Source: an uncultured Candidatus Saccharibacteria bacterium (GTDB lineage Bacteria; Patescibacteriota; Minisyncoccia; Phycocordibacterales; SBAW01). From it: a stretch of DNA of 64,000 bases. Below the pieces are notes generated by a model. It saw only the letters and a list, made by a program, of their open reading frames with translations. It made no database searches and was not told where the DNA came from. Below, in pieces: positions 1 to 64,000 of the stretch (position 1 is its first letter; each line of letters begins with the position of its first letter). The position numbers were made by a program, and so were the translations under genes. The DNA lies in assembly GCA_964459335.1 (NCBI GenBank), contig CAYWJX010000003.1, positions 44 through 64,043 of the forward strand, in the 5' to 3' direction.

Positions 1-1
1 G

Positions 2-286
2 GAGTTTAAGCAAATACTCACCAAAAACATCATGCGCGGTGTTGAGCTCGAAAATAGGTATGCCGACGACGCGCTCCCGCGCGGCGTGGTGGGGCTCGTG
101 CCCGCAAGCGTCAAACAGTATGTGGAGCACATTGCCGACAGGCGCCTGGAGCGCATCGGCCTTGAGCGCCAGTATCACAAAGACAACCCCTTCCCGTGGA
201 TGAGCGAAATTATCGACATGCCTAAAGAGAAAAACTTTTTCGAAACGCGCGTCAACGAGTACAAAACCGGCGAGCTCGATTGGTGA
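2..286 (+). CDS. Class I ribonucleotide reductase small (beta/R2) subunit, C-terminal fragment; the 5' end lies outside the window
   Basis: The frame is open from the window edge to the TGA at 284-286. The tail ...NPFPWMSEIIDMPKEKNFFETRVNEYKTGELDW matches the conserved NrdB/NrdF C-terminus. Confidence 0.75.
   Translation, partial: EFKQILTKNIMRGVELENRYADDALPRGVVGLVPASVKQYVEHIADRRLERIGLERQYHKDNPFPWMSEIIDMPKEKNFFETRVNEYKTGELDW
252..284 (+). repeat. 33-bp direct repeat, copy 1 (last 11 codons of the RNR gene)
   Basis: TCAACGAGTACAAAACCGGCGAGCTCGATTGGT is identical to 2421-2453. Confidence 0.9.
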
Positions 287-333
287 TTTTACTAGAGTAA
301 AATCACCCTGAGCACAGTCGAAGGGTAAAAGAA

Positions 334-360
334 AATCCGCCAAGATAAACTTGGCGGATT
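334..360 (-). terminator. Rho-independent terminator candidate for the ABC exporter gene
   Basis: Perfect 11-bp stem AATCCGCCAAG/CTTGGCGGATT with a 5-nt loop. On the minus strand it is followed by a T-rich tract. It lies 14 nt downstream of the stop at 374. Confidence 0.6.
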
Positions 361-373
361 GCTATAGTCGAAG

Positions 374-2056
374 CTATTGGCTAAGACTTTTCTGCATCGC
401 TTCCCATAAAGAAGCGAACTTGGGACATACAGATAAGAGCTCCGGAAGTGTGCCCTCGGCTATTATCCTTCCTCCTTCGAACATACATATTCGGTCGAAG
501 AGCGGCAACAGGTGGAGTCGGTGTATCGATGATATGACTGTCTTGCCCACAAACCCAGAGAATATATTTTTATAGACCTTCATCTCTGTAATGGCATCGA
601 GACTACTGGTAGGCTCATCGAGGAGCACAATGTCCTTGTCGTGGCAGGCCAAAAGCCCGCGAGACAAAGCAAGACGCTGTTGCTGGCCGCCGCTTAGGTT
701 TACTCCTTTTTCTTTAATCGAGGAGTTAAATCCATTTGGCAAACCATCAGCAACCTCGGTAAAGCAGGCCATGTCAGTAAAGCGCCGCACAAAGTCTGTT
801 GGGTGCCGTGCGCCGAGTGTAATGTTTTCCAAAATAGTCGTTGCAAAGATTTCTGGATCTTGCGGCACCAATGCAATGGCCCGAGATATACCTTCGAAAC
901 CATGTGGGATGATGTTCCCGTCCACCGAGAGTGTGAGACTCTGTGGATGGTACAGATCACGCATAACTTTAAGCAGGGTCGTTTTGCCGCTACCGGTCTC
1001 ACCCACAAAAGCAATCTTTTCACCCTTCTCAATTGCAAGATTGATTTCGCTGAGATGCGAGTTACTGTGATTACCAAGATAGGAAAAACTAAGGTTTTCT
1101 ATTTCGAGCTGCTGCCAGTTGCGCGGCAGCACGTGATTAGCAAAACTTTCCGACCTGAAGTCATTAGCAAGAAGCTCCGCGTTTGCTACCCACGCCCGAC
1201 GCTGCAACACATCGCCATACATGGTGGTAAACCGGGAAAAAGTCTCGCCTATCTTTTGGAGATACTGTACTAAGAGATAAGTACTGCCTATCAAGATCCC
1301 GCCCGCCGCGCCCATATGTTGCCAAAAATAGACGCCGAGGACGGCAATGGGCATAACGGTGCAGCACATGCTGGTCCAAAACCATTTCCACTCATTGAGC
1401 CGCACATTACGGTTAAACAAGCCTCGAGGTTTTTCTATCTCGTGCACGATGGACTCGAATACAAGTTTTTCGACCCGAAGAATGATGACAGTAGTAACAT
1501 TACTGACCGCGTCAAACACACTCTCCGAGATGCGGTTTTCGGCACGGCTTAGTTCTCGATACTGCTCGACTATCACACGATCAAATCGCATGACGATCCA
1601 CACAGTAAGCAAGACCATAACTCCGACTATGACCGCCGCAGGTGGCGAGAAATATGCGAGTACGCAATAACTCCCCACAAGTTGGATAGAGCCATAGATG
1701 ATTTCGAAAGCGCTGCTTGCAAACTGATAGAGGCCATTCGCACCTTTTTCTATCTTATCTATGGTATCGCCCGAATGATGGTCAACATGCCACTCCAGAG
1801 GCAGTGTCATGGTGCCCTTGACCAAATGGCGCCGATAGTTGACGCGCACGCCAAAGGCATTGGCTCTCTCCAAAAGACGCCCTGGTCCATGGAATGCCCA
1901 ACCGACGACCTCTATCACAAACGTCGCCATAAGAAGCCACAGGAGGGTTTTAATACTCTCCGGTGTCACCCCTTGCGCCTGCACGGTATTCATTACCTGG
2001 GCCCACACGAACGGTTGCCCAAATAAGTAAATGCTATGTGATGCGATGAACATCAT
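374..2056 (-). CDS. ABC transporter, fused permease/ATPase (type I exporter, MsbA/MdlB-like)
   Basis: Hydrophobic N-terminal TM domain, Walker A GETGSGKTT, signature LSGGQQQR and Walker B IVLLDEPTS. The frame stays open upstream to about 2224, encoding exporter-like sequence (KRNPLFYLFAQTWKYS), but has no ATG/GTG/TTG there. Confidence 0.85.
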   Translation of the reverse strand: MMFIASHSIYLFGQPFVWAQVMNTVQAQGVTPESIKTLLWLLMATFVIEVVGWAFHGPGRLLERANAFGVRVNYRRHLVKGTMTLPLEWHVDHHSGDTIDKIEKGANGLYQFASSAFEIIYGSIQLVGSYCVLAYFSPPAAVIVGVMVLLTVWIVMRFDRVIVEQYRELSRAENRISESVFDAVSNVTTVIILRVEKLVFESIVHEIEKPRGLFNRNVRLNEWKWFWTSMCCTVMPIAVLGVYFWQHMGAAGGILIGSTYLLVQYLQKIGETFSRFTTMYGDVLQRRAWVANAELLANDFRSESFANHVLPRNWQQLEIENLSFSYLGNHSNSHLSEINLAIEKGEKIAFVGETGSGKTTLLKVMRDLYHPQSLTLSVDGNIIPHGFEGISRAIALVPQDPEIFATTILENITLGARHPTDFVRRFTDMACFTEVADGLPNGFNSSIKEKGVNLSGGQQQRLALSRGLLACHDKDIVLLDEPTSSLDAITEMKVYKNIFSGFVGKTVISSIHRLHLLPLFDRICMFEGGRIIAEGTLPELLSVCPKFASLWEAMQKSLSQ

Positions 2057-2420
2057 CCAGCAGCAGAGGAGCTGCCGATGATTACCTTCCGAATATTTCC
2101 ACGTTTGGGCAAAGAGATAGAAAAGCGGGTTGCGCTTGTCTTGCTGTGCAATAGCGAAGGTTTCCTTCTTTTTCGTTTCGTCAAAGAACTTAAAACGCCG
2201 CGTTTTACGCGGCGTTGAAAGGATTTAAAATCGGGAAAGTTTAAATACTTAAAACACTGCGCAAAATGTTATATCCAGTAAAGGCCACATACGGACGCAC
2301 ATCAAAAGATGCGAGCCGATCCTGGCCGCTGGTAATAGTTATTTGTTTGCGCACATTTTTCATAACGGGTTTAATCTATACCACTATTGCAAAAAAGTCA
2401 AGGTCTCCTTAAAATCCACC

Positions 2421-2453
2421 TCAACGAGTACAAAACCGGCGAGCTCGATTGGT
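2421..2453 (+). repeat. 33-bp direct repeat, copy 2 (orphan copy of the RNR gene 3' end)
   Basis: Matches 252-284 at 33/33 positions. It is followed by AA (TAA) rather than GA (TGA), and there is no upstream RNR coding context. Confidence 0.9.
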
Positions 2454-2634
2454 AAAAAAATCTACCTCACTTCATAAAGAAGAAAAGGTAGATCAACACA
2501 CACACGACCACAGTGGCCGGGTTGAGGAGGGCGACAACAGCCTCTCCTAAAAACTCTTGCGCAGTGGTTCGTTCAAGCTTTGCGAAGAACATGGAGCTAC
2601 CCTCCTTTCTTCATCAGAATATCACTGCTCCCTT

Positions 2635-3399
2635 TTACCGCAAGGAATCTTCTACACTGTATTCGCCCACTTTGGTGCGGAGGATGTGGAGCGCGAGCGC
2701 CGGGATGCCCAGTTGCTTGCCCACGCCGTTAGCTATCGAGCGCGCATAGGTGCCCGACGAGCACGATATGGCAATGCTGGCACACGGGAACTCGCGCACG
2801 CCGGTGAGTTTGAGCTGGCGCTTCCAGAGGCGCAACACCTCCTCTTGGCGGAAGTCGCCGTTTACTTTCTCAACGCCGCTTTGTATGTAGGCCAAGAGTT
2901 GCGGCTCTTTTACTTTGTACAAGTGCGTGAGGCTGATGTCATAAATGGTGACCGTGCGTCGCGGCAAAATAAGTGCATCCATGACGCCGTCACGCGCCCA
3001 TTGGAAGAGCGACTTGCCTTCGACTGTTTTGCTCGAGTACGGCGGATACTCTTGAGAAAGCATCCCGCGAAACTCGTTGAGCGCGACTTCGACTTTTTTT
3101 CGCGTGACGCCGAGCGGCTCGCCGCTCTCGGTTATTTTGCCAAGCACGTCGTAGGTGTCGGTCGAAAATCCAAACAGCACGTCGAGTGTATACTCTTTGC
3201 TCATGTCGAGATACGCTTCGCGCCGATGATTGGCCGAGCCCACCAGGGCTAGCATGACACCCTCGGCCATCGGGTCGAGCCTGCCGGCGTAGGAGAGCAC
3301 CTCGTGCTCGAAATGCGGCCTCTGGAGACGCAGGCGCTCTAAGCGCTCACGCGGGGTCTCACCCAGCTTTTTATACAGATTAACCACACTACCTGACAT
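2635..3399 (-). CDS. truB: tRNA pseudouridine(55) synthase TruB
   Basis: Motifs AGRLDPMAEGVM (catalytic Asp), YPPYSSK and TYARS. I chose the Met at 3399 (MSGSVVNLYKK); the ORF extends to 3486, but that stretch would overlap the hisS start. Confidence 0.8.
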   Translation of the reverse strand: MSGSVVNLYKKLGETPRERLERLRLQRPHFEHEVLSYAGRLDPMAEGVMLALVGSANHRREAYLDMSKEYTLDVLFGFSTDTYDVLGKITESGEPLGVTRKKVEVALNEFRGMLSQEYPPYSSKTVEGKSLFQWARDGVMDALILPRRTVTIYDISLTHLYKVKEPQLLAYIQSGVEKVNGDFRQEEVLRLWKRQLKLTGVREFPCASIAISCSSGTYARSIANGVGKQLGIPALALHILRTKVGEYSVEDSLR

Positions 3400-3448
3400 G
3401 TTTGCGGCACTTTTTTCCTCTGGCATTTCTGCTACACTGTACACTATC

Positions 3449-4690
3449 ATGGCAAAAAAGGAGAAATTGTCGGTCGAGCCGTACAAAGGCGTGCGCGATT
3501 TTTATCCTCCCGATTACGCGACACTCTCATATATTTTTGACATCTGGCGCAAAACAGTTGAGAAAGTTGGCTATGTCGAGTATGAGGCCTCCATCTTGGA
3601 ACCGAGCGAACTATACAAAGCCAAGGGTGCCGAGAATGAGGAGATGGTCAACGAACAAACCTACACCTTTGTCGACCGCGGCGGCCGCGAAACTACACTG
3701 CGCCCCGAAATGACGCCGACCGTTGCGCGCATGGTTGCGGCCAAGCGCCGCGAGCTCGGCTTCCCGCTCCGGCTATACTCTATCCCCAACCTCTTTAGAT
3801 ACGAGCGGCCCCAGCGCGGACGTTTGCGCGAGCACTGGCAACTCAATGTCGACCTCTTTGGCAGCCATTCGCCCTATGCCGACGCCGAGATTATCGGCAT
3901 TGCGCAGGCAATCATGCATGCTTTTGGCGCTACCGAAAAAGATTTTGTAATAAAGCTTGGGAGCCGCACGTTTGTAAACTCGCTTATTGCCGAGGCAAAC
4001 CTCTCCGAAGAAAACGGCAAAGTATTGCTTGCTTTGCTTGACCGCCGCGCAAAAATGCCAAGCGAGGAGTTTAATACAAAGCTTACCGAGCTTGGCATAA
4101 AAAAAGAAAAGCTCTCGGGAGATGTGCCGGCAGATATTGCAAACATGATTAAAGAGTTTAGCGATGCAGGCATCAACAACATCGTATGGGATCCATCAAT
4201 TGTGCGCGGCTTTGCCTATTACACCGGCATGGTGTTTGAGGTGTTTGATACAAACCCTCTCAATAATCGCGCGCTTTTTGGCGGCGGCCGTTACGACAAC
4301 CTCACCGAAATGTTTGATGACGAGCCTATTACCGGCGTCGGTTTTGGCATGGGCGACGTTACTATGCGCGACTTTCTTGAGGTGCGGGGCCTCCTGCCGT
4401 CATATGTGCCGCCAACGCAGGTGTACCTTGCGGTTACAGCACCCGAGCTTGCACGGCAAGCACAAACTCTTGCCGGAGAATTGCGCCAGCAAGGCGTCAA
4501 CGTGGCAATCGATTTTGGCGACAAAAAGCTCGGCGACCAAATAAAAACGGCGAGCAAGCACGCTATACCTTATCTTATTGTTGTGGGCGACAACGAGCTC
4601 TCATCGGGCAAGTTTGTGGTGCGTAATCTCACAACCGGCGAGGAAACCCCGCTCGCCAAACACGAGTTAGCACATTTCTTTCTCAAATAA
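3449..4690 (+). CDS. hisS: Histidyl-tRNA synthetase
   Basis: Motifs GVRDFYPPD, LRPEMTPTVARM, RYERPQRGRLREHWQ and GGGRYDNL, plus a C-terminal anticodon-binding domain. The likely start is MAKKEKL at 3449. Confidence 0.9.
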   Translation: MAKKEKLSVEPYKGVRDFYPPDYATLSYIFDIWRKTVEKVGYVEYEASILEPSELYKAKGAENEEMVNEQTYTFVDRGGRETTLRPEMTPTVARMVAAKRRELGFPLRLYSIPNLFRYERPQRGRLREHWQLNVDLFGSHSPYADAEIIGIAQAIMHAFGATEKDFVIKLGSRTFVNSLIAEANLSEENGKVLLALLDRRAKMPSEEFNTKLTELGIKKEKLSGDVPADIANMIKEFSDAGINNIVWDPSIVRGFAYYTGMVFEVFDTNPLNNRALFGGGRYDNLTEMFDDEPITGVGFGMGDVTMRDFLEVRGLLPSYVPPTQVYLAVTAPELARQAQTLAGELRQQGVNVAIDFGDKKLGDQIKTASKHAIPYLIVVGDNELSSGKFVVRNLTTGEETPLAKHELAHFFLK

Positions 4691-5263
4691 ATGAAGCGTA
4701 TTACCTTTGACATCGAGACCACGGGCGACTTTGGCACTAACGGCGACTTTTCAAATCTCGATGTTACCGTCGTGGGGCTGCACGACTCCGAAACCGGCGA
4801 AGTTACCGGCTACTTTAAAGAAGATTTACCAAAAGTTTGGCAAATTTTTGAGAGCGCCGACATGTTGGTGGGTTACAACTCCGAGCATTTTGACATCCCG
4901 ATACTCAACAAATTTTATGCGGGCGACCTCACCAAAATAAAAAGCGTCGATTTGCTCAAGGAGGTTAAAAATGTGCTCGGCCGCCGGCTCAAGCTCGACA
5001 ACCTCGCCGAGGCCACGCTCGGTAAAAACAAAAGCGGCAACGGCGCGGAGGCGGTGGTGTGGTGGAAGGAGGGACTGCGCGATAAAGTCCGCGACTACTG
5101 CTTAGACGACGTGCGGATTACCAACGAAATCTACGAATATGCAAAAAAGAACGGCAGCCTCAAATATAGAGACTACGACGGCGTCCGCGAAATAAAACTC
5201 GACACGAGTAAATGGGAAACTCCGGACGAAAAAGGTGGCATAACCTACACCTTGCCCTTCTAG
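4691..5263 (+). CDS. DEDD-type 3'-5' exonuclease / RNase H-like fold protein
   Basis: Motifs FDIETTG, GYNSEHFDIPIL and YCLDDVRITNEIY (Exo I/II/III-like acidic motifs). Its start abuts the hisS stop. Confidence 0.65.
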   Translation: MKRITFDIETTGDFGTNGDFSNLDVTVVGLHDSETGEVTGYFKEDLPKVWQIFESADMLVGYNSEHFDIPILNKFYAGDLTKIKSVDLLKEVKNVLGRRLKLDNLAEATLGKNKSGNGAEAVVWWKEGLRDKVRDYCLDDVRITNEIYEYAKKNGSLKYRDYDGVREIKLDTSKWETPDEKGGITYTLPF

Positions 5264-5311
5264 CTTGCCGGCCGACACCTATGTTAAAATAGCTTTATAA
5301 CCAAAATCATT

Positions 5312-6031
5312 ATGAAATCACAATATTTGCTTCCTTTAACCATTGTCGTTGCCGGTTTGATCATTGCCGGCGCGGTCTTTTTGAGCGCTAAAAGCGGCAC
5401 CCCTTCGACCCCTAACGGCACGACGCAGTCCACCAGCTTCCGCCCTGTCGACTCTACCGACCACACGCTGGGGAGCCCCAACGCCGCGGTGCAAGTCATC
5501 GAGTATGCCGACCTCGAGTGTCCATACTGCAAGCAGTTTGAGACAACGATGCATCAGATAATGAGCTACTACGGTCAAAGCGGCCAAGTATCGTGGACCT
5601 ATCGCCCGTTCCCGCTCACACAGATACACTCCAAAGCGCCGGAGGAGGCCGAGGCAGCCGAGTGCGCAGCCGACCAAGGTGGAAACACGGCGTTCTTTAA
5701 CTACATAGACCAAATCTACAACAACTCCCCGCTCGAAAACGGCCTCGACCTTACTCAATTGCCGGTATTCGCAAAAAATATTGGGCTTAATGTCGACACC
5801 TTTAACACCTGCTTAAACAGCGGCAAGTATGCACAAAAGGTGCAAGACAGCTACAATGAGGCCATTAAAGAGGGTGGCACCGGTACGCCGTTTATCCTCA
5901 TCACGAAAGCGGGCTCGACCGACGCGATTACGCTCGAGGGTGCACAGCCGTACGACTCGATGCGCGCGGCAATCGACCAACTCCTCGGCACCGCCGCTCC
6001 AACAGGTGCAGCCTCCACTACCTCTCAATAG
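5312..6031 (+). CDS. DsbA-family thiol:disulfide oxidoreductase, membrane-anchored/secreted
   Basis: N-terminal TM helix, the CPYC active site in the context IEYADLECPYCKQF, and a thioredoxin-like GTPFIL motif (cis-Pro). Confidence 0.8.
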   Translation: MKSQYLLPLTIVVAGLIIAGAVFLSAKSGTPSTPNGTTQSTSFRPVDSTDHTLGSPNAAVQVIEYADLECPYCKQFETTMHQIMSYYGQSGQVSWTYRPFPLTQIHSKAPEEAEAAECAADQGGNTAFFNYIDQIYNNSPLENGLDLTQLPVFAKNIGLNVDTFNTCLNSGKYAQKVQDSYNEAIKEGGTGTPFILITKAGSTDAITLEGAQPYDSMRAAIDQLLGTAAPTGAASTTSQ

Positions 6032-6059
6032 GATTCGAGGCAAGCTACCACAGTAAAAG

Positions 6060-6920
6060 CTATTGGTCGGGCCTAAAGTGAGCGTCGTACTCCTCGGGCT
6101 CAAGATTGATGCGATAAATATCGAGCGAGTTCTCCCCCTCAAACATATCAGAGGGGTTAGGTAAAAACACTTTTGTGTTGGCTAAGACCGTGGTTGCATC
6201 GCGCACGAGCCGGTTAAAGATAATAAACTCTTCGCGAAACTGCCTAAAATCGATAACATAGCGGCGCATTTGCGGCGAACCGTCGGCATTGCGGGATATT
6301 TTGCACTCGTGCACGATAAACCGCCGCACCGGTTTGCCAAACTCTTTTTTAACCGTGTAGTAATTAAAGATTGCTTGGAATATAAACAGTGATTTGTCGG
6401 CTTTGTATGGGCTGAACGCCGCAACAAACTTATGGTCGACAATATCAACGCCACGCGGGTCGACTTTGCTTTGCACAACAAGGTCGGAGACCGCCTTTAT
6501 TGGGAGCGGCAAGCCCTCAACTTTGGCAACTGCCGCCACCTCAACCCCAAGCACTTTGTACCGAGGCGGCCGCTCTAAATAAAAACCAACTGCTTGCAAA
6601 TACTCGCGCTCCATACTTTCGCGCTTTTGTTTGCGTGCGCGATTAGACTGTACCTTTTTGCCAAAGTTGATTTCAAAATCGGGTACGTTTTTGAGATACT
6701 CAAGCCCGAGCGCAATCGCCCCCTCTTTATCTATCCCGCCATAAAAATGCTGCAAAGCAGTATGTGCTGCACGCCCCACGATGCCGGATGGCGACGACGG
6801 CATGTCGTACACCAGCTCCACATAGCGTTTGTACCAAGCCAAAGGATTACGCAAAAAAGCCATCAAAGAGCTATGGCTCCAGTGCTTGATAGGTAAAGAT
6901 ATAGCCGGCGTCCTAGCCAT
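6060..6920 (-). CDS. PD-(D/E)XK nuclease superfamily protein (RecB-like)
   Basis: An N-terminal WSHSSLMAFLRNPLAWYKRYV helix typical of the family, the D...DIVDHK motif and a QAIFNYY (QxxxY) motif. Confidence 0.65.
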   Translation of the reverse strand: MARTPAISLPIKHWSHSSLMAFLRNPLAWYKRYVELVYDMPSSPSGIVGRAAHTALQHFYGGIDKEGAIALGLEYLKNVPDFEINFGKKVQSNRARKQKRESMEREYLQAVGFYLERPPRYKVLGVEVAAVAKVEGLPLPIKAVSDLVVQSKVDPRGVDIVDHKFVAAFSPYKADKSLFIFQAIFNYYTVKKEFGKPVRRFIVHECKISRNADGSPQMRRYVIDFRQFREEFIIFNRLVRDATTVLANTKVFLPNPSDMFEGENSLDIYRINLEPEEYDAHFRPDQ

Positions 6921-7063
6921 GCCAACAGTATACTCTATGGGTAAATTTAGTAGAAAAATATACCTGACTCCATTTCCCCTCGATGAAACCGCGATAAATT
7001 CGTGGACTCAATAGAGTGGTGAAGGCAGGAGCTTTCGCTCAACCGCCTTCACCGAGACGAAGG

Positions 7064-7516
7064 TTAACCAGCCATGGAGCCGTAGATGCCCCGAGCCCGT
7101 TCCTCCATCAATTCGTGTTCCGACCGTTGGTCGTCCCACCCCTCGCACATCCTCTGGGCTTGCGCCCTGATGATGTCAACGATAGCGGCTACGACAACAT
7201 AGGAAGCGAGCAACGTAAGGACGTCGTCGCCTTCTTTGTCGGGAATGCCGAGGCCGCCACCGCCAGTGACCTTCCAGAAACTCAGCACGCCTGGATGGTC
7301 CATGGAGACGCCGCACGCAGCAATTCTGCCGCGAGCTGATGGCCCCATCTTGCGGAGTACGCCCGTCACCTTGGAACCGTAGCAGTTCCAGAGGAGTCGA
7401 GGGAATGTGTCGCAACCGATTTCTTCCGAGCCCCATGGTTCAAAGAAGGAAACGATTCCGAGTTGTCCCATGACGGACGACGCGACGTTGTGAAGGTACT
7501 CTTGTTTGCTACCCAT
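7064..7516 (-). CDS. Hypothetical protein (150 aa)
   Basis: An ATG at 7516 is preceded by AAGGAG at a 7-nt spacing. I recognised no motif. A 9-bp hairpin (7017-7054) lies downstream. Confidence 0.55.
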   Translation of the reverse strand: MGSKQEYLHNVASSVMGQLGIVSFFEPWGSEEIGCDTFPRLLWNCYGSKVTGVLRKMGPSARGRIAACGVSMDHPGVLSFWKVTGGGGLGIPDKEGDDVLTLLASYVVVAAIVDIIRAQAQRMCEGWDDQRSEHELMEERARGIYGSMAG

Positions 7517-7701
7517 GTGATGCTCCTTCTGAGAGCTCCTGCCGGCGAAATGCCTTCGGTCGTCCATGGGAGGAACGGCCATGCAGGGTCAGCGAACCGA
7601 CATATAAAGCGTACACCTTAACAACGCTTTTGTCAATGTGTCAAGAGGGCTTGTAGTTGAGCCTTATTTTACTGCCTCTTAAAATTGGCTGGAATCAAAA
7701 A

Positions 7702-8994
7702 TTAGTAGCTGCGGAGGCGCTTGGCTTTGTCGTGGGTGCGGATTCTTTCCAACGCTTTAGCCTCTATTTGGCGGATACGCTCGCGCGTGACACCAAACTT
7801 TTTACCCACTTCCTCGAGCGTGTGGTAGATGCCGTCTTCGAGCCCGTGGCGCAGTTTCAATATCTCGCGCTCTTTTGGTGAGAGCTCGTCGAGTATCTCG
7901 CGCAATTGGTCACCCAAAATACGGCGCGACACTTCTTGGTCGGGCGCGAGGATTTTGTCATCTTTGATAAAATCGCCCAAGACCGACTTGCCGTCATCAT
8001 CATCGGAGCCAACCGGGCTCTCGAGTGAGACCGTGTCTTGGTCGATTTTTTCTATCTGATATATTTTGTCGACATCAACGCCCATCTCAAGGGCGATTTC
8101 CTCCGGCAGTGGGTCGCGGCCCAAGTCTTGCGAGAGGCGGCGCGACACTTGTTTGTACTTGGCGATTGTCTCCACCATGTGCACCGGGATGCGGATAGTG
8201 CGGCTTTGGTCGGCCAAGGCGCGGGTAATAGCTTGGCGTATCCACCACGTGGCGTAGGTCGAAAACTTGTAGCCCTTGGTGTAATCAAATTTATCAACCG
8301 CCTTAAAAAGGCCGAGGTTGCCCTCTTGGATGAGGTCGAGGAGGGTCAGGTCGGGCGAGCGGCCAACATATTTTTTTGCAATGGAGACCACAAGGCGCAG
8401 GTTGGCACGTGCAAGCAAGTTGCGTGCCTCGCCGTCGCCGTCGACAATGCGCTTGGCCAAGTCGCGCTCAGATTGAGCATTGAGGAGCGGGTACTTGCCT
8501 ATCTCGCGCAAGTACATTTGTATCGAGTCATATTGGCTGTCGGAGCGCGCATAGCCGCGCTCGGGCGCCGCGTCCTCGGCTATCTCGAGCATGCCGCCGC
8601 CCTCAAGCACATCGATGCCGGCGGTTTGGAACTTGTCGTAGAGCTCCTCCAAAAATGTTACATCGCTCTCGATGGTCGGGAAGCTTTTGAGGATTTCGTC
8701 GTAGGTGACAAAGCCGCGTTGGCGGCCGCGCGCCATCAATGCCTCTGCTTTTTTGCCTTGCTCGTCGTTCTTTTTAAATTGTTTTTCTTTTGCGGCAACA
8801 AACTTCCTCGACGCTTTAGTCGGGGTCCCGACTATACGTCGGGATTTAGGCGAGAGCTTAGCGCGCCGCTTGGCGGCTGCCGTGCGGAACTTTTTAGCTT
8901 TTGCTACAACACTTTTTGAGCGTTGGGACTTTTTCCCCGACGCCTTGGTCGGGACCCCGACCTTGCGTCGGGGCTTAGCCTTCTTTTTTGCCAT
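7702..8994 (-). CDS. rpoD: RNA polymerase sigma-70 factor RpoD with a Lys-rich N-terminal tail
   Basis: Motifs [52 protein letters not shown] and [20 protein letters not shown]. An alternative GTG start is at 9015. Confidence 0.92.
8808..8845. repeat. GC-rich nested palindrome element (family A), in frame inside rpoD
   Basis: TCGACGCTTTAGTCGGGGTCCCGACTATACGTCGGGA, with nested arms CGACG/CGTCG and GTCGGG/CCCGAC. It encodes [13 protein letters not shown]. Confidence 0.8.
8935..8973. repeat. GC-rich nested palindrome element (family A), in frame inside rpoD
   Basis: CCCCGACGCCTTGGTCGGGACCCCGACCTTGCGTCGGGG. It encodes [13 protein letters not shown]. Confidence 0.85.
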
Positions 8995-9018
8995 TGACAA
9001 CAATATACCACACACTTG

Positions 9019-10749
9019 CTATTTTCTCAATTGTTGCTCCCTCATTTTGAGTTCGGCCAGCCGCTGGCCAATAGTCGTATCCGTGCTACCCTCGGCATAA
9101 AGCTTTTGGCGTAGGGCGCGCATCTCCTCTTCTATTAATATCCGCTCAACACTCTCGAGCAAAGTTTGTGCGACCACACTTTCGTCACCCTCGTCCTCCT
9201 CTTTGGTTACAGAACCAAGCGCGTCAAACTCAAAGCGCAGGCGCTCTGCATGAAGAGCCAGCGTCTCTTTAAGTGCGGCGATGCGCTCGGCGCCGAGCAA
9301 GCTCGTAAGCTTGGTTTGCACATCACCGTCTCCTTCAAACTGGTATAACAGCATGCCTGTGGCACGCTCAAGCGGCGTAAGCTCTTGTTGAGGAATAGCT
9401 ACCGGCGTCTTAGCATCGTCGGAGATGTCTGCTGGAGTGCTACGTACTTTTGCCACCTCGGAGCGCACGGCGTCCTCGGGCACTTCGAGCCTTTGCGCGA
9501 CAATGCCGATAAAATGCGACTGCTCAATGCGGCTTGGCATGGCTTTAATGAGCGGCAGTACTTGGTTTTGCACAAGGAGTTTGTACGCGCGGTTATCTTT
9601 GGCACCACGCCGGAGCACATCGAGGAAAAACTCCACGGCTGTTTTGGAGGTGCGCACTGCAGCTTTGAGGAGCTCCGGATTTTCTTTTGCTAAATCGGCC
9701 GGGTCTTTGCCGTCCTCGAAGGTGGGTATTTTTATATCAAACCCCATACCAAATGCCATGACGGCACTCTTGAGGCCGGCGCGTATGCCCGCCGAGTCGC
9801 CGTCGAGCGCAAGCACAAGACGTTTGCTTAGGCGCCCCAGCAAAGAAAGATGCTCGGGAGTTAACGCGGTGCCGGAAACGGCCACGGTATAGTCGAGGCC
9901 CGACTGGTGCGAGAGCACGAGATCAAACTGACCCTCAACCAGCAAGATGCAATCTTTTTTGCGTATAGCATTTTTTGCGCGGTCAAAACCATAAAGCACG
10001 CGCGACTTTTTAAACAGTATAGTTTCGGGCGAGTTTACATATTTGGCAGGGTCTCCGCCGGCTGGCGGACTCTCGTGCCCTTTTATATTTTCAAAAAAGC
10101 GGCCGGAGAAGGCAATGACTCTGCCGCCCGCGTCAAACAGCGGGAACATAATGCGCCCGCGAAAGCGGTCATATATCTCACCAGGCTTCCGCTCGCTGCG
10201 CGCCGCGAGCCCCGCTTCGACAATTTCATCTTTGGTAAAGCCAATATTTTGCAAATGGGTAGCAAGCTCCTCCCAATTGGCAGGCGCATATCCCAAGCGC
10301 CAGTGTTTAATAGTGTCCTCATGCACGCCGCGCGTATGCAAATATTCCTGCACTTCTTTTTTGTTTTTTAGTATTGATTCAAAAAAACTCGCCGCCGCTT
10401 CGCACGCCTCGTGCAAACGCTCCTCTTTGTTTTTGTCCTCATCCTGGTGCACGTTAAACTGCCGCGGCTTGAGCGTCACGCCGGCCTGTTTGGCCAATTG
10501 CTTGAGCGCAGTTGGGAAGTCGACACCTTCCATTTTTTCGACAAAGCTAAAGATGTCGCCCTTTTCGCCGCACCCAAAGCACATGTACGAGCCGCGCTCG
10601 GGGCTCACGTGGAAGGAGGGCGTTCGCTCTTTATGGAACGGGCACAGCCCCACAAAGTTGCGCCCCGCGCGCCGCAGAGTGAGATACTGCCCCACCACCT
10701 CGTTGATGGAGAGTTTGTCCTTTATATCCTGCACCTCAGAGTCTGCCAT
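9019..10749 (-). CDS. dnaG: DNA primase DnaG
   Basis: Zinc-finger motif CPFHKERTPSFHVSPERGSYMCFGCGEKGD, a TOPRIM region (LLVEGQFD, LALDGDSAG), and its position upstream of rpoD. The likely start is MADSEVQ at 10749. Confidence 0.9.
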   Translation of the reverse strand: MADSEVQDIKDKLSINEVVGQYLTLRRAGRNFVGLCPFHKERTPSFHVSPERGSYMCFGCGEKGDIFSFVEKMEGVDFPTALKQLAKQAGVTLKPRQFNVHQDEDKNKEERLHEACEAAASFFESILKNKKEVQEYLHTRGVHEDTIKHWRLGYAPANWEELATHLQNIGFTKDEIVEAGLAARSERKPGEIYDRFRGRIMFPLFDAGGRVIAFSGRFFENIKGHESPPAGGDPAKYVNSPETILFKKSRVLYGFDRAKNAIRKKDCILLVEGQFDLVLSHQSGLDYTVAVSGTALTPEHLSLLGRLSKRLVLALDGDSAGIRAGLKSAVMAFGMGFDIKIPTFEDGKDPADLAKENPELLKAAVRTSKTAVEFFLDVLRRGAKDNRAYKLLVQNQVLPLIKAMPSRIEQSHFIGIVAQRLEVPEDAVRSEVAKVRSTPADISDDAKTPVAIPQQELTPLERATGMLLYQFEGDGDVQTKLTSLLGAERIAALKETLALHAERLRFEFDALGSVTKEEDEGDESVVAQTLLESVERILIEEEMRALRQKLYAEGSTDTTIGQRLAELKMREQQLRK

Positions 10750-10823
10750 AGATACCACTAGTGTACACTCCAATATAAAACCCCGAGACTTGCGCCTCGG
10801 GGTTTTATATTTCGTTCTTTATA

Positions 10824-13800
10824 CTACGCTATTTCCTTTTCGCCCACTACTTCGGGAGAAACGGGTGCATATTTGTTGACCAATTTTTCCTTTGGCGAGC
10901 CTTTAAAGCCCGTGCCTGCCGGGATGAGCCGGCCGATGATGACGTTTTCTTTCAAGCCCTCGAGCTTGTCGACTGCGCCATAGACAGACGCTTTGATAAG
11001 CATGCGTGTCGTGTTTTGGAACGATGCCGCGGAGAGGAAGCTCGCGCGCGAGAGCGACACATCAAGAATGCCCATGATGAGCGGCTCGCCTTTTGCGGAT
11101 GCGCCGCTGTTTTCAATCATCGTATCGTTTGCAATGTTCATGTCGGATTCGCTCAACACATCGCCTACCGAGAGCTCCGTGTCGCCCACCTCTTTGATGC
11201 GCACACGGCTAAACATCTGATGCACAATGGTTTCGAGATGCTTGGTAGACACGCTTGCTCCTTGGAGCTCGTAGATTTTTACCACCTCGCTGATGATGTA
11301 GCTCTGCGTTTTTTCTTTACCGGCATAAGCAAAGAGCTCCGAGAGGTCGGCCGAGCCGTCGGTTAGGAATTGACCCTTCTCGATTTTGTCGCCCACCTTA
11401 ACGGTCGGGATGCGGCGGAAGCTTACTTCGTACTCGATTGTCTCTTTCTCTTTTTTACCTTTGCCGCGATACTCCAAATCCGGCGCTATAACGATTATTT
11501 TTTCTTTGCCTTCAACTTTTATTTCGACAACCTCGCCCGAGACGGTCGCAATAGCGGCCGGGTTGCGCGGGGCGCGGCGCTCAAAGATTTCCTCAACGCG
11601 CGGCAAGCCCTGTGTCACATCACCCTCGGCACTCGCGGCACCGCCGGCGTGCTTGATGTTCATGGTGAGCTGAGTGCCCGGCTCGCCGATTGCCTGTGCG
11701 GCAACGGTGCCCACGGCCTCGCCGATTGCAACCGGCTTCATCGTGCCCAAGTCGGAGCCGTAGCATTTGACACATACGCCGCGGCCCGCTTTACAGCTGA
11801 TTGGTGAGCGCACATACACACTTTCGATACCGCTCTCTTCGATACTCTTTGCATCGTGCTCCGTAAGCAATTGACCTTTTTTGTATGAGACATTGCCCTG
11901 CTCGATGTCCTCCGCGAGATAGCGGCCCTGGATATTTTTTGCCATAAAGGTGCCGATACCCGACGCGGACTGGCGGTACACTCTGATGCCCTCCTTGGTG
12001 CCGCACTCGTCCATCGAAACAACCACATCTTGCGCAACGTCAAAGAGACGGCGCGTGAGATATCCCGCCTTGGCGGTTGAGAGCGCGGTTGAGGCGAGCC
12101 CCGAGCGCGAGCCGTGCGTAGTGGTAAAGTAGTCAATCGGCGAAAGACCTTCCTTCATCGACTTGGTAACGGGGAGCTCGATTGTCTCGCCGGTTGGCGA
12201 TGCAATGAGACCCTTCATACCGGCCATTTGTGTCATTTGTGCAAGAGAACCGCGCGCGCCGGAGCGGAGCATGTCCTCCACCGAACCGTTTTTAGGCAAC
12301 GAAAGCGGAATGAGTTTTTCCACCTGCGACTTGGCAGCATGCCATACCTCGATGTTCATGCGATAACGCTCTTCCTCGGAGAGCAAACCCTCCTTCCAGT
12401 GCTGGATAATTTGTGCGCTCTTTAGGTCGGCGGCGTCAATGATGGCTTGTTTGCCCGGTGGGACGCGGATGTCGTCCAATGACCACGTGATGCCCGACTT
12501 GGTCACATAGCGGAAGCCGAAGTTTTTAACTTTGTCGAGAATGTCGGGGATGCGCTCGAGGCCGTAGCGACTGATGAGGTCATCAACGAGTTTAGCCATT
12601 GATTTTTTGTCGATAGCGTAGTTGATAAACGGATAGTCGCTCGGGAAGACGGTGTTAAAGAGGAGCCTGCCCACCGTGGTCTCAAAGAGCTGACCGCCAA
12701 ACTGCGCGTATTTTTCCTTCTCGCTCGGCAACACTTTTATTTTTGCCTGAAAGCCCACGTGGCCGTAGTCGTACGCGAGTATTGCGGAGTTGGGGCTAGA
12801 AAACGCCATACCTTCGCCTTGCATACCCTCGACCTCTTTGGTCATCCAATATGAACCGAGCAAGATGTCGAGGAGTTTGGTGGCAACTACCGGCTCGCCG
12901 TTGCCCGGTTTGAGGATGTTTTTAGGAGCGGCCATAATCTCGCGCGCTTCGGCCTGGGCTTCGGGAGAGAGCGGCACGTGCACGGCCATTTGGTCGCCGT
13001 CGAAGTCGGCATTAAACGCCGGACATACGAGCGGGTGGAGTTGGATAGCATTGCCTTCAATGAGTACCGGCTGGAAAGCCTGGATACCGAGGCGGTGCAG
13101 AGTTGGCGCGCGGTTGAGCATCACGTATTTGTCTTTGATAACATCCTCGAGAATTGCCCACACCTCCGGCACGCCCTCGTCGATAAGACGACCGGCACCA
13201 CGGATGTTGTAGGCAAGCTCCTTCTCCAAGAGTTTGCCGATGACAAACGGGCGGAAAAGCTCGAGTGCCATGTGCTTGGGCAAACCGCATTGGGAAAGTT
13301 TTAGTTCAGGACCGACAACGATAACCGAGCGGCCCGAGTAGTCGACGCGTTTGCCGAGCAGGTTTTGGCGGAAGAGACCGTGCTTACCCTTGAGATTGTC
13401 GGAGAGCGATTTAAGCGGGCGTGTGCGTGCTTGTGTCGTTGCCGAAAACGCCGCACCGCCGTGGCGAATAGAGTTGTCTATAAGCGCATCAATGGCTTCC
13501 TGTAAAATGCGCTTTTCGTTGCGGAGGATAACATCCGGCGCGTGTATCTCGAGTAATTTTTTGAGACGGTTGTTGCGGTTGATGACACGGCGGTAGAGGT
13601 CGTTGACGTCGGAGGTTGCGTGGCGGCCGCCTTCGAGTGCAACCATGGGGCGCAACCCCGGCGGTATAACCGGAATGCGCGTGAGGAACATCCACTCGGG
13701 GCGCACGTTGGCTTTGATCATACCGCGCAATACCGAGAGACGGCGCGAATATTTTTCGCGATTAGCGGCACTGGTCTTTTCGAGCGCAACTTCAGTCTCG

Positions 13801-16800
13801 GCGACCATATCTTTAAGATTGAGACCTTTGCAGAGGTCATAGAGCGCTTCTGCACCGATGCCGGCCTCAAACATTGCGCCATATTTAATGGCATAACGGT
13901 GATAGCGAGGCTCATCGAGTACGGAACCGACAAAAATACTTTCGATGTCGCGCTTGGCCTCGAGGTAAAGCTCCTTCATCTTATCCTTCGACTTATCGTC
14001 CTGGAGATTTTTGAGTTTGGTTTTGTACTCAGCTTCGAGCTCACCCACAATGCGCTCGCGCTCGGCCTTGTGCACCTTAGTGATGATGTAACCGGCAAAG
14101 TACACGACCTTTTCCAAATCGCCGGAGGCAATGGAGAGCACCGAGGCAAGGCGCGACGGTATCGCGCGGAGGAACCACACGTGTGCCACCGGCACAGCCA
14201 AGTCGACATGACCCATGCGCTCGCGGCGCACGATGGCGCGGGTGATTTCGACGCCGCACTTCTCGCAGATGATTCCTTTGTAACGGATGCCGCGATATTT
14301 GCCGCAGTAACACTCGTAGTCGCGCTCGGGACCAAAGATTTTTTCGTCAAAGAGAGAGTTTTTTTCCGGACGCTGGGTGCGGTAGTTGATAGTCTCAGGC
14401 TTGGTAACCTCGCCATGCGACCACTCCAAGATTTTTTCGGGGCTGGCCGGGCGGATGCGCACTGCGTCAAAGTCGGATGCCTCGGCACCCGGCGTTTTGC
14501 GGCTGTTTACAACCGACGAACCGCTCTTCATCAGCTCAACATCGAGCGCCAAGCCGCGGAGCGTGTGGAGAAGCACGTTAAAGGATGCCGGCGCGTAGTG
14601 CTGGGTGATGCGCTCGCCGCGCACGATTGAGTCAAACGCCGCCGAGCGTCCCATAATGTCGTCAGACTTTATCGTGAGCATCTCACGGAGCGTGTATGCC
14701 GCGCCGTAACCTAAGAGTGCCCACACTTCCATTTCGCCAAAGCGCTGACCACCGCCTTGTGCTTTGCCGCCCAAGGGCTGTTGCGTAATGAGCGAGTACG
14801 GACCGATAGAACGCATGTGGATTTTGTCCTCCACCATGTGATGAAGCTTGAGGATATACATGTAGCCGACTGAAATGTCTTGCTCAAACTTCTCTCCCGT
14901 GCGGCCGTCGTACAGCGGCATTTTGCCGTTTTCGTTAAAGCCTGCTTTTTTGAGCTCGGCGCGGATCTCCTCCTCTGTTGCGCCGACAAACGGCGGACAG
15001 ATTGCTTGATAGTTGAGCGTGTTAGCGGCAAGACCGAGATGCAACTCCAAAATTTGTCCGAGGTTCATGCGGCTCGGCACGCCCAAGGGAGTCAGTATCA
15101 CATCAACCGGGCGACCGTCTTCCATATAGGGCATGTCTTCCTCCGGCAAGATGCGCGAGATAACACCTTTGTTGCCGTGACGACCGGCGAGCTTGTCGCC
15201 CACCGACACTTTGCGCAACTGCGCCACCTCAATGTGGATGCGCTTGATGATGCCCGAGTCGAGATGATGCCCCGCTTCGCGCGAAAATACTTTTACGCTG
15301 ATGATGCGACCGCGCTTGCCGTTTTCCATGCGCAAGCTCGAGTCTTTAACATCACGCGCTTTGTCGCCAAAGATACTGCGGAGCAAACGCTCCTCGGGAG
15401 TGAGTTGAGTCTCGCCTTTTGGCGTAATTTTTCCTACTAAAATGTCGCCGGGGCGCACCTCGGAGCCCACTTGCACCACGCCGTCCTCGTCGAGATTGCG
15501 GAGTTTAGCTTCGGAAACGTTGGGGATGTCGTGCGTTGTTTCCTCGGGCCCCAGCTTGGTATCGCGCACGTTGCACACAAACTCCTCGATGTGTACCGAA
15601 GAAAACTTGGAGTCTTTAACAAGGCGCTCGCTGATGATGATGGCGTCTTCGTAGTTGGCACCGCTCCAGCACATAAACGCAACGAGTGCGTTTTGGCCGA
15701 GCGCAAGCTGGCCATGGTCGGACGATGACATGTCGGCGAGCAAATCGCCTTTTTTAACTTTTGTACCTGGCGAAACTGCGGGGCGCTGATGAAGCGCGGT
15801 AAAGCCGTTGGTGCGTACAAAGTTTACAAGCGCATACTCAACATCTTTGCCTTTTTCGTTTTTCACTACAATACGCTTGCCATCGGCGTGGGTTACAACG
15901 CCTGCCTCGGCGGCATAAATAAGACGGCCGGTGTCATGCGCTGCGCGCTCCTCGATGCCGGTAGCTACCAAAGGCGCCTCGGGCGCAATGACCGGCGTTG
16001 CCTGCTTTTGCATGTTGGAGCCCATGAGACTGCGGTTGGCATCGTCGTGCTCGAGAAACGGGATCATCGTCGTCGCGATAGAAAACGGCTGCTCGGGAGA
16101 CACGTCCATATAGTTAACCTCTTCACGAGGCACCTGCACCGGCTTGCCGTTTAAACGCGCGTCGGCAATATCCTCGAGGATATGGCCGTTGTCGTCTACT
16201 TGCGTTGCACCGTGCGCGATAATCTGCTTCTCTTCCTCGGCAGCGTTAAGATAATGAATTTCTTTTGTGACAACTCCCTTCTCTACTTTTACGTACGGAG
16301 TTTCGATCATGCCAAACGCGTTGATGCGCGCATATTGTGCGAGACGCAAAATAAGGCCGATGTTGGGGCCTTCGGGAGTGTGTATCGGGCAGAGCCTGCC
16401 GTAGTGGCTGGGGTGCACGTCGCGCACTTCAAAACCGGCACGCTCGCGTGTTAAGCCGCCGGGGCCCAGCGCCGAGAGCGTCCGCAAGTGCTCGAGCTCT
16501 TCAAGCGCGTTCGTTTGCTGCATAAACTGCGAGAGCTGGTTGGTGGTAAAAAATTCTTTGATGCGCGCTTGGAGCGGGCGCGGGTTTACAAACTGCTGTG
16601 GCAGTGAAGCGTCGGCATCAATCGTCGACATCCGGTCTTGGATATTGCGCTTCATGTGCGTGAGGCCAACGCGCAAACGTTGTGCAAGCATCTCGCCTAC
16701 ATAACGCACGCGGCGGCTCCCAAGATGGTCAATGTTATCCTCCATTGCGTCCGGATCGTGCTCGAGCTCGAGTACTTTGTTGAGCACGATCACGAGGTCA

Positions 16801-17669
16801 TCAAGGGAAAGCGTTTTGCGGCCAAGCTCTTTCTCATCGAGTGAGCCGTCAAAGCGCTGATTAAAGCGGAAGCGACCCACGCGCGAGAGGTCGTAGCGGT
16901 CCGCGCTAAAAATCGAGTCAATATATTCGCGCGCGTTTGCCGCTGTTGCCAAATCACCGTCGCGCAAGCGCTTGTGTATCTCAACATAGGCATCCTCGGC
17001 GGTTTTGGCCGGGTCTTTTTCTATGGCGCCCTCAATCCAGTGTTTGCCAAGCGGGTTTGAAGCAAAAAGCGATTTAAGGTCGCTGTCATAGCGCGCACCC
17101 AAAATGCGGAGCAACGAGGTCGCCGGGAACTTGCGCTTGCGGTCGATGCGCACTTGGAGCTCGCCCTGTGCATCGGCCTCAATCTCAATCCATGCGCCGC
17201 GTTGCGGGATTATTTTTGCGCCAAAGTGTATTTTGCCTTTGACTTCGTCGGATGTAAAAAACACGCCGTAGGAGCGTGCGAGCTGGGGTACGATAACGCG
17301 CTCGACTCCGTTGATGATAAACGTGCCGTGGCCCGTCATCAAAGGAAAATCGGCAAGGAAAATTTCCTGCTCCTGCTCGGAGCCCGTCGTTTTGTTTTTG
17401 AGCTTGACGATTGCGTGGAGCGGGATGTCGAGCGACATCTTTTGCTCTTTGGCATAGTGCTCGTCGTACTTTGCCTCCCCCAGCTCTATCTTGGAAAACT
17501 CGAGGTCAAATTTTTTGCCCGAGTAGTCGTTGATGGGCGTAAACTCTTTGAAAGCTTCTTTGACTCCCTCCTCCAGCAGGAGTTTGTAGGAGTCGACTTG
17601 CGCGGCGACCAAATTGGGCGTCTCAACGCGTGCGGGGCGATAACGGGCGAAGTATTTTTTTTCACGCAT
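10824..17669 (-). CDS. rpoBC: Fused RNA polymerase beta-beta' subunit (RpoB-RpoC in one 2281-aa ORF)
   Basis: The beta portion (about 17669-14530) carries beta hallmarks such as [13 protein letters not shown] and ends ...[12 protein letters not shown] linker [19 protein letters not shown] follows. The beta' portion (about 14474-10824) begins [22 protein letters not shown] and includes [22 protein letters not shown] and other beta' hallmarks. There is no stop between the two parts. Confidence 0.93.
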
Positions 17670-17721
17670 AGGGGGTTATATGCTTAGACACGTAATAATG
17701 AGAACGAGTCGGTTAATACGC

Positions 17722-17750
17722 AAAAAATCAGGGCGCGTAAAACGCTCCCC
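17722..17750 (-). promoter_or_regulatory. Leader hairpin plus T-tract (possible attenuator) in the rpoBC 5' UTR
   Basis: On the minus strand, GGGGAGCGTTTTACGCGCCC (6 of 7 bp paired) is followed by TGATTTTTT. It lies about 55-80 nt upstream of the rpoBC ATG. Confidence 0.35.
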
Positions 17751-17882
17751 TACTCAGCTTGCCTTAAGTTGAGATTAGGTGGCCTATGGCCTCTATTAAG
17801 TTTTGGAAACCCCTAGCCCTCAAAACTCATTCGATCCCTTAGCTTCCTTGCTTTGGGATGCCCGCTTTTGGTTTCGATACTC

Positions 17883-17910
17883 AGTATACGCGAACCGTAA
17901 AGTCTGTCAA
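17883..17910 (-). promoter_or_regulatory. Sigma-70-type promoter candidate for rpoBC
   Basis: On the minus strand, TTGACA-16 nt-TATACT. This would give a leader of about 200 nt. Confidence 0.55.
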
Positions 17911-17949
17911 ACCTACCTGTTAATAGCATGAAAATGCCTGTTGTATAAA

Positions 17950-17972
17950 GAAAAAAGCCGCCGGAGGCGGCT
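17950..17972 (-). terminator. Rho-independent terminator
   Basis: On the minus strand, AGCCGCC-TCC-GGCGGCT is followed by TTTTTT. Confidence 0.7.
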
Positions 17973-18330
17973 AGAAACGTGAGGCGGACCGTTCAACTCC
18001 TTTGATTGCTGTGTGGTGCATACGCACCAGCATGCTTCCCATGCTTCCGTGTTCGAAAAGAATGAAAAAATAGTCAGGAAATTTCGGGTCGGGTCCTTCG
18101 GCTATCCCTTCTACGTTTTTCGACAAAGGGATTGCTTCGCCAGCCAGACCTTCGCTCGATCCTACGAGAGGCATTACAATGCAGTCCTCTTTGGGCCGCA
18201 CCAGATTCCCAGCAATTGGCTTACACATGCAATCTTTCTCCCTTGGGCTTTTGGTACGCACTACAACAAAAACCAGTCTGAAGGAGAGCTTAAGATGGAA
18301 TGCTTTTTTGGTCAATAGAGGTTGTACACC
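17973..18330 (-). ncRNA. Candidate structured RNA of unknown class (or a doubtful 114-aa ORF at 17971-18315)
   Basis: Several perfect local hairpins on the minus strand: AGCATG-GGAAG-CATGCT, GGTGC-GTAT-GCACC and AGAGG..GCAT-TGTA-ATGC..CCTCT. The region ends in an intrinsic terminator. The overlapping ORF starts with TTG, uses codons that are rare elsewhere in the window (AGA, AGG, ATA, GGA), and has no recognisable motifs. Confidence 0.3.
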
Positions 18331-18336
18331 TTTATA

Positions 18337-19062
18337 TTATTTAGGATTGCTGCGTTTTTTGTTTTTCCACGCATCCAAGAGCTTGTGATTGCCCGAGAGC
18401 AATACTTTTGGCACGCGATATTTTTTACCTTTATATGTGAGAATTTCTGGGCGCGTGTACATCTCGTGGCTTGCCACCCGCCCTTCCTCGAGCGACTCAA
18501 GCTTGCCGAGCACACCCGGTATCTGCCGCGCCGTTGCGTCGATAATCGCAAGCGCCGGCACCTCGCCGCCGGTCAAAATGTAGGGGCCAACCGAGACCTC
18601 CTCGGCCTTTAACACTTTTTTAGCACGCGCATCTAACCCCTCGTAGCGGCCGCAAACAATAATCACCTCCGCATATTTTTTGCTCAAATTTTTTGCGTAA
18701 GCATTGGTCAAAGGCTTCCCGCCCGCCGCTGTTATTAAAACTTTTGTTTTGGTGGATTGATATATCAATCCACTCTTTTTTTTCTTAGAAATTTTTTTTA
18801 GGATACTCTCAACTGCGCGGATGACCGGCTCGGCTTGGATAATCATACCGGGGCCGCCGCCATACGGCCGCTCGTCAATTTTTTTGTATGACCACTCGCT
18901 TGCCCCGTGGCCGTTTTTCGGCTTTACGGGGCCTGCTACAAAATCGCGCAATTGGTAGCTTTGTATGCTTAAAATCTTCTCGCGCTGTGCACGCCCCAAG
19001 ATAGAAGCTTGTGCATAAGCATCTATAACCTCGGGGAAAAGGGTAACAACGTGAAATTTCAT
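18337..19062 (-). CDS. trmD: tRNA (guanine37-N1)-methyltransferase TrmD
   Basis: Motifs MKFHVVTLFPEVI, YGGGPGMI and CGRYEGLDAR. Confidence 0.9.
   Translation of the reverse strand: MKFHVVTLFPEVIDAYAQASILGRAQREKILSIQSYQLRDFVAGPVKPKNGHGASEWSYKKIDERPYGGGPGMIIQAEPVIRAVESILKKISKKKKSGLIYQSTKTKVLITAAGGKPLTNAYAKNLSKKYAEVIIVCGRYEGLDARAKKVLKAEEVSVGPYILTGGEVPALAIIDATARQIPGVLGKLESLEEGRVASHEMYTRPEILTYKGKKYRVPKVLLSGNHKLLDAWKNKKRSNPK
18752..18773. repeat. AT-rich perfect palindrome (family B), in frame inside trmD
   Basis: GTGGATTGATATATCAATCCAC (22 bp). It encodes SGLIYQST within a Lys-rich insertion of TrmD. Confidence 0.85.
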
Positions 19063-19077
19063 TATGCTCTTTGTAAC

Positions 19078-19506
19078 TTATTTAAGCTCTGCGCGCAATT
19101 TCATCCAAATGATGCCCATCATGTTTTTGCCTATGCCATCTTTGCCGATGCCCCAATACGGGTCGGGATAATTTTTAACAATTACATCATCTCCCGATGC
19201 TAGGAGCCCAGCATGCACATCCCTATGTTGCTCAAGTTTAAGCCGGCACAGCTCCTCCATCACCTCGGCTTTTTTGGCATCAAAATCAGCCATCTGTATT
19301 GCTTTATGCTTTTGCGAAATCTCCCACGCAAGGTAGGGGCTTTTTGCTTGGCGGATTTCTTCTTTTATAGCAACGTCGGTATAGCGGCTTGCATGATACG
19401 CATGCTCAACCGTTGGATACCACACGCCGTCGCACTCGATTGCGTGAGCCGAAAATGTTGCAAGAAACTTTTCGTACTGGTCGAGTGGATACAATTTGTC
19501 TGTCAT
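19078..19506 (-). CDS. NADAR (YbiA-like, DUF1768) domain protein
   Basis: The segment FSAHAIECDGVWYPTVEHAYHASRY resembles the NADAR core (xSxEHxxQ/H). The size, about 140 aa, also fits. Confidence 0.55.
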   Translation of the reverse strand: MTDKLYPLDQYEKFLATFSAHAIECDGVWYPTVEHAYHASRYTDVAIKEEIRQAKSPYLAWEISQKHKAIQMADFDAKKAEVMEELCRLKLEQHRDVHAGLLASGDDVIVKNYPDPYWGIGKDGIGKNMMGIIWMKLRAELK

Positions 19507-19559
19507 ACAAGTATAGTATTACACAAAACAAAAACTGCCCTTCGGGGCAGTTTTTTAAA

Positions 19560-19943
19560 TTAAAAATTGGAGAGGTCGCCCATCGCTTCGTCTATCGACT
19601 TCATGGCGGGCGTGGCCGGAGCCTCGTGCGTGCCGTCCCAACCTTGTGCTTGCGTGCCGCCTGTATCAGAGGCTGGACCGCCGGCGCGTGAGCCGCCTGC
19701 CGGCTCGTTGATTTTAAGATTGACGCGCGCATTGTGCTTCATCCCCACAACGCGGAGTAGTGTGCGGATTGCCTTGGCGGTATTGCCCGAGCGGCCAATA
19801 ACCTTGCCCATATCGTCACCATTGAGGTCGAGCGTGAGCAAGACGCCCATTTCATCGACAACGCGGCCAATTTTTACATCATCCGGATGCTCTACCAAGC
19901 CCTTAACCACGAACTCTAAAAATTCCTGATCTTTTTCTGCCAT
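19560..19943 (-). CDS. KH-domain RNA-binding protein (YlqC/UPF0109 family) with a C-terminal extension
   Basis: The motif GKVIGRSGNTAKAIRTLL (GxxG loop), and its position just downstream of rpsP as in the canonical rpsP-ylqC-(rimM)-trmD cluster. Confidence 0.8.
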   Translation of the reverse strand: MAEKDQEFLEFVVKGLVEHPDDVKIGRVVDEMGVLLTLDLNGDDMGKVIGRSGNTAKAIRTLLRVVGMKHNARVNLKINEPAGGSRAGGPASDTGGTQAQGWDGTHEAPATPAMKSIDEAMGDLSNF

Positions 19944-20006
19944 TTCGGTATATTTAATTTGTTAAAACCTACTTCCAGTTTATTCTGCAGGAGTCTCGTC
20001 TGCAAG

Positions 20007-20050
20007 GCCGACGTGTTAACAGTCGGCCCCCCGACCAAAGCGTCGGGGCC
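20007..20050. repeat. GC-rich nested palindrome element (family A), intergenic copy
   Basis: GGCCGACGTGTTAACAGTCGGCCCCCCGACCAAAGCGTCGGGGCC, located between the rpsP stop and the KH gene start. Confidence 0.8.
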
Positions 20051-20055
20051 GCCTT

Positions 20056-20439
20056 TTAATTATCCTCAGTCTCCTCCGTCGCGGATGTCACTTCGCTCCC
20101 CTTCGAAGACTCGGCGCTCGCATCCGTAACATCCGCGACTACGGCTGCAGGCTCTTCTACTTTAGCGACTGTCTTTTTTGGAAGTACGTTTATTTTTTTA
20201 GCGTCAATTATTTTTTGAGAAACAAGGAGGTTGTGCACGGTATCCGAAACCTGCGCGCCCATACTCATCCAGTGTTTGATGCGGTCGGCTTTGAGCTCTG
20301 TGCGGTCGGTGCGGGGGTCGTACGAGCCTACCATCTCGAGGTAATTGCCCGGCTGAGGCTTGCGTTTGCTCTCAACGACAATAACCCGAAAGCTCGGGTC
20401 GTTTTTTTTGCCAACGCGTGTGAGGCGGATAGTAATCAT
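20056..20439 (-). CDS. rpsP: 30S ribosomal protein S16 with an acidic/Ser-Thr-rich C-terminal tail
   Basis: MITIRLTRVGKKNDPSFRVIVVES...GSYDP. The ORF extends to 20514, but the conserved S16 N-terminus starts at 20439. Confidence 0.9.
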   Translation of the reverse strand: MITIRLTRVGKKNDPSFRVIVVESKRKPQPGNYLEMVGSYDPRTDRTELKADRIKHWMSMGAQVSDTVHNLLVSQKIIDAKKINVLPKKTVAKVEEPAAVVADVTDASAESSKGSEVTSATEETEDN

Positions 20440-20539
20440 TTTTATGTTTTCTTCGAAAAGAAGACCCCGAAGCGGGGCGTGTGAGTACTGTATCAGAAGC
20501 TGGCTATAAGTCAATAAATACGCTATAGTAAGCCCACTA

Positions 20540-22543
20540 ATGCCTCGGAGACAGAAGGCGGATCACCCAAAGACCGCTAAAAAGCATATAACCGGCATCG
20601 TCCAGATAACCCGCAAAGGCGTGGGATATTTGCCCTTCCCGCTTGCTTTGGGAGATAAAAAAGGGCTCGAAGATATCGAAATAGATACGCTAAACCTGGG
20701 AGGCGCGCTCAACGGCGACACCGTGGAGGCAGAGCTTGTCGGTGTGCATCCCAGGGCCAGGGGCAAGGTAGTAAAAATAGTTTCGCGCGCTAAGAGCGAG
20801 TTTGTTGCAACTCTGCGAAAAACTCAGGGTGCACTCGTCGCTATAGCCGATGATCAAAAGTTTTACCGCCCGATAACTTTGCAAGGCAGTGTTAACTACG
20901 TTGAGGGCGAGAAGGTTGTGGTAAAACTCATCTCGTTTGATGCCGGCAAGGAGCCGGTGGGTACTATCATCAACCATCTTGGCAAAGCCGGCGAGCACCG
21001 CACGGAGATGAACGCCATCGTGCTCGAAAACGGATTTTCGACAACCTTCCCTGCCGCAGTGGAGGCCGAGGCACAAAAAATTGAAGACACGCATGCGGCA
21101 ACTATTGCGCGGGAGATACCAAAGCGTTTGGATTATCGCGATAGTGTCACTTTTACCATCGACCCGGCCGACGCCAAAGATTTTGACGACGCGCTCTCGG
21201 TTGAAGAGCTGCCCAACGGTGAGTATGAAATCGGTGTACATATCGCCGACGCAACCTATTTTTGTGTACCGGGCACAGCCATCGACGACGAAGCGCAAAA
21301 GCGCGGCACGAGCGTGTATTTGGTAGACACAACGATACCGATGCTCCCCCCGGAACTTAGCGGCAACGTATGCTCACTCAAAGAGGGCGTCGAGCGGCTC
21401 GCGTTTTCGGCAATATTCCGCATCGATAACAAAGGCAATGTGCTCGACAGGAAATTTGCAAAAACAGTTATCCGCTCCAATAAACGTTTTACCTACGAGG
21501 AGGCACAAAAAGTTTTGGATGAGCAACGCGGCCCGTATATAAAGGAGCTCACTGTTTTAAAAAACCTCTCACGCATCATGCGCAAAGAGCGAGAACGTAA
21601 GGGCGCTATCGATTTTGGCGACAACGAAGTGCGCTTTGTACTCGACGAGCGTGGCGTGCCGCTCAAGGTGGTGCGCAAAGAGCGCATCGAGACCAACCTT
21701 TTAATCGAAGAGTTTATGCTCCTCGCCAACCGCGAGGTGTCGCTCTTTGTATCCAAACTCGCCGAGCGCGTGCCCGAAAAAAAGTATACCTTTTTGTATC
21801 GCATCCATGACGAGCCTAAAGAAGATAGGATTATGGAGCTCACCACCTTTGTGCGCGCCATGGGATACGACTTTGCAAATAAATCCCGACGCTCTGAGGT
21901 CGGGACCCCGACCAAGGCGTCGGGGAATAAGCCAACAGCCAAAGACATCCAACATTTGCTTAAACAAATTGAGGGCAAACCCGAGGAGCATTTGATACGC
22001 ACCGCCACACTGCGTAGCATGGCCAAAGCAATTTATTCAACAAAAAACATTGGGCACTTTGGGCTTTCATTTGAGTACTACACGCACTTTACCTCGCCTA
22101 TTCGCCGGTATCCCGACATGCTCGCGCATCGTATCCTTGCATCTCATTTAAGCGGCAATCCGATAACACGCACCGAGATGAGCAACTTGGAGCGTATGTG
22201 CATCACCGCAAGCGAGCAAGAGGCAAACGCGGTTGCCGCCGAGCGCGAGAGCATCCGATATAAACAGGTTGAGTATATGCTCCCCAAAATTGGCAAAACA
22301 TTTGATGCGGTGATATCCGGCGTTACCGACTGGGGCTTGTATGTGGAGGAGAAAGAGAGCGCCGCCGAGGGCCTCGTGCGTATGCGCACGATTGGCGATG
22401 ATTTTTATAACTATGTGGCCAAAGACTACGCACTGGTGGGCCAGCGTACGAAAAAAAAATACGCACTCGGAGACCGAGTGCGCGTGAAATTGATTGCTGC
22501 CGACCTTAATGCGCGGCAGTTGGATTTTGAGCTTGTCTCGTAG
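20540..22543 (+). CDS. rnr: Ribonuclease R (RNB family exoribonuclease)
   Basis: RNB motifs FTIDPADAKDFDDALS, YLVDTTIPMLP and HFGLSFEYYTHFTSPIRRYPD, plus a C-terminal S1 domain. Confidence 0.9.
   Translation: MPRRQKADHPKTAKKHITGIVQITRKGVGYLPFPLALGDKKGLEDIEIDTLNLGGALNGDTVEAELVGVHPRARGKVVKIVSRAKSEFVATLRKTQGALVAIADDQKFYRPITLQGSVNYVEGEKVVVKLISFDAGKEPVGTIINHLGKAGEHRTEMNAIVLENGFSTTFPAAVEAEAQKIEDTHAATIAREIPKRLDYRDSVTFTIDPADAKDFDDALSVEELPNGEYEIGVHIADATYFCVPGTAIDDEAQKRGTSVYLVDTTIPMLPPELSGNVCSLKEGVERLAFSAIFRIDNKGNVLDRKFAKTVIRSNKRFTYEEAQKVLDEQRGPYIKELTVLKNLSRIMRKERERKGAIDFGDNEVRFVLDERGVPLKVVRKERIETNLLIEEFMLLANREVSLFVSKLAERVPEKKYTFLYRIHDEPKEDRIMELTTFVRAMGYDFANKSRRSEVGTPTKASGNKPTAKDIQHLLKQIEGKPEEHLIRTATLRSMAKAIYSTKNIGHFGLSFEYYTHFTSPIRRYPDMLAHRILASHLSGNPITRTEMSNLERMCITASEQEANAVAAERESIRYKQVEYMLPKIGKTFDAVISGVTDWGLYVEEKESAAEGLVRMRTIGDDFYNYVAKDYALVGQRTKKKYALGDRVRVKLIAADLNARQLDFELVS
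21885..21925. repeat. GC-rich nested palindrome element (family A), in frame inside rnr
   Basis: CCCGACGCTCTGAGGTCGGGACCCCGACCAAGGCGTCGGGG. It encodes [14 protein letters not shown]. Confidence 0.85.
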
Positions 22544-22748
22544 GAGACGCCGCCGGGCGAGGCAAGCTTTCGACTGCCTTGGTAAAGACTTGGAAGATCA
22601 TGAGCGGCAATTGAGACCACTCGGTGAGCTCTTCGGCATTGGCCGGATCACCGTTTGAATCAATAGGAGTGCGGAAACACTTAAAAGTTCCATCCTCCTT
22701 CCTTTGGAGTAAAAAACGATAGTCTCCTGCGCTGGCTTCGAGCACCAT
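22506..22748 (-). CDS. Small hypothetical protein (80 aa), uncertain
   Basis: An ORF downstream of smc on the same strand. It overlaps the convergent rnr 3' end by 38 nt. No motifs found. Confidence 0.3.
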   Translation of the reverse strand: MVLEASAGDYRFLLQRKEDGTFKCFRTPIDSNGDPANAEELTEWSQLPLMIFQVFTKAVESLPRPAASPTRQAQNPTAAH

Positions 22749-22796
22749 AGTCGGGGCCTCCCTTTACATTCCGTTTAAAACATTAGCACTCTTTAC

Positions 22797-25049
22797 CTAT
22801 TTAGCAACCGCCAATGCTTCTTCAAATTTGACGCTCAAGAGTTTGGAAACACCGTCGGAGCCCATCGTGACACCGTAGAGGACGCCTGCGCGGGACATAG
22901 TTTCGCGGTTGTGGGTAATCAAAATAAGCTGAGATTTTTTGGAAAGGTTCTCTATCATGTCGCCATAGCGGCGCGAGTTGGCCTCGTCGAGCGCGGCGTC
23001 GGTTTCGTCGAGTATCAAAAACGGCGGCGGGTTAACCTGGCTCATCGCAAAAATAAGCGCAATCGAGATAAGCGCGCGCTCGCCGCCCGAGAGCATATGG
23101 ATGCCTTTAACGCGTTTGTGCGGAATGTTAACGGTAATCTCTATTCCCTCCTCTACCTCCACATCGGCATCGTCTTCAAGGTCGGTCCTTGGAGAGCCCT
23201 GAGCTAAGGACCGACCTTGGCGGTAACTTCGCTCCTCGACAATCGCAAGCGAGGCGCCGCCGCCGCCAAACATGAGTTTAAAAAACTCGTCAAACTCTTT
23301 GTTTATTTTTGCAACACCTTCGGCAAAACGGCTCTCGAGCGTTTTGGTGAGCTCCTCTATGAGCTCTCGCAACTTGGCGGCGCTTGCCTCCAAGTCGGCG
23401 AGCTCACGCGCCAAAAATTGTTCGCGCTCTGTTGTCTCTTTGTACTCTTTGAGTGTCTCCGCCGAGTTGCCGGCGCCGAGCTCTTCAAGCCTTATCTTGC
23501 CGCGCTCGAGTTTGCGACGGCGCTCCTCCTGCGCCTCGCGCGGCTCCTCGGCAATCTCTTTATCGGAGAGTTCTTGCCCGTGCGCGCCAAGTACCGTGAA
23601 GCTGCCATACTCGGAGACGCCGCGCCCAATAAGCGCTCCGGCCTCGCCGAGCTCGCGGGTAAAGTTTTCTTTCAACCTTGCGAGAGCATCGGCGCGGGCA
23701 CGCATACCGGCAAGCGTGACCTCGAGCTCGCTCCGTTTTGCCATCGCTTGAAAGAGCTCACGCTCCGCCTCGCGCGAGGCGTCTTTTTTACTTTCGATTT
23801 TTTTGCGCAAAGCATCAACCTCTGCGCGCGCCTTAGCCTCTTTGTGTGCAAGCTCTGCAAGCTCACGCTCCAGCGCCGTTTTTTTGGTGGCAAGCTCATC
23901 GGCGCTTTGGCGCACATGCGCCTCGGGCCGTAAGATTTGCAGGCGACGCATAAACTCGGTGGCTAACACCACAAGCGCATTGAGTTTGGCTTTGAGCTTT
24001 TCGACTTCACCAAGAGCAAGTGTTTCGTTTAATTCGTTTAACACCCTAGTGGCAAACTCCTCGGCTTGCGCCGCGGGCACAGTGCCAGAGAGGGTTTGCG
24101 TGATGCGCGCCGACGCCGCAAGCTCACCCTCGATGCGTCCAAGCTCTCGTGATATTTCCTCGCGCCTGCCGCGGAGTGTCCGGCCTTCCTCCTCAAGCCG
24201 CATCAGCTCGCGCACCGGCTCCTCCTCGCCGTGCTTTTGATTGAGCTCGTGACGCAGATGCAAAATAGACGCTTCTAACTGCGCATGCTCGCGCCTTGGT
24301 TCTTCTTCGGCACTCTTAATTTCTGCCTCTTCAACCTTAATAAACACACTCTCGCGTTTTAGATATTCGGCATAATGCAGGGCGACCTCGTTTTGCAGGC
24401 GCGAGCCTTCCTCGATTTTTTTAACCTGCGCGGTCAAAAACTTTACATGCGGCGCAAGCTCGCGCCGCAGACTCTCAATCTCGCGGACATTCTCGGCAGT
24501 CTTTTCCATTTTGCGCTCGGCTTCCTCGCGCTTATACAAAAATGCCGTGAGGCCGAGCGCGTCCTCTATCATCTCGCGACGCTCTTTAATGCTTGCGGTG
24601 AGCACGCGGTCGGCCTCGCCTTGCGAAATAATATGATGTCCCGATGCGCCGATGTTGGCTTGGCTCAAGAGCTCGGCAATGTCGCGCAAGCGCACGATAG
24701 AGCCGTTGAGTAAATAATCGTTGGCGCCGTCGCGATACACCACGCGCTCGATGGCCACCTCGTCAAAGTCGAGCGTAAGCTCCCTGTCGCTGTTATCAAA
24801 AATAAGTTTTACCGAAGCGCGGCCCGCGCGTGGTGAGGAACTTGAACCGTTCCATATCAAATCCTCGCCGCGCTTGCCGCGCATACTCTTCATCGATTGC
24901 TCGCCCAAAACAAAGCGGAAGCTCTCGGCAATGTTGCTTTTGCCGGAGCCGTTAGGGCCCACCACCGAGGTAATGGCCGAGCCAAAGACAAGCTGAGTCT
25001 TTTTGGCAAAAGACTTAAACCCCGCGAGTTCAATACTCTTTAACCGCAT
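22797..25049 (-). CDS. smc: SMC-family chromosome segregation ATPase, short form (about 750 aa) with no recognisable hinge
   Basis: N-terminal MRLKSIELAGFKSF...GPNGSGKSNIAESFRFVLGEQS, then C-terminal LSGGERALISIALIFAM and FLILDETDAALD, with coiled-coil-like sequence in between. The start at 25049 lies 11 nt after the rnc stop. Confidence 0.85.
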   Translation of the reverse strand: MRLKSIELAGFKSFAKKTQLVFGSAITSVVGPNGSGKSNIAESFRFVLGEQSMKSMRGKRGEDLIWNGSSSSPRAGRASVKLIFDNSDRELTLDFDEVAIERVVYRDGANDYLLNGSIVRLRDIAELLSQANIGASGHHIISQGEADRVLTASIKERREMIEDALGLTAFLYKREEAERKMEKTAENVREIESLRRELAPHVKFLTAQVKKIEEGSRLQNEVALHYAEYLKRESVFIKVEEAEIKSAEEEPRREHAQLEASILHLRHELNQKHGEEEPVRELMRLEEEGRTLRGRREEISRELGRIEGELAASARITQTLSGTVPAAQAEEFATRVLNELNETLALGEVEKLKAKLNALVVLATEFMRRLQILRPEAHVRQSADELATKKTALERELAELAHKEAKARAEVDALRKKIESKKDASREAERELFQAMAKRSELEVTLAGMRARADALARLKENFTRELGEAGALIGRGVSEYGSFTVLGAHGQELSDKEIAEEPREAQEERRRKLERGKIRLEELGAGNSAETLKEYKETTEREQFLARELADLEASAAKLRELIEELTKTLESRFAEGVAKINKEFDEFFKLMFGGGGASLAIVEERSYRQGRSLAQGSPRTDLEDDADVEVEEGIEITVNIPHKRVKGIHMLSGGERALISIALIFAMSQVNPPPFLILDETDAALDEANSRRYGDMIENLSKKSQLILITHNRETMSRAGVLYGVTMGSDGVSKLLSVKFEEALAVAK
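23177..23219. repeat. Long palindrome in frame inside smc (related GGTCGG/CCGACC core)
   Basis: CAAGGTCGGTCCTT-GGAGAGCCCTGAGCT-AAGGACCGACCTTG, with 14-bp perfect arms. It encodes part of RQGRSLAQGSPRTDLED. Confidence 0.8.
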
Positions 25050-25059
25050 TGCGCTTATT

Positions 25060-25752
25060 TTACCATCCCTTTTTGTCGAGCGCGGCTCTGGCCGCGCTCT
25101 GCTCGGCTTCTTGTTTGCTTTTGCCCAGCCCCTCGGCAACAATCGCATCTTGGATGTACACGCCTACAACAAACTGTTTGTCGTGGTCGGGGCCTGTCTC
25201 TTTTATAACCTCGTAGTGCGGCGTAACGCCATGCGTCTCCTGCGATTTTTCTTGCAGGGCCGACTTGGCATCTTGCCAGAGGCGATTTTGTACAATGCCG
25301 TCTATTTTTGGAAAAAGATGCGCTTCGATAAACGCGCGCGCGGCGCCATAGCCTTGGTCGAGATAAATTGCGCCGATGAGCGCCTCAAACGCATTTGCCA
25401 AAAGTACGCCGCGCGCGCGGCCGGTGTCCTTGGCCTCGCCACGTGAGAGCAATAAATATTCGTTGATGCCCAGCTCGCTCCCCACCTCGGCGCACGTGGT
25501 GGCGTTAACGAGCGCCGCGCGATACGCGGTGAGCTCGCCCTCGTCTTTGTGCGGGAACTTTTCGTATAAATAGTGCGTTGCAATGAGCTCGAGCACGGCG
25601 TCGCCTAAAAACTCGAGGCGCTCGTTGTGGCCCGCACTCTCCGAGCGATGCTCATTGACATACGAGCGATGCGTAAAAGCCTGACGCAAAAGCGCCGCGT
25701 CATTAAACGTAATACCCACATTGTCTTCAAACGTTTTAAAATCTTTCTGCAT
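25060..25752 (-). CDS. rnc: Ribonuclease III
   Basis: The signature NERLEFLGDAVLE and a C-terminal dsRBD (GPDHDKQFVVGV...GKSKQEAEQSAA). Confidence 0.92.
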   Translation of the reverse strand: MQKDFKTFEDNVGITFNDAALLRQAFTHRSYVNEHRSESAGHNERLEFLGDAVLELIATHYLYEKFPHKDEGELTAYRAALVNATTCAEVGSELGINEYLLLSRGEAKDTGRARGVLLANAFEALIGAIYLDQGYGAARAFIEAHLFPKIDGIVQNRLWQDAKSALQEKSQETHGVTPHYEVIKETGPDHDKQFVVGVYIQDAIVAEGLGKSKQEAEQSAARAALDKKGW

Positions 25753-26665
25753 CGAGCTTTTGCATTGCTTTGGTAATAATGGGGAGCACGTCTTCGTACA
25801 AGTTGAGCTCGAGCGCTTCTTTAAGCCTAAACCATCGTGCGTCGTCGAGGCCGCCGGTTTGCTTGAGCTTCACATCGACATAAGGCGACTCGGCCAAGAA
25901 GTATGCCACTTGCTTGCGCTTTTTACCAGCCTCCGGGTCGGAGGCGATATACTCGTTGTCGCCGACTTTTTCTTTAAGAGTGATGTCGAGATTCATCTCC
26001 TCTTTTATCTCGCGGATGGTTCCCTCCTCAACAGTCTCGTTTGCAAACTCCGGTTTGTCGCCGATTTTGCCCTTGCTGAGCGTCCAGTGGCCAAAGATGT
26101 CATGCACAAGTGCAAGATATATCTCACCTCCGTGTTTGGCATACACTACTGCGCCGCCGAGGCGCTCGATGGGCATCTGCTCGTACGGAACCTCTTTTTT
26201 CTTTTTTGAGATTTCGTCTTTGCCCGGCTCGCCGAGCTCTTTGTACACGGCACCCAACACGCCGTTAACAAAACGTCCGCTGTTTTCGCCGCCAAAACTT
26301 TTGGCGAGTTCTATCGCTTCGTTGATGGCAACTTTAGCTGGGACCTTTTCCCTATCGGCAAAGAGGAGTTCGTAAAGCCCGAGCCGCAAAACATTCCGGT
26401 CGACCGGTGCGATGCGCTCAAGCGGCCACTCGGGCGCGGCCTTGGTTATCACTAAATCTAAATCGTTTTCGCGCGCAATGGTGCCTTTAAGCAAATCTTG
26501 CATAAAAGGCATATCGCCCGCCGCAGGCGCAAACTCCTCCGCGTTGCGCTCGAGTATGTCCATCGCATTACCACTGTTTTTGCCAAGTTCATTATTGACA
26601 GTGCGAAAGTCCCACTCGAAGAGTGTCTGCAACACTACCGACCTTGAAAGGTGCCTGTTTGCCAT
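25736..26665 (-). CDS. nusB: NusB antitermination factor fused to a C-terminal NUDIX hydrolase domain
   Basis: The N-terminal half carries NusB motifs (VDRNVLRLGLYELLF, INEAIELAKSFGGENSGRFVNGVLG). The C-terminal half carries a Nudix-box-like sequence E-x7-REIKEEMNL after GKIGDKPEFAN. The likely start is MANRHLS at 26665. Confidence 0.8.
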   Translation of the reverse strand: MANRHLSRSVVLQTLFEWDFRTVNNELGKNSGNAMDILERNAEEFAPAAGDMPFMQDLLKGTIARENDLDLVITKAAPEWPLERIAPVDRNVLRLGLYELLFADREKVPAKVAINEAIELAKSFGGENSGRFVNGVLGAVYKELGEPGKDEISKKKKEVPYEQMPIERLGGAVVYAKHGGEIYLALVHDIFGHWTLSKGKIGDKPEFANETVEEGTIREIKEEMNLDITLKEKVGDNEYIASDPEAGKKRKQVAYFLAESPYVDVKLKQTGGLDDARWFRLKEALELNLYEDVLPIITKAMQKLDAERF

Positions 26666-26716
26666 AGGTGAAAAAGAACTTTTGAACTCGCACCCGCCTC
26701 GCAAAACGTATCGATA

Positions 26717-26938
26717 CTACTTTTCCTTTCCATCGTGCTCGGCCTTTTTGGTGCGGCGCACGGCGCGAGCCTGCGCCTTGGCGGCAACATCGACTGCCAC
26801 CTTGCCATTGTAACGCCCGCAGACCGGGCAGGCGCGATGTGAGACACGCATGGTGCCGCACTCGCACTTTACGAGCGAGTGGGCAGCAAGGGCATGGTGC
26901 GAACGGCGGTTAGCCGTATGCGCCCTGGTATGTCTCAT
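26717..26938 (-). CDS. rpmF: 50S ribosomal protein L32
   Basis: MRHTRAHTANRRSHHAL...C-x-C...CPVCG zinc ribbon. Alternative starts are at 26950 and 26974. Confidence 0.85.
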   Translation of the reverse strand: MRHTRAHTANRRSHHALAAHSLVKCECGTMRVSHRACPVCGRYNGKVAVDVAAKAQARAVRRTKKAEHDGKEK

Positions 26939-26974
26939 CCTCACGACCATGCTGGCACTATAGCAAATAAGCAT

Positions 26975-27003
26975 AAAAAAGGCCAGTCGTGTGGCGACTG
27001 GCT
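26975..27003 (-). terminator. Rho-independent terminator upstream of rpmF
   Basis: On the minus strand, GCCAGTCG-CCACA-CGACTGGC(C) is followed by TTTTTT. Confidence 0.7.
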
Positions 27004-27320
27004 CAAACTGGGCGGCTAGGCCTCGACGGTCTGCGCATAACGCACAGATTGAGACTCAAACGTCAGTATTGGTTTCAACACTCGGCCCAAACATTTTCCT
27101 TCCGGAACTCGCCGAGTGAACGCCGGCCGTATGGTCGGACTGGGATCCTCCTCTTTCAACTTAACTAAACAGGCAACCTCTTTCTTGTTGGGAAACAGTC
27201 CTGCGTTTCTTTCGCAGCCAACACAGGAACAATCTTTTCCATTCGGCACGTTTCTCTCCCCAAACCAAGTTTTTTGTACGCACTAACACTCTAGAACTAA
27301 CTGACTTAGTACTATACCAC
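27004..27320 (-). ncRNA. Candidate structured RNA of unknown class
   Basis: About 315 nt between rnhB and a strong terminator. Minus-strand hairpins include CACTCGGC..TTCC-GGAA-GGAA..GCCGAGTG (GGAA tetraloop), CTGCG-AAAGAAA-CGCAG and TCTGTGC-GTTAT-GCGCAGA. The overlapping ORFs (27016-27249, 27161-27370) use a GTG start and rare codons and show no motifs. Confidence 0.3.
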
Positions 27321-27911
27321 TTATATGAGATTCTTGCAAAAGGTTTTGCGATGTATATCCGAGAGGCCAAAGCACTTTATGGCTTTGCGGTGGTTGAGCG
27401 TGCCGTAGCCTTTATGCACCTCAAGGCCATACTTTGGATATTTTTTTGCCAGCTTTTTCATCAGCCTGTCGCGCTCCACTTTTGCGGCAATCGATGCAAG
27501 CGAGATAATCGGCTCAGTGACATCACCGCGCACGATTGTTTTTTGCTTGTACTCCTCCGGCGCATGCAAAAGGCCGTCGAGCACAATGCGCACGCCTTTT
27601 GGGCTCGGCGCCAAGAGCCGCACTCCTTTATATATAGAGTTGTGCACCGCACGCGTAATGCCGTGCTTATCTATATATGCGTTGCCGACAAAACGGATAC
27701 AAAAATAAACGTCGCCAGCCACTTTGCGCGCAAGGAGGAGCTTGTATATCTCTTCCCTCTTTTTTTCGGAGAGTTTTTTGGAGTCTGCAACATTTGAAAA
27801 CGCCCGGCGGATGTTAAATCCGCTCCGTACCATCACCACACCTACAGCCACGGGCCCCGCCAGAGGTCCGCGGCCAGCCTCGTCTATGCCAATAATAAAT
27901 TGGGTTCTCAC
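27321..27911 (-). CDS. rnhB: Ribonuclease HII
   Basis: The motif IIGIDEAGRGPLAGPV near the N-terminus, a DSKKLS motif, and the expected length. Confidence 0.9.
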   Translation of the reverse strand: MRTQFIIGIDEAGRGPLAGPVAVGVVMVRSGFNIRRAFSNVADSKKLSEKKREEIYKLLLARKVAGDVYFCIRFVGNAYIDKHGITRAVHNSIYKGVRLLAPSPKGVRIVLDGLLHAPEEYKQKTIVRGDVTEPIISLASIAAKVERDRLMKKLAKKYPKYGLEVHKGYGTLNHRKAIKCFGLSDIHRKTFCKNLI

Positions 27912-27929
27912 AACCTCATCGTATCAAAT

Positions 27930-27950
27930 GTTTGACTTACGAAGTCGAAC
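27930..27950 (+). repeat. RAYT-1 hairpin, copy 1 (left end)
   Basis: GTTTGACTTACGAAGTCGAAC (stem 8/9 bp, loop ACG). Confidence 0.85.
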
Positions 27951-27966
27951 AACTAAGATACCCGAC

Positions 27967-28608
27967 ATGGATCTATATCATTTGCTTAATCGAGGTGTCG
28001 ATAAACGTACTATATTTCTTGACGACCAAGATCGTAAACGTTTTGTATTGGGACTAGAAATTTTTAATGACATTCAATCGGTAGACAATATACATAGAAA
28101 TGTTGGACTTACGAAGTCGAACAAGGAGGAGCTTGTGGAAATACACGGCTGGTGCCTAATGCGTAACCATTATCATTTACTGGTATCTGAAAAAGCTGAA
28201 AATGGTATAACTCAATTCATCCGTAAATTAAATATCGGTTACTCAAAATATTTTAATGAGAAGTACAAACGATCAGGCGCTTTATTCCAAGGTAGGACTA
28301 AAAAAGTCCGTATCGAGACTGATCCGCATTTTTTACATATTCTTAACTACATCCATTTAAATCCTCTCGACTACCATCGCGATTTTCGCAATTGGCGAGA
28401 AGGAAAAATTAGCAATGCAACACACGCCACTGCTTATCTCGATAAATACCAGTGGAGTAGCTATCATGATTATTGTCAGGATGTAAAGTTTCTCAACATA
28501 ACTTTTACTCTCTTTTTTAAAGAAGTTTTTCAAAACTACCCAAAACAGCTTAAAGATTATTTAACTACATTAGAAATAGAAGAAATGAAAGCTTATATAC
28601 TCGAATAA
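27967..28608 (+). CDS. REP-associated tyrosine transposase (RAYT)-like / IS200-family Y1 HUH transposase
   Basis: HUH motif CLMRNHYHLLV, RSGALFQGR, and catalytic-Tyr region LNYIHLNPL. The upstream part of ORF 27724-28608 is antisense to rnhB and is not counted. Confidence 0.8.
   Translation: MDLYHLLNRGVDKRTIFLDDQDRKRFVLGLEIFNDIQSVDNIHRNVGLTKSNKEELVEIHGWCLMRNHYHLLVSEKAENGITQFIRKLNIGYSKYFNEKYKRSGALFQGRTKKVRIETDPHFLHILNYIHLNPLDYHRDFRNWREGKISNATHATAYLDKYQWSSYHDYCQDVKFLNITFTLFFKEVFQNYPKQLKDYLTTLEIEEMKAYILE
28102..28122 (+). repeat. RAYT-1 hairpin, copy 2 (inside the transposase ORF, in frame)
   Basis: GTTGGACTTACGAAGTCGAAC. It encodes VGLTKSN in a linker preceding the HUH motif. Confidence 0.85.
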
Positions 28609-28615
28609 GGTAGGT

Positions 28616-28636
28616 GTTCGACTTACGAAGTCGAAC
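28616..28636 (+). repeat. RAYT-1 hairpin, copy 3 (right end)
   Basis: GTTCGACTTACGAAGTCGAAC (perfect 9-bp stem). Confidence 0.85.
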
Positions 28637-28654
28637 ATTTAGGCAAAGAAAAAA

Positions 28655-28675
28655 CCGGCGCTTTTGGAGCGCCGG
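28655..28675. terminator. Bidirectional terminator hairpin
   Basis: CCGGCGC-TTTTGGA-GCGCCGG, flanked by an A-run upstream and a T-run downstream. Confidence 0.6.
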
Positions 28676-28702
28676 GACTTTGTTTTTTAGCAGTAGCGTT
28701 TT

Positions 28703-28903
28703 TCACGGTTCGGTAACGTCGAGGTCGAACGACTTCCCCTTTACCTTCCGCAAAAACTGGCGTCTCTCCCACCAGAACTGACCCCAAAAGAGCCAAAAAT
28801 ACGACACCGCGAGAAACACCAAAACAGCCACGAGCTGAGCGACTTCCGTGCCTGTTAGGCCTTGTGCGACCTGAGAAGATTGCTGCATGACAGACCTCAC
28901 CAA
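28703..28903 (-). CDS. Small membrane protein (66 aa), hypothetical
   Basis: One strongly hydrophobic Trp/Phe-rich segment (VAQLVAVLVFLAVSYFWLFWGQFWW). It ends just before the 28655-28675 hairpin. The competing ORF 28623-28943 would read through that hairpin. Confidence 0.4.
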   Translation of the reverse strand: MVRSVMQQSSQVAQGLTGTEVAQLVAVLVFLAVSYFWLFWGQFWWERRQFLRKVKGKSFDLDVTEP

Positions 28904-29011
28904 TTATGGAAAATGTTGGACCAAGAGGCTCGAACATTCTCACAGGTTAACTTTCTGATACAACACTAAATGAATTGGCTCAAGTGAGTAGCCGAGGAGT
29001 ATACTTTTTGC

Positions 29012-32000
29012 ATGTCCGCAAAGTTTGCCCACCTGCACGCGCACTCGCACTACTCGCTCCTCGGCGCTTTGCCTAAAATACCCGAGCTCGTTGAGCGTGC
29101 CGCCTCTTTTGGGTGTGAAGCACTTGCGCTTACCGACCTCGGCAACCTCTACGGCGCCATCGAGTTTTACAAAGAGTGCAAACATGCCGACATCAAGCCC
29201 ATCATTGGCCTCGAGGCGCGGGTAGAGAACGATGCGCGCATATTGTTGTATGTCGAAAATGAGCAGGGCTACAAAAATTTGCTTGCGATAGTAACCGAGT
29301 CGTACTTTGCACCGCATGACGGCAAGCCCACGGTTACCAAAGAAATTCTCGCGCGCCATCACGAAGGGCTCATTGCCGCGGTGCCGCGCAGTAAAGGGGC
29401 GCATGCCGCCGAGTACAAAGATATTTTTGGAGCAGAAAACTTTTATACCGATGTGGCCCTGCACGAAATTTTTTACATGGAGCCAAACGACCGCCGTGCG
29501 TGGGAAACGCTCAAAGCAATCGAGAATCGCGGTGCGGATACTGGCGGTGACACAAGCGACCTCACCGCCGAGGAAGAAGAAGAGTATTACTTTCCTGCCC
29601 GCGGACAAATGGAAAAAGAGTTTACTGAAGAGCAACTTGCAAAAACACTCGAGATAGCCGAGCGGTGCAATCTTGAGCTCACGCTCGGCAAATTTATCTT
29701 CCCCGAGTTCCCGCTTCTCAAAGGTGTAACGGCCGACGAACATTTGCACTCGCTTTGTATGAGCGGTCTCACGCGCCGCGGGCTCGAGGGCCGGCAGGAT
29801 GTACTCGAGCGGCTCAACTATGAGCTCGGCATCATCGCGTTTAAAGGCTACGCCGCATACTTTTTAGTCGTGGAAGATTTAATCCGCTTTGCGCGTGAGC
29901 ACGGCATCTACACCACCATCCGCGGCTCGGTGGCCGGCTCGATGACCACGTACTTGCTCCATATCACTACCATCGACCCCTTGGCCTACAACATCCCCTT
30001 TGAACGCTTTTTAAATCCGGAGCGCCCGTCGGCCCCCGATATCGACATGGACTTTGCCGACAACCGCCGCGACGAGGTGATTGAGTATGCGCGCCATAAA
30101 TACGGCGAGGCCCGAGTGGCGCAAATTGGAACTTTTGGCACCATGCTTGCGCGCGGTGTTGTGCGCGACGTGGCGCGCGCACTCGGCTACGCGTACGGCG
30201 TTGGCGACCGCATTGCAAAAGAAATCCCGTTTGGCTCGCAAGGCTTCCCGATGACGCTCGAGCGTGCGCTGGAGGAAAACGCCGAGCTCGGCAAAATGTA
30301 CAAAGCCGAGGCGGACGTTAAAGACATCATCGACCTTGGTAAAAAAATCGAAGGCTGCGCACGACACATCTCGGTGCACGCGGCGGGTGTGGTGATTGCA
30401 CCTAAGCCGCTCATCGAGTATGCGCCGCTCCAGCTCGACCCAAAGGGCGGCAAAATTATCACGCAGTACGACATGTACTCGGTTGGCGAAGACGGTGTCG
30501 GCCTCACCAAGTTTGACTTCCTTGGCATCCGCAACCTCTCTATCCTTGCCTCGGCAGTTAAACTTATTAAAACAACGCGCGGCGAGCATATCGATATTGA
30601 AAAAATCCCAATCGACGACAAAAAAACATATGACATGCTCACAAGCGGCCAAACCGAGGGCACCTTTCAACTCAACGGCTCGGGCATGACGCGATTTTTA
30701 AAAGAGTTGAAGCCTAGTACCATACACGACATCAACGCGATGGTGGCACTCTTTCGCCCCGGCCCGATGCAATTTATCCCGCAATATATCGAGCGCAAAC
30801 ACAATCCGGCGCTTATCCGCTACATGGACAAGGCAATGGAGCCAATACTTAAACAAACGTACGGCATCTTGGTGTATCAAGACGACCTGTTGATCATGGC
30901 GCACGAACTCGCAGGCTACACGTGGGGCGAGGTCGACAAGTTTCGCAAAGCGGTGGGCAAAAAAATCCCCGCCGAGATGGAGGCCCAAAAAGAAAAGTTT
31001 ATCAAAGGATGCGTTGAGCACTCGGGGTGGCCGCGCAAAAAAGCCGAAGAAGTGTGGGCGTGGATAGAGCCGTTTGCGGCATACGGATTTAACAAGGCGC
31101 ACGCCGCAAGCTACGGCAAAGTGGCCTATCAAACCGCATATCTCAAAGCAAATTATCCGGTCGAGTACATGGCCGCCGTGCTCACCGCCGAGGCCGGCGA
31201 CATCGACACTGTCTCTATTATGGTTAATGAGTGCAAACGGATGGGCGTGCCCGTGTTGCCGCCGGACGTCAACGAAAGTTTTGGCGTGTTTACAGTGATA
31301 TTGGGCGAGAGCGCCAAGCGTACCGAAAAAGCCGCGGCGCTTGCGGGCGATGCCGAGGAGGATGCCATACGCTTTGGCCTTTACTCAATTAAAAACTTTG
31401 GCTCGAGCATCGCCGACAGCATCATCAAAGAGCGCAAAGCCGATGGCAAGTTTACAAGCCTCGGCAATTTTCTCTCGCGGGTAAAAGACCAAACGCTCAA
31501 CAAGCGCGGACTCGAGAGTTTGATACAATGCGGCGCACTCGACAGCTTGGGCGAGCGAGGTCAGATGCTCGCCTCGATAGAGTTGCTCCTCCAATACCAT
31601 CGCGACTCAAGCCACGAACAATCGCAAGACTCGCTTTTTGCCGGGCTCGCCAGTGCCGAGGGCGAGCTCAAGCTTCCGCCTGCCAAAGAGGCCGGCCAAG
31701 AAGAGCGCCTCGCATGGGAAAAGGAGTTGCTTGGCCTTTATGTATCGGGACATCCGCTCGATAAATATAGAGAGAAGCTCAGCAAGCGCCCGATGACCTT
31801 GAGCGAGCTCAAAACAAAAATCCATCCCGGCATGATGGTGGTTGCGGCGGGCATGATACAAGAAATCCGTTTGCATCTCACTAAAGGCGGCGACCAAATG
31901 GCGTTTATTAAAATCGCCGACTTCGATGGCTCTATGGAGGCAGTGGTGTTCCCAAAAAATTATGCCGAGCATCGCAACATTTTAAAGACCGAAAGTTGTA

Positions 32001-32074
32001 TAGCCCTCAAAGGCAAACTCACCAGCCGCAATGGCGAGCTCTCGATGGTCGCCGAAGCTCTCAAGGCCATGTGA
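29012..32074 (+). CDS. dnaE: DNA polymerase III alpha subunit DnaE
   Basis: N-terminal PHP domain FAHLHAHSHYSLL, polymerase core motifs (PDIDMDF, GLTKFDFLG) and a C-terminal OB fold. Confidence 0.93.
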   Translation: MSAKFAHLHAHSHYSLLGALPKIPELVERAASFGCEALALTDLGNLYGAIEFYKECKHADIKPIIGLEARVENDARILLYVENEQGYKNLLAIVTESYFAPHDGKPTVTKEILARHHEGLIAAVPRSKGAHAAEYKDIFGAENFYTDVALHEIFYMEPNDRRAWETLKAIENRGADTGGDTSDLTAEEEEEYYFPARGQMEKEFTEEQLAKTLEIAERCNLELTLGKFIFPEFPLLKGVTADEHLHSLCMSGLTRRGLEGRQDVLERLNYELGIIAFKGYAAYFLVVEDLIRFAREHGIYTTIRGSVAGSMTTYLLHITTIDPLAYNIPFERFLNPERPSAPDIDMDFADNRRDEVIEYARHKYGEARVAQIGTFGTMLARGVVRDVARALGYAYGVGDRIAKEIPFGSQGFPMTLERALEENAELGKMYKAEADVKDIIDLGKKIEGCARHISVHAAGVVIAPKPLIEYAPLQLDPKGGKIITQYDMYSVGEDGVGLTKFDFLGIRNLSILASAVKLIKTTRGEHIDIEKIPIDDKKTYDMLTSGQTEGTFQLNGSGMTRFLKELKPSTIHDINAMVALFRPGPMQFIPQYIERKHNPALIRYMDKAMEPILKQTYGILVYQDDLLIMAHELAGYTWGEVDKFRKAVGKKIPAEMEAQKEKFIKGCVEHSGWPRKKAEEVWAWIEPFAAYGFNKAHAASYGKVAYQTAYLKANYPVEYMAAVLTAEAGDIDTVSIMVNECKRMGVPVLPPDVNESFGVFTVILGESAKRTEKAAALAGDAEEDAIRFGLYSIKNFGSSIADSIIKERKADGKFTSLGNFLSRVKDQTLNKRGLESLIQCGALDSLGERGQMLASIELLLQYHRDSSHEQSQDSLFAGLASAEGELKLPPAKEAGQEERLAWEKELLGLYVSGHPLDKYREKLSKRPMTLSELKTKIHPGMMVVAAGMIQEIRLHLTKGGDQMAFIKIADFDGSMEAVVFPKNYAEHRNILKTESCIALKGKLTSRNGELSMVAEALKAM

Positions 32075-32164
32075 GTAATTGTGGATAAGTACTTGCACAA
32101 TATTTTATAACGTGTTATTGTTTTTGGCGGAAGTTTGGCGTGCTACAAGCTCGGGAGAGCGACC

Positions 32165-32320
32165 ATGAAGAAGTTTGAAGCTATTACAAAAAAGAAACCG
32201 GAAGAGAAAAAGCCTGCGGAGCGACCTGGGCAACCACAGCCCAAACCAGCGGCTTTAATTTTGGGAGAGATATCTCTCGAACGAGTCGCTGAGTTACAAC
32301 GATTCCTAAGCGGTATCTAG
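32165..32320 (+). CDS. Small Lys/Pro-rich hypothetical protein (51 aa)
   Basis: An ATG preceded by GGGAGAG, and a terminator immediately after the stop. No motifs found. Confidence 0.4.
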   Translation: MKKFEAITKKKPEEKKPAERPGQPQPKPAALILGEISLERVAELQRFLSGI

Positions 32321-32347
32321 AGCAGCCTACGGGCTGCTTTTTCTTTT
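32321..32347 (+). terminator. Rho-independent terminator
   Basis: AGCAGCC-TACG-GGCTGCT followed by TTTTTCTTTT. Confidence 0.75.
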
Positions 32348-32381
32348 GCATAAAAAATTGCAAGTAGTACTATAGCTTGAT

Positions 32382-33632
32382 ATGGAAGCACAAAACGATG
32401 CAGGGGGCGAAAAGGAGCGGGATCATAAAAAATTAGGACCGGAGTTAGACTTATTTTATATAGACCAAACCGTGGGTAAAGGTTTGCCCATGTTTCTCCC
32501 CAAAGGAGCTATCATAAAACGCGAGCTCGAAAAGTTTGTTATAGAGGAGGAGACAAAACGCGGCTATGTGCACGTACATACCCCCGACCTTGCAAAGCTC
32601 GAGCTGTACGAAAAATCTGGACACTATCCTCATTACAAAGAATCAATGTACGCGCCCATCGAGATCGATGAGGAAAAGTTTATGCTCCGTCCGATGACCT
32701 GCCCGCATCATTTTCAACTCTATCTTCACAAACCACACAGCCATCGTGAGCTCCCTATGCGCATTGCCGAGCTTGCACAGCTATACCGCTACGAGCAGTC
32801 AGGAGAGCTCATGGGCTTGCAACGGGTGCGCACGTTTTGTTTAGCCGACGCGCACATTATATGTGCGAGCGAAGAGCAAGCCGTTGAGGAGGTGAGCGGT
32901 GCACTAGACCTTATCATCCACATGGCCGGTGTGTTTGGGCTCAAACAAGGTACCGATTTTAGATTTAGGCTCTCACTTGGCGATCGTGCCAATACCGAAA
33001 AATATTACAAAAACGATGCCGCATGGGAAAAGGCCGAGGACTTGCTCCGCAAACTTATGAAGGCGCGCGGCGCCAATTTTGAAGAGGCAAAAGACGAAGC
33101 CGCGTTTTATGGCCCAAAAATCGACGTGCAAATGAAAAACGCCAACGGCAAAGAGGACACTGCCTTTACCGTGCAGTACGACTTTTGTATGCCGGACCGC
33201 TTTGACCTCACTTACATTGCCGAGAGTGGCGAAAAGAAGCGCGCATTTGTCGTGCATCGCTCGTCAATCGGAGCCATCGAGCGCATCATGGCCTTCCTTA
33301 TCGAAAAATATGTGGGTGCCTTCCCTCTTTGGCTCTCGCCGGTGCAGGCCCGTGTTTTGCCCATCAGCGACGCACACAAGGCGTTTGCCGCTGATGTGAT
33401 GGAGCAGCTCAAAGCTGCCGGCATCCGTGCCGACCTCGACGACTCCAACGAAACCTTGGGCAAAAAAATCCGCGAAGCAAAAACACAAAAGATCCCCTAC
33501 ACGCTCGTGATTGGCGATGCCGAGGTATCGGCCAAAACCGCAACGCTCGAAGGCCGCGAAGGCAAAGTGGGTGTGCTCGCCATTGCCGACATTGCCCAAA
33601 AACTCAAAGAAGAGATAACCCATCGCAAGTAG
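32382..33632 (+). CDS. thrS: Threonyl-tRNA synthetase, catalytic core plus anticodon-binding domain only (416 aa)
   Basis: It begins close to the conserved RDHKKLG...LDLF motif, which in full-length ThrRS follows the TGS and editing domains. It has class II motifs (MLRPMTCPHH, RVRTFCLADAHI, HRSSIGAIERIMAFLIE). Confidence 0.88.
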   Translation: MEAQNDAGGEKERDHKKLGPELDLFYIDQTVGKGLPMFLPKGAIIKRELEKFVIEEETKRGYVHVHTPDLAKLELYEKSGHYPHYKESMYAPIEIDEEKFMLRPMTCPHHFQLYLHKPHSHRELPMRIAELAQLYRYEQSGELMGLQRVRTFCLADAHIICASEEQAVEEVSGALDLIIHMAGVFGLKQGTDFRFRLSLGDRANTEKYYKNDAAWEKAEDLLRKLMKARGANFEEAKDEAAFYGPKIDVQMKNANGKEDTAFTVQYDFCMPDRFDLTYIAESGEKKRAFVVHRSSIGAIERIMAFLIEKYVGAFPLWLSPVQARVLPISDAHKAFAADVMEQLKAAGIRADLDDSNETLGKKIREAKTQKIPYTLVIGDAEVSAKTATLEGREGKVGVLAIADIAQKLKEEITHRK

Positions 33633-33721
33633 TAAAAATAAAAATCTTTAACCCCACTTTTTATAGTCGCTTTGCTCCTTAAAAAGCGGCACGCCCCCAC
33701 CTGGATTTTTATTTTTACTAC
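33629..33721. repeat. 18-bp perfect inverted repeat pair between convergent genes
   Basis: GTAGTAAAAATAAAAATC (33629-33646, overlapping the thrS stop) pairs with GATTTTTATTTTTACTAC (33704-33721). Confidence 0.8.
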
Positions 33722-33743
33722 GTTGCGAAAGGTCTAAATGGTA

Positions 33744-34724
33744 CTAGCTAAGCGCCCACTCGTCTCCGTACAACACGCTCATCACCCAGCGAGCGCCGCG
33801 GTTGAGTACTCCTTTAAACATCACGAGGTATGCGGCGGCAAATACCCAAAACGATATAAAGCCCCAATATGCGAGCGTCCCCCAAAAGCCCAAGTCGAGG
33901 CCGGTATACGGCACCTCTGAGAGTGTTATTTGAGGTTGATAGGAAGGCACGTATTGCTGTGTTTGATATATCACCGGCTGTTGGTAAGCAATTGGCTGAG
34001 GGTAATAGTTTTGTTGATATTGCGGATAGTATTGCTGCGGAGGATAGTAGTACTGATTGTCGTTGTGATACATGCCCCGGACATACTGCTGCTGGTAGTA
34101 TTGGTCCGAATAATTATTATTGTAGTTGTTAGACGTATTGTTGTAGCTGTAATTATTGTTGTTATTGGTGGTGTTGTTTGTGTTGCAACTGTTGTCTACG
34201 CAATTATTGTTTGTGTTGCCTCCTGTCACTATCACAACACAATTTGGATACGTGCCCGTCGTGTTTGCCGGACACACAATAGGCACGCAGTTGGGATAGG
34301 TCCCGGTGGTGTTTAACGGGCATATACGCGGAAGACAATTGGGATATGTCCCCGTTGTGTTGACTGGACAACGACGCGGTATAGGGGAACAAGTTGGAGA
34401 TATCCCGTTAGCGTTTATCGGACACATATGCGGAGGCGTAGCGTATGTTCCACCGCCACCCCCGCCCACACCGCTACCGCCTCCCGTGCCGCCAGTGCCA
34501 CCGCCGGTGTCTCCGCAACAACCACCATCACCTCCGCTAGTACCATCGCCTCCATCGTCGGCATGGGCAATATGTGAAGCAAAAAGAGATGCAACTCCTG
34601 TTTGTTTTGCTATTTGCATAGCAGGCGCAAACATATATAAAAGTACAAGCACGGCAACGCCGGCAAGCAACACAATAGATGTATCGTGTACTGTCCTAGA
34701 TAAAAAATTCTCTTTTTTGTTCAT
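33744..34724 (-). CDS. Envelope protein, Gly/Asn/Gln/Tyr-rich, with 4x C-P-x-N-(T/A)-(T/N)-G-(T/I)-(Y/S)-P-(N/T)-C repeats and a conserved VPYTG-TM C-terminal module
   Basis: An N-terminal TM/signal ending AHA-DDGGD, then a CC pair, repeats CPVNTTGTYPNC, CPLNTTGTYPNC and CPANTTGTYPNC, NNCVDNSCNTNN, a Q/Y-rich tract, and LSEVPYTGLDLGFWGTLAYWG plus a TM helix and a basic tail. Confidence 0.75.
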   Translation of the reverse strand: MNKKENFLSRTVHDTSIVLLAGVAVLVLLYMFAPAMQIAKQTGVASLFASHIAHADDGGDGTSGGDGGCCGDTGGGTGGTGGGSGVGGGGGGTYATPPHMCPINANGISPTCSPIPRRCPVNTTGTYPNCLPRICPLNTTGTYPNCVPIVCPANTTGTYPNCVVIVTGGNTNNNCVDNSCNTNNTTNNNNNYSYNNTSNNYNNNYSDQYYQQQYVRGMYHNDNQYYYPPQQYYPQYQQNYYPQPIAYQQPVIYQTQQYVPSYQPQITLSEVPYTGLDLGFWGTLAYWGFISFWVFAAAYLVMFKGVLNRGARWVMSVLYGDEWALS

Positions 34725-34798
34725 AACGTATTACTAATTATTAATGTTGAAGTAAAAATGAGGTGGGAGTGCGCAACTGCGCACTCCGCCTCTCTGCT

Positions 34799-35242
34799 CT
34801 ATTCTTCTGGATAGTCAAACCACACGGGGTGGTCAGCATTAACCACGCATTTCCCGCCGGGCGCTCCACGCTCGAGAATGGCTCGCGCCCGATCCATCCA
34901 CAGGGCTTCAGGATGTCTCTTGTGTTTATCATTCAAGCAAATCCAATCAATCTCGAAGACCTTATCACACGGCACCTGAAGATAACCCGTACCGTTGTTG
35001 CGGGTAAATTGGAGCCCTTCACTCACTTCACCGTTATAATACTTGGCGAAGACTACAGGTGGGAGGCACATATTCACATAGACCTCAACCAAACATGTCT
35101 TGCAGGCTGTGACCCGAGGCTCCTCTACTTTGTGAGGAGCACAAGGACGGCAAGGATTCTTGACCAAGTAGTCGGCATGAGCCGAGCCCAAGCCCATTAT
35201 TCCAAGCGCTAGACTGAGAAGAACTGTAGATAAACGCATCAT
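34799..35242 (-). CDS. Secreted Cys-rich hypothetical protein
   Basis: Signal peptide MMRLSTVLLSLALGIMGLGSAHA, and multiple Cys residues (CRPC, CKTC). Start chosen at 35242; the ORF extends to 35311. Confidence 0.6.
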   Translation of the reverse strand: MMRLSTVLLSLALGIMGLGSAHADYLVKNPCRPCAPHKVEEPRVTACKTCLVEVYVNMCLPPVVFAKYYNGEVSEGLQFTRNNGTGYLQVPCDKVFEIDWICLNDKHKRHPEALWMDRARAILERGAPGGKCVVNADHPVWFDYPEE

Positions 35243-35342
35243 GGCGTCTCTCCTTATGCCAGTTGGCCTTCTAGGCTCTAGAGTATAGTAACGAAACTGG
35301 ATGAGCAACACATGAAGACACTCATTTACTATATGTCAAAAG

Positions 35343-35374
35343 CACAAAATCCCGCTTTGAGGCGGGATTTTGTG
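35343..35374 (-). terminator. Terminator hairpin downstream of 35394-36332
   Basis: CACAAAATCCCGC-TTTGAG-GCGGGATTTTGTG (13-bp stem). Confidence 0.6.
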
Positions 35375-35393
35375 TTAGAAATTAAACAATTAT

Positions 35394-36332
35394 TTATGCG
35401 CGGCGCGGACGGTTGATTTGCGAGAGAATAAAGCTATCAACAATGTCCTCACTAGCGGGGACCGTTGCATATACTTTAGGCGCAACCGGAGCATAAGTAA
35501 CTACTGTCTCCTGCTCGCTCTCCTCATGAGTATTAGTGCTACCGAAGAGGAAGTATTTGAGGCGGAGCGCAATAATATTTTGTACGCGCTTGATAACAAT
35601 GAGGTAGGCAACAACGAGTGCAAAGAGTACCATCGCACCCCAGTAGGCTATCGTGCCCCAAAAGCCCAAGTCGAGACCAGTGTACGGAACTTGCGTAAGC
35701 GAAACGTACGGTGTTGCAGTGTTGTACACAACCGGCTGATTGAGATAGCAGTTAGGATACGTACCGGAATACCCGGCCGCGCAATATTGGACTTGCGTTT
35801 GCGTAGGCGGATAAGCAATCACATTGTTGATCACCGGCGCAGGATTGGTGATGTTGTTGTTAGTGTTGCAAGAGTTGTTGGTGCAGGTGTTGTTGTTGGT
35901 CGTTACGGTAGTAGGAGCGTAAATATTCGAAGCCGGCTGAGTGTAGCGGTAACCACCGGTCGAGTATCCATAACCACCGCTGTAGTAACCGCCCATGCTG
36001 TAGCCGCCGGTCGAGTAACCATACGAAGGAGTTGAATAACTATAGGTGTCAGGATAAATGTTGCTGTACGTATCAGGATAAATATTTGAATAGGTATCCG
36101 GATATACATTACTGTATGTATCAGGATAAATAGTTCCACCTGTATCCGGACTGATTACCGTATCCGGACTGACTGTGCAACAAGAGTTATCGGTAGGACC
36201 ACCAAAATCATCACCGTTATCGTCGGCGCGCGCGATAGGTGCAATAGAGAGTGCCCCGATCATGAGAACTGACACGACGAAGATGCCGGTAAGGGCCTGC
36301 AATATATTCTTATTTTTCATATCGGTTTTCAT
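35394..36332 (-). CDS. Envelope protein, paralogue of 33744-34724 (Tyr/Asn/Gly-rich, VPYTG-TM module, long cytoplasmic tail)
   Basis: A signal ending ARA-DDNGDD, a CC pair, 4x YPDTYSN repeats, GGY repeats, NNTCTNNSCNTNN, GTYPNC, LTQVPYTGLDLGFWGTIAYWG plus a TM helix, then a 65-aa tail. Confidence 0.75.
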   Translation of the reverse strand: MKTDMKNKNILQALTGIFVVSVLMIGALSIAPIARADDNGDDFGGPTDNSCCTVSPDTVISPDTGGTIYPDTYSNVYPDTYSNIYPDTYSNIYPDTYSYSTPSYGYSTGGYSMGGYYSGGYGYSTGGYRYTQPASNIYAPTTVTTNNNTCTNNSCNTNNNITNPAPVINNVIAYPPTQTQVQYCAAGYSGTYPNCYLNQPVVYNTATPYVSLTQVPYTGLDLGFWGTIAYWGAMVLFALVVAYLIVIKRVQNIIALRLKYFLFGSTNTHEESEQETVVTYAPVAPKVYATVPASEDIVDSFILSQINRPRRA

Positions 36333-36381
36333 AATAACGGTACTACTATACTTATAATTTTATTAATGTCAATAGTTTACT

Positions 36382-36427
36382 AAAAACAAAAATTTGTCAG
36401 GTCGCGGTGGTTTCTTCCGCCGCGACC
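36382..36427 (-). terminator. Terminator module T1 (hairpin + GACAAATTTTT)
   Basis: On the minus strand, GGTCGCGGCGG-AAGAAA-CCACCGCGACC is followed by TGACAAATTTTTGTTTTT. Confidence 0.65.
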
Positions 36428-36435
36428 CAACGTTT

Positions 36436-36864
36436 TCACCGAGGCTTGTCCAGATGGACGAACTTGCCTTCGGGCATGCCCTTGAGCTGCAGCAAGATTG
36501 CCAAGTGCTCGGGCTCGAGCCATCGGCCTTCGTAACTATTGCACAACTCCGCACGTGCAGCCTCTTCAAACCAATGGGCCGCCGGGCAAATTTTATCTTC
36601 CACTGCCGCGTTCTTGCGGCTGTGGAGCTGATCTTTCGGATCGAGTTCCTTCCCCGTCGCGTCGTAGAAGCGAATGACGACGTTGTCGACCTTCGCCTGT
36701 TTAAACGCGACGCAGATGGTCGGTCCGTTATATGGGACCGGTCCGGTCGATGCAGCGTGCTTGTAGGCTTGGCATTTGCTGTCGCAGTCCGCCTCTCCTG
36801 CTTGTGTAGCAGAAGAACTAAAACCGAGAACAAGCAACAATGCGATGAGAAGGTACTTATACAC
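36436..36864 (-). CDS. Secreted hypothetical protein (142 aa)
   Basis: A GTG start preceded by AAGGAG at a 7-nt spacing, signal peptide VYKYLLIALLLVLGFSSSATQA, and 6 Cys residues. Confidence 0.6.
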   Translation of the reverse strand: MYKYLLIALLLVLGFSSSATQAGEADCDSKCQAYKHAASTGPVPYNGPTICVAFKQAKVDNVVIRFYDATGKELDPKDQLHSRKNAAVEDKICPAAHWFEEAARAELCNSYEGRWLEPEHLAILLQLKGMPEGKFVHLDKPR

Positions 36865-36947
36865 TGTGATCTCCTTCTTGAGACAGGTGCATCGCTCTCT
36901 CGTGAGAGCTCGTTTATATATCAGTGTTGATATACAAGCGAACAATA

Positions 36948-36991
36948 ACGAAAAAATTTGTCCCGGCGGAGCGCTTTATGCGCGCTCCGCC
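36948..36991 (-). terminator. Terminator module T2
   Basis: On the minus strand, GGCGGAGCGC-GCATAAA-GCGCTCCGCC is followed by GGGACAAATTTTTTCGTTATT. Confidence 0.7.
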
Positions 36992-37006
36992 GAAACGAGT
37001 CGGTGT

Positions 37007-37309
37007 TCAATCGCACCAGGCGTTGCCGGTGCCCGGGCCGCCCGTGGGCTGTCCCGTTGTAGCGTCGCAACGGAACTGGTTAGGTGTACCCGGCGGATGC
37101 TCGGTAGTGAGGCGTATAGGAGCTTCGGGTCGGCCAACTCGTCGCTGCGTCTGAGGATATCCCTCGATGACCGCTGGAGCCCCGCCAACATATGCCTGCG
37201 GACCGGATTCCACCATTCCCCTATTGGGGAACATTCCAGCGGAACCGCAACCGCCGAGGGCAGAAGCCAAAGCCGCGACCGCCGTAGCCAACAGAATCTT
37301 CTTCAACAT
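37007..37309 (-). CDS. Lipoprotein (100 aa) with a C-terminal C-x(n)-GxNAWC motif
   Basis: Lipobox MLKKILLATAVAALASALGGC. The protein ends ...EHPPGTPNQFRCDATTGQPTGGPGTGNAWCD. Confidence 0.7.
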   Translation of the reverse strand: MLKKILLATAVAALASALGGCGSAGMFPNRGMVESGPQAYVGGAPAVIEGYPQTQRRVGRPEAPIRLTTEHPPGTPNQFRCDATTGQPTGGPGTGNAWCD

Positions 37310-37369
37310 GGCGTGAACCCCTTCTATCCGTGCCCCGAGATTAGGGCTATAAAATGTACTGTCTTTACC

Positions 37370-37397
37370 ATCATAGCACCCTATATAATTTTGTCAA
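37370..37397 (-). promoter_or_regulatory. Promoter candidate for 37007-37309
   Basis: On the minus strand, CTTGACAAAATTATATAGGGTGCTATGAT (TTGACA-16-TATGAT). Confidence 0.5.
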
Positions 37398-37460
37398 GTC
37401 CCCTTCTTTTTCACCTTAATCTAGATGCCAACCTTCTGTTAGATAAGCATTTAGAAAATA

Positions 37461-37504
37461 ACGAAAAAAATTGTCCCGACGGAGCGCTTTGTGTGCGCTC
37501 CGTC
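37461..37504 (-). terminator. Terminator module T3 (homologous to T2)
   Basis: On the minus strand, GACGGAGCGC-ACACAAA-GCGCTCCGTC is followed by GGGACAATTTTTTTCGTTATT. Confidence 0.7.
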
Positions 37505-37518
37505 GAAACGAGTGGGTG

Positions 37519-38445
37519 TTAGCCGCTACACCAGGCGTTGGTGCCTCGCTCATCGAGAGGCTGCGCATCGGGTCCGCTGTAAACACAACGATGAGATTTA
37601 CCTGGGAGAGGATGCTCTATACGGACGTGCTTTGGGGTGCCGGCGCGCCCATTGATTTTAGGCTTTGGCATCACTTCTCCAACTGGAGGTGGTGCCGCGG
37701 CTGCCACAACCGGAGCTGGCGGCGGAGCAACTGCCGCAGGTGGCGCCGGCGGAGGTTGAACCGCCACTGTCGGCGTAGGTGTCGGCGGAGCCGGAGGGTT
37801 CACCTTCGCCGCCGCTTGAGCTGCAGTGAGATCGGCCTGAGCTTTGTCGAGCTCAGACTTCAAAGCTGCAACCTCGCTAGCATCGGCCGGATTGGCCTTA
37901 GCCACAGCAAGCTGTGCCTCTGCCTTGCTTTGCTCTTCCTTTGCCTTTGCCGCTGCGGTTTCAGCCGTCCCCTTGTCCGCCTTGACCTGTTCGAGTTGGG
38001 TTTTGAGGGACATAACCTCACTGTTGGTGGAGGAATTCCACCAACCATCAATTTTGTGGGTAACGTACACACTACCGCCGACAGCAACCAAAAGTATGAC
38101 GGCCACTGCCACACGGCGCGCCCAAAGCCCAATCAAATCGCGACGTGTTTTGGGAGCCGGCGGCGCAACTGGCGCAGCCGGGGCCGAAGCAACAGGCGGA
38201 GGCGTTGCAGTAGCGGGTGCTGCTGCAGGTGCCGGAGCAACAGGCGGCGGAGGCGGTGGTGCAGCAACGGCAGGCGCCGTAGCCGGGACAACCGGAGGAA
38301 TTGTTCCTACCGGGTCGGGCTTTTCCGCAAAAGCCCCGAGTTTCCCCGTACGAAGATTGCACACTCTCCAGGACCCCAAATCATCTAGCGCAACCCATTG
38401 ACCTTTGGGATTACGAAACACGTCTCTCACAGGAGCTTTTGCCAT
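37519..38445 (-). CDS. Single-pass membrane protein with Pro/Ala-rich linkers, an extracellular coiled coil and a C-terminal NAWC motif
   Basis: An N-terminal about 45-aa domain, a PA-rich tract, TM helix VAVAVILLVAVGGSVYV, a coiled coil (KTQLEQVKADKG...), a second P-rich tract, and the ending ...EHPLPGKSHRCVYSGPDAQPLDERGTNAWCSG. Confidence 0.7.
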   Translation of the reverse strand: MAKAPVRDVFRNPKGQWVALDDLGSWRVCNLRTGKLGAFAEKPDPVGTIPPVVPATAPAVAAPPPPPPVAPAPAAAPATATPPPVASAPAAPVAPPAPKTRRDLIGLWARRVAVAVILLVAVGGSVYVTHKIDGWWNSSTNSEVMSLKTQLEQVKADKGTAETAAAKAKEEQSKAEAQLAVAKANPADASEVAALKSELDKAQADLTAAQAAAKVNPPAPPTPTPTVAVQPPPAPPAAVAPPPAPVVAAAAPPPVGEVMPKPKINGRAGTPKHVRIEHPLPGKSHRCVYSGPDAQPLDERGTNAWCSG

Positions 38446-38504
38446 CGCTCATATTCCCTCTGTTGGCGCTTATAAAGTGCATGTGGCGAACTTAGTCCAC
38501 AAAC

Positions 38505-38532
38505 AGGATAGCACCAATTAAAGTTTTGTCAA
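38505..38532 (-). promoter_or_regulatory. Promoter candidate for 37519-38445 (homologous to 37370-37397)
   Basis: On the minus strand, CTTGACAAAACTTTAATTGGTGCTATCCT (TTGACA-16-TATCCT). Confidence 0.45.
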
Positions 38533-38548
38533 GGCTTCGGAAACTATG

Positions 38549-39211
38549 CTATTGAGATAAAGCATAGGCGCCCACAAAGCTTGCGGTGACTATAAAACGA
38601 TTGCTCTTTGCGGCAAAGGAGTCGCAGGTAACCAGCGTGAGGTATTTGGCATCGCTCGGGAGCGGGATTTGATTGTCGCTTGAGTCGGTAGAGTCGGCCA
38701 CGCGCACGCCGGTCACGCTATAGCGATACTCGGTGGTAGCCGAGTAGACGCTCACGATCTCCCCTGTTTTTAAATCTTGGATGCCGTCGAAGGTTTTGTA
38801 ATATTGATGTATCACCACCGGCAAATAAGACGAGTGACCAAAGATAAGCACCGTGCCGTTGATGCCGAGTGGCGCCGAAGTTGGATAATGCACCGCGCCC
38901 TGCGTGAGCGCTTGGTCGAGGTCATCAACATTGGTGGAACTTGGATTGACTACATTTACATCAAGCCCGATATCTTTGGCAACTAACCTCACTGCATTCT
39001 CCGGCATGGCGGTGGTGGCCGCTGTTCCGCTGCTTACGGGCACGGCGTTGACGTCGCTCACAACAGGATTAGGCGTGTCGCCCACCGCGGATAGAAACGC
39101 AACGGAGAGAAAAAAGAACGCCAAAAATGCAACCGCGAAACTAATTGGATGCTCGGCTATTTCGGGTATCACGCCCCGATTTTTTTTAGTGTGCGGATGA
39201 TTTGCCGACAT
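38549..39211 (-). CDS. Sortase-family transpeptidase, membrane-anchored
   Basis: An N-terminal TM helix, His motif VLIFGHSSY, catalytic Cys motif LTLVTCD (TLxTC), and a downstream conserved Arg (NRFIVTA). Confidence 0.8.
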   Translation of the reverse strand: MSANHPHTKKNRGVIPEIAEHPISFAVAFLAFFFLSVAFLSAVGDTPNPVVSDVNAVPVSSGTAATTAMPENAVRLVAKDIGLDVNVVNPSSTNVDDLDQALTQGAVHYPTSAPLGINGTVLIFGHSSYLPVVIHQYYKTFDGIQDLKTGEIVSVYSATTEYRYSVTGVRVADSTDSSDNQIPLPSDAKYLTLVTCDSFAAKSNRFIVTASFVGAYALSQ

Positions 39212-39282
39212 ATACGATACTAGTATAGTGCATCATTTTGGCGCGCTTGACAAGTATACACTGTCTGTGGTACCTTCGTGCC

Positions 39283-42602
<3,320 letters not shown>

Positions 42603-42654
42603 TCAAGGTGACAAAATAGCTTGCTAAATATGGCCATAATGGTATGGTATCGGT

Positions 42655-43788
42655 ATGGAATATGTTGTCTCGACTGATGAGGAAAAGAAGATACGGGAGC
42701 GCCTCGAAAAAAGGGAGGACACCGACGCTTTGCGCATGAATCGCAATCTGAAGCTCCCCGATTTATCACGCACACCGAGACATCCCCTTCAGGAGCTGGT
42801 AGAGCGCGCACGCGCAACCTCCGCGCTTAAAAACTTGGACAATATTATTATCCCCGAGATAGTGCCTGCGGACCTGGCATTTGACCTCTTTGATTTTGCG
42901 CCCGACCACCCGGCACGCAGCCAGTCGGATACCTACTGGACCGATGAAAAAAATATTTTGCGCCCTCATGACACGGTCATGTGGTACTACTATCTTCATC
43001 TCCCCGAGGTTCGAGAGCGCATCGCGCGCCATGAGCCGGTTGGGTGCGTCTGTTACGGCAAAGTATACCGGAAAGACGAGATAGACAGCCGCCATATGAA
43101 CGTCTTTCATCAGTTTGGCGGCTGGTATCTGCAACCCGACAGCATGGGTGTTATGCCGCTCGATGAGCTCAAAAAAGTATTGTCGGAAGTCGTTGAGGGA
43201 CTTTTTGGCAAAGCAACAGAATATCGTTTTTTGGATGACACCTTCCCGTATACCGACCCGAGCTTGCAAGTAGAGGTCAAGGTGGGCGATCGTTGGATAG
43301 AGATTTTGGGCGGCGGCATGCCTAAAAAAACCGTGTTAAAAAACATGGGAGTCACCGGATACAACGGGTGGGCATTCGGCTTCGGGCTGGAGCGTCTCGC
43401 GATTATTAGTATGCAACTGCCGGATATCCGGCTCTTGTGGTCGCAAGACCCGCGCGTCATATCGCAACTCAAGTTGGATAAAAAATTTAAAGAAGTCAGC
43501 AAATACCCCGCCGTTGTACGGGACATATCGTTTATCGTTAAAAGTGATTTTAGCCCCAACAATTATTTTGACCTTATCCGCGAAACCGTCGGCGAGGATT
43601 TAGTAGAGGAGGTAAAACTGTTGGACACGTACGCCAATCCAAAAAAATTTGGCGAGGGTAATGTAAGCTACACCTACCGCATCTTATACCGCTCGCTTGA
43701 AAAGACACTTACCAACAACGAGGTTGATATCCTGCATAAAAAGCTTGAGGAAGCAACCGTGGCACAATATGGTGCGCAGGTGCGATAA
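42655..43788 (+). CDS. pheS: Phenylalanyl-tRNA synthetase alpha subunit
   Basis: Motifs HPLQELVERA, FDFAPDHPARSQSDTYW, YRKDEIDSRHMNVFHQ and GFGLERLAII. Confidence 0.9.
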   Translation: MEYVVSTDEEKKIRERLEKREDTDALRMNRNLKLPDLSRTPRHPLQELVERARATSALKNLDNIIIPEIVPADLAFDLFDFAPDHPARSQSDTYWTDEKNILRPHDTVMWYYYLHLPEVRERIARHEPVGCVCYGKVYRKDEIDSRHMNVFHQFGGWYLQPDSMGVMPLDELKKVLSEVVEGLFGKATEYRFLDDTFPYTDPSLQVEVKVGDRWIEILGGGMPKKTVLKNMGVTGYNGWAFGFGLERLAIISMQLPDIRLLWSQDPRVISQLKLDKKFKEVSKYPAVVRDISFIVKSDFSPNNYFDLIRETVGEDLVEEVKLLDTYANPKKFGEGNVSYTYRILYRSLEKTLTNNEVDILHKKLEEATVAQYGAQVR

Positions 43789-43815
43789 AAAGGCAAAAAT
43801 GGTATAGTATAGCTT

Positions 43816-45048
43816 ATGGATTTCGGGGCGCTCGGTGTTTACATATGCCTCTTTATAGCACTCTACTTTGAGGTCTTTTTGCTCATCTCGTATCTCGAAA
43901 AAAAACCCTCCGAAAAAACCGACGACCTGCCAAACTACTACCCCACGGCATCGATACTCGTGCCCTGTTTTAATGAAGAAAAAACGCTGGAGCATACGGT
44001 ACGCTCGCTTTTGGAGCTCCATTATCCTAAAGAGAAACTAGACATTTTTATCATCGACGACGGCTCCAAAGACGGCACCCGCGCTATAGGCGAACGGCTT
44101 GCTGAGGAACACCGTCAGGTGCGCTTTTTGCATAAAGAAAACGGCGGCAAATACACCGCTATGAACTTTGGCATCGAACGAACAGGGGCCGAGCTTATCG
44201 GCTGCCTAGACGCCGATTCGTTTGTCGCGCCCGACGCCATGCTCGAGGTGGTAAAGCGGTTTGAAGCCGACCCGGCTACCATGGCAATTACTCCCGCCAT
44301 GAAGGTGTACCACCCGCGCAAGGTGCTTGAGCTGATGCAGGCGGTTGAGTATACCTTTGGTATTTTTTATAAAAAAATGTTTGACAACCTGGCGGCGCTC
44401 AACGTGTTGCCAGGGCCGTTTTCTATCTACAAGCGCGAGGTGTTTGAGACTATCGGTCCCTTTAAACACGCACACAACACCGAGGACATGGAGATTGCGT
44501 TTCGGATGCACGCACATGGACTCAAGATTGCCAATGCACACAACGCGTTTGTCTACACGACGGTGCCAAAAACACCGTGGGCACTTATCAAACAGCGCAC
44601 GCGGTGGTCGCAGGGATTTTTGCAAAACTCGCAGGACTACTCGTACATGTACTTTAATCGGCGCTTTGGCAACTTTGGCATGCTTGTTCTTCCCTTCGCG
44701 CTGTTGGCGTTTTTAGGCGGTATATACACCGCTCTTTATACGCTATATCGCACCGGAGTATATGCATGGAACAAGATATCTGAAATATCCGCAACACACA
44801 TACCGCCGCATATACCGACCGAGCACTTGAGCTGGTTTTATATCAATACCAACATGATGCTCTTTGTTATCATTGCCGTGTTGTGCGGCACTGCCACGGC
44901 TATTATCCTCGGCCAACGCATTGCCAAAACCAACCTAGGAGTAAAGGCATTGATAGCCTACTTTGCATTGTTTGGGTTTATCGCTCCGTTGTGGCTCATG
45001 CGCGCCGCATGGGGCACCGTCCGCGCGAGGGAGAGTAAGTGGCGCTAA
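43816..45048 (+). CDS. Family 2 glycosyltransferase, integral membrane (processive synthase-like)
   Basis: Motifs ILVPCFNEE, IIDDGSKDGT, LDADS and QRTRWSQG (QxxRW), flanked by TM helices. Confidence 0.85.
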   Translation: MDFGALGVYICLFIALYFEVFLLISYLEKKPSEKTDDLPNYYPTASILVPCFNEEKTLEHTVRSLLELHYPKEKLDIFIIDDGSKDGTRAIGERLAEEHRQVRFLHKENGGKYTAMNFGIERTGAELIGCLDADSFVAPDAMLEVVKRFEADPATMAITPAMKVYHPRKVLELMQAVEYTFGIFYKKMFDNLAALNVLPGPFSIYKREVFETIGPFKHAHNTEDMEIAFRMHAHGLKIANAHNAFVYTTVPKTPWALIKQRTRWSQGFLQNSQDYSYMYFNRRFGNFGMLVLPFALLAFLGGIYTALYTLYRTGVYAWNKISEISATHIPPHIPTEHLSWFYINTNMMLFVIIAVLCGTATAIILGQRIAKTNLGVKALIAYFALFGFIAPLWLMRAAWGTVRARESKWR

Positions 45049-45063
45049 CCTCTTTATAATGAT

Positions 45064-45744
45064 ATGAAATGGCAACGATACTTTTTGGCGTTTGGCATTA
45101 CGGCAGCTATTTTTACCACGGCGTTTTATATTGCGTCTAAGATCGACAGTGAGCGCATTGCAAACATCCGCGCTACCGAAGACTCAATATCGATAGACAT
45201 ACTCTCGAGCGAAACGCAGTTTGAGCTCTTAGGCAATCTTGATTGCAACACTATTGCACAAAATCCGGTGCTCTCCGACCAACTCAACTCGCTTGCAAGC
45301 CAGCTCTCGGTCGCCGAGAGCAATTTAGGCGACAGCAACGGGGAGGTAATACAGCTTAAAGAGCAATACTCACTTTTGGAAATCAAGGATTATATTTTGT
45401 TACAAAACATCGCCGAAAAATGCCACGTAAAACCGGTGTATGTGCTGTATTTTTACACCAACAACGGCACGTGCACCAACTGCTCAAATGTGGGCGACGT
45501 GCTTACCTATCTGCGCGGCGAGTATCCGGGGCTGCGTGTGTACTCGTTTGATTACGACCTCGACCTCTCGGCTTTAAAAACACTTATATCGCTCCACAAT
45601 ATACAAGACACACTACCTGCGGTCATTGTTAATAATCGAGTCCCCGTGTACGGCCCGCAAACCCTGCAAAGCATGCAAGCACTCATCCCCGAGCTCTCCA
45701 CGCTCTCAACCTCTACCTCTGCAACCTCCACGAGCGGATATTAA
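45064..45744 (+). CDS. Membrane-anchored thioredoxin-like protein (CxxC), hypothetical
   Basis: An N-terminal TM helix, then VLYFYTNNGTCTNCSNVGDVL and later TLPAVIVNN (a cis-Pro-like motif). Confidence 0.5.
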   Translation: MKWQRYFLAFGITAAIFTTAFYIASKIDSERIANIRATEDSISIDILSSETQFELLGNLDCNTIAQNPVLSDQLNSLASQLSVAESNLGDSNGEVIQLKEQYSLLEIKDYILLQNIAEKCHVKPVYVLYFYTNNGTCTNCSNVGDVLTYLRGEYPGLRVYSFDYDLDLSALKTLISLHNIQDTLPAVIVNNRVPVYGPQTLQSMQALIPELSTLSTSTSATSTSGY

Positions 45745-45831
45745 ATAAATTTAAATGCAAAAACGCCGTCTTACTTAATTGTCGGCGGCTCAAGTAAAAA
45801 AGGCCCAGCTTTGCTGAGGCCTTTTATCTTG

Positions 45832-45904
45832 AGCCGCCTCCCAGACTCGGACTGGGGACCTTCTCTTTACAAAAGAGTTGCTCTACCAACTGAGCTAAGG
45901 CGGC
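45832..45904 (-). tRNA. tRNA-Thr (anticodon UGU)
   Basis: The minus strand folds as a cloverleaf: GCCGCCT-TA-GCTC-AGTTGGTA-GAGC-A-ACTCT-TTTGTAA-AGAGA-AGGTC-CCCAG-TCCGAGT-CTGGG-AGGCGGC-T. The T-loop reads TCCGAGT (C at position 55). CCA is not encoded. Confidence 0.85.
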
Positions 45905-45908
45905 AAAA

Positions 45909-46319
45909 TTATTCTTCGATTGTGGGCTGCTTTTTTACGCGGCGCGAGAGCTTGCGCTTATGCTCGGCCACCTCGCGGAGAAACGCCGACGCCTCGCCGG
46001 AAGCGCGTGGCGCGTCTGTTTTTTCGCGCACCGAGCGCAATACTTTTTCCAGCGTGTGCTCTACCCACAATAAGCTCCGTGCTAAGCCACGCTGGAGCGC
46101 AGCTTTGCACCAGAGCATGATGCGGCGGCTATACACGCGCACAAGTGCGGGCAAAACTTTTTCAATCCACCAAAGCGTCTGCCTAAAAAAGTTGCCGACA
46201 GCCGGGCGGCCGCGCGCAAAGATGATCGTGCCGCTTGAGAGTTCGTAGCGTTTAAAAGCCAAAAGGAACAGCATTCCCGCAAGGGACAGAGCCAGCGTAA
46301 TCGTAAAGAAAAGCCCCAT
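45909..46319 (-). CDS. Hypothetical membrane protein (136 aa)
   Basis: An N-terminal TM helix LFFTITLALSLAGMLFLLAF and a basic C-terminus. It lies downstream of tsf on the same strand. Confidence 0.5.
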   Translation of the reverse strand: MGLFFTITLALSLAGMLFLLAFKRYELSSGTIIFARGRPAVGNFFRQTLWWIEKVLPALVRVYSRRIMLWCKAALQRGLARSLLWVEHTLEKVLRSVREKTDAPRASGEASAFLREVAEHKRKLSRRVKKQPTIEE

Positions 46320-46338
46320 GTGCCCTATTGTACTCTAC

Positions 46339-46794
46339 TTACTTGACCGAGAAAACCTCGATCTTTGCAAGCTCAATGCGCTCGCCAAACTTTTGTGTTG
46401 CGGCCTGGATGAGTTGCTCAATAGTACGGTCGGCGTCTTTGATAAACGGCTGCGTAAGTACGGCCTCAACACTCTCGGGGCGCATGGCGCTGGCATGCAT
46501 CGCAATGTCGTGTGCAAGCGCGACAAACTCCTCGTTTTTAGAGACAAAGTCGGTCTCGCACAAAAGGAGCGCCAAACTGCCTACCTGCGCGGTGTTGTGC
46601 ACATACGCGGCAACGGTGCCGGCACCAAGGTCGCGGTCCTGTTTTTTTGCCGCGATGACAACACTGCGTGCTCCCAACACCGCGAGCGCTTTTTGCATGT
46701 CGCCTCCGGCCTCTACGAGCGCCTTTTTGCACTCCATAACAGAGACACCTGTTTTGTCGCGAAGCTCCTTAACTGCACCTGCAGAAATGTCCAT
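46339..46794 (-). CDS. tsf: Elongation factor Ts (short form)
   Basis: The N-terminal UBA-like VKELRDKTGVSVMECKKALVEAGGDMQKA, and LLCETDFVSKNEEF. Confidence 0.88.
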   Translation of the reverse strand: MDISAGAVKELRDKTGVSVMECKKALVEAGGDMQKALAVLGARSVVIAAKKQDRDLGAGTVAAYVHNTAQVGSLALLLCETDFVSKNEEFVALAHDIAMHASAMRPESVEAVLTQPFIKDADRTIEQLIQAATQKFGERIELAKIEVFSVK

Positions 46795-46798
46795 ATAA

Positions 46799-47506
46799 TT
46801 ATTCTACTACCTCGGGCTTCTCCGCGCCAAGATTGTCGGCATATGTTTTAGAAACTTCGTCGAGTACATAGGTAATAACCTGAAGCGAAGCGTCGTTGCC
46901 CGGTATTGGGTACGCGATGTGAGCCCCGTTGCAGTCGGAGTTAAGGAGCGCAATAACGGGGATTTTCAGCTGTGTTGCCTCGGCAACCGCGGCTGCCTCT
47001 TGCTTGGGGTCGACGATAAAGAGCGCATCGGGGACGCGAGACATACCGCGCAAGCCGCCAAACATAGCGTCGAGGTCAACGGCCTCCCTGTCCATAAGCA
47101 AGCGCTCGCGCTTGGTGTACTTTGCAATCTCGCCGCTCTCGCGCATGTCGGTAATCTCAACGAGGCGCGCGAGGCGCTTTTTTATTTCTTGAAAGTTGGT
47201 GAGCGAGCCGCCTATCCAGCGACCGGCCACATACGGCTGATTGATGCGCTCGGCGGCGCGTTTGAGCGGCACGCGGGCCTCAGCTTTGCTCCCGATAAAG
47301 AGCAACACCTTGCGCTCGCTTGCGAGTTTTTTAACAAAATCGAGCGCGTTCTCTAGGTTCTCGGCTGTCTTTTCCAAATCAAAAATTTCACTGCCGCCCT
47401 TGCTGCCAAAGATAAAACGCGCGGCAAAAGGATGGCGGCGCGAAGGCGCATAGCCAAAATGCGCTCCGATCGAAAAAAGTTTGTCTATAGTTGCTTGTTT
47501 ATCCAT
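46799..47506 (-). CDS. rpsB: 30S ribosomal protein S2
   Basis: Motifs LFSIGAHFGYAPSRRHP, LFIGSKAEA and IPVIALLNSDCN, plus the rpsB-tsf order. Confidence 0.92.
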   Translation of the reverse strand: MDKQATIDKLFSIGAHFGYAPSRRHPFAARFIFGSKGGSEIFDLEKTAENLENALDFVKKLASERKVLLFIGSKAEARVPLKRAAERINQPYVAGRWIGGSLTNFQEIKKRLARLVEITDMRESGEIAKYTKRERLLMDREAVDLDAMFGGLRGMSRVPDALFIVDPKQEAAAVAEATQLKIPVIALLNSDCNGAHIAYPIPGNDASLQVITYVLDEVSKTYADNLGAEKPEVVE

Positions 47507-47563
47507 AATGCCTAAAGAAAAAGGCCCTTGCGGGACAGGTAGAATGTACCATGACCGAAAAGC

Positions 47564-48544
47564 TTATGCAACGTCCTCAGCATCAGGCTCCCCACCCCCG
47601 TTGGCGGCCGCCAGAGCTTCAAGTATCGACCCAATACCACCTGCCAAAATCTTGGGTAAATTAGACCAGCTCTCCTTGAGGCGGTGATCGGTGACCCTGT
47701 CTTGCGGCACATTGTAGGTGCGGATTTTTTCGGACCTATCGCCGGTACCGATTTGGCTTTTGCGGTCGCTCGAGAGCTTGGCGCGTTCCTCCTCTTCCTG
47801 CAATTGCTCGAGCTTGGCTTGGAGCACGGCCATGGCCTTTTCGCGGTTGCCGAGCTGGTTGCGCTCGCTCTGCGAGCGCGCCTCGATGCCGGTGGGTTTA
47901 TGCACAATGCGTACGGCGGTCTCAACCTTGTTGACATTTTGCCCGCCCGCGCCGCCGGCGCGGCTAAACTCCATCTCGATATCGGCGGGGTTTATCTCGA
48001 CTTTGTGTTTTTTGCGGATTGGCAAAATCGCCACTGATGCGGTGGATGTGTGGATGCGACCCTGCTTTTCGGTCGCGGGGATGCGCTGGATGCGATGCAC
48101 GCCGGTTTCAAAGCGGAGCTTTTCGTACGAGCCAAGCCCATGTATCTCAAACACCGCGTCTTTGTAGCCGCCCAAGTCGGTCTTGGCCTCGGAGAGAATC
48201 TTAACACCCCAGCCTTGTGTCTCGGCATAAGCACGATACATGGCGGCGAGCTCCTCGGCAAAAAGCGCGGCCTCCTCGCCGCCAACGCCGGCGCGTATCT
48301 CAAGTATCATCTCGTTGGGCAAAGCCTCTTCTTTTTCTTCAACCGTGGTGATGCGCTCCATCTCGGCAAGCACCGCCGCTTTTTGCTCGGCTATCCTTTG
48401 CAAATCATCTTTGGCTAAGTCGCCAAGCTCGCCCGAAAGTTCTTTGACCTCGGCCTCTTCCTCGAGTAAACGCTGAAACTCCGCATAAAAATATGCGGTC
48501 TTTGGATTGTCTTTAAAGCGGGAAAGGTCCCCTTCTTCTGTCAT
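47564..48544 (-). CDS. prfA: Peptide chain release factor 1
   Basis: The GGQ motif [18 protein letters not shown] and the RF1-type PAT tripeptide in [16 protein letters not shown]. Confidence 0.9.
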
Positions 48545-48787
48545 CTATTTAGCGGCTTTGACAGCACGCTTGTCCTTCAAAGCCTTGGCGACGGAGGAGC
48601 GGTTTTTGAACTTCTCTACGCGACCGGCGGCGTCGAGGATCTTTTCGTTTCCGGTGTAGAAAGGATGGCAGGCAGAGCAAATTTCGACCTCAAGTTTTTC
48701 TTGAGTTGAGCCAACGCTAAAGGTGCGGCCGCAGGCGCAAACTACCGTGGCTGTGGGGAAATATGCCGGATGCGTCTCTGTTTTCAT
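48545..48787 (-). CDS. rpmE: 50S ribosomal protein L31
   Basis: MKTETHPAY...CACG...[10 protein letters not shown]. Confidence 0.9.
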
Positions 48788-48837
48788 GCAAGGACTATAC
48801 CATTCCTAAGCTCCCCCTGCAACCCGCCGTAGCAGTT

Positions 48838-50283
48838 TTAACATTGGCCGTAGTACAGGCTATTGCTCTGCATGGCGGCGGCATCGTGGCTACCGGTTAT
48901 CGTGTCGATGTCTTGCTGGAACTGCAGCTCATTGCAGAGCACCTGATTGCCGTAAAACTGGAGGCTTTTGTTGCCTGCATTTCCGCATCCGGCCAGGTAG
49001 CACATGGCCGCTTTAAACTCCGCGGCCGGAGTTTGAGCATCGGCGTTGTCGTCGGTTAAGTAAAGTGCCGATGCCATAAACGCGTCTTGCGGTATCCACG
49101 GATTGGGCGGCGTGTCGCCGGTGAGCGCGCCTACTCTGTCTTTGGAAGAGTCGTAATGATAATCGGGTTTTACATAACCCGCGTACAGCGCCCATGTTGA
49201 GGGAATAAATTGCGCCGGACCCATCGCGCCGCCCCATCCGTACCACGCTTTTGCCGAGACAGGCATCGTGGCGGGGTTAAGCCCGAGACTTTGCGTGATA
49301 GCCAAAAAGACGGGCACGTCGCGGGTGGGATTCATATCCACCGAGTAAGAGCCGGTGCCCACGTTGTTGCCCAAGTCGGACTCCTCTTTGATGATACCGA
49401 GCAAAAACGCGGGCCGGATGCCGGTTTTGGCGGCTGCCGCGTTGGCATAGTCGAGCGCTTTGCCAAACGGTATCGCCACCGAACCGTTGAGCTGGAAGAG
49501 TTCGGTGCGGATTTGTGCGGCGGTTTTTTGATTGGCGGTAATGAGCTTTTGATAGGCGGTCTCCTGACCCTTGGTTTCGGCAAGCAGTTTGTTTTCTTGC
49601 GTTTGCGAGGCCTCCACCTGCTGCTCTTGGAGCGCCTGCACTTGGCGCAGCTGCGACTCCTGCTCAAGCTGGGTCTCGAGCGCATCCTTTTCGGCTTGCG
49701 TGGCAACAGTGGTACTGCTGATTTGCGTAAACGATGCCTGCAAACTTTTATCTATCGAATCAAACGTGTCGAGGTCGGAAAAGAATTGTGAGAGGCTCTC
49801 CGACGAGAGCATCACCACCACCAAGCTGTCGCTCTCGAGTTGCTGTTTTTCGCGCATGATGCCGGCAAGCGAGTCTTTCTCGCCGTTGAGCTGGGTGTTG
49901 AGACCAAAAATAGTGTCTTGTTTATCACTGATGCTGGAGGTAAGTTGTTGTATCGTGAGGTCGCGCGCTTGTATGGCGAGCTTTGCCGATTTTATCTGCG
50001 CGTTAAGTATCGCAATAGTGTTTTGAAGCGAGTTACTTTGCGCCTCGGCTCCGCTTAAAATAGTTTGTTGCTGGGCAATCTGCGCGTTGATAGCGTCGAG
50101 CTGGGCTTGGAGCGAAGCTTTGTAGGCGGCGGTTTGGTCTGAGCCACTATTGTCGGCTAAAGCGGAGGTGTTACTCGCGCTCTGCGCGAGCGCGGTGTTT
50201 TTGGGAGCCTCTGTATTTACAACCGTTACGATAAGAGCAAAAAGTATAGAAGCGCCAATTGCTCGCGCCGCGTGTCTGGGCAT
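48838..50283 (-). CDS. Secreted coiled-coil protein with a C-terminal lytic transglycosylase-like domain
   Basis: A signal/TM segment, a long Gln/Leu-rich coiled coil, and a C-terminal domain with IIKEESDLG and GWGGAMGPAQFIPSTW (MltB/SLT_2-like). Confidence 0.65.
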   Translation of the reverse strand: MPRHAARAIGASILFALIVTVVNTEAPKNTALAQSASNTSALADNSGSDQTAAYKASLQAQLDAINAQIAQQQTILSGAEAQSNSLQNTIAILNAQIKSAKLAIQARDLTIQQLTSSISDKQDTIFGLNTQLNGEKDSLAGIMREKQQLESDSLVVVMLSSESLSQFFSDLDTFDSIDKSLQASFTQISSTTVATQAEKDALETQLEQESQLRQVQALQEQQVEASQTQENKLLAETKGQETAYQKLITANQKTAAQIRTELFQLNGSVAIPFGKALDYANAAAAKTGIRPAFLLGIIKEESDLGNNVGTGSYSVDMNPTRDVPVFLAITQSLGLNPATMPVSAKAWYGWGGAMGPAQFIPSTWALYAGYVKPDYHYDSSKDRVGALTGDTPPNPWIPQDAFMASALYLTDDNADAQTPAAEFKAAMCYLAGCGNAGNKSLQFYGNQVLCNELQFQQDIDTITGSHDAAAMQSNSLYYGQC

Positions 50284-50330
50284 CCTTTAAGTATATCAAA
50301 AAATAAGCTCTTGTTTAAAACGCGTGCATG

Positions 50331-50354
50331 AAAAAAGGCCGCGCGTACGCGGCC
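50331..50354 (-). terminator. Rho-independent terminator
   Basis: On the minus strand, GGCCGCG-TACG-CGCGGCC is followed by TTTTTT. Confidence 0.75.
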
Positions 50355-50361
50355 CCAAAAG

Positions 50362-50901
50362 TTACTCTTCATTATAAGAACTGCAGTGTCTGTTGTCGGT
50401 GCGGTCGACGAGTAACGGCCGCTCCTTATAGTTTAGAACATGTTCACCGGCGTAGACTTGGAAAAGAATAACTCCATGCCGTTGGCGGCCTTTGGTCTCC
50501 AATACGGCAAGCTCGAACTCCGCCATTGGTTCGATTTTGCGAACGTTAGCAATTGATGCCGCAATGGAACCCGTGAACATGTTTTTGCCGTAGCGATTGT
50601 AGAAGTTCTTGACTGAATACCGCTGCCACACGCCCGGCGGATGCTCGCCGAAAGACGAGATTATGTACAAGATGATAACGCTCACCACAATAACCTCGGC
50701 CACCGAGGCAACCTGAGGCCAATGCTCAAATCTGAATCGAGGGGCCAATAGCACAACCCCGACACAGGCCATCCACAGATAACACAGCACTCCGTTGGTA
50801 ATTAACTTCTTGAGCCACCACCATCCGTTAGGCGGCGCAAGCTGATGCTGTTGGACGCTCATGTACGTCTGGATATCAGCTGCTACGTAACGATTGGCCA
50901 T
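50362..50901 (-). CDS. Hypothetical membrane protein (179 aa)
   Basis: Two TM helices, a strong SD (TAGGAGG) 6 nt before the ATG, a TATAAT box upstream and its own terminator. Confidence 0.6.
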   Translation of the reverse strand: MANRYVAADIQTYMSVQQHQLAPPNGWWWLKKLITNGVLCYLWMACVGVVLLAPRFRFEHWPQVASVAEVIVVSVIILYIISSFGEHPPGVWQRYSVKNFYNRYGKNMFTGSIAASIANVRKIEPMAEFELAVLETKGRQRHGVILFQVYAGEHVLNYKERPLLVDRTDNRHCSSYNEE

Positions 50902-50964
50902 TGAAGCCTCCTAGTTGGAACCAAATCCGCCAAAACCTTACCACGCATTATATAAACTGACAAA

Positions 50965-50990
50965 CGAAAAAACCGCCCTTGCGGGCGGTT
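50965..50990 (-). terminator. Rho-independent terminator of rplY
   Basis: On the minus strand, AACCGCCC-GCAA-GGGCGGTT is followed by TTTTTCGTTT. Confidence 0.75.
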
Positions 50991-50996
50991 TCAATA

Positions 50997-51662
50997 TTAT
51001 TCTTTTGATTCGGCTTCGGTTGCGGGAGCTGATTCGCCTTCGGCTTCCTCTTTCTTGCCACGCTCCTCTGAGATGCCTATTGCTGAGATATCCACCGGTG
51101 CGGCTACTTCTACCGGCTCCTCTTCGGCAACCGAGATGAGCGCCACAACGTCATCCGGCTCGGCGGATATTTTTATGCTTGCCGGAAGTTTCAAATCTTT
51201 AATCAATATTTGGCTGTCGAGGTCGACGAGCGCGGAAATGTCGACCTTGATAGACGGCGGCAAATCTTTAGGCTCGCACTCAAGCTCGAGCTCGTGCATC
51301 ACTTTGGTAAGGATACCGCCCAGACTTTTAACCGCCTCCGAAGTACCCTCAAACTCAAGCGGCACCGACACGGTAACGGTCTGCCCTTTTTGTATCGCGT
51401 AAAAATCGGCATGGATGGGGAAACCCGAAACCGCGTCCGTCTCAACGGCTTTAATGAGCACGTCTTTGGAGACGCCGAGCCCTTTGAGCGATATCACTTG
51501 CGACTCGCCTGCGGCTTTAAAAACTTTCTCGAACTCTTTGCGATTGATAGTAATAGGCGCAGCCTCCTCTGAGCGGCCGTAGACAACCGCAGGCAAGGAG
51601 CCCTCATTGCGGAGGGTTTTTGAGCTTTTTTTAGCGTCACGCACTTCTACCGTTAATTCCAT
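50997..51662 (-). CDS. rplY: 50S ribosomal protein L25 (Ctc form) with an acidic tail
   Basis: LRNEGSLPAVVYG, two-domain Ctc length, and an E-rich C-terminus. Confidence 0.88.
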   Translation of the reverse strand: MELTVEVRDAKKSSKTLRNEGSLPAVVYGRSEEAAPITINRKEFEKVFKAAGESQVISLKGLGVSKDVLIKAVETDAVSGFPIHADFYAIQKGQTVTVSVPLEFEGTSEAVKSLGGILTKVMHELELECEPKDLPPSIKVDISALVDLDSQILIKDLKLPASIKISAEPDDVVALISVAEEEPVEVAAPVDISAIGISEERGKKEEAEGESAPATEAESKE

Positions 51663-51721
51663 AGGTTAGAGCCCAATATACCCGTTTTGCCTAAAATACG
51701 CAATACGGTACACTACCCGCC

Positions 51722-52201
51722 ATGGAAGACCTTTCCAATTACGACAAACTGCGTGAGGATGCCCAAAAGCTTTATATGACTACGCGGCCTGTCCACTCTC
51801 CGGCGTTGGGCGAGTATGTGTATTTTACCGCTGAGGGTTTTAATCACATTATATTTAAAGGCTCGCGTACCGAACGCGAACGACCATCGCAAATATCGCG
51901 TTTCAAACTTTTGCCTCGCGCCATCAAGCTTATAGAACTCTCAACAACCTACCAAGAATATGAAGAAACCCTTAAAGAGTTTGAGGTCAAAAGTTACAAG
52001 AAGAGGATTCTCAAAACAAAGCCGGTAAAATATTGGGGCATAATTGCAATCACAAACGGGCGTAAAATTAAAGTCATTCTCCGCAAGATTGGCGACAACG
52101 GACAGCTTCACTTTTGGAGTATCGTGCCCGCATGGGTTACAAACAAATACCGCGATGCCAAATTTTTTAGCACTATGAAAGGAAATCCAGAGCAGGATTA
52201 A
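51722..52201 (+). CDS. Hypothetical protein (159 aa)
   Basis: A clean ORF with normal codon usage. I could not recognise a motif with confidence. Confidence 0.5.
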   Translation: MEDLSNYDKLREDAQKLYMTTRPVHSPALGEYVYFTAEGFNHIIFKGSRTERERPSQISRFKLLPRAIKLIELSTTYQEYEETLKEFEVKSYKKRILKTKPVKYWGIIAITNGRKIKVILRKIGDNGQLHFWSIVPAWVTNKYRDAKFFSTMKGNPEQD

Positions 52202-52333
52202 AAAACAAAAAACACCACCCGCAGGTGGCGCTCTTTGGTGTGCCTGCCTTCGGCTTATGTATTAGCCGAATAGGGCTGACGCCCCACAAGCACCCCTCCA
52301 ATATAATACATAGGGAATGAACACGCAATGAGG

Positions 52334-53194
52334 CTACTCCCCCGCAAATAACCGCATTTTTTCTGTCAAGAAGACTTTCATTGCATCGACCGACGGCGCG
52401 AGAAATTTGTATGGAGCCACTTCGTCGCTCGTATTGAGCATGTTTTTAAGCGAGTCGCGGTAGGTTACGCGCAGTTCGGTATTGATATGTACCACCGCAA
52501 CACCCGCTTTAATGCATGCCGCGATGTCAGCCTCGGTATTGCCCGAGGCGCCGTGGAGTACGAGCGGGATACCAACCGCGTCGGAAATTTCTTTAACACG
52601 CGCCGCGTTGAGTGCCGGGTCTTTGGCGACGCCCACCATGCCGTGGATGTTGCCCACCGCCGGCGCAAAACAATCGACGCCCGTTTGTGTAACAAAATTT
52701 TTGGCATCGAGAGCGCCGGTCATCATCTCCGGCGTAAGCGCCGCACCCGCGGGGAGCTCGGTTAATATTTTAGACGACTGGCCGATGTAGCCGAGCTCGC
52801 TCTCGATGATGACATCGCGGCCACTTGCGCGCGCCAAAGCCACACATGCGGCGGCCTGCTTTGCATTTTCATCAAACGGTAACTTGGCACCGTCGAAAAT
52901 AACCGAGTCACACCCTGCGGCTATAGCCGCCTGTACTTTCTCCACACTGTAGGTGTGGTCGGCGTTCAAATATATATTGATACCCTCGGCATGGTATTGC
53001 TCGACAAGCGCTTTAGCGTGGGTAAGCGGGAAAAACTCGCGCTCGCCTTCCGAGAGGCCGGCGATAACGGGTAAACCGCTCTCTTTTGCGGCCATCGCAA
53101 TGGCCTTGAGTTGGTTGGAATCCGAAAAGTTAAAATGCCCTATCGCTTTGCCCGCCGCCCGGTACTGGCTAATGGCCTCCCTCAATGTTTGCAT
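52334..53194 (-). CDS. fba: Class II fructose-bisphosphate aldolase family protein
   Basis: Motifs AIGHFNF, NADHTYS, LVLHGASG and HINTEL. The start MQTLREA at 53194 was chosen over the extended ORF (53308). Confidence 0.85.
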   Translation of the reverse strand: MQTLREAISQYRAAGKAIGHFNFSDSNQLKAIAMAAKESGLPVIAGLSEGEREFFPLTHAKALVEQYHAEGINIYLNADHTYSVEKVQAAIAAGCDSVIFDGAKLPFDENAKQAAACVALARASGRDVIIESELGYIGQSSKILTELPAGAALTPEMMTGALDAKNFVTQTGVDCFAPAVGNIHGMVGVAKDPALNAARVKEISDAVGIPLVLHGASGNTEADIAACIKAGVAVVHINTELRVTYRDSLKNMLNTSDEVAPYKFLAPSVDAMKVFLTEKMRLFAGE

Positions 53195-53216
53195 CGTTCT
53201 AGTATATACTATTTGT

Positions 53217-54215
53217 ATGCAACCTATCGATTTTTTTGCTATCGGCGACATTGCGACCGAGCCTTTTATACGCCTCAAAGACGCCGATGTGCATTGCAAA
53301 ATTAACAACGAAGAATGCGAAATATGTATGCGTTGGGGCGATAAAATCCCCTACGAGTCGTTTACCATATGCGCCGCCGTGGGCAACTCGAGCAATGCGG
53401 CGGTTGCCGCCGCGCGGCTCGGGTTTAATTCGGCTTTGCGTGCGTATCTTGGCAAAGACCGTTACGGCGAAGACTCTTTGGGCGTACTTAAGGCCGAGCA
53501 TGTGGATACTACGTATATAGTGATCGACCCGACGCGGCCGAGCAATTATCACTACGTGCTGTGGTATGGCGATAGTCGCATCATTTTGGTAAAACACGAG
53601 GAGTACGACTACACCGTACCCGAGCTTGCATCCGCTCCAAGGTGGATCTATCTCTCCTCGCTCGCGGCCAACTCGTTGCCTTATCATCAAGCGTTGATTG
53701 AGTGGTTCAAACAATATCCCGAAAGCAAACTTACCTTTCAACCCGGAACCTTCCAAATGAAGCTCGGCGTCGAGGCACTCAAGCCGATATATGAACGAAG
53801 CGATTTATGTGTGTGCAACAAAGAGGAGGCCGAGCGGATTTTAAACAAGCCCACCGGCAGCGACATGAAAGAGTTGCTCTTTTCCATGCAGGCGCTCGGG
53901 CCGAAGATTGTGGTCATTACCGACGACAAGCGCGGTTGCTACGCTGTTGACGAAGCGGGCAAAGCGATACACGTGCCGCACTATCCGGATCCGCGGCCGC
54001 CGTTTGAGACTACCGGCGCGGGTGACGCGCTTGCTTCAACTACCACCGTCGCTTTGGCGCTTGGCAAACCTTTGGACGAGGCTCTGCGTTGGGGAACGGC
54101 AAATGCCGCGGCTGTGATACAAGAAATAGGCGCACAAAAAGGCCTGCTCACGCGCGAGCAAATCGAAAATGCCGTGGCACATCCGCCCGCCGCGTGGGAC
54201 ATAGAGGCTCTATGA
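53217..54215 (+). CDS. PfkB-family carbohydrate kinase
   Basis: The N-terminal motif FFAIGDIATE and the C-terminal TTGAGDALAS (PfkB signature 2). The start is at 53217; the upstream part of the ORF is antisense to fba. Confidence 0.8.
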   Translation: MQPIDFFAIGDIATEPFIRLKDADVHCKINNEECEICMRWGDKIPYESFTICAAVGNSSNAAVAAARLGFNSALRAYLGKDRYGEDSLGVLKAEHVDTTYIVIDPTRPSNYHYVLWYGDSRIILVKHEEYDYTVPELASAPRWIYLSSLAANSLPYHQALIEWFKQYPESKLTFQPGTFQMKLGVEALKPIYERSDLCVCNKEEAERILNKPTGSDMKELLFSMQALGPKIVVITDDKRGCYAVDEAGKAIHVPHYPDPRPPFETTGAGDALASTTTVALALGKPLDEALRWGTANAAAVIQEIGAQKGLLTREQIENAVAHPPAAWDIEAL

Positions 54216-54787
54216 TACTCACCATCACCGGACCCTCCGGCGTGGGCAAAACCACGTTGATGCACAACCTGCTCCAGTCATTGCCTAATGCTAAAACAGT
54301 TGAGAGTGTTACCACCCGTGCGCCGCGACCTACCGATGAGCCGGGCGAGTACCGGTATGTATCAGAAGAGGAGTTTGCCGCTAGTGCTAAGCGCTGCGAG
54401 TTTTTGTGGGAGGCACATCCGCACGGCAAAAGCTATGCCACCACAAAGAAAGCGATCGATGATGCACTCGCCAGCGACACTGTTTTTATATCGCCGCTTG
54501 TTGTTGGCGCAGTCGGTATCTTAACCGAGTATGCAAAAGTTCAAGGTAAAGAAGGCGCCGTGCGGTCGTTTTATATATGGACAGACGATATTGAGGAATT
54601 GCGCAGACGCTTCCACACACGCGCCGACATGACCGAGGCCGAAATTGAGCAGCGCCTCGAGGAGTGCCGCTCATGGAATGTTGAGGCAAAGGGGAGCGGC
54701 CTTTCGTTTATCTATTTGCAAGCCACCCATACCCCCGAAGAAATACTTGCGCACGCACTCACGTTGTTAACAGATCTGCCTAAATAA
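54212..54787 (+). CDS. gmk: Guanylate kinase
   Basis: MILTITGPSGVGKTTL, TTRAPRPTDEPGEYRYVSEEEF, and an ATGA start/stop overlap with the kinase gene. Confidence 0.8.
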   Translation: MILTITGPSGVGKTTLMHNLLQSLPNAKTVESVTTRAPRPTDEPGEYRYVSEEEFAASAKRCEFLWEAHPHGKSYATTKKAIDDALASDTVFISPLVVGAVGILTEYAKVQGKEGAVRSFYIWTDDIEELRRRFHTRADMTEAEIEQRLEECRSWNVEAKGSGLSFIYLQATHTPEEILAHALTLLTDLPK

Positions 54788-54803
54788 TTTACATAAAAAC
54801 TCC

Positions 54804-54823
54804 TGGCTTGATATATCAAGCCA
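54804..54823. repeat. AT-rich perfect palindrome (family B variant)
   Basis: TGGCTTGATATATCAAGCCA, 17 nt after the gmk stop. Confidence 0.85.
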
Positions 54824-54886
54824 TTTCTACTATGCTCTTCCTGTTCCACAATCTTGTTGTGTGCGTGGGTCAACACCACTCGCTTG

Positions 54887-54908
54887 ATGGATTGATATAT
54901 CAATCCAT
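54887..54908. repeat. AT-rich perfect palindrome (family B)
   Basis: ATGGATTGATATATCAATCCAT, ending 39 nt upstream of the 54948 ATG. Confidence 0.85.
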
Positions 54909-54947
54909 GTTTTAAACAATTACCAACTAGAACTATAGGTATACACT

Positions 54948-55364
54948 ATGAAAGTACGGGCAAAACAGCTACCAGGGAAACAAAAGATAGAAACGCTCGA
55001 TACGCTGTACACCGCGGCAGGTACGGTCCGAGGACGCAGCGCCATGAAATTGTTTTTGCGCGACTTGTTGACCGAAAGTGAGAGGATTATGCTCGGACGA
55101 CGCATTATGATTGCGCGCAAACTTATTGCCGGAGAGCCGCATAGAGACATAGAGGCAGAGCTTGGCGTTGGCAGAGACACCATTGGCCGCGTACAACGAT
55201 GGCTTTGGGACCAACTGCCCGGGTATGAACAGGCAATTGCAGAACTTGAAAAAGAATTTGAGAAGCGCAACTTCAAAAGACAGTTTGCGACAAGCGCGCT
55301 GTTTCGGCTCAAGAAAAAATATCCGGCACATTTTCTCTTATTTCCGCTCCTCAAGAAAAAATAG
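54948..55364 (+). CDS. TrpR-like (YerC/YecD family) helix-turn-helix DNA-binding protein
   Basis: FLRDLLTESERIMLGRRIMIARKLIAGEPHRDIEAELGVGRDTIGRV matches the YerC/YecD Trp-repressor-like pattern. Confidence 0.7.
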   Translation: MKVRAKQLPGKQKIETLDTLYTAAGTVRGRSAMKLFLRDLLTESERIMLGRRIMIARKLIAGEPHRDIEAELGVGRDTIGRVQRWLWDQLPGYEQAIAELEKEFEKRNFKRQFATSALFRLKKKYPAHFLLFPLLKKK

Positions 55365-55399
55365 CCCGAGTTGTCAGGCCGAAGTTGTCCATTGTAAAG

Positions 55400-55419
55400 T
55401 GGATTGATATATCAATCCA
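55400..55419. repeat. AT-rich perfect palindrome (family B)
   Basis: TGGATTGATATATCAATCCA, 36 nt after the 55364 stop. Confidence 0.85.
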
Positions 55420-55492
55420 TTACCACATGGTATGGAACTTGAAAACTTTCTTAATTACTTCAAGATCAAAGTCTCACTTTGTTACAGACAGC

Positions 55493-55663
55493 TTAGGGCG
55501 TTTGGGTTTCGGTTTGCATTTCCGTATACAAGGCATCGGCGATTGGGTTATGACCGGAAACTGCCTGCCAAATAATAAGCCACGCCCCTAGTGCAAAAGA
55601 ACCGACAAACAACACGCTCAAAAATAGATTTACCTGCGAGCTCCAAATAGTGTTTCCTTCCAT
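55493..55663 (-). CDS. Small membrane peptide (56 aa), uncertain
   Basis: MEGNTIWSSQVNLFLSVLFVGSFALGAWLIIW, with one TM helix. It lies directly downstream of the transketolase genes. The longer ORF form overlaps the tkt gene. Confidence 0.3.
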   Translation of the reverse strand: MEGNTIWSSQVNLFLSVLFVGSFALGAWLIIWQAVSGHNPIADALYTEMQTETQTP

Positions 55664-55673
55664 ACCGTTATGA

Positions 55674-56669
55674 TTACGAGCGCACGGCGCGTGTTTTGGC
55701 TCTACGTATCGCCTCTTTAATATGTGACACGCCGAGGCCGTAGTGCTCGATAAGCTCATCCGGTTTGCCGCTTTGCCCAAAACTGTCGTTGACGCCGATA
55801 AACTCAATGGGCACCGGAAACTCCGCGGCCAAAAGCTCCGCAACAGCGCTCCCCATCCCGCCGGAGCGTTGGTGCTCCTCGACCGTAACCACCGCACGCG
55901 CCTCTTTTGCGGCGGCGAGTATCGCCTCTTTGTCGAGTGATTTTATCGTGTGCAGGTTGTACACAATCGTATATATCTCGTGTTCGAGCTCTTTGGCGGC
56001 GTGAAGTGCGCGATATGCGAGCGGCCCGGTGGCAAACACCGCTACCTGCACCCACTGCGGCGACTCCCATAGCACCACTGCTTTGCCTATCTCAAACGGC
56101 GTCTCCGATGTGGTTATCAGCGGCGTCTTTTCGCGCGCGAGGCGGATGTACACCGGCCCATCGTAGGCCGCCGCGGCAAGCGTTGCTTTGCGTGCCTCCT
56201 CGGCATCGCATGGGTTAAGTACCGTCATGTTGGGTAAGACGCGCATGAGCGCGATGTCTTCGAGCGCTTGATGCGTGGCACCGTCGGGACCGACCGAGAG
56301 CCCCGCGTGCGAGCCGGCAATTTTTACGGGCACATTATTGAGCGCAATAGTCGTGCGGATTTGCTCGTTGTTGCGGCCGGGGCTAAAAGTGGCATACGAG
56401 GTGATAAAAGGAATCTTTCCGTAATTGGCGAGGCCTGCCGCAACGGTGGCCAAGTTTTGCTCGGCAACACCTATCTCGATGTAGCGCTCCGGATATTTTT
56501 CTTTAAACGGTAACACGCGCGTACTCTCGGCCAGGTCGGCGCACAACACCACCACGCGCGAATCTTTTTCGCCGAGCTCCACGAGGGCTTTGCCAAAACC
56601 ATCGCGCGTAGGCACCTGCTCCTTGCCCTCAAAGATATCCTCCCGTAGTTTTGCGTCTTTGTTTAACAT
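55674..56669 (-). CDS. tkt: Transketolase, C-terminal (pyrimidine-binding) subunit
   Basis: Motifs RDGFGKAL, IEIGVAEQN and GSHAGLSVGPDGATHQALEDIA. It follows the N-terminal subunit gene after a 2-nt gap. Confidence 0.9.
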   Translation of the reverse strand: MLNKDAKLREDIFEGKEQVPTRDGFGKALVELGEKDSRVVVLCADLAESTRVLPFKEKYPERYIEIGVAEQNLATVAAGLANYGKIPFITSYATFSPGRNNEQIRTTIALNNVPVKIAGSHAGLSVGPDGATHQALEDIALMRVLPNMTVLNPCDAEEARKATLAAAAYDGPVYIRLAREKTPLITTSETPFEIGKAVVLWESPQWVQVAVFATGPLAYRALHAAKELEHEIYTIVYNLHTIKSLDKEAILAAAKEARAVVTVEEHQRSGGMGSAVAELLAAEFPVPIEFIGVNDSFGQSGKPDELIEHYGLGVSHIKEAIRRAKTRAVRS

Positions 56670-56671
56670 AC

Positions 56672-57526
56672 TTATTGATGCTCGCTCTCGATTTTACCTT
56701 TGAGTGTGCGCAGTTCGTTTAAAAACTTTTTTGCCTCCTGGGGCGTAGGCGGCTTGCCGTGCCACTGATAGTCAAACTCTATCTCTTTGATGCCTTTGCC
56801 GGGGATGGTATGCGCGATAATCACCGTGGGTTTCTCAAAAATCGCTTTTGCTTCATCAACCATTTCGATAAATGCCGCGATATTGTTGCCGTCGCACTCG
56901 AGCACGTGCCAATTAAACGCCTCATACTTGGCACGCAAATTTTCGAGCGGCATGACATTCTCGGTCATGCCGTTTATTTGTATGTTGTTGCGGTCAATAA
57001 TCGCCGTGAGGTTGGAGAGTTCGTTCACGCCCGCAAACATCGCCGACTCCCACACGTTGCCCGCATCGTGCTCGCCGTCCGACATGGCACAATAGACGCG
57101 AAACTTTTTATTATCCATGCGTGCGCCGTAGGCAATGCCCGCGGCCTGCCCGAGCCCTGAGCCGAGCGGCCCCGAGGTAGTCTCAAGCCCCGGTAGGCGC
57201 GAACGCTCGGGGTGCCCCTGCAAACGCGAGCCAAATTTACGCAAGGTTAAGCACTCTTCAACCGGGAAATAGCCGGCATGCGCCATCGCGGCATAGCGTA
57301 CCGGCACGATGTGGCCATTGCTTAAAATCAACCGGTCGCGCTCATCCCATGCGGGATTTTTGGGATCGTGACTCAGAACATAAAAATACAAGGCGGCAAA
57401 AATATCGGCCATGCCCATGGGGCCGGCGGTATGGCCCGAGCCCGCGGCAACGAGCATCTCAATGATGGTCTCGCGGATTGCCTCGGCTTTAAGCTCCAAC
57501 TCTTGTAATTTTTCTTGCGTGAGCAT
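56672..57526 (-). CDS. tkt: Transketolase, N-terminal (TPP-binding) subunit
   Basis: Motifs GSGHTAGPMGMADIFAALY, LSNGH and SDGEHDAGNVWE. Confidence 0.9.
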   Translation of the reverse strand: MLTQEKLQELELKAEAIRETIIEMLVAAGSGHTAGPMGMADIFAALYFYVLSHDPKNPAWDERDRLILSNGHIVPVRYAAMAHAGYFPVEECLTLRKFGSRLQGHPERSRLPGLETTSGPLGSGLGQAAGIAYGARMDNKKFRVYCAMSDGEHDAGNVWESAMFAGVNELSNLTAIIDRNNIQINGMTENVMPLENLRAKYEAFNWHVLECDGNNIAAFIEMVDEAKAIFEKPTVIIAHTIPGKGIKEIEFDYQWHGKPPTPQEAKKFLNELRTLKGKIESEHQ

Positions 57527-57643
57527 GGGTTAGGTAAAAGAAATAACTTTTTTGGTCACCACAAATTTTTTGCTAAAAATTTGCTATGTCTCGGCTCAGT
57601 CAGCCTCGACTTATTGCCCTAAAAAGTTATTTCTTTTACCTTA

Positions 57644-58348
57644 TTATTGTATCATCCTGTTTGCTTCGGCTTGGAGTTCTCTAATCGCGGCAACGGGGTC
57701 GCTTGCCTTAAAAATGGCGGAGCCGACCACAAGGCCGGTGGCGCCGGCTTTGACAATCTGGTATGCGTTATCAATCGTGACGCCGCCATCCATCTGGAGC
57801 GGCAGACTTGGATAGCGCAAGCGCAGGCGCTCAAGCAAGTGAAGCGCGTGCACATCAAACGGCTTGCCTTGGAACCCCACTTTTACAATGCCCATCACTT
57901 GCACGTAATCAAACTGCGCTTCGAACGGCTCCAATATATCGGGTTGTGCCGTGCACGAGACGGCAATGCCCACTTTGAGCGGCAGAGTGCCGGTTTCTTC
58001 GCGCAGGTCAACCAGTTTTTGCACCGCGTGCAGTGCGCCGTTGCTCTCGGCATGCACCACTATGCGCAACGCTCCGGCGTGCACAAACTCCATCACGCGT
58101 TCCTCGGGGTGCTCCAACATGAGGTCAAACTCAAAATCAAACTTGTCCCACAGCGGCAAGCCGTGCTCTTCTTTTACAATGTTTGCAAACGTACTCTCAT
58201 CGCGGTAGGGCCACGTGCGGTTGCGTGCAAACACGCCGTCGACTACGTCAATTTGCACGCACGTCACCGGCGCTCCTTTTATACGTTCAGTGTGCCCGGC
58301 AAGGTCTTTAAAATTTTTGGGCAATACCGCCGGCAGTATCTCAATCAT
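57644..58348 (-). CDS. rpe: Ribulose-phosphate 3-epimerase family protein
   Basis: Motifs VQIDVVDGVFA, VVHAES, VQVMGI and LQMDGGV. It is divergent from the canonical Rpe. Confidence 0.7.
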   Translation of the reverse strand: MIEILPAVLPKNFKDLAGHTERIKGAPVTCVQIDVVDGVFARNRTWPYRDESTFANIVKEEHGLPLWDKFDFEFDLMLEHPEERVMEFVHAGALRIVVHAESNGALHAVQKLVDLREETGTLPLKVGIAVSCTAQPDILEPFEAQFDYVQVMGIVKVGFQGKPFDVHALHLLERLRLRYPSLPLQMDGGVTIDNAYQIVKAGATGLVVGSAIFKASDPVAAIRELQAEANRMIQ

Positions 58349-58353
58349 AGAGG

Positions 58354-58830
58354 TTATTGGTCAAACTTTTGTATCCGGCGCACGTGGCGCTCCTCGCCGC
58401 CAAACGGCGCCTCAAGCCAGCGAATGACGGCGGCCTTGGCATCCTCTTGCGACAAAAAACGCGCGCCGAGGCATAGCACATTGGAGTCTTCATGCGCACG
58501 CGGCGACTCAAGTATGCCGAGGCTCTTGCCCGAGATGTCTGTTTGGGTTTTTGGCGCGGGGCCATAATAAAGGCTGGCACGCACGCCGAGCGCGCGGTTG
58601 GCAACCATCGCCTCGCCTTGGCCAGAGGCGCCGATGGCAATGCCAAACGCGGTTTTGTCGTCTTCGATGGCGCGCACCAGGCGGCCGATGGTGTCAGGAT
58701 AATCGTCATCTTTATCGTAAATTGCGGGGCCAAGGTCGCTCACATCGTACCCATGCTCATTTAAAAAAGGAACGAGTGCCTCCTTAAGCTCGAAACCTGC
58801 ATGGTCGGATGCCAAAAAAACTTTTTTCAT
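58354..58830 (-). CDS. rpiB: Ribose-5-phosphate isomerase B
   Basis: MKKVFLASDHAGFELKE..., GIAIGASGQG and the LacAB_rpiB length. Confidence 0.88.
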   Translation of the reverse strand: MKKVFLASDHAGFELKEALVPFLNEHGYDVSDLGPAIYDKDDDYPDTIGRLVRAIEDDKTAFGIAIGASGQGEAMVANRALGVRASLYYGPAPKTQTDISGKSLGILESPRAHEDSNVLCLGARFLSQEDAKAAVIRWLEAPFGGEERHVRRIQKFDQ

Positions 58831-59855
58831 AAATATTTGCTTGCTTCTTTAACGTGGGCGAGGAGCGTGTGCGTGTATCCCATTTCGTTGTCGTACCACG
58901 CAAGCACTTTAACCAAGTTGCCGTCAACTACGCGCGTAAGCCCCAGGTCGGCAATAGAGCCGAAGGTGGAGCCGATGATGTCGCTCGAAACCAAGGGCTC
59001 GTCGGTTACCGCAAACACACCTTGCCACTCGGGGGTAGCGGCAGCCTCTGAAAGAAGTTTATTGACCTCTTCGCGCGTGGTGTTTCGCTTGGCGATAAAC
59101 GTGACGTCGACAATCGAGCCCGCAGGCACCGGCACGCGCAAGCTAATGCCGTCAAATTTGCCTTTGAGATTCTCGTACGCTTGTGTAACCGCAATGGCCG
59201 CGCCGGTCGCGGTGGGCACAATATTTTGCGCGGCAGCTCTACCCTCTTTGACATCTTTTTTAGACGGACCATCAACCAACGACTGGCTCGCCGTGTAGCC
59301 GTGCGTCGTTGAGAGAATCGCTTTTTCTATCCCGATTGCCTTGTCCAATATTGCAATGAGCGGGCTCGCGGCGTTGGTGGTGCATGATGCATTGGATGAG
59401 AGCGCCGAATCTTTGAGCTTTTCTTGATTGACACCCATTAAAACCGTCACACCATTGACCGTAACTCCTGCCTCATCGGCCCCGTCTTTAGCCGGAGCGG
59501 AGATAACCACGCGCTTGGCGCCGGCTGTGATGTGTGCCTCGGCTTTGGCAAAGTCGGTAAAGAGGCCGGTTGACTCCACCACGACATCAACCTCCAAATC
59601 CTTCCATGGCAACTTAGCCGGGTCTTTTTCCTGCAAAAACTTGGCGCGATTTTTGCCTATCTGTAAAAATCCATCCTCTGCCCCAACCTCAAACGGGGCT
59701 TGGCGATACACCGTGTCGTATTTTAAAAGATAGGCGAGCGTCTTAATGTCGCCCAAATCGTTTACGGCCACTATCTCAATGCTCGGCTCGTTGGCTGCCG
59801 CCCGTGCAAAACACCTCCCGATGCGGCCAAAGCCGTTGATTGCAACTCGTATCAT
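58827..59855 (-). CDS. gap: Glyceraldehyde-3-phosphate dehydrogenase
   Basis: Motifs IRVAINGFGRIGR, SNASCTTN and WYDNEMGY. The start is at 59855. Confidence 0.92.
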   Translation of the reverse strand: MIRVAINGFGRIGRCFARAAANEPSIEIVAVNDLGDIKTLAYLLKYDTVYRQAPFEVGAEDGFLQIGKNRAKFLQEKDPAKLPWKDLEVDVVVESTGLFTDFAKAEAHITAGAKRVVISAPAKDGADEAGVTVNGVTVLMGVNQEKLKDSALSSNASCTTNAASPLIAILDKAIGIEKAILSTTHGYTASQSLVDGPSKKDVKEGRAAAQNIVPTATGAAIAVTQAYENLKGKFDGISLRVPVPAGSIVDVTFIAKRNTTREEVNKLLSEAAATPEWQGVFAVTDEPLVSSDIIGSTFGSIADLGLTRVVDGNLVKVLAWYDNEMGYTHTLLAHVKEASKYL

Positions 59856-59906
59856 ATGCGCTCTATTATATAGCACCCTAGGCACCATCTCCTACCTCTT
59901 ATAATT

Positions 59907-59927
59907 CCGTGAGGTTTAGCCTCACGG
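59907..59927 (+). repeat. RAYT-2 hairpin, copy 1
   Basis: CCGTGAGGTTTAGCCTCACGG followed by AAGTG. Confidence 0.85.
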
Positions 59928-59933
59928 AAGTGT

Positions 59934-60584
59934 TTACTGTTGGGTTGAAAGCCAAAAATCGATATGGTCATCCACTTCATGTGCCTGCAAAAAATAATTA
60001 GGAAACTTCGTAGGGTTGGTTATAATGTGTTTTTTTGAAAGATATTCTCCAATGCTTGAGTAAGGATATTCGCGTATGAATGTACGCAGTGCTTTGAAGT
60101 CCGCACGGCCACACTGCTTCCACGACGGGTTGGCAAGTTTTGCGGGATTAAGATGAATATATGAAAAAAGATATTTTACATACTTGTCATGGTCGGCATG
60201 CTCGGCCTTAAATGTCCCTTGAAAGAGTGCCCCACTGCGGCGATGTTTTTCGTTAAAAAACATCGTATACGCGGTTTGAACTCTTTGCATATATTTTGAA
60301 ATGCCACCCTTAACAAGCGGAGTTGCAAACAAATGGATATGATTTGGCATGAGGCAATATGCACCTACAGCAACGAGTGGGTCTCCTCTTTCTACTGAAA
60401 AAATTGCGTTTCCTGTGTGCTCATCAAGAAGGTCTGCTGGGCGGATATTTTTTTGAGTATTGAGCAAATATAAATACGCAATAAATCGGCGGTATTCGGA
60501 AGACTCGGTAAAGACAACTCGCTTATCAACTCCGCGATTATACAGATGATAATATTCCCCCTCAACAAAGGTAATGCGTCTCAT
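59934..60584 (-). CDS. RAYT-like / IS200-family Y1 HUH transposase (paralogue of 27967-28608)
   Basis: YHLYNRGVDKR, HUH motif CLMPNHIHLFA, RSGALFQGTFK and SYIHLNPAK. The start MRRITFVEG at 60584 was chosen; the ORF extends to 60635 through a hairpin. Confidence 0.8.
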   Translation of the reverse strand: MRRITFVEGEYYHLYNRGVDKRVVFTESSEYRRFIAYLYLLNTQKNIRPADLLDEHTGNAIFSVERGDPLVAVGAYCLMPNHIHLFATPLVKGGISKYMQRVQTAYTMFFNEKHRRSGALFQGTFKAEHADHDKYVKYLFSYIHLNPAKLANPSWKQCGRADFKALRTFIREYPYSSIGEYLSKKHIITNPTKFPNYFLQAHEVDDHIDFWLSTQQ

Positions 60585-60603
60585 ATGGCTGTTATACCAT
60601 ACA

Positions 60604-60622
60604 CCGTGAGGTTTAGCCTCAC
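60604..60622 (+). repeat. RAYT-2 hairpin, copy 2 (imperfect)
   Basis: CCGTGAGGTTTAGCCTCAC(A). Confidence 0.8.
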
Positions 60623-60642
60623 AGTTGGACGTCAAAGGTATA

Positions 60643-60663
60643 TCGTGAGGTTTAGCCTCACGG
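60643..60663 (+). repeat. RAYT-2 hairpin, copy 3
   Basis: TCGTGAGGTTTAGCCTCACGG followed by AAGTG. Confidence 0.85.
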
Positions 60664-60693
60664 AAGTGCTTTATGGGGTTATTTGCCGAGGTT

Positions 60694-63021
60694 TTACTTG
60701 CCGAGGTTGTAGAGCTGTTTGACCTCGGCCGCCGAGAGTGCTCTATTATATATGCGCACGTCGTCTTCGGAGCCGTTAAAATAACGACTCAAACCAGCAT
60801 CGCGCCCTATATTGAGCTCGTTGGTATCAGAGGTCGTGAGCGACCCTCCGGGCTGAGCCGTACTACATTGAACTCCGTTGATATACGCTGTTAGATTTGT
60901 GCCATCCCACGTCATCGTATACAGATTCCAATTCGTAATGCTGCCACTTGGCGTGCATGAAACTGTCTGCCAGGTCGTTGTGTAAATATAAAAATTTACT
61001 GATGTCGCACCTTGGTTTGGATGGATAATGTACACATTCCGCTTACTCACCAAAAAGCCGTAATCATTCCACGTGCTAGGAACACTTTTTGCCCAAGTTG
61101 AAACAGTGAGATTTACTGGATTCAGCGAACTACTGTTTGGAACTCTGACATATGAAGAAGATCCGTTGAATTTCAGTGCTTGGCCGAGTTTGCCTATGGT
61201 GGGAGAAGTGGTGGTGGACATATTAATGAGCTGGCCATTATTGCCTTGGCCGGAGGAATCTTGGGTGATGCCGGTAGCCCAATTGGTTTTGCTCCCGTCA
61301 AAGGTCCACAGCCCGACGAGGCCGCTGGAGAGCGAGGAGTTGCTTTGGAGATTGGTAGAGGAAGTGTTGACGTGCGTTCCGGTACCTGCGTTGTAGAGAT
61401 TTTTAACCTCGGATGCTGAAAACGCTCTACTATATATACGCACGTCGTCGATTTTTCCTAAACCGGGACCGCCGCAACAGCTATTGCCGATCTCATTGAC
61501 ATAACTCGTGTAGTATCCGCACGTGTATGCCGGCCCCGCATCCAAGGCGCCATTGACATAGATCGATTGATACTGATTTGAACCCATTACATAGGTGACA
61601 AAATACCACTTGCCGGGATTAATGGTCGTCGTCCCGCCAAGGTCGCATCCATAATTTCCAAAATACACCACTGAGGAGCGAACAATGTAGTGCGCGTTTG
61701 CATTGCCTCCTCCTGCACCGCCACCGACAACGTTAAAATCACCCGTATCTTTTTTGTAGATCCAGGCCGAGACGGTATACGGCGTACTCGCGAGCGAGAT
61801 GTTGGGAAACGTGATGTAAGTGCTTGCGCTTGCAAAGTTTAACGCTTGACCTATCTTCCCTACCACCGCGGCGGTCGCTCGGGTAAAACCATTTAGTGTC
61901 CCGGTGTTGTTGTTGCCGCTTTTGTCCGCTTCGGTGCCGGCGGTGGCACTGCTCCACACCGTGTCGGCGCCGTCCATCGTCCACCAGCCAACGAGGCTGC
62001 TCGACAACGTGCCGGGGCTTTGCGAAGCATTGATCTTAGCCGCGCCGGCTTGATACAGCGCCGCGATCTCTGTCGCGCCGAGCGCTCTACTATATATACG
62101 TACATCATCTAGACTGCCTACGAACGCCGTACAGCATACGGGTTTTCCTATGGCGCCCGGCGTATCGTTCATGCCGCTAAATGAACCACCGATAGCGACT
62201 GTTCCCACTTGTAAACCATCTATATAACATCTAAACACAAGATTTGTTCTATCAAATACGCCACTGACCAGATGCCACCGGCCGTCATTAGCCGTAGCAG
62301 TGCCGCACGTGTTTTCGGTATATCCAGAAGCATTTCCTATCAAAAATGCAACCATCCCTGCCCCAAGCCCAAAACGGTATCCATTACCGCCACCCGCATT
62401 CCCGATGGTGTACATTTGTCCGTTTGTCGACGTCGTTTTAATCCATTCGCTAAAAGTAAAGCTGTTGTTTGAGATGCCCAGCGGCGATGCCATTTGCACA
62501 TAGTTGCTCCCGGTAAAGTTGAGCGCGTTGCCGAGCTTGCCGCTCGTCCATGTTGGCAATGTTGAGCCACTAAGCGTGCCGTTATTACCGTGGCCCGAGA
62601 AATCGTGCGCGATCGTGCTCGTGCCTTCGTTGAAGCTCCAGTAGCCGACGAGGCCGAGATTGTTGGCAGGCGCCGTGATGGCTGAGGCATGGGCAAAAGC
62701 CGGCAGGAGGAAGAAGCAGAGGAAGAATGTGGCGACCAAGAAGGGCACTGTTATTTTTGCTTTATTAAAAAGCGTTTGGTAGGATGCCCCGCAGGCCGTG
62801 GCATGGTGCAAGATGGAGCCTGACATCTCATGTCTTGAGGGTTCGAGCCCCTCCGCGGCCTTATGCACAGAGTCGTTTTGACGGCTTGACACCAAAAGTC
62901 GGTTTGCTATACTCATTGATGTGTCAGGCTCTGTCTTGCAGTCTTGGACTGCTCGAGATGTGAGTGGAGCGCCGCTCGCGAGGGCGGCGTTTTCCGTTTT
63001 ATATCGTAAAAGGTGTTTCAT
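60694..63021 (-). CDS. Large secreted protein with three LamG/concanavalin-A-like lectin repeats
   Basis: The motif DDVRIY(S/N)RA(L/F)(G/S)A(T/S/A)E(I/V)xxLY(Q/N)xG occurs three times at about 220-aa spacing, and a signal-like segment VPFLVATFFLCFFLLPAFAHA is present. The coordinates give the maximal ORF. The first about 91 codons overlap plus-strand RNA-like signals, so an internal start (ATG 62826 or GTG 62748) is plausible. Confidence 0.75.
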   Translation of the reverse strand: MKHLLRYKTENAALASGAPLTSRAVQDCKTEPDTSMSIANRLLVSSRQNDSVHKAAEGLEPSRHEMSGSILHHATACGASYQTLFNKAKITVPFLVATFFLCFFLLPAFAHASAITAPANNLGLVGYWSFNEGTSTIAHDFSGHGNNGTLSGSTLPTWTSGKLGNALNFTGSNYVQMASPLGISNNSFTFSEWIKTTSTNGQMYTIGNAGGGNGYRFGLGAGMVAFLIGNASGYTENTCGTATANDGRWHLVSGVFDRTNLVFRCYIDGLQVGTVAIGGSFSGMNDTPGAIGKPVCCTAFVGSLDDVRIYSRALGATEIAALYQAGAAKINASQSPGTLSSSLVGWWTMDGADTVWSSATAGTEADKSGNNNTGTLNGFTRATAAVVGKIGQALNFASASTYITFPNISLASTPYTVSAWIYKKDTGDFNVVGGGAGGGNANAHYIVRSSVVYFGNYGCDLGGTTTINPGKWYFVTYVMGSNQYQSIYVNGALDAGPAYTCGYYTSYVNEIGNSCCGGPGLGKIDDVRIYSRAFSASEVKNLYNAGTGTHVNTSSTNLQSNSSLSSGLVGLWTFDGSKTNWATGITQDSSGQGNNGQLINMSTTTSPTIGKLGQALKFNGSSSYVRVPNSSSLNPVNLTVSTWAKSVPSTWNDYGFLVSKRNVYIIHPNQGATSVNFYIYTTTWQTVSCTPSGSITNWNLYTMTWDGTNLTAYINGVQCSTAQPGGSLTTSDTNELNIGRDAGLSRYFNGSEDDVRIYNRALSAAEVKQLYNLGK
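62794..62861 (+). other. tRNA-like element (probable tRNA remnant/pseudogene)
   Basis: A 7-bp acceptor pairing GGCCGTG/CGCGGCC and a canonical T-arm GAGGG-TTCGAGC-CCCTC. It has no proper D-arm and an 8-nt loop (AGATG-GAGCCTGA-CATCT) in place of the anticodon loop. It is 68 nt long. Confidence 0.5.
62886..62913 (+). promoter_or_regulatory. Near-consensus sigma-70-type promoter on the plus strand
   Basis: TTGACA-16 nt-TATACT, the same architecture as the rpoBC promoter candidate. Confidence 0.5.
62920..63000 (+). ncRNA. Candidate small RNA (about 80 nt) between the promoter and the terminator
   Basis: It is bounded by the promoter at 62886-62913 and the terminator at 62970-63000. Its 5' part (62918-62940) is an imperfect inverted repeat of 62807-62827 inside the tRNA-like element. 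Confidence 0.3.
62970..63000 (+). terminator. Rho-independent terminator (plus strand)
   Basis: CGCCGC-TCGCGAGG-GCGGCG followed by TTTTCCGTTTT. Confidence 0.6.
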
Positions 63022-63022
63022 A

Positions 63023-64000
63023 TTAATTTCCGCTTGGGGTTGATGTTGCCGCGTTCGGGTCTACCACAATAACCGTGCGCGTTGCGCTACCGGTCAAGCC
63101 GTTTTGGTCGGTTGCACTATATATAATAGTATGCGTCCCGGCAGTGCTTGTATTGATGACAATCTGGCTCGGGGTTGTTGTCGCTCCCCCATCGACCGAT
63201 ACACTAATGCCGAGATTGAGGTCGCTCGCGGGGCCGGTGATAGTTGCGCCCAAATCGGCGTAGGTGTCACCCACATTGATGGTTGCTGGGTTGTCGCCGT
63301 TGAGTGAGATTGTCGGCGGTACCGGCGGAGTGGAGGTTGCGACAGTTGAGGATGCACTTCCTGAACTTCCCGAGGAGGCACCTCCGCCTCCGGCCGAGGA
63401 ACCACCTCCGGAAGTTCCTCCGTTTAACAAATTTTGCAATTGTTGCTCGGTGACGCACGTAGTGCCGACACAAAGTTTTTGCGAAGCGTTTACTACGTCG
63501 GCATTAACCGTGGTTGCGGTAAGCGTCTGCGTCACGAGGCTGTCAAAGATGCCTGCGCTCGCGTGCACCGCGAGGCCAAGCTCCCGCACGCCGCTTTGCG
63601 CAACGCCAGTGATTGCATTAAGAGTTGCGGTAATCGCGTTTTGAAGCGCCGCGGTTGCCGAGGCAAACGGTCCGGCAACCAACTGCGCCGGGGTTGAGGT
63701 GGCACTGCTCGATGCAATCGCGGCATTTACATTTTGACCATTAACATACAACACGCCGTTGATGGAGACACTCGGTGTCGAGGATGCCGGCGCCGAAATC
63801 GAGATAATCGGGACCGTGCCGGTGGCGCTTGAGGTGGCAATGGTCCAGACATTACTGCCGCTCACGACGGTGGTGGTTGCCGCGCCCGCAAAATTAACGG
63901 TGCCGGCGTTTATGGTGACGGTTGAGGTTGCGCCGGTGCCTACCGTGACCGCGCCGTTGCTGATAGTTATCTGTGGAGCAGTCGCGCTCGATGAGGCTAT
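63023..64000 (-). CDS. Large surface protein, C-terminal part, with a DUF5011/Ig-like domain; the 5' end lies outside the window
   Basis: The frame is open from the window edge (no stop in 63866-64000). The sequence is Ser/Thr/Ala/Gly-rich. The C-terminal domain PPTISLNGDNPATINVGDTYADLGATITG...GTHTIIYSATDQNGLTGSATRTVIVVD matches the DUF5011 pattern. Confidence 0.75.
   Translation of the reverse strand: MASSSATAPQITISNGAVTVGTGATSTVTINAGTVNFAGAATTTVVSGSNVWTIATSSATGTVPIISISAPASSTPSVSINGVLYVNGQNVNAAIASSSATSTPAQLVAGPFASATAALQNAITATLNAITGVAQSGVRELGLAVHASAGIFDSLVTQTLTATTVNADVVNASQKLCVGTTCVTEQQLQNLLNGGTSGGGSSAGGGGASSGSSGSASSTVATSTPPVPPTISLNGDNPATINVGDTYADLGATITGPASDLNLGISVSVDGGATTTPSQIVINTSTAGTHTIIYSATDQNGLTGSATRTVIVVDPNAATSTPSGN

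Follow-up and report, generated by a model that had tools for sequence, protein, structure and literature searches.

A symmetric double-hairpin repeat lying in frame in rpoD, rnr and gyrB of a Patescibacteria genome, and found in other genomes beside a GIY-YIG nuclease gene

The stretch analysed here (the window; 64 kb of one contig from an uncultured Candidatus Saccharibacteria bacterium) contains rpoD, rnr and gyrB, which between them host four copies of a short palindromic element, two of these in rpoD. A fifth copy is intergenic: the stop codon of rpsP (20056) precedes it by 7 nt, and the start of a KH-domain gene (19943) follows after 64 nt. The coordinates are collected in Table 1, with element boundaries taken from the first to the last paired base. 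All five copies reported in the initial annotation were recovered at their positions, and an exhaustive scan of the window with a covariance model, trained on copies from other genomes and run with filters off, found no sixth. The model matches the five copies at E-values from 3e-12 to 4e-6, and the next match is at E 0.7. The motif GTCGGGN{1,3}CCCGAC has 4 matches in the window and none in 100 shuffles, the full element pattern matches 4 elements and again none in shuffles, and alternating CCGAC/GTCGG clusters occur at the five element sites only. Every window copy folds far more strongly than its shuffles (z -3.2 to -6.4). All five differ from one another, and a 21-nt stretch, CCCGACCAAGGCGTCGGGGAA, recurs unchanged in rpoD copy 1 and the rnr copy. 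The 64-kb window contains neither a nuclease nor a transposase gene.

Table 1. Host genes and element copies in the window.
Feature	Coordinates	Strand	Length	Reading or domains	Covariance-model E
rpoD (sigma-70)	7702..8994	-		probable ATG at 8994; Pfam regions 1.1, 1.2, 2, 3, 4	
rpoD copy 2	8806..8844		39 nt	13 residues, about 51-63	4e-11
rpoD copy 1	8935..8973	read on gene (-) strand	39 nt	13 residues, about 8-20	2.9e-12
Intergenic copy	20007..20049		43 nt		3e-10
rnr (RNase R)	20540..22543	+		Pfam RNB, CSD2, S1; hosts the 42-nt copy in the RNB domain	
rnr copy	21884..21925	read on +	42 nt	14 residues	matched by the model
gyrB	40437..42563	-		Pfam HATPase_c, DNA_gyraseB, Toprim, DNA_gyraseB_C; hosts the 56-nt copy	
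gyrB copy	40659..40714	read on -	56 nt	18 residues	3e-6

Each copy consists of two hairpins. In rpoD copy 1 the first has the arms CCCCGAC/GTCGGGA around the loop GCCTTG and the second has CCCCGAC/GTCGGGG around CTTGC. The rnr copy has TCCCGAC/GTCGGGA (loop GCTCTGAG) followed by CCCCGAC/GTCGGGG (loop CAAGGC), and the intergenic copy GGCCGAC/GTCGGCC (loop GTGTTAACA) followed by CCCCGAC/GTCGGGG (loop CAAAGC). Copy 2 of rpoD is slightly decayed, with a degenerate first arm that reads CCTCGAC on the + strand, or GTCGAGG on the gene strand. The gyrB copy carries extension stems in both hairpins, the loops of which are GCTCCGGCGTTGCCGGAG and CTCTTCGAGC (+ strand).

Covariation across 35 copies defines the conserved fold as two abutting 7-bp hairpins, NN-CCGAC-loop-GTCGG-N'N', that are jointly two-fold symmetric. 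In this side-by-side arrangement 99.2% of positions are paired over the 35 copies and 41 cells are changed on both sides, a number reached by none of 500 shuffles. The element was originally described as an inner hairpin nested in an outer one. That arrangement is not the conserved fold, its outer pairs being broken in 12-14 of the 35 copies; it is possible in the window because both stems there are nearly identical by chance. In the intergenic copy the two stems are unlike each other and hence the side-by-side fold alone is predicted. The inner 5 bp of each stem are always CCGAC/GTCGG, a constancy that is partly imposed by the search pattern, while the outer 2 bp are free yet paired. One unpaired base adjoins each stem, a G that follows the first CCGAC and a C that precedes the last GTCGG. 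Loops vary from 5-6 nt up to more than 20 nt and may themselves form a stem. As the second hairpin is of the reverse-complement type of the first, the element is alike on both strands, and covariance-model scores are similar on the two strands.

Several other identities were considered for the window copies. No T run follows any of them, which sets them apart from intrinsic terminators; a canonical host terminator (A-run, hairpin, T-run) is found in the window at 10772-10811. They do not represent a DNA uptake sequence, since there is no excess of CCCGAC hexamers in the rest of the window (23 observed, 19 expected). No Rfam family matches the element: only a tRNA reaches the gathering score in the window, and nothing falls below E 0.5 at two copies. 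A suspected second in-frame repeat containing GCTCAGGGC (gyrB N-terminus, smc and transketolase) proved not to be enriched, one of its matches being a conserved transketolase motif.

The host ORFs remain open through all four inserts, with the common reading V-G-(V/T/A)-P-T, as had been reported. The inserts occupy permissive places, as judged from Pfam and structure alignments: the N-terminal tail of the sigma factor, a loop on the surface of RNase R and the linker between two domains of GyrB. Both sigma-70 copies (residues 8-20 and 51-63) lie in a lysine-rich N-terminal tail; region 1.1 follows from residue 79 onwards. The rnr insert aligns as a gap in an RNB-domain loop of B. subtilis RNase R (pdb 8cdu). 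In GyrB the insert lies between PPLYK and QRYKGLGEM, i.e. between the Toprim and C-terminal domains, in a linker with no counterpart in M. tuberculosis GyrB (pdb 2zjt).

The same sites are occupied in some relatives and empty in others. Two relatives, L079 (RpoD 85% identical) and L031 (81%), have the element at the site of rpoD copy 1, with a compensatory change in the stem; L023 and L027 lack it. The 85% RpoD identity to L079 is the basis for a placement near Ca. Adlerbacteria. Copy 2 is present in the window only, being absent from the RpoD tails of all four of these relatives. In gyrB the linker site holds a copy in L038 (75.6% identical GyrB) and in L021 (69%), where the extension stems differ by compensatory changes; L033 (58%) has no copy there. 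At the rnr site the element is present in the window and in P0001 and absent from P0002, P0003 and about 25 others; a 39-nt variant occurs in a 72%-identical relative, yet 76%-identical relatives are empty. One old insertion followed by repeated precise loss fits this rnr pattern as well as repeated insertion does. Comparison of the filled site in the window (AAT AAA, the 42-nt copy, then AAT AAG CCA) with the empty site of L199 (AAT AAA directly followed by AAG AAG CCG) demonstrates that the 42-bp insertion is precise, with no target-site duplication beyond an ambiguous A run. In this respect the element is unlike a MITE, the comparison being made at this single site.

A genome scan for the element gave at least 118 loci, mostly in Patescibacteria of many lineages. 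The family is therefore not restricted to this genome, a range that the window alone does not reveal and that the initial annotation did not foresee. Among the matches listed, about 85 are in Patescibacteria-type MAGs and 12 more look real (Omnitrophota, Chitinophagaceae and other groups); about 21, in high-GC genomes, resemble chance matches. About a quarter of the listed matches are in long ORFs, the hosts of which include GyrB and sigma-70. In-frame hosts elsewhere are PolA, SecA, HisRS, DnaG, RNase J, a P-type ATPase and PIF1 helicases, together with the FtsZ tail, class I and class II aminoacyl-tRNA synthetases, an aldolase and RNase HII. The DNA unit also occurs in intergenic DNA and in all three reading frames. 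The flanks show a bias to T/Y/A/R that is symmetric on both sides (52/70/58/78% per position), and over 109 copies the composition reads T-Y-A-R followed by Y-C-CCGAC. Carriage by phage was considered and rejected, as 2.9 million viral contigs gave 7 pattern matches and only distant relatives of the GIY-YIG protein described below.

Copies within ORFs are filtered by length and by reading frame, and their sites are tails, loops and linkers. Their length is divisible by 3 in 20 of 27 cases, compared with 25 of 65 intergenic copies (Fisher p 0.0027), and the V-G-x-P-T frame is used by 19 of 28 (p 2e-4). This bias in frame and length is an indirect hint that the inserts may be translated rather than removed.

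It is very improbable that selection has acted on the protein to keep a basic peptide, RRxVGxPTKASG, and that the palindrome in the DNA simply follows from the codons used. Three window copies do give nearly the same peptide in three proteins. However, the same unit in intergenic DNA and in all three frames, the varying loop lengths and the lack of the peptide in most orthologues all contradict such a motif, and the stem positions covary as base pairs while changing the encoded residues (P to S and V to T in RpoD; N to K and G to R in GyrB). The compensatory changes indicate that constraint acts on the nucleic acid rather than on the peptide. The initial view of a dispersed palindromic repeat family, carried in frame at permissive sites of housekeeping genes, is upheld, and the RpoD, RNase R and GyrB relatives vary in presence and absence of the insert.

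The element is probably a mobile palindromic repeat, similar to the Rickettsia palindromic elements (RPEs) or REP elements, that is translated where it is tolerated in ORFs, and the five window copies would be a miniature insertional DNA repeat. It would move as DNA. This is suggested by the hairpins, the lack of duplication and the insertion beside a short motif, which recall single-strand hairpin elements of the REP and IS200/IS605-derived kinds. A copy landing in an ORF would survive only where it kept the frame at a tolerant spot, and would then be transcribed and translated to give 13-19 extra residues. No transposition event has been caught.

The constraint on the stems may instead reflect a structure that is useful to the host and under selection, and this reading is rather unlikely. 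The structure could be an RNA element that serves the processing or stability of mRNAs and of tRNA and rRNA leaders, or a cruciform-forming DNA site to which a host protein binds, the ORF copies being the same signal where the protein tolerates it. Consistent with this, hairpins in orthologous ORF copies are kept by compensation at the cost of amino acid changes, the CCGAC/GTCGG core is the same in very distant lineages (with the search pattern contributing to that constancy), and, among 109 copies, 18 are found upstream of a tRNA at no more than 200 nt from its 5' end, with others 24-100 nt upstream of 16S or 23S rRNA. A strand-specific RNA signal is argued against by the two-fold symmetry and the equal strand scores. 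Selection on one RNA strand is also rejected by the mismatched pairs, G.T being in no significant excess over A.C on the sense strand (24 and 18, respectively; p 0.44). The absence of an Rfam match and of T runs for termination also counts against a host signal, as does the lack of copies at these sites in close relatives, where nothing visible takes the place of the element. Old orthologous copies nevertheless retain perfect hairpins, which is not the decay expected of selfish DNA unless gene conversion or hairpin-templated mutation repairs them; therefore a host function is possible.

In other genomes the element occurs in a recurrent arrangement. It lies 10-45 nt upstream of a gene for an 86-residue predicted nuclease of the GIY-YIG family (UPF0213/SLX1-like), which is followed by a tRNA gene, mostly for tRNA-Arg. 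The ORF matches Pfam PF01541 (E 5e-14), and its product is a relative of UPF0213 (pdb 1zg2, E 3e-10), with a weaker relationship to SLX1 (E 3e-3). At these loci a 5' fragment of the tRNA is duplicated and the element splits the D-loop of this fragment; such a duplication fits no known GIY-YIG mechanism. The pattern search gave 8 loci with the GIY-YIG ORF directly behind the element. In the reverse direction, starting from 78 loci selected by the GIY-YIG protein alone, the element ends no more than 100 nt upstream of the GIY-YIG start in about 69, and a same-strand tRNA follows the ORF in all 74 loci with room for one. Clustering of the neighbouring genes found no recurrent family beside the element other than the GIY-YIG gene. 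Versions of the element/tRNA arrangement without the nuclease also exist in other genomes. Functional tRNAs that carry the element were sought by in-silico deletion and ARAGORN, which gave only artefacts and fragments beside intact tRNAs.

Mobility or maintenance of the repeat may depend on this nuclease of the UPF0213/SLX1 type, a tentative proposal based on position only, in which case the copies in the window would be non-autonomous orphans. More doubtful is the wider proposal of a new class of prokaryotic mobile element, in which a minimal structure-specific GIY-YIG nuclease of this type uses the symmetric, cruciform-capable double hairpin as both substrate and vehicle. Its autonomous form would invade the D-loops of tRNA genes, bringing or restoring an intact tRNA copy, and the hairpin module would spread alone, seeding in-frame peptides in essential proteins across the Patescibacteria radiation and beyond.

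Free-standing GIY-YIG homing endonuclease genes are found beside conserved genes, as with the seg genes in the tRNA region of phage T4. The present loci are reminiscent of these in having a small ORF wedged beside conserved tRNA genes and nuclease-less versions elsewhere. However, the protein here is an 86-residue catalytic domain only, of UPF0213/SLX1 rather than I-TevI type, and is mostly preceded by a double hairpin in a duplicated tRNA 5' fragment. The hairpin copies also disperse alone. None of these features is known for homing endonucleases.

Transposition in IS608 and REP/RAYT systems is marked by hairpin ends, a short adjacent motif and no target duplication. The element has hairpin ends, flanks biased to T-Y-A-R (52-78% per position) and no detectable duplication, and it could be a REP or IS200/IS605-derived hairpin element moved by a Y1 HUH transposase (RAYT or TnpA) encoded elsewhere, with the GIY-YIG gene a mere passenger or target near tRNA genes. 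Intragenic REPs, some of them in replication genes, are documented (PMC3733652). This explanation is improbable: the GTAG/CTAC foot motif is absent from 109 copies, the GIY-YIG gene is the only recurrent neighbour, and tblastn with IS200 TnpA and YafM as approximate queries, a weak test, gave no match to either transposase in 1.25 Mb. The PATEs derived from IS200/IS605 ('peel and paste') are similar in their terminal hairpins, lack of detectable target duplication and preference for a short adjacent sequence. They differ in having unlike left and right ends read on one strand and in requiring the Y1 HUH TnpA, whereas the present element is symmetric and no TnpA was seen.

REP elements comprise a GTAG type with RAYT transposases and a CGTC type with no known transposase (Di Nocera et al., 2013, PMC3733652). 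Like the present element they are short GC-rich hairpin repeats, mostly inverted dimers, with many just 3' of genes and some inside replication or repair genes, and the GACG/CGTC signature is common to both. However, no unpaired tag, GTAG or CGTC, marks the foot of the hairpin in the present element; its CGTC sits where the stem meets the loop, with the C unpaired and the GTC paired. Its stem is 7 bp and starts Y-C/G-R, as opposed to 8-9 bp starting with two A/T pairs in CGTC REPs, and its loops of 5-6 to more than 20 nt without a CCA tail contrast with their 4-5 nt loop and CCA-like tail. Its two units follow each other directly, no RAYT turned up in 1.25 Mb, and the associated gene encodes a GIY-YIG protein.

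Double-hairpin elements and GC clusters are also known from the mitochondria of Allomyces, yeasts and sponges (PMC4478555, PMC2800124). These are similarly GC-rich and invade intergenic DNA, rRNA variable regions and coding sequence in frame, in small genomes. They differ in belonging to eukaryotic organelles, having no common sequence and no verified link to tRNA D-loops or GIY-YIG genes.

The closest likeness in behaviour is to the RPEs, and the comparison made in the initial annotation is apt in this respect. RPEs (RPE-1 to RPE-8) are about 100-150 bp and known only from Rickettsia. Both are dispersed palindromic repeats carried in frame in housekeeping genes, where they add a short peptide at places that tolerate it. 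In both, relatives differ in whether a site is filled, and the hosts have reduced genomes. The four window copies leave the host ORF open, and 27 copies elsewhere lie in long ORFs. The present element differs in its 39-56 bp length, its symmetric pair of 7-bp hairpins, its CCGAC core and its consensus, in its range across a superphylum and in its links with tRNA genes and with a GIY-YIG gene. RPE-4 and RPE-6 have themselves been classed as CGTC REPs (PMC3733652). The literature searched held no earlier description of the element in this group, in agreement with the initial annotation, nor of the GIY-YIG/tRNA arrangement. The group-wide family and its position beside a small nuclease gene at tRNA genes make the repeat, which we favour as a mobile one, look like a type of selfish bacterial DNA that has no earlier description.

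Patescibacteria have among the smallest and most streamlined bacterial genomes, yet host a repeat that would add residues to essential proteins (sigma-70, gyrase, RNase R, Pol I, SecA, FtsZ and tRNA synthetases). As selfish palindromes giving rise to new peptide segments, this would be a second, independent case of the Rickettsia phenomenon, at superphylum scale. For the CGTC REPs and other hairpin repeats without a transposase, the element/GIY-YIG/tRNA arrangement offers a candidate for the long-missing enzyme. Copies are picked out cleanly by the covariance model, and the element can serve as a simple marker for annotating odd protein insertions in Patescibacteria. Short unexplained insertions in stable RNA genes of Patescibacteria have been reported (PMC11270868), and the element is a possible source of these.

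The element is a real feature of the window, where all five copies have the motif order CCGAC...GTCGG-NNNN-CCGAC...GTCGG. The core patterns match three to four times in the window and not once in 100 dinucleotide-preserving shuffles. A covariance model trained on copies from elsewhere and applied without filters to the entire window recovers the five elements with E values of 3e-12 to 4e-6 (best non-element match, E 0.7). The initial annotation was correct in listing five copies; the hosts that it named are those identified by Pfam (sigma-70, RNase R and GyrB), and the open frame that it described is kept in all four ORF copies, each of which gives V-G-x-P-T. A stretch of 21 nt is identical between the rnr copy and rpoD copy 1. 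The host of the window is a member of the Patescibacteria and is placed near Candidatus Adlerbacteria, its RpoD being 85% identical to that of locus L079.

Coordinates of the element copies and associated features (L-numbers are loci from other genomes or metagenomes)
Feature	Position	Description
rpoD copy 2	window 8806-8844	in frame
rpoD copy 1	window 8935-8973	in frame
Intergenic copy	window 20007-20049	between rpsP and KH-domain gene
rnr copy	window 21884-21925	in frame
gyrB copy	window 40659-40714	in frame
Terminator-like hairpin	window 10772-10811	perfect 16-bp inverted repeat AATATAAAACCCCGAG/CTCGGGGTTTTATATT, between rpoBC stop and dnaG
Nuclease module	L033:2039-2436; L040, L084, L086, L093, L114, L028, L068, L119-L198	element, GIY-YIG ORF, tRNA
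Second, truncated tRNA-Arg	L187:2745-3052, L189:1060-1300, L149, L152, L158, L174	element in D-loop
rRNA leader copies	L022:713-762, L032:778-824 and 951-995, L043:6669-6714	upstream of 16S or 23S rRNA
Shared single hairpin	L066:883-931, 3107-3152	AGCCGAC-GATTCT-GTCGGCT
rpoD-tail hairpin	L023:4780-4830	CCCCTCGAG-AATA-CTCGGGG
tRNA-Glu fragment copy	L054:6440-6660	Chitinophagaceae MAG
RpoB-RpoC fusion	window 10824-17669 (-)	one 2281-aa ORF
smc inverted repeat	window 23177-23219 (-)	perfect 14 bp, CAAGGTCGGTCCTT/AAGGACCGACCTTG, 15-nt loop
gyrB N-terminal stretch	window 42310-42350 (-)	CCTGCCC...GGGCAGG
AT-rich palindrome	window 18749-18772, 54800-54823, 54884-54907, 55396-55419	20 bp, TGGATTGATATATCAATCCA
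Hairpin repeat	window 59908-59935, 60605-60632, 60644-60671	CGTGAGGTTTAGCCTCACGG
64-nt repeat	window 36944-37007, 37457-37520	GGAGCGC/GCGCTCC hairpin
Tandem paralogous genes	window 60706-62109	three genes, spacing 660-684 nt

The fold differs from the inner hairpin within an outer hairpin that was first described. Nested in this way, the variable outer pairs are broken in 12-14 of 35 copies and the score falls below that of shuffles. A side-by-side fold is 99.2% paired in 35 short-loop copies, with 41 cells changed on both sides, a value reached by none of 500 shuffles. The two bases flanking each CCGAC/GTCGG core covary inside their own hairpin, independently of the partner hairpin. This covariation, together with the failure of the nested fold, indicates that the unit is a pair of 7-bp hairpins placed directly end to end, without a spacer. 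The G 3' of CCGAC in the first hairpin and the C 5' of GTCGG in the second are usually unpaired, although the search pattern partly dictates both this feature and the invariance of the core; among copies that only the model recovered there are core variants such as CCGAT/ATCGG. The loops range from 5-6 nt up to extension stems, and some contain entire further hairpins, as is often seen in the upstream regions of L157, L160, L181 and L198. A single hairpin may also recur as a module, one being found in two elements of one genome (L066) in opposite orientation and with different partners.

The element is two-fold symmetric, with equal covariance scores on both strands. It matches nothing in Rfam, no T run lies 3' of it, and the sense strand of 182 nuclease-linked hairpins shows no excess of G.T pairs (24, against 18 A.C pairs). 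Together these properties favour a DNA-level entity. A role as the host's usual terminator was rejected, as the T run is missing, whereas the hairpin between rpoBC and dnaG has A and T runs and is of canonical two-way terminator-like form. The position of that hairpin implies that dnaG probably starts further downstream than the listed TTG (10773). Perfect stems are retained in old orthologous copies, which counts against a purely selfish reading; any one of three processes could be responsible, namely selection on the structure, conversion among copies or hairpin-templated mutation.

The presence/absence polymorphism anticipated by the initial annotation is found in the relatives of all three proteins, which include filled and empty sites. 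In rpoD, copy 1 is common to the window, L079 (85%) and L031 (81%), with a compensatory stem change (CCCCGAC/GTCGGGG versus TCCCGAC/GTCGGGA) that replaces P by S and V by T. Copy 2 occurs in the window only, and L023 and L027 carry neither copy. At the site of copy 1 the rpoD N-terminal tail of L023, a Zambryskibacteria MAG, has another single hairpin, read KKPLENTRGK, which could be a decayed or variant unit. The gyrB linker (PPLYK / QRYKGLGEM) carries the element in the window, L038 (75.6%) and L021 (69%), with compensatory changes in the extension stem (CTCCGGC/GCCGGAG versus CTCTGGC/GCCAGAG); the GyrB of L033 (58%) has an unrelated linker at this site. Among the 30 closest database relatives of RNase R, only P0001 (95% identical) and P0004 (72%) contain the element, the site being empty in P0002 and P0003 (76% identical) and in the remainder. 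The empty rnr DNA reads AAT AAA/AAG AAG CCG, compared with AAT AAA/42 nt/AAT AAG CCA in the window, and L200 has AAG AAA/39 nt/AAG TAT. The insert is thus precisely the paired unit, and no target duplication is detectable between filled and empty rnr DNA. Dispersed copies show a T-Y-A-R flank preference, alike on both sides. Known structures agree with the expected placement in surface loops or tails: the rnr site aligns as a gap in an RNB-domain loop of solved RNase R, and nothing in M. tuberculosis GyrB corresponds to the GyrB linker.

The family extends well beyond what the window by itself could reveal. One scan of the element pattern against 185,579 species genomes gave at least 118 loci, of which about 85 among those listed are Patescibacteria of many named lineages. 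About a dozen of the matches listed are well formed and come from Omnitrophota, Chitinophagaceae and a small number of other MAGs (loci with such copies outside Patescibacteria include L054, L067, L098, L059 and L057), and about 21 of those listed are from high-GC genomes, have unpaired flanks and are explicable by chance. In-frame hosts in other Patescibacteria are PolA (two different sites), DnaG, PIF1 helicases, RNase HII, HisRS, a class I and a class II aaRS, SecA, RNase J, a P-type ATPase, the FtsZ tail and an aldolase. Among copies inside long ORFs, 20 of 27 have a unit length that is a multiple of 3, versus 25 of 65 intergenic ones (Fisher p 0.0027), and 19 of 28 ORF copies have a junction that reads V-G-x-P-T (p 2e-4). 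Such length and frame bias is the residue that purifying selection on translated insertions would be expected to leave, and it argues indirectly against removal of the element from mRNA.

The locations of 109 pattern-selected copies are 27 in long ORFs, 18 within 200 nt upstream of a tRNA 5' end, 4 directly 3' of a tRNA, 47 elsewhere in intergenic DNA and 13 ambiguous. The tRNA-linked copies have a fixed order: a duplicated segment matching the initial 11-15 nt of the tRNA that comes next, the element, a few further D-arm bases, a 5-25 nt spacer and the intact tRNA. For tRNA-Arg the element lies exactly between ...TTCAA and CGGATAGAA in the D-loop. In L054 the element lies inside a duplicated 3' fragment of tRNA-Glu (T-loop region and terminator), not a 5' fragment. 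Three copies precede the 5' end of a 16S or 23S rRNA gene by 24-100 nt. The 16S match of L032 spreads model positions 1-581 over 777 nt, so that this gene also has an insertion of about 200 nt.

Inspection of three near-identical copies in L033 revealed an ORF of 86 aa that encodes a GIY-YIG domain (Pfam E 5e-14), and tblastn places this ORF directly behind the element in eight loci retrieved solely for the element. Conversely, 80 metagenome loci were selected by the GIY-YIG protein alone; 78 of them include upstream sequence, and in about 69 of these an element ends no more than 100 nt before the start codon, usually at a distance of 10-45 nt. A same-strand tRNA follows the ORF in all 74 loci with room, in 67 of them within 40 nt (Arg in 56; His, Thr, Val or Asp in the remainder). 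The element, ORF and tRNA (mostly Arg, and besides those named also Lys and Met) form a conserved three-part module in other genomes, in which a 5' fragment of the same tRNA is duplicated and has its D-loop split by the element. In several loci the nuclease gene is followed by an intact tRNA-Arg(GCG) and then by a second tRNA-Arg that lacks the 5' acceptor strand and has an element in its D-loop, which suggests that the gene and a replacement tRNA integrated at a D-arm already carrying an element. The nuclease is most similar to UPF0213 proteins (1zg2, E 3e-10), with a weaker likeness to SLX1, a structure-specific nuclease. Neighbour clustering gives GIY-YIG as the only recurrent gene family beside elements, and a weak test, tblastn over 1.25 Mb, found no Y1 transposase. 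By position the family is tied to tRNA genes and to a GIY-YIG nuclease of minimal size, whose gene tblastn does not find in the 64-kb window.

In behaviour the element resembles Rickettsia palindromic elements and intragenic REPs (PMC3733652), and the initial comparison with the former was essentially right, although the element fails the defining features of the GTAG REPs, CGTC REPs and RPE families. Its insertion footprint is like that of IS200/IS605-type hairpin elements; unlike these it is symmetric, and TnpA was not found. In form, a close analogy is offered by the double-hairpin elements and GC clusters of mitochondria. The element is undescribed in papers on Patescibacteria tRNA introns and rRNA insertions, one of which reports GIY-YIG ORFs and short uncharacterised insertions in the rRNA genes of this group.

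Several other features of the window were observed. RpoB and RpoC are fused in a single reading frame. The inverted repeat in smc is in frame (peptide QGRSLAQGSPRTDL) and has the GTCGG/CCGAC order reversed relative to the element. A hairpin-capable stretch in the N-terminal part of gyrB codes for 12 residues of the ATPase domain and may be another small in-frame insertion; its suspected shared motif GCTCAGGGC is not enriched. The AT-rich palindrome, in four copies, could be an operator or promoter-associated site. A further hairpin occurs three times, a 64-nt repeat occurs twice, 513 nt apart, and three paralogous genes lie in tandem.
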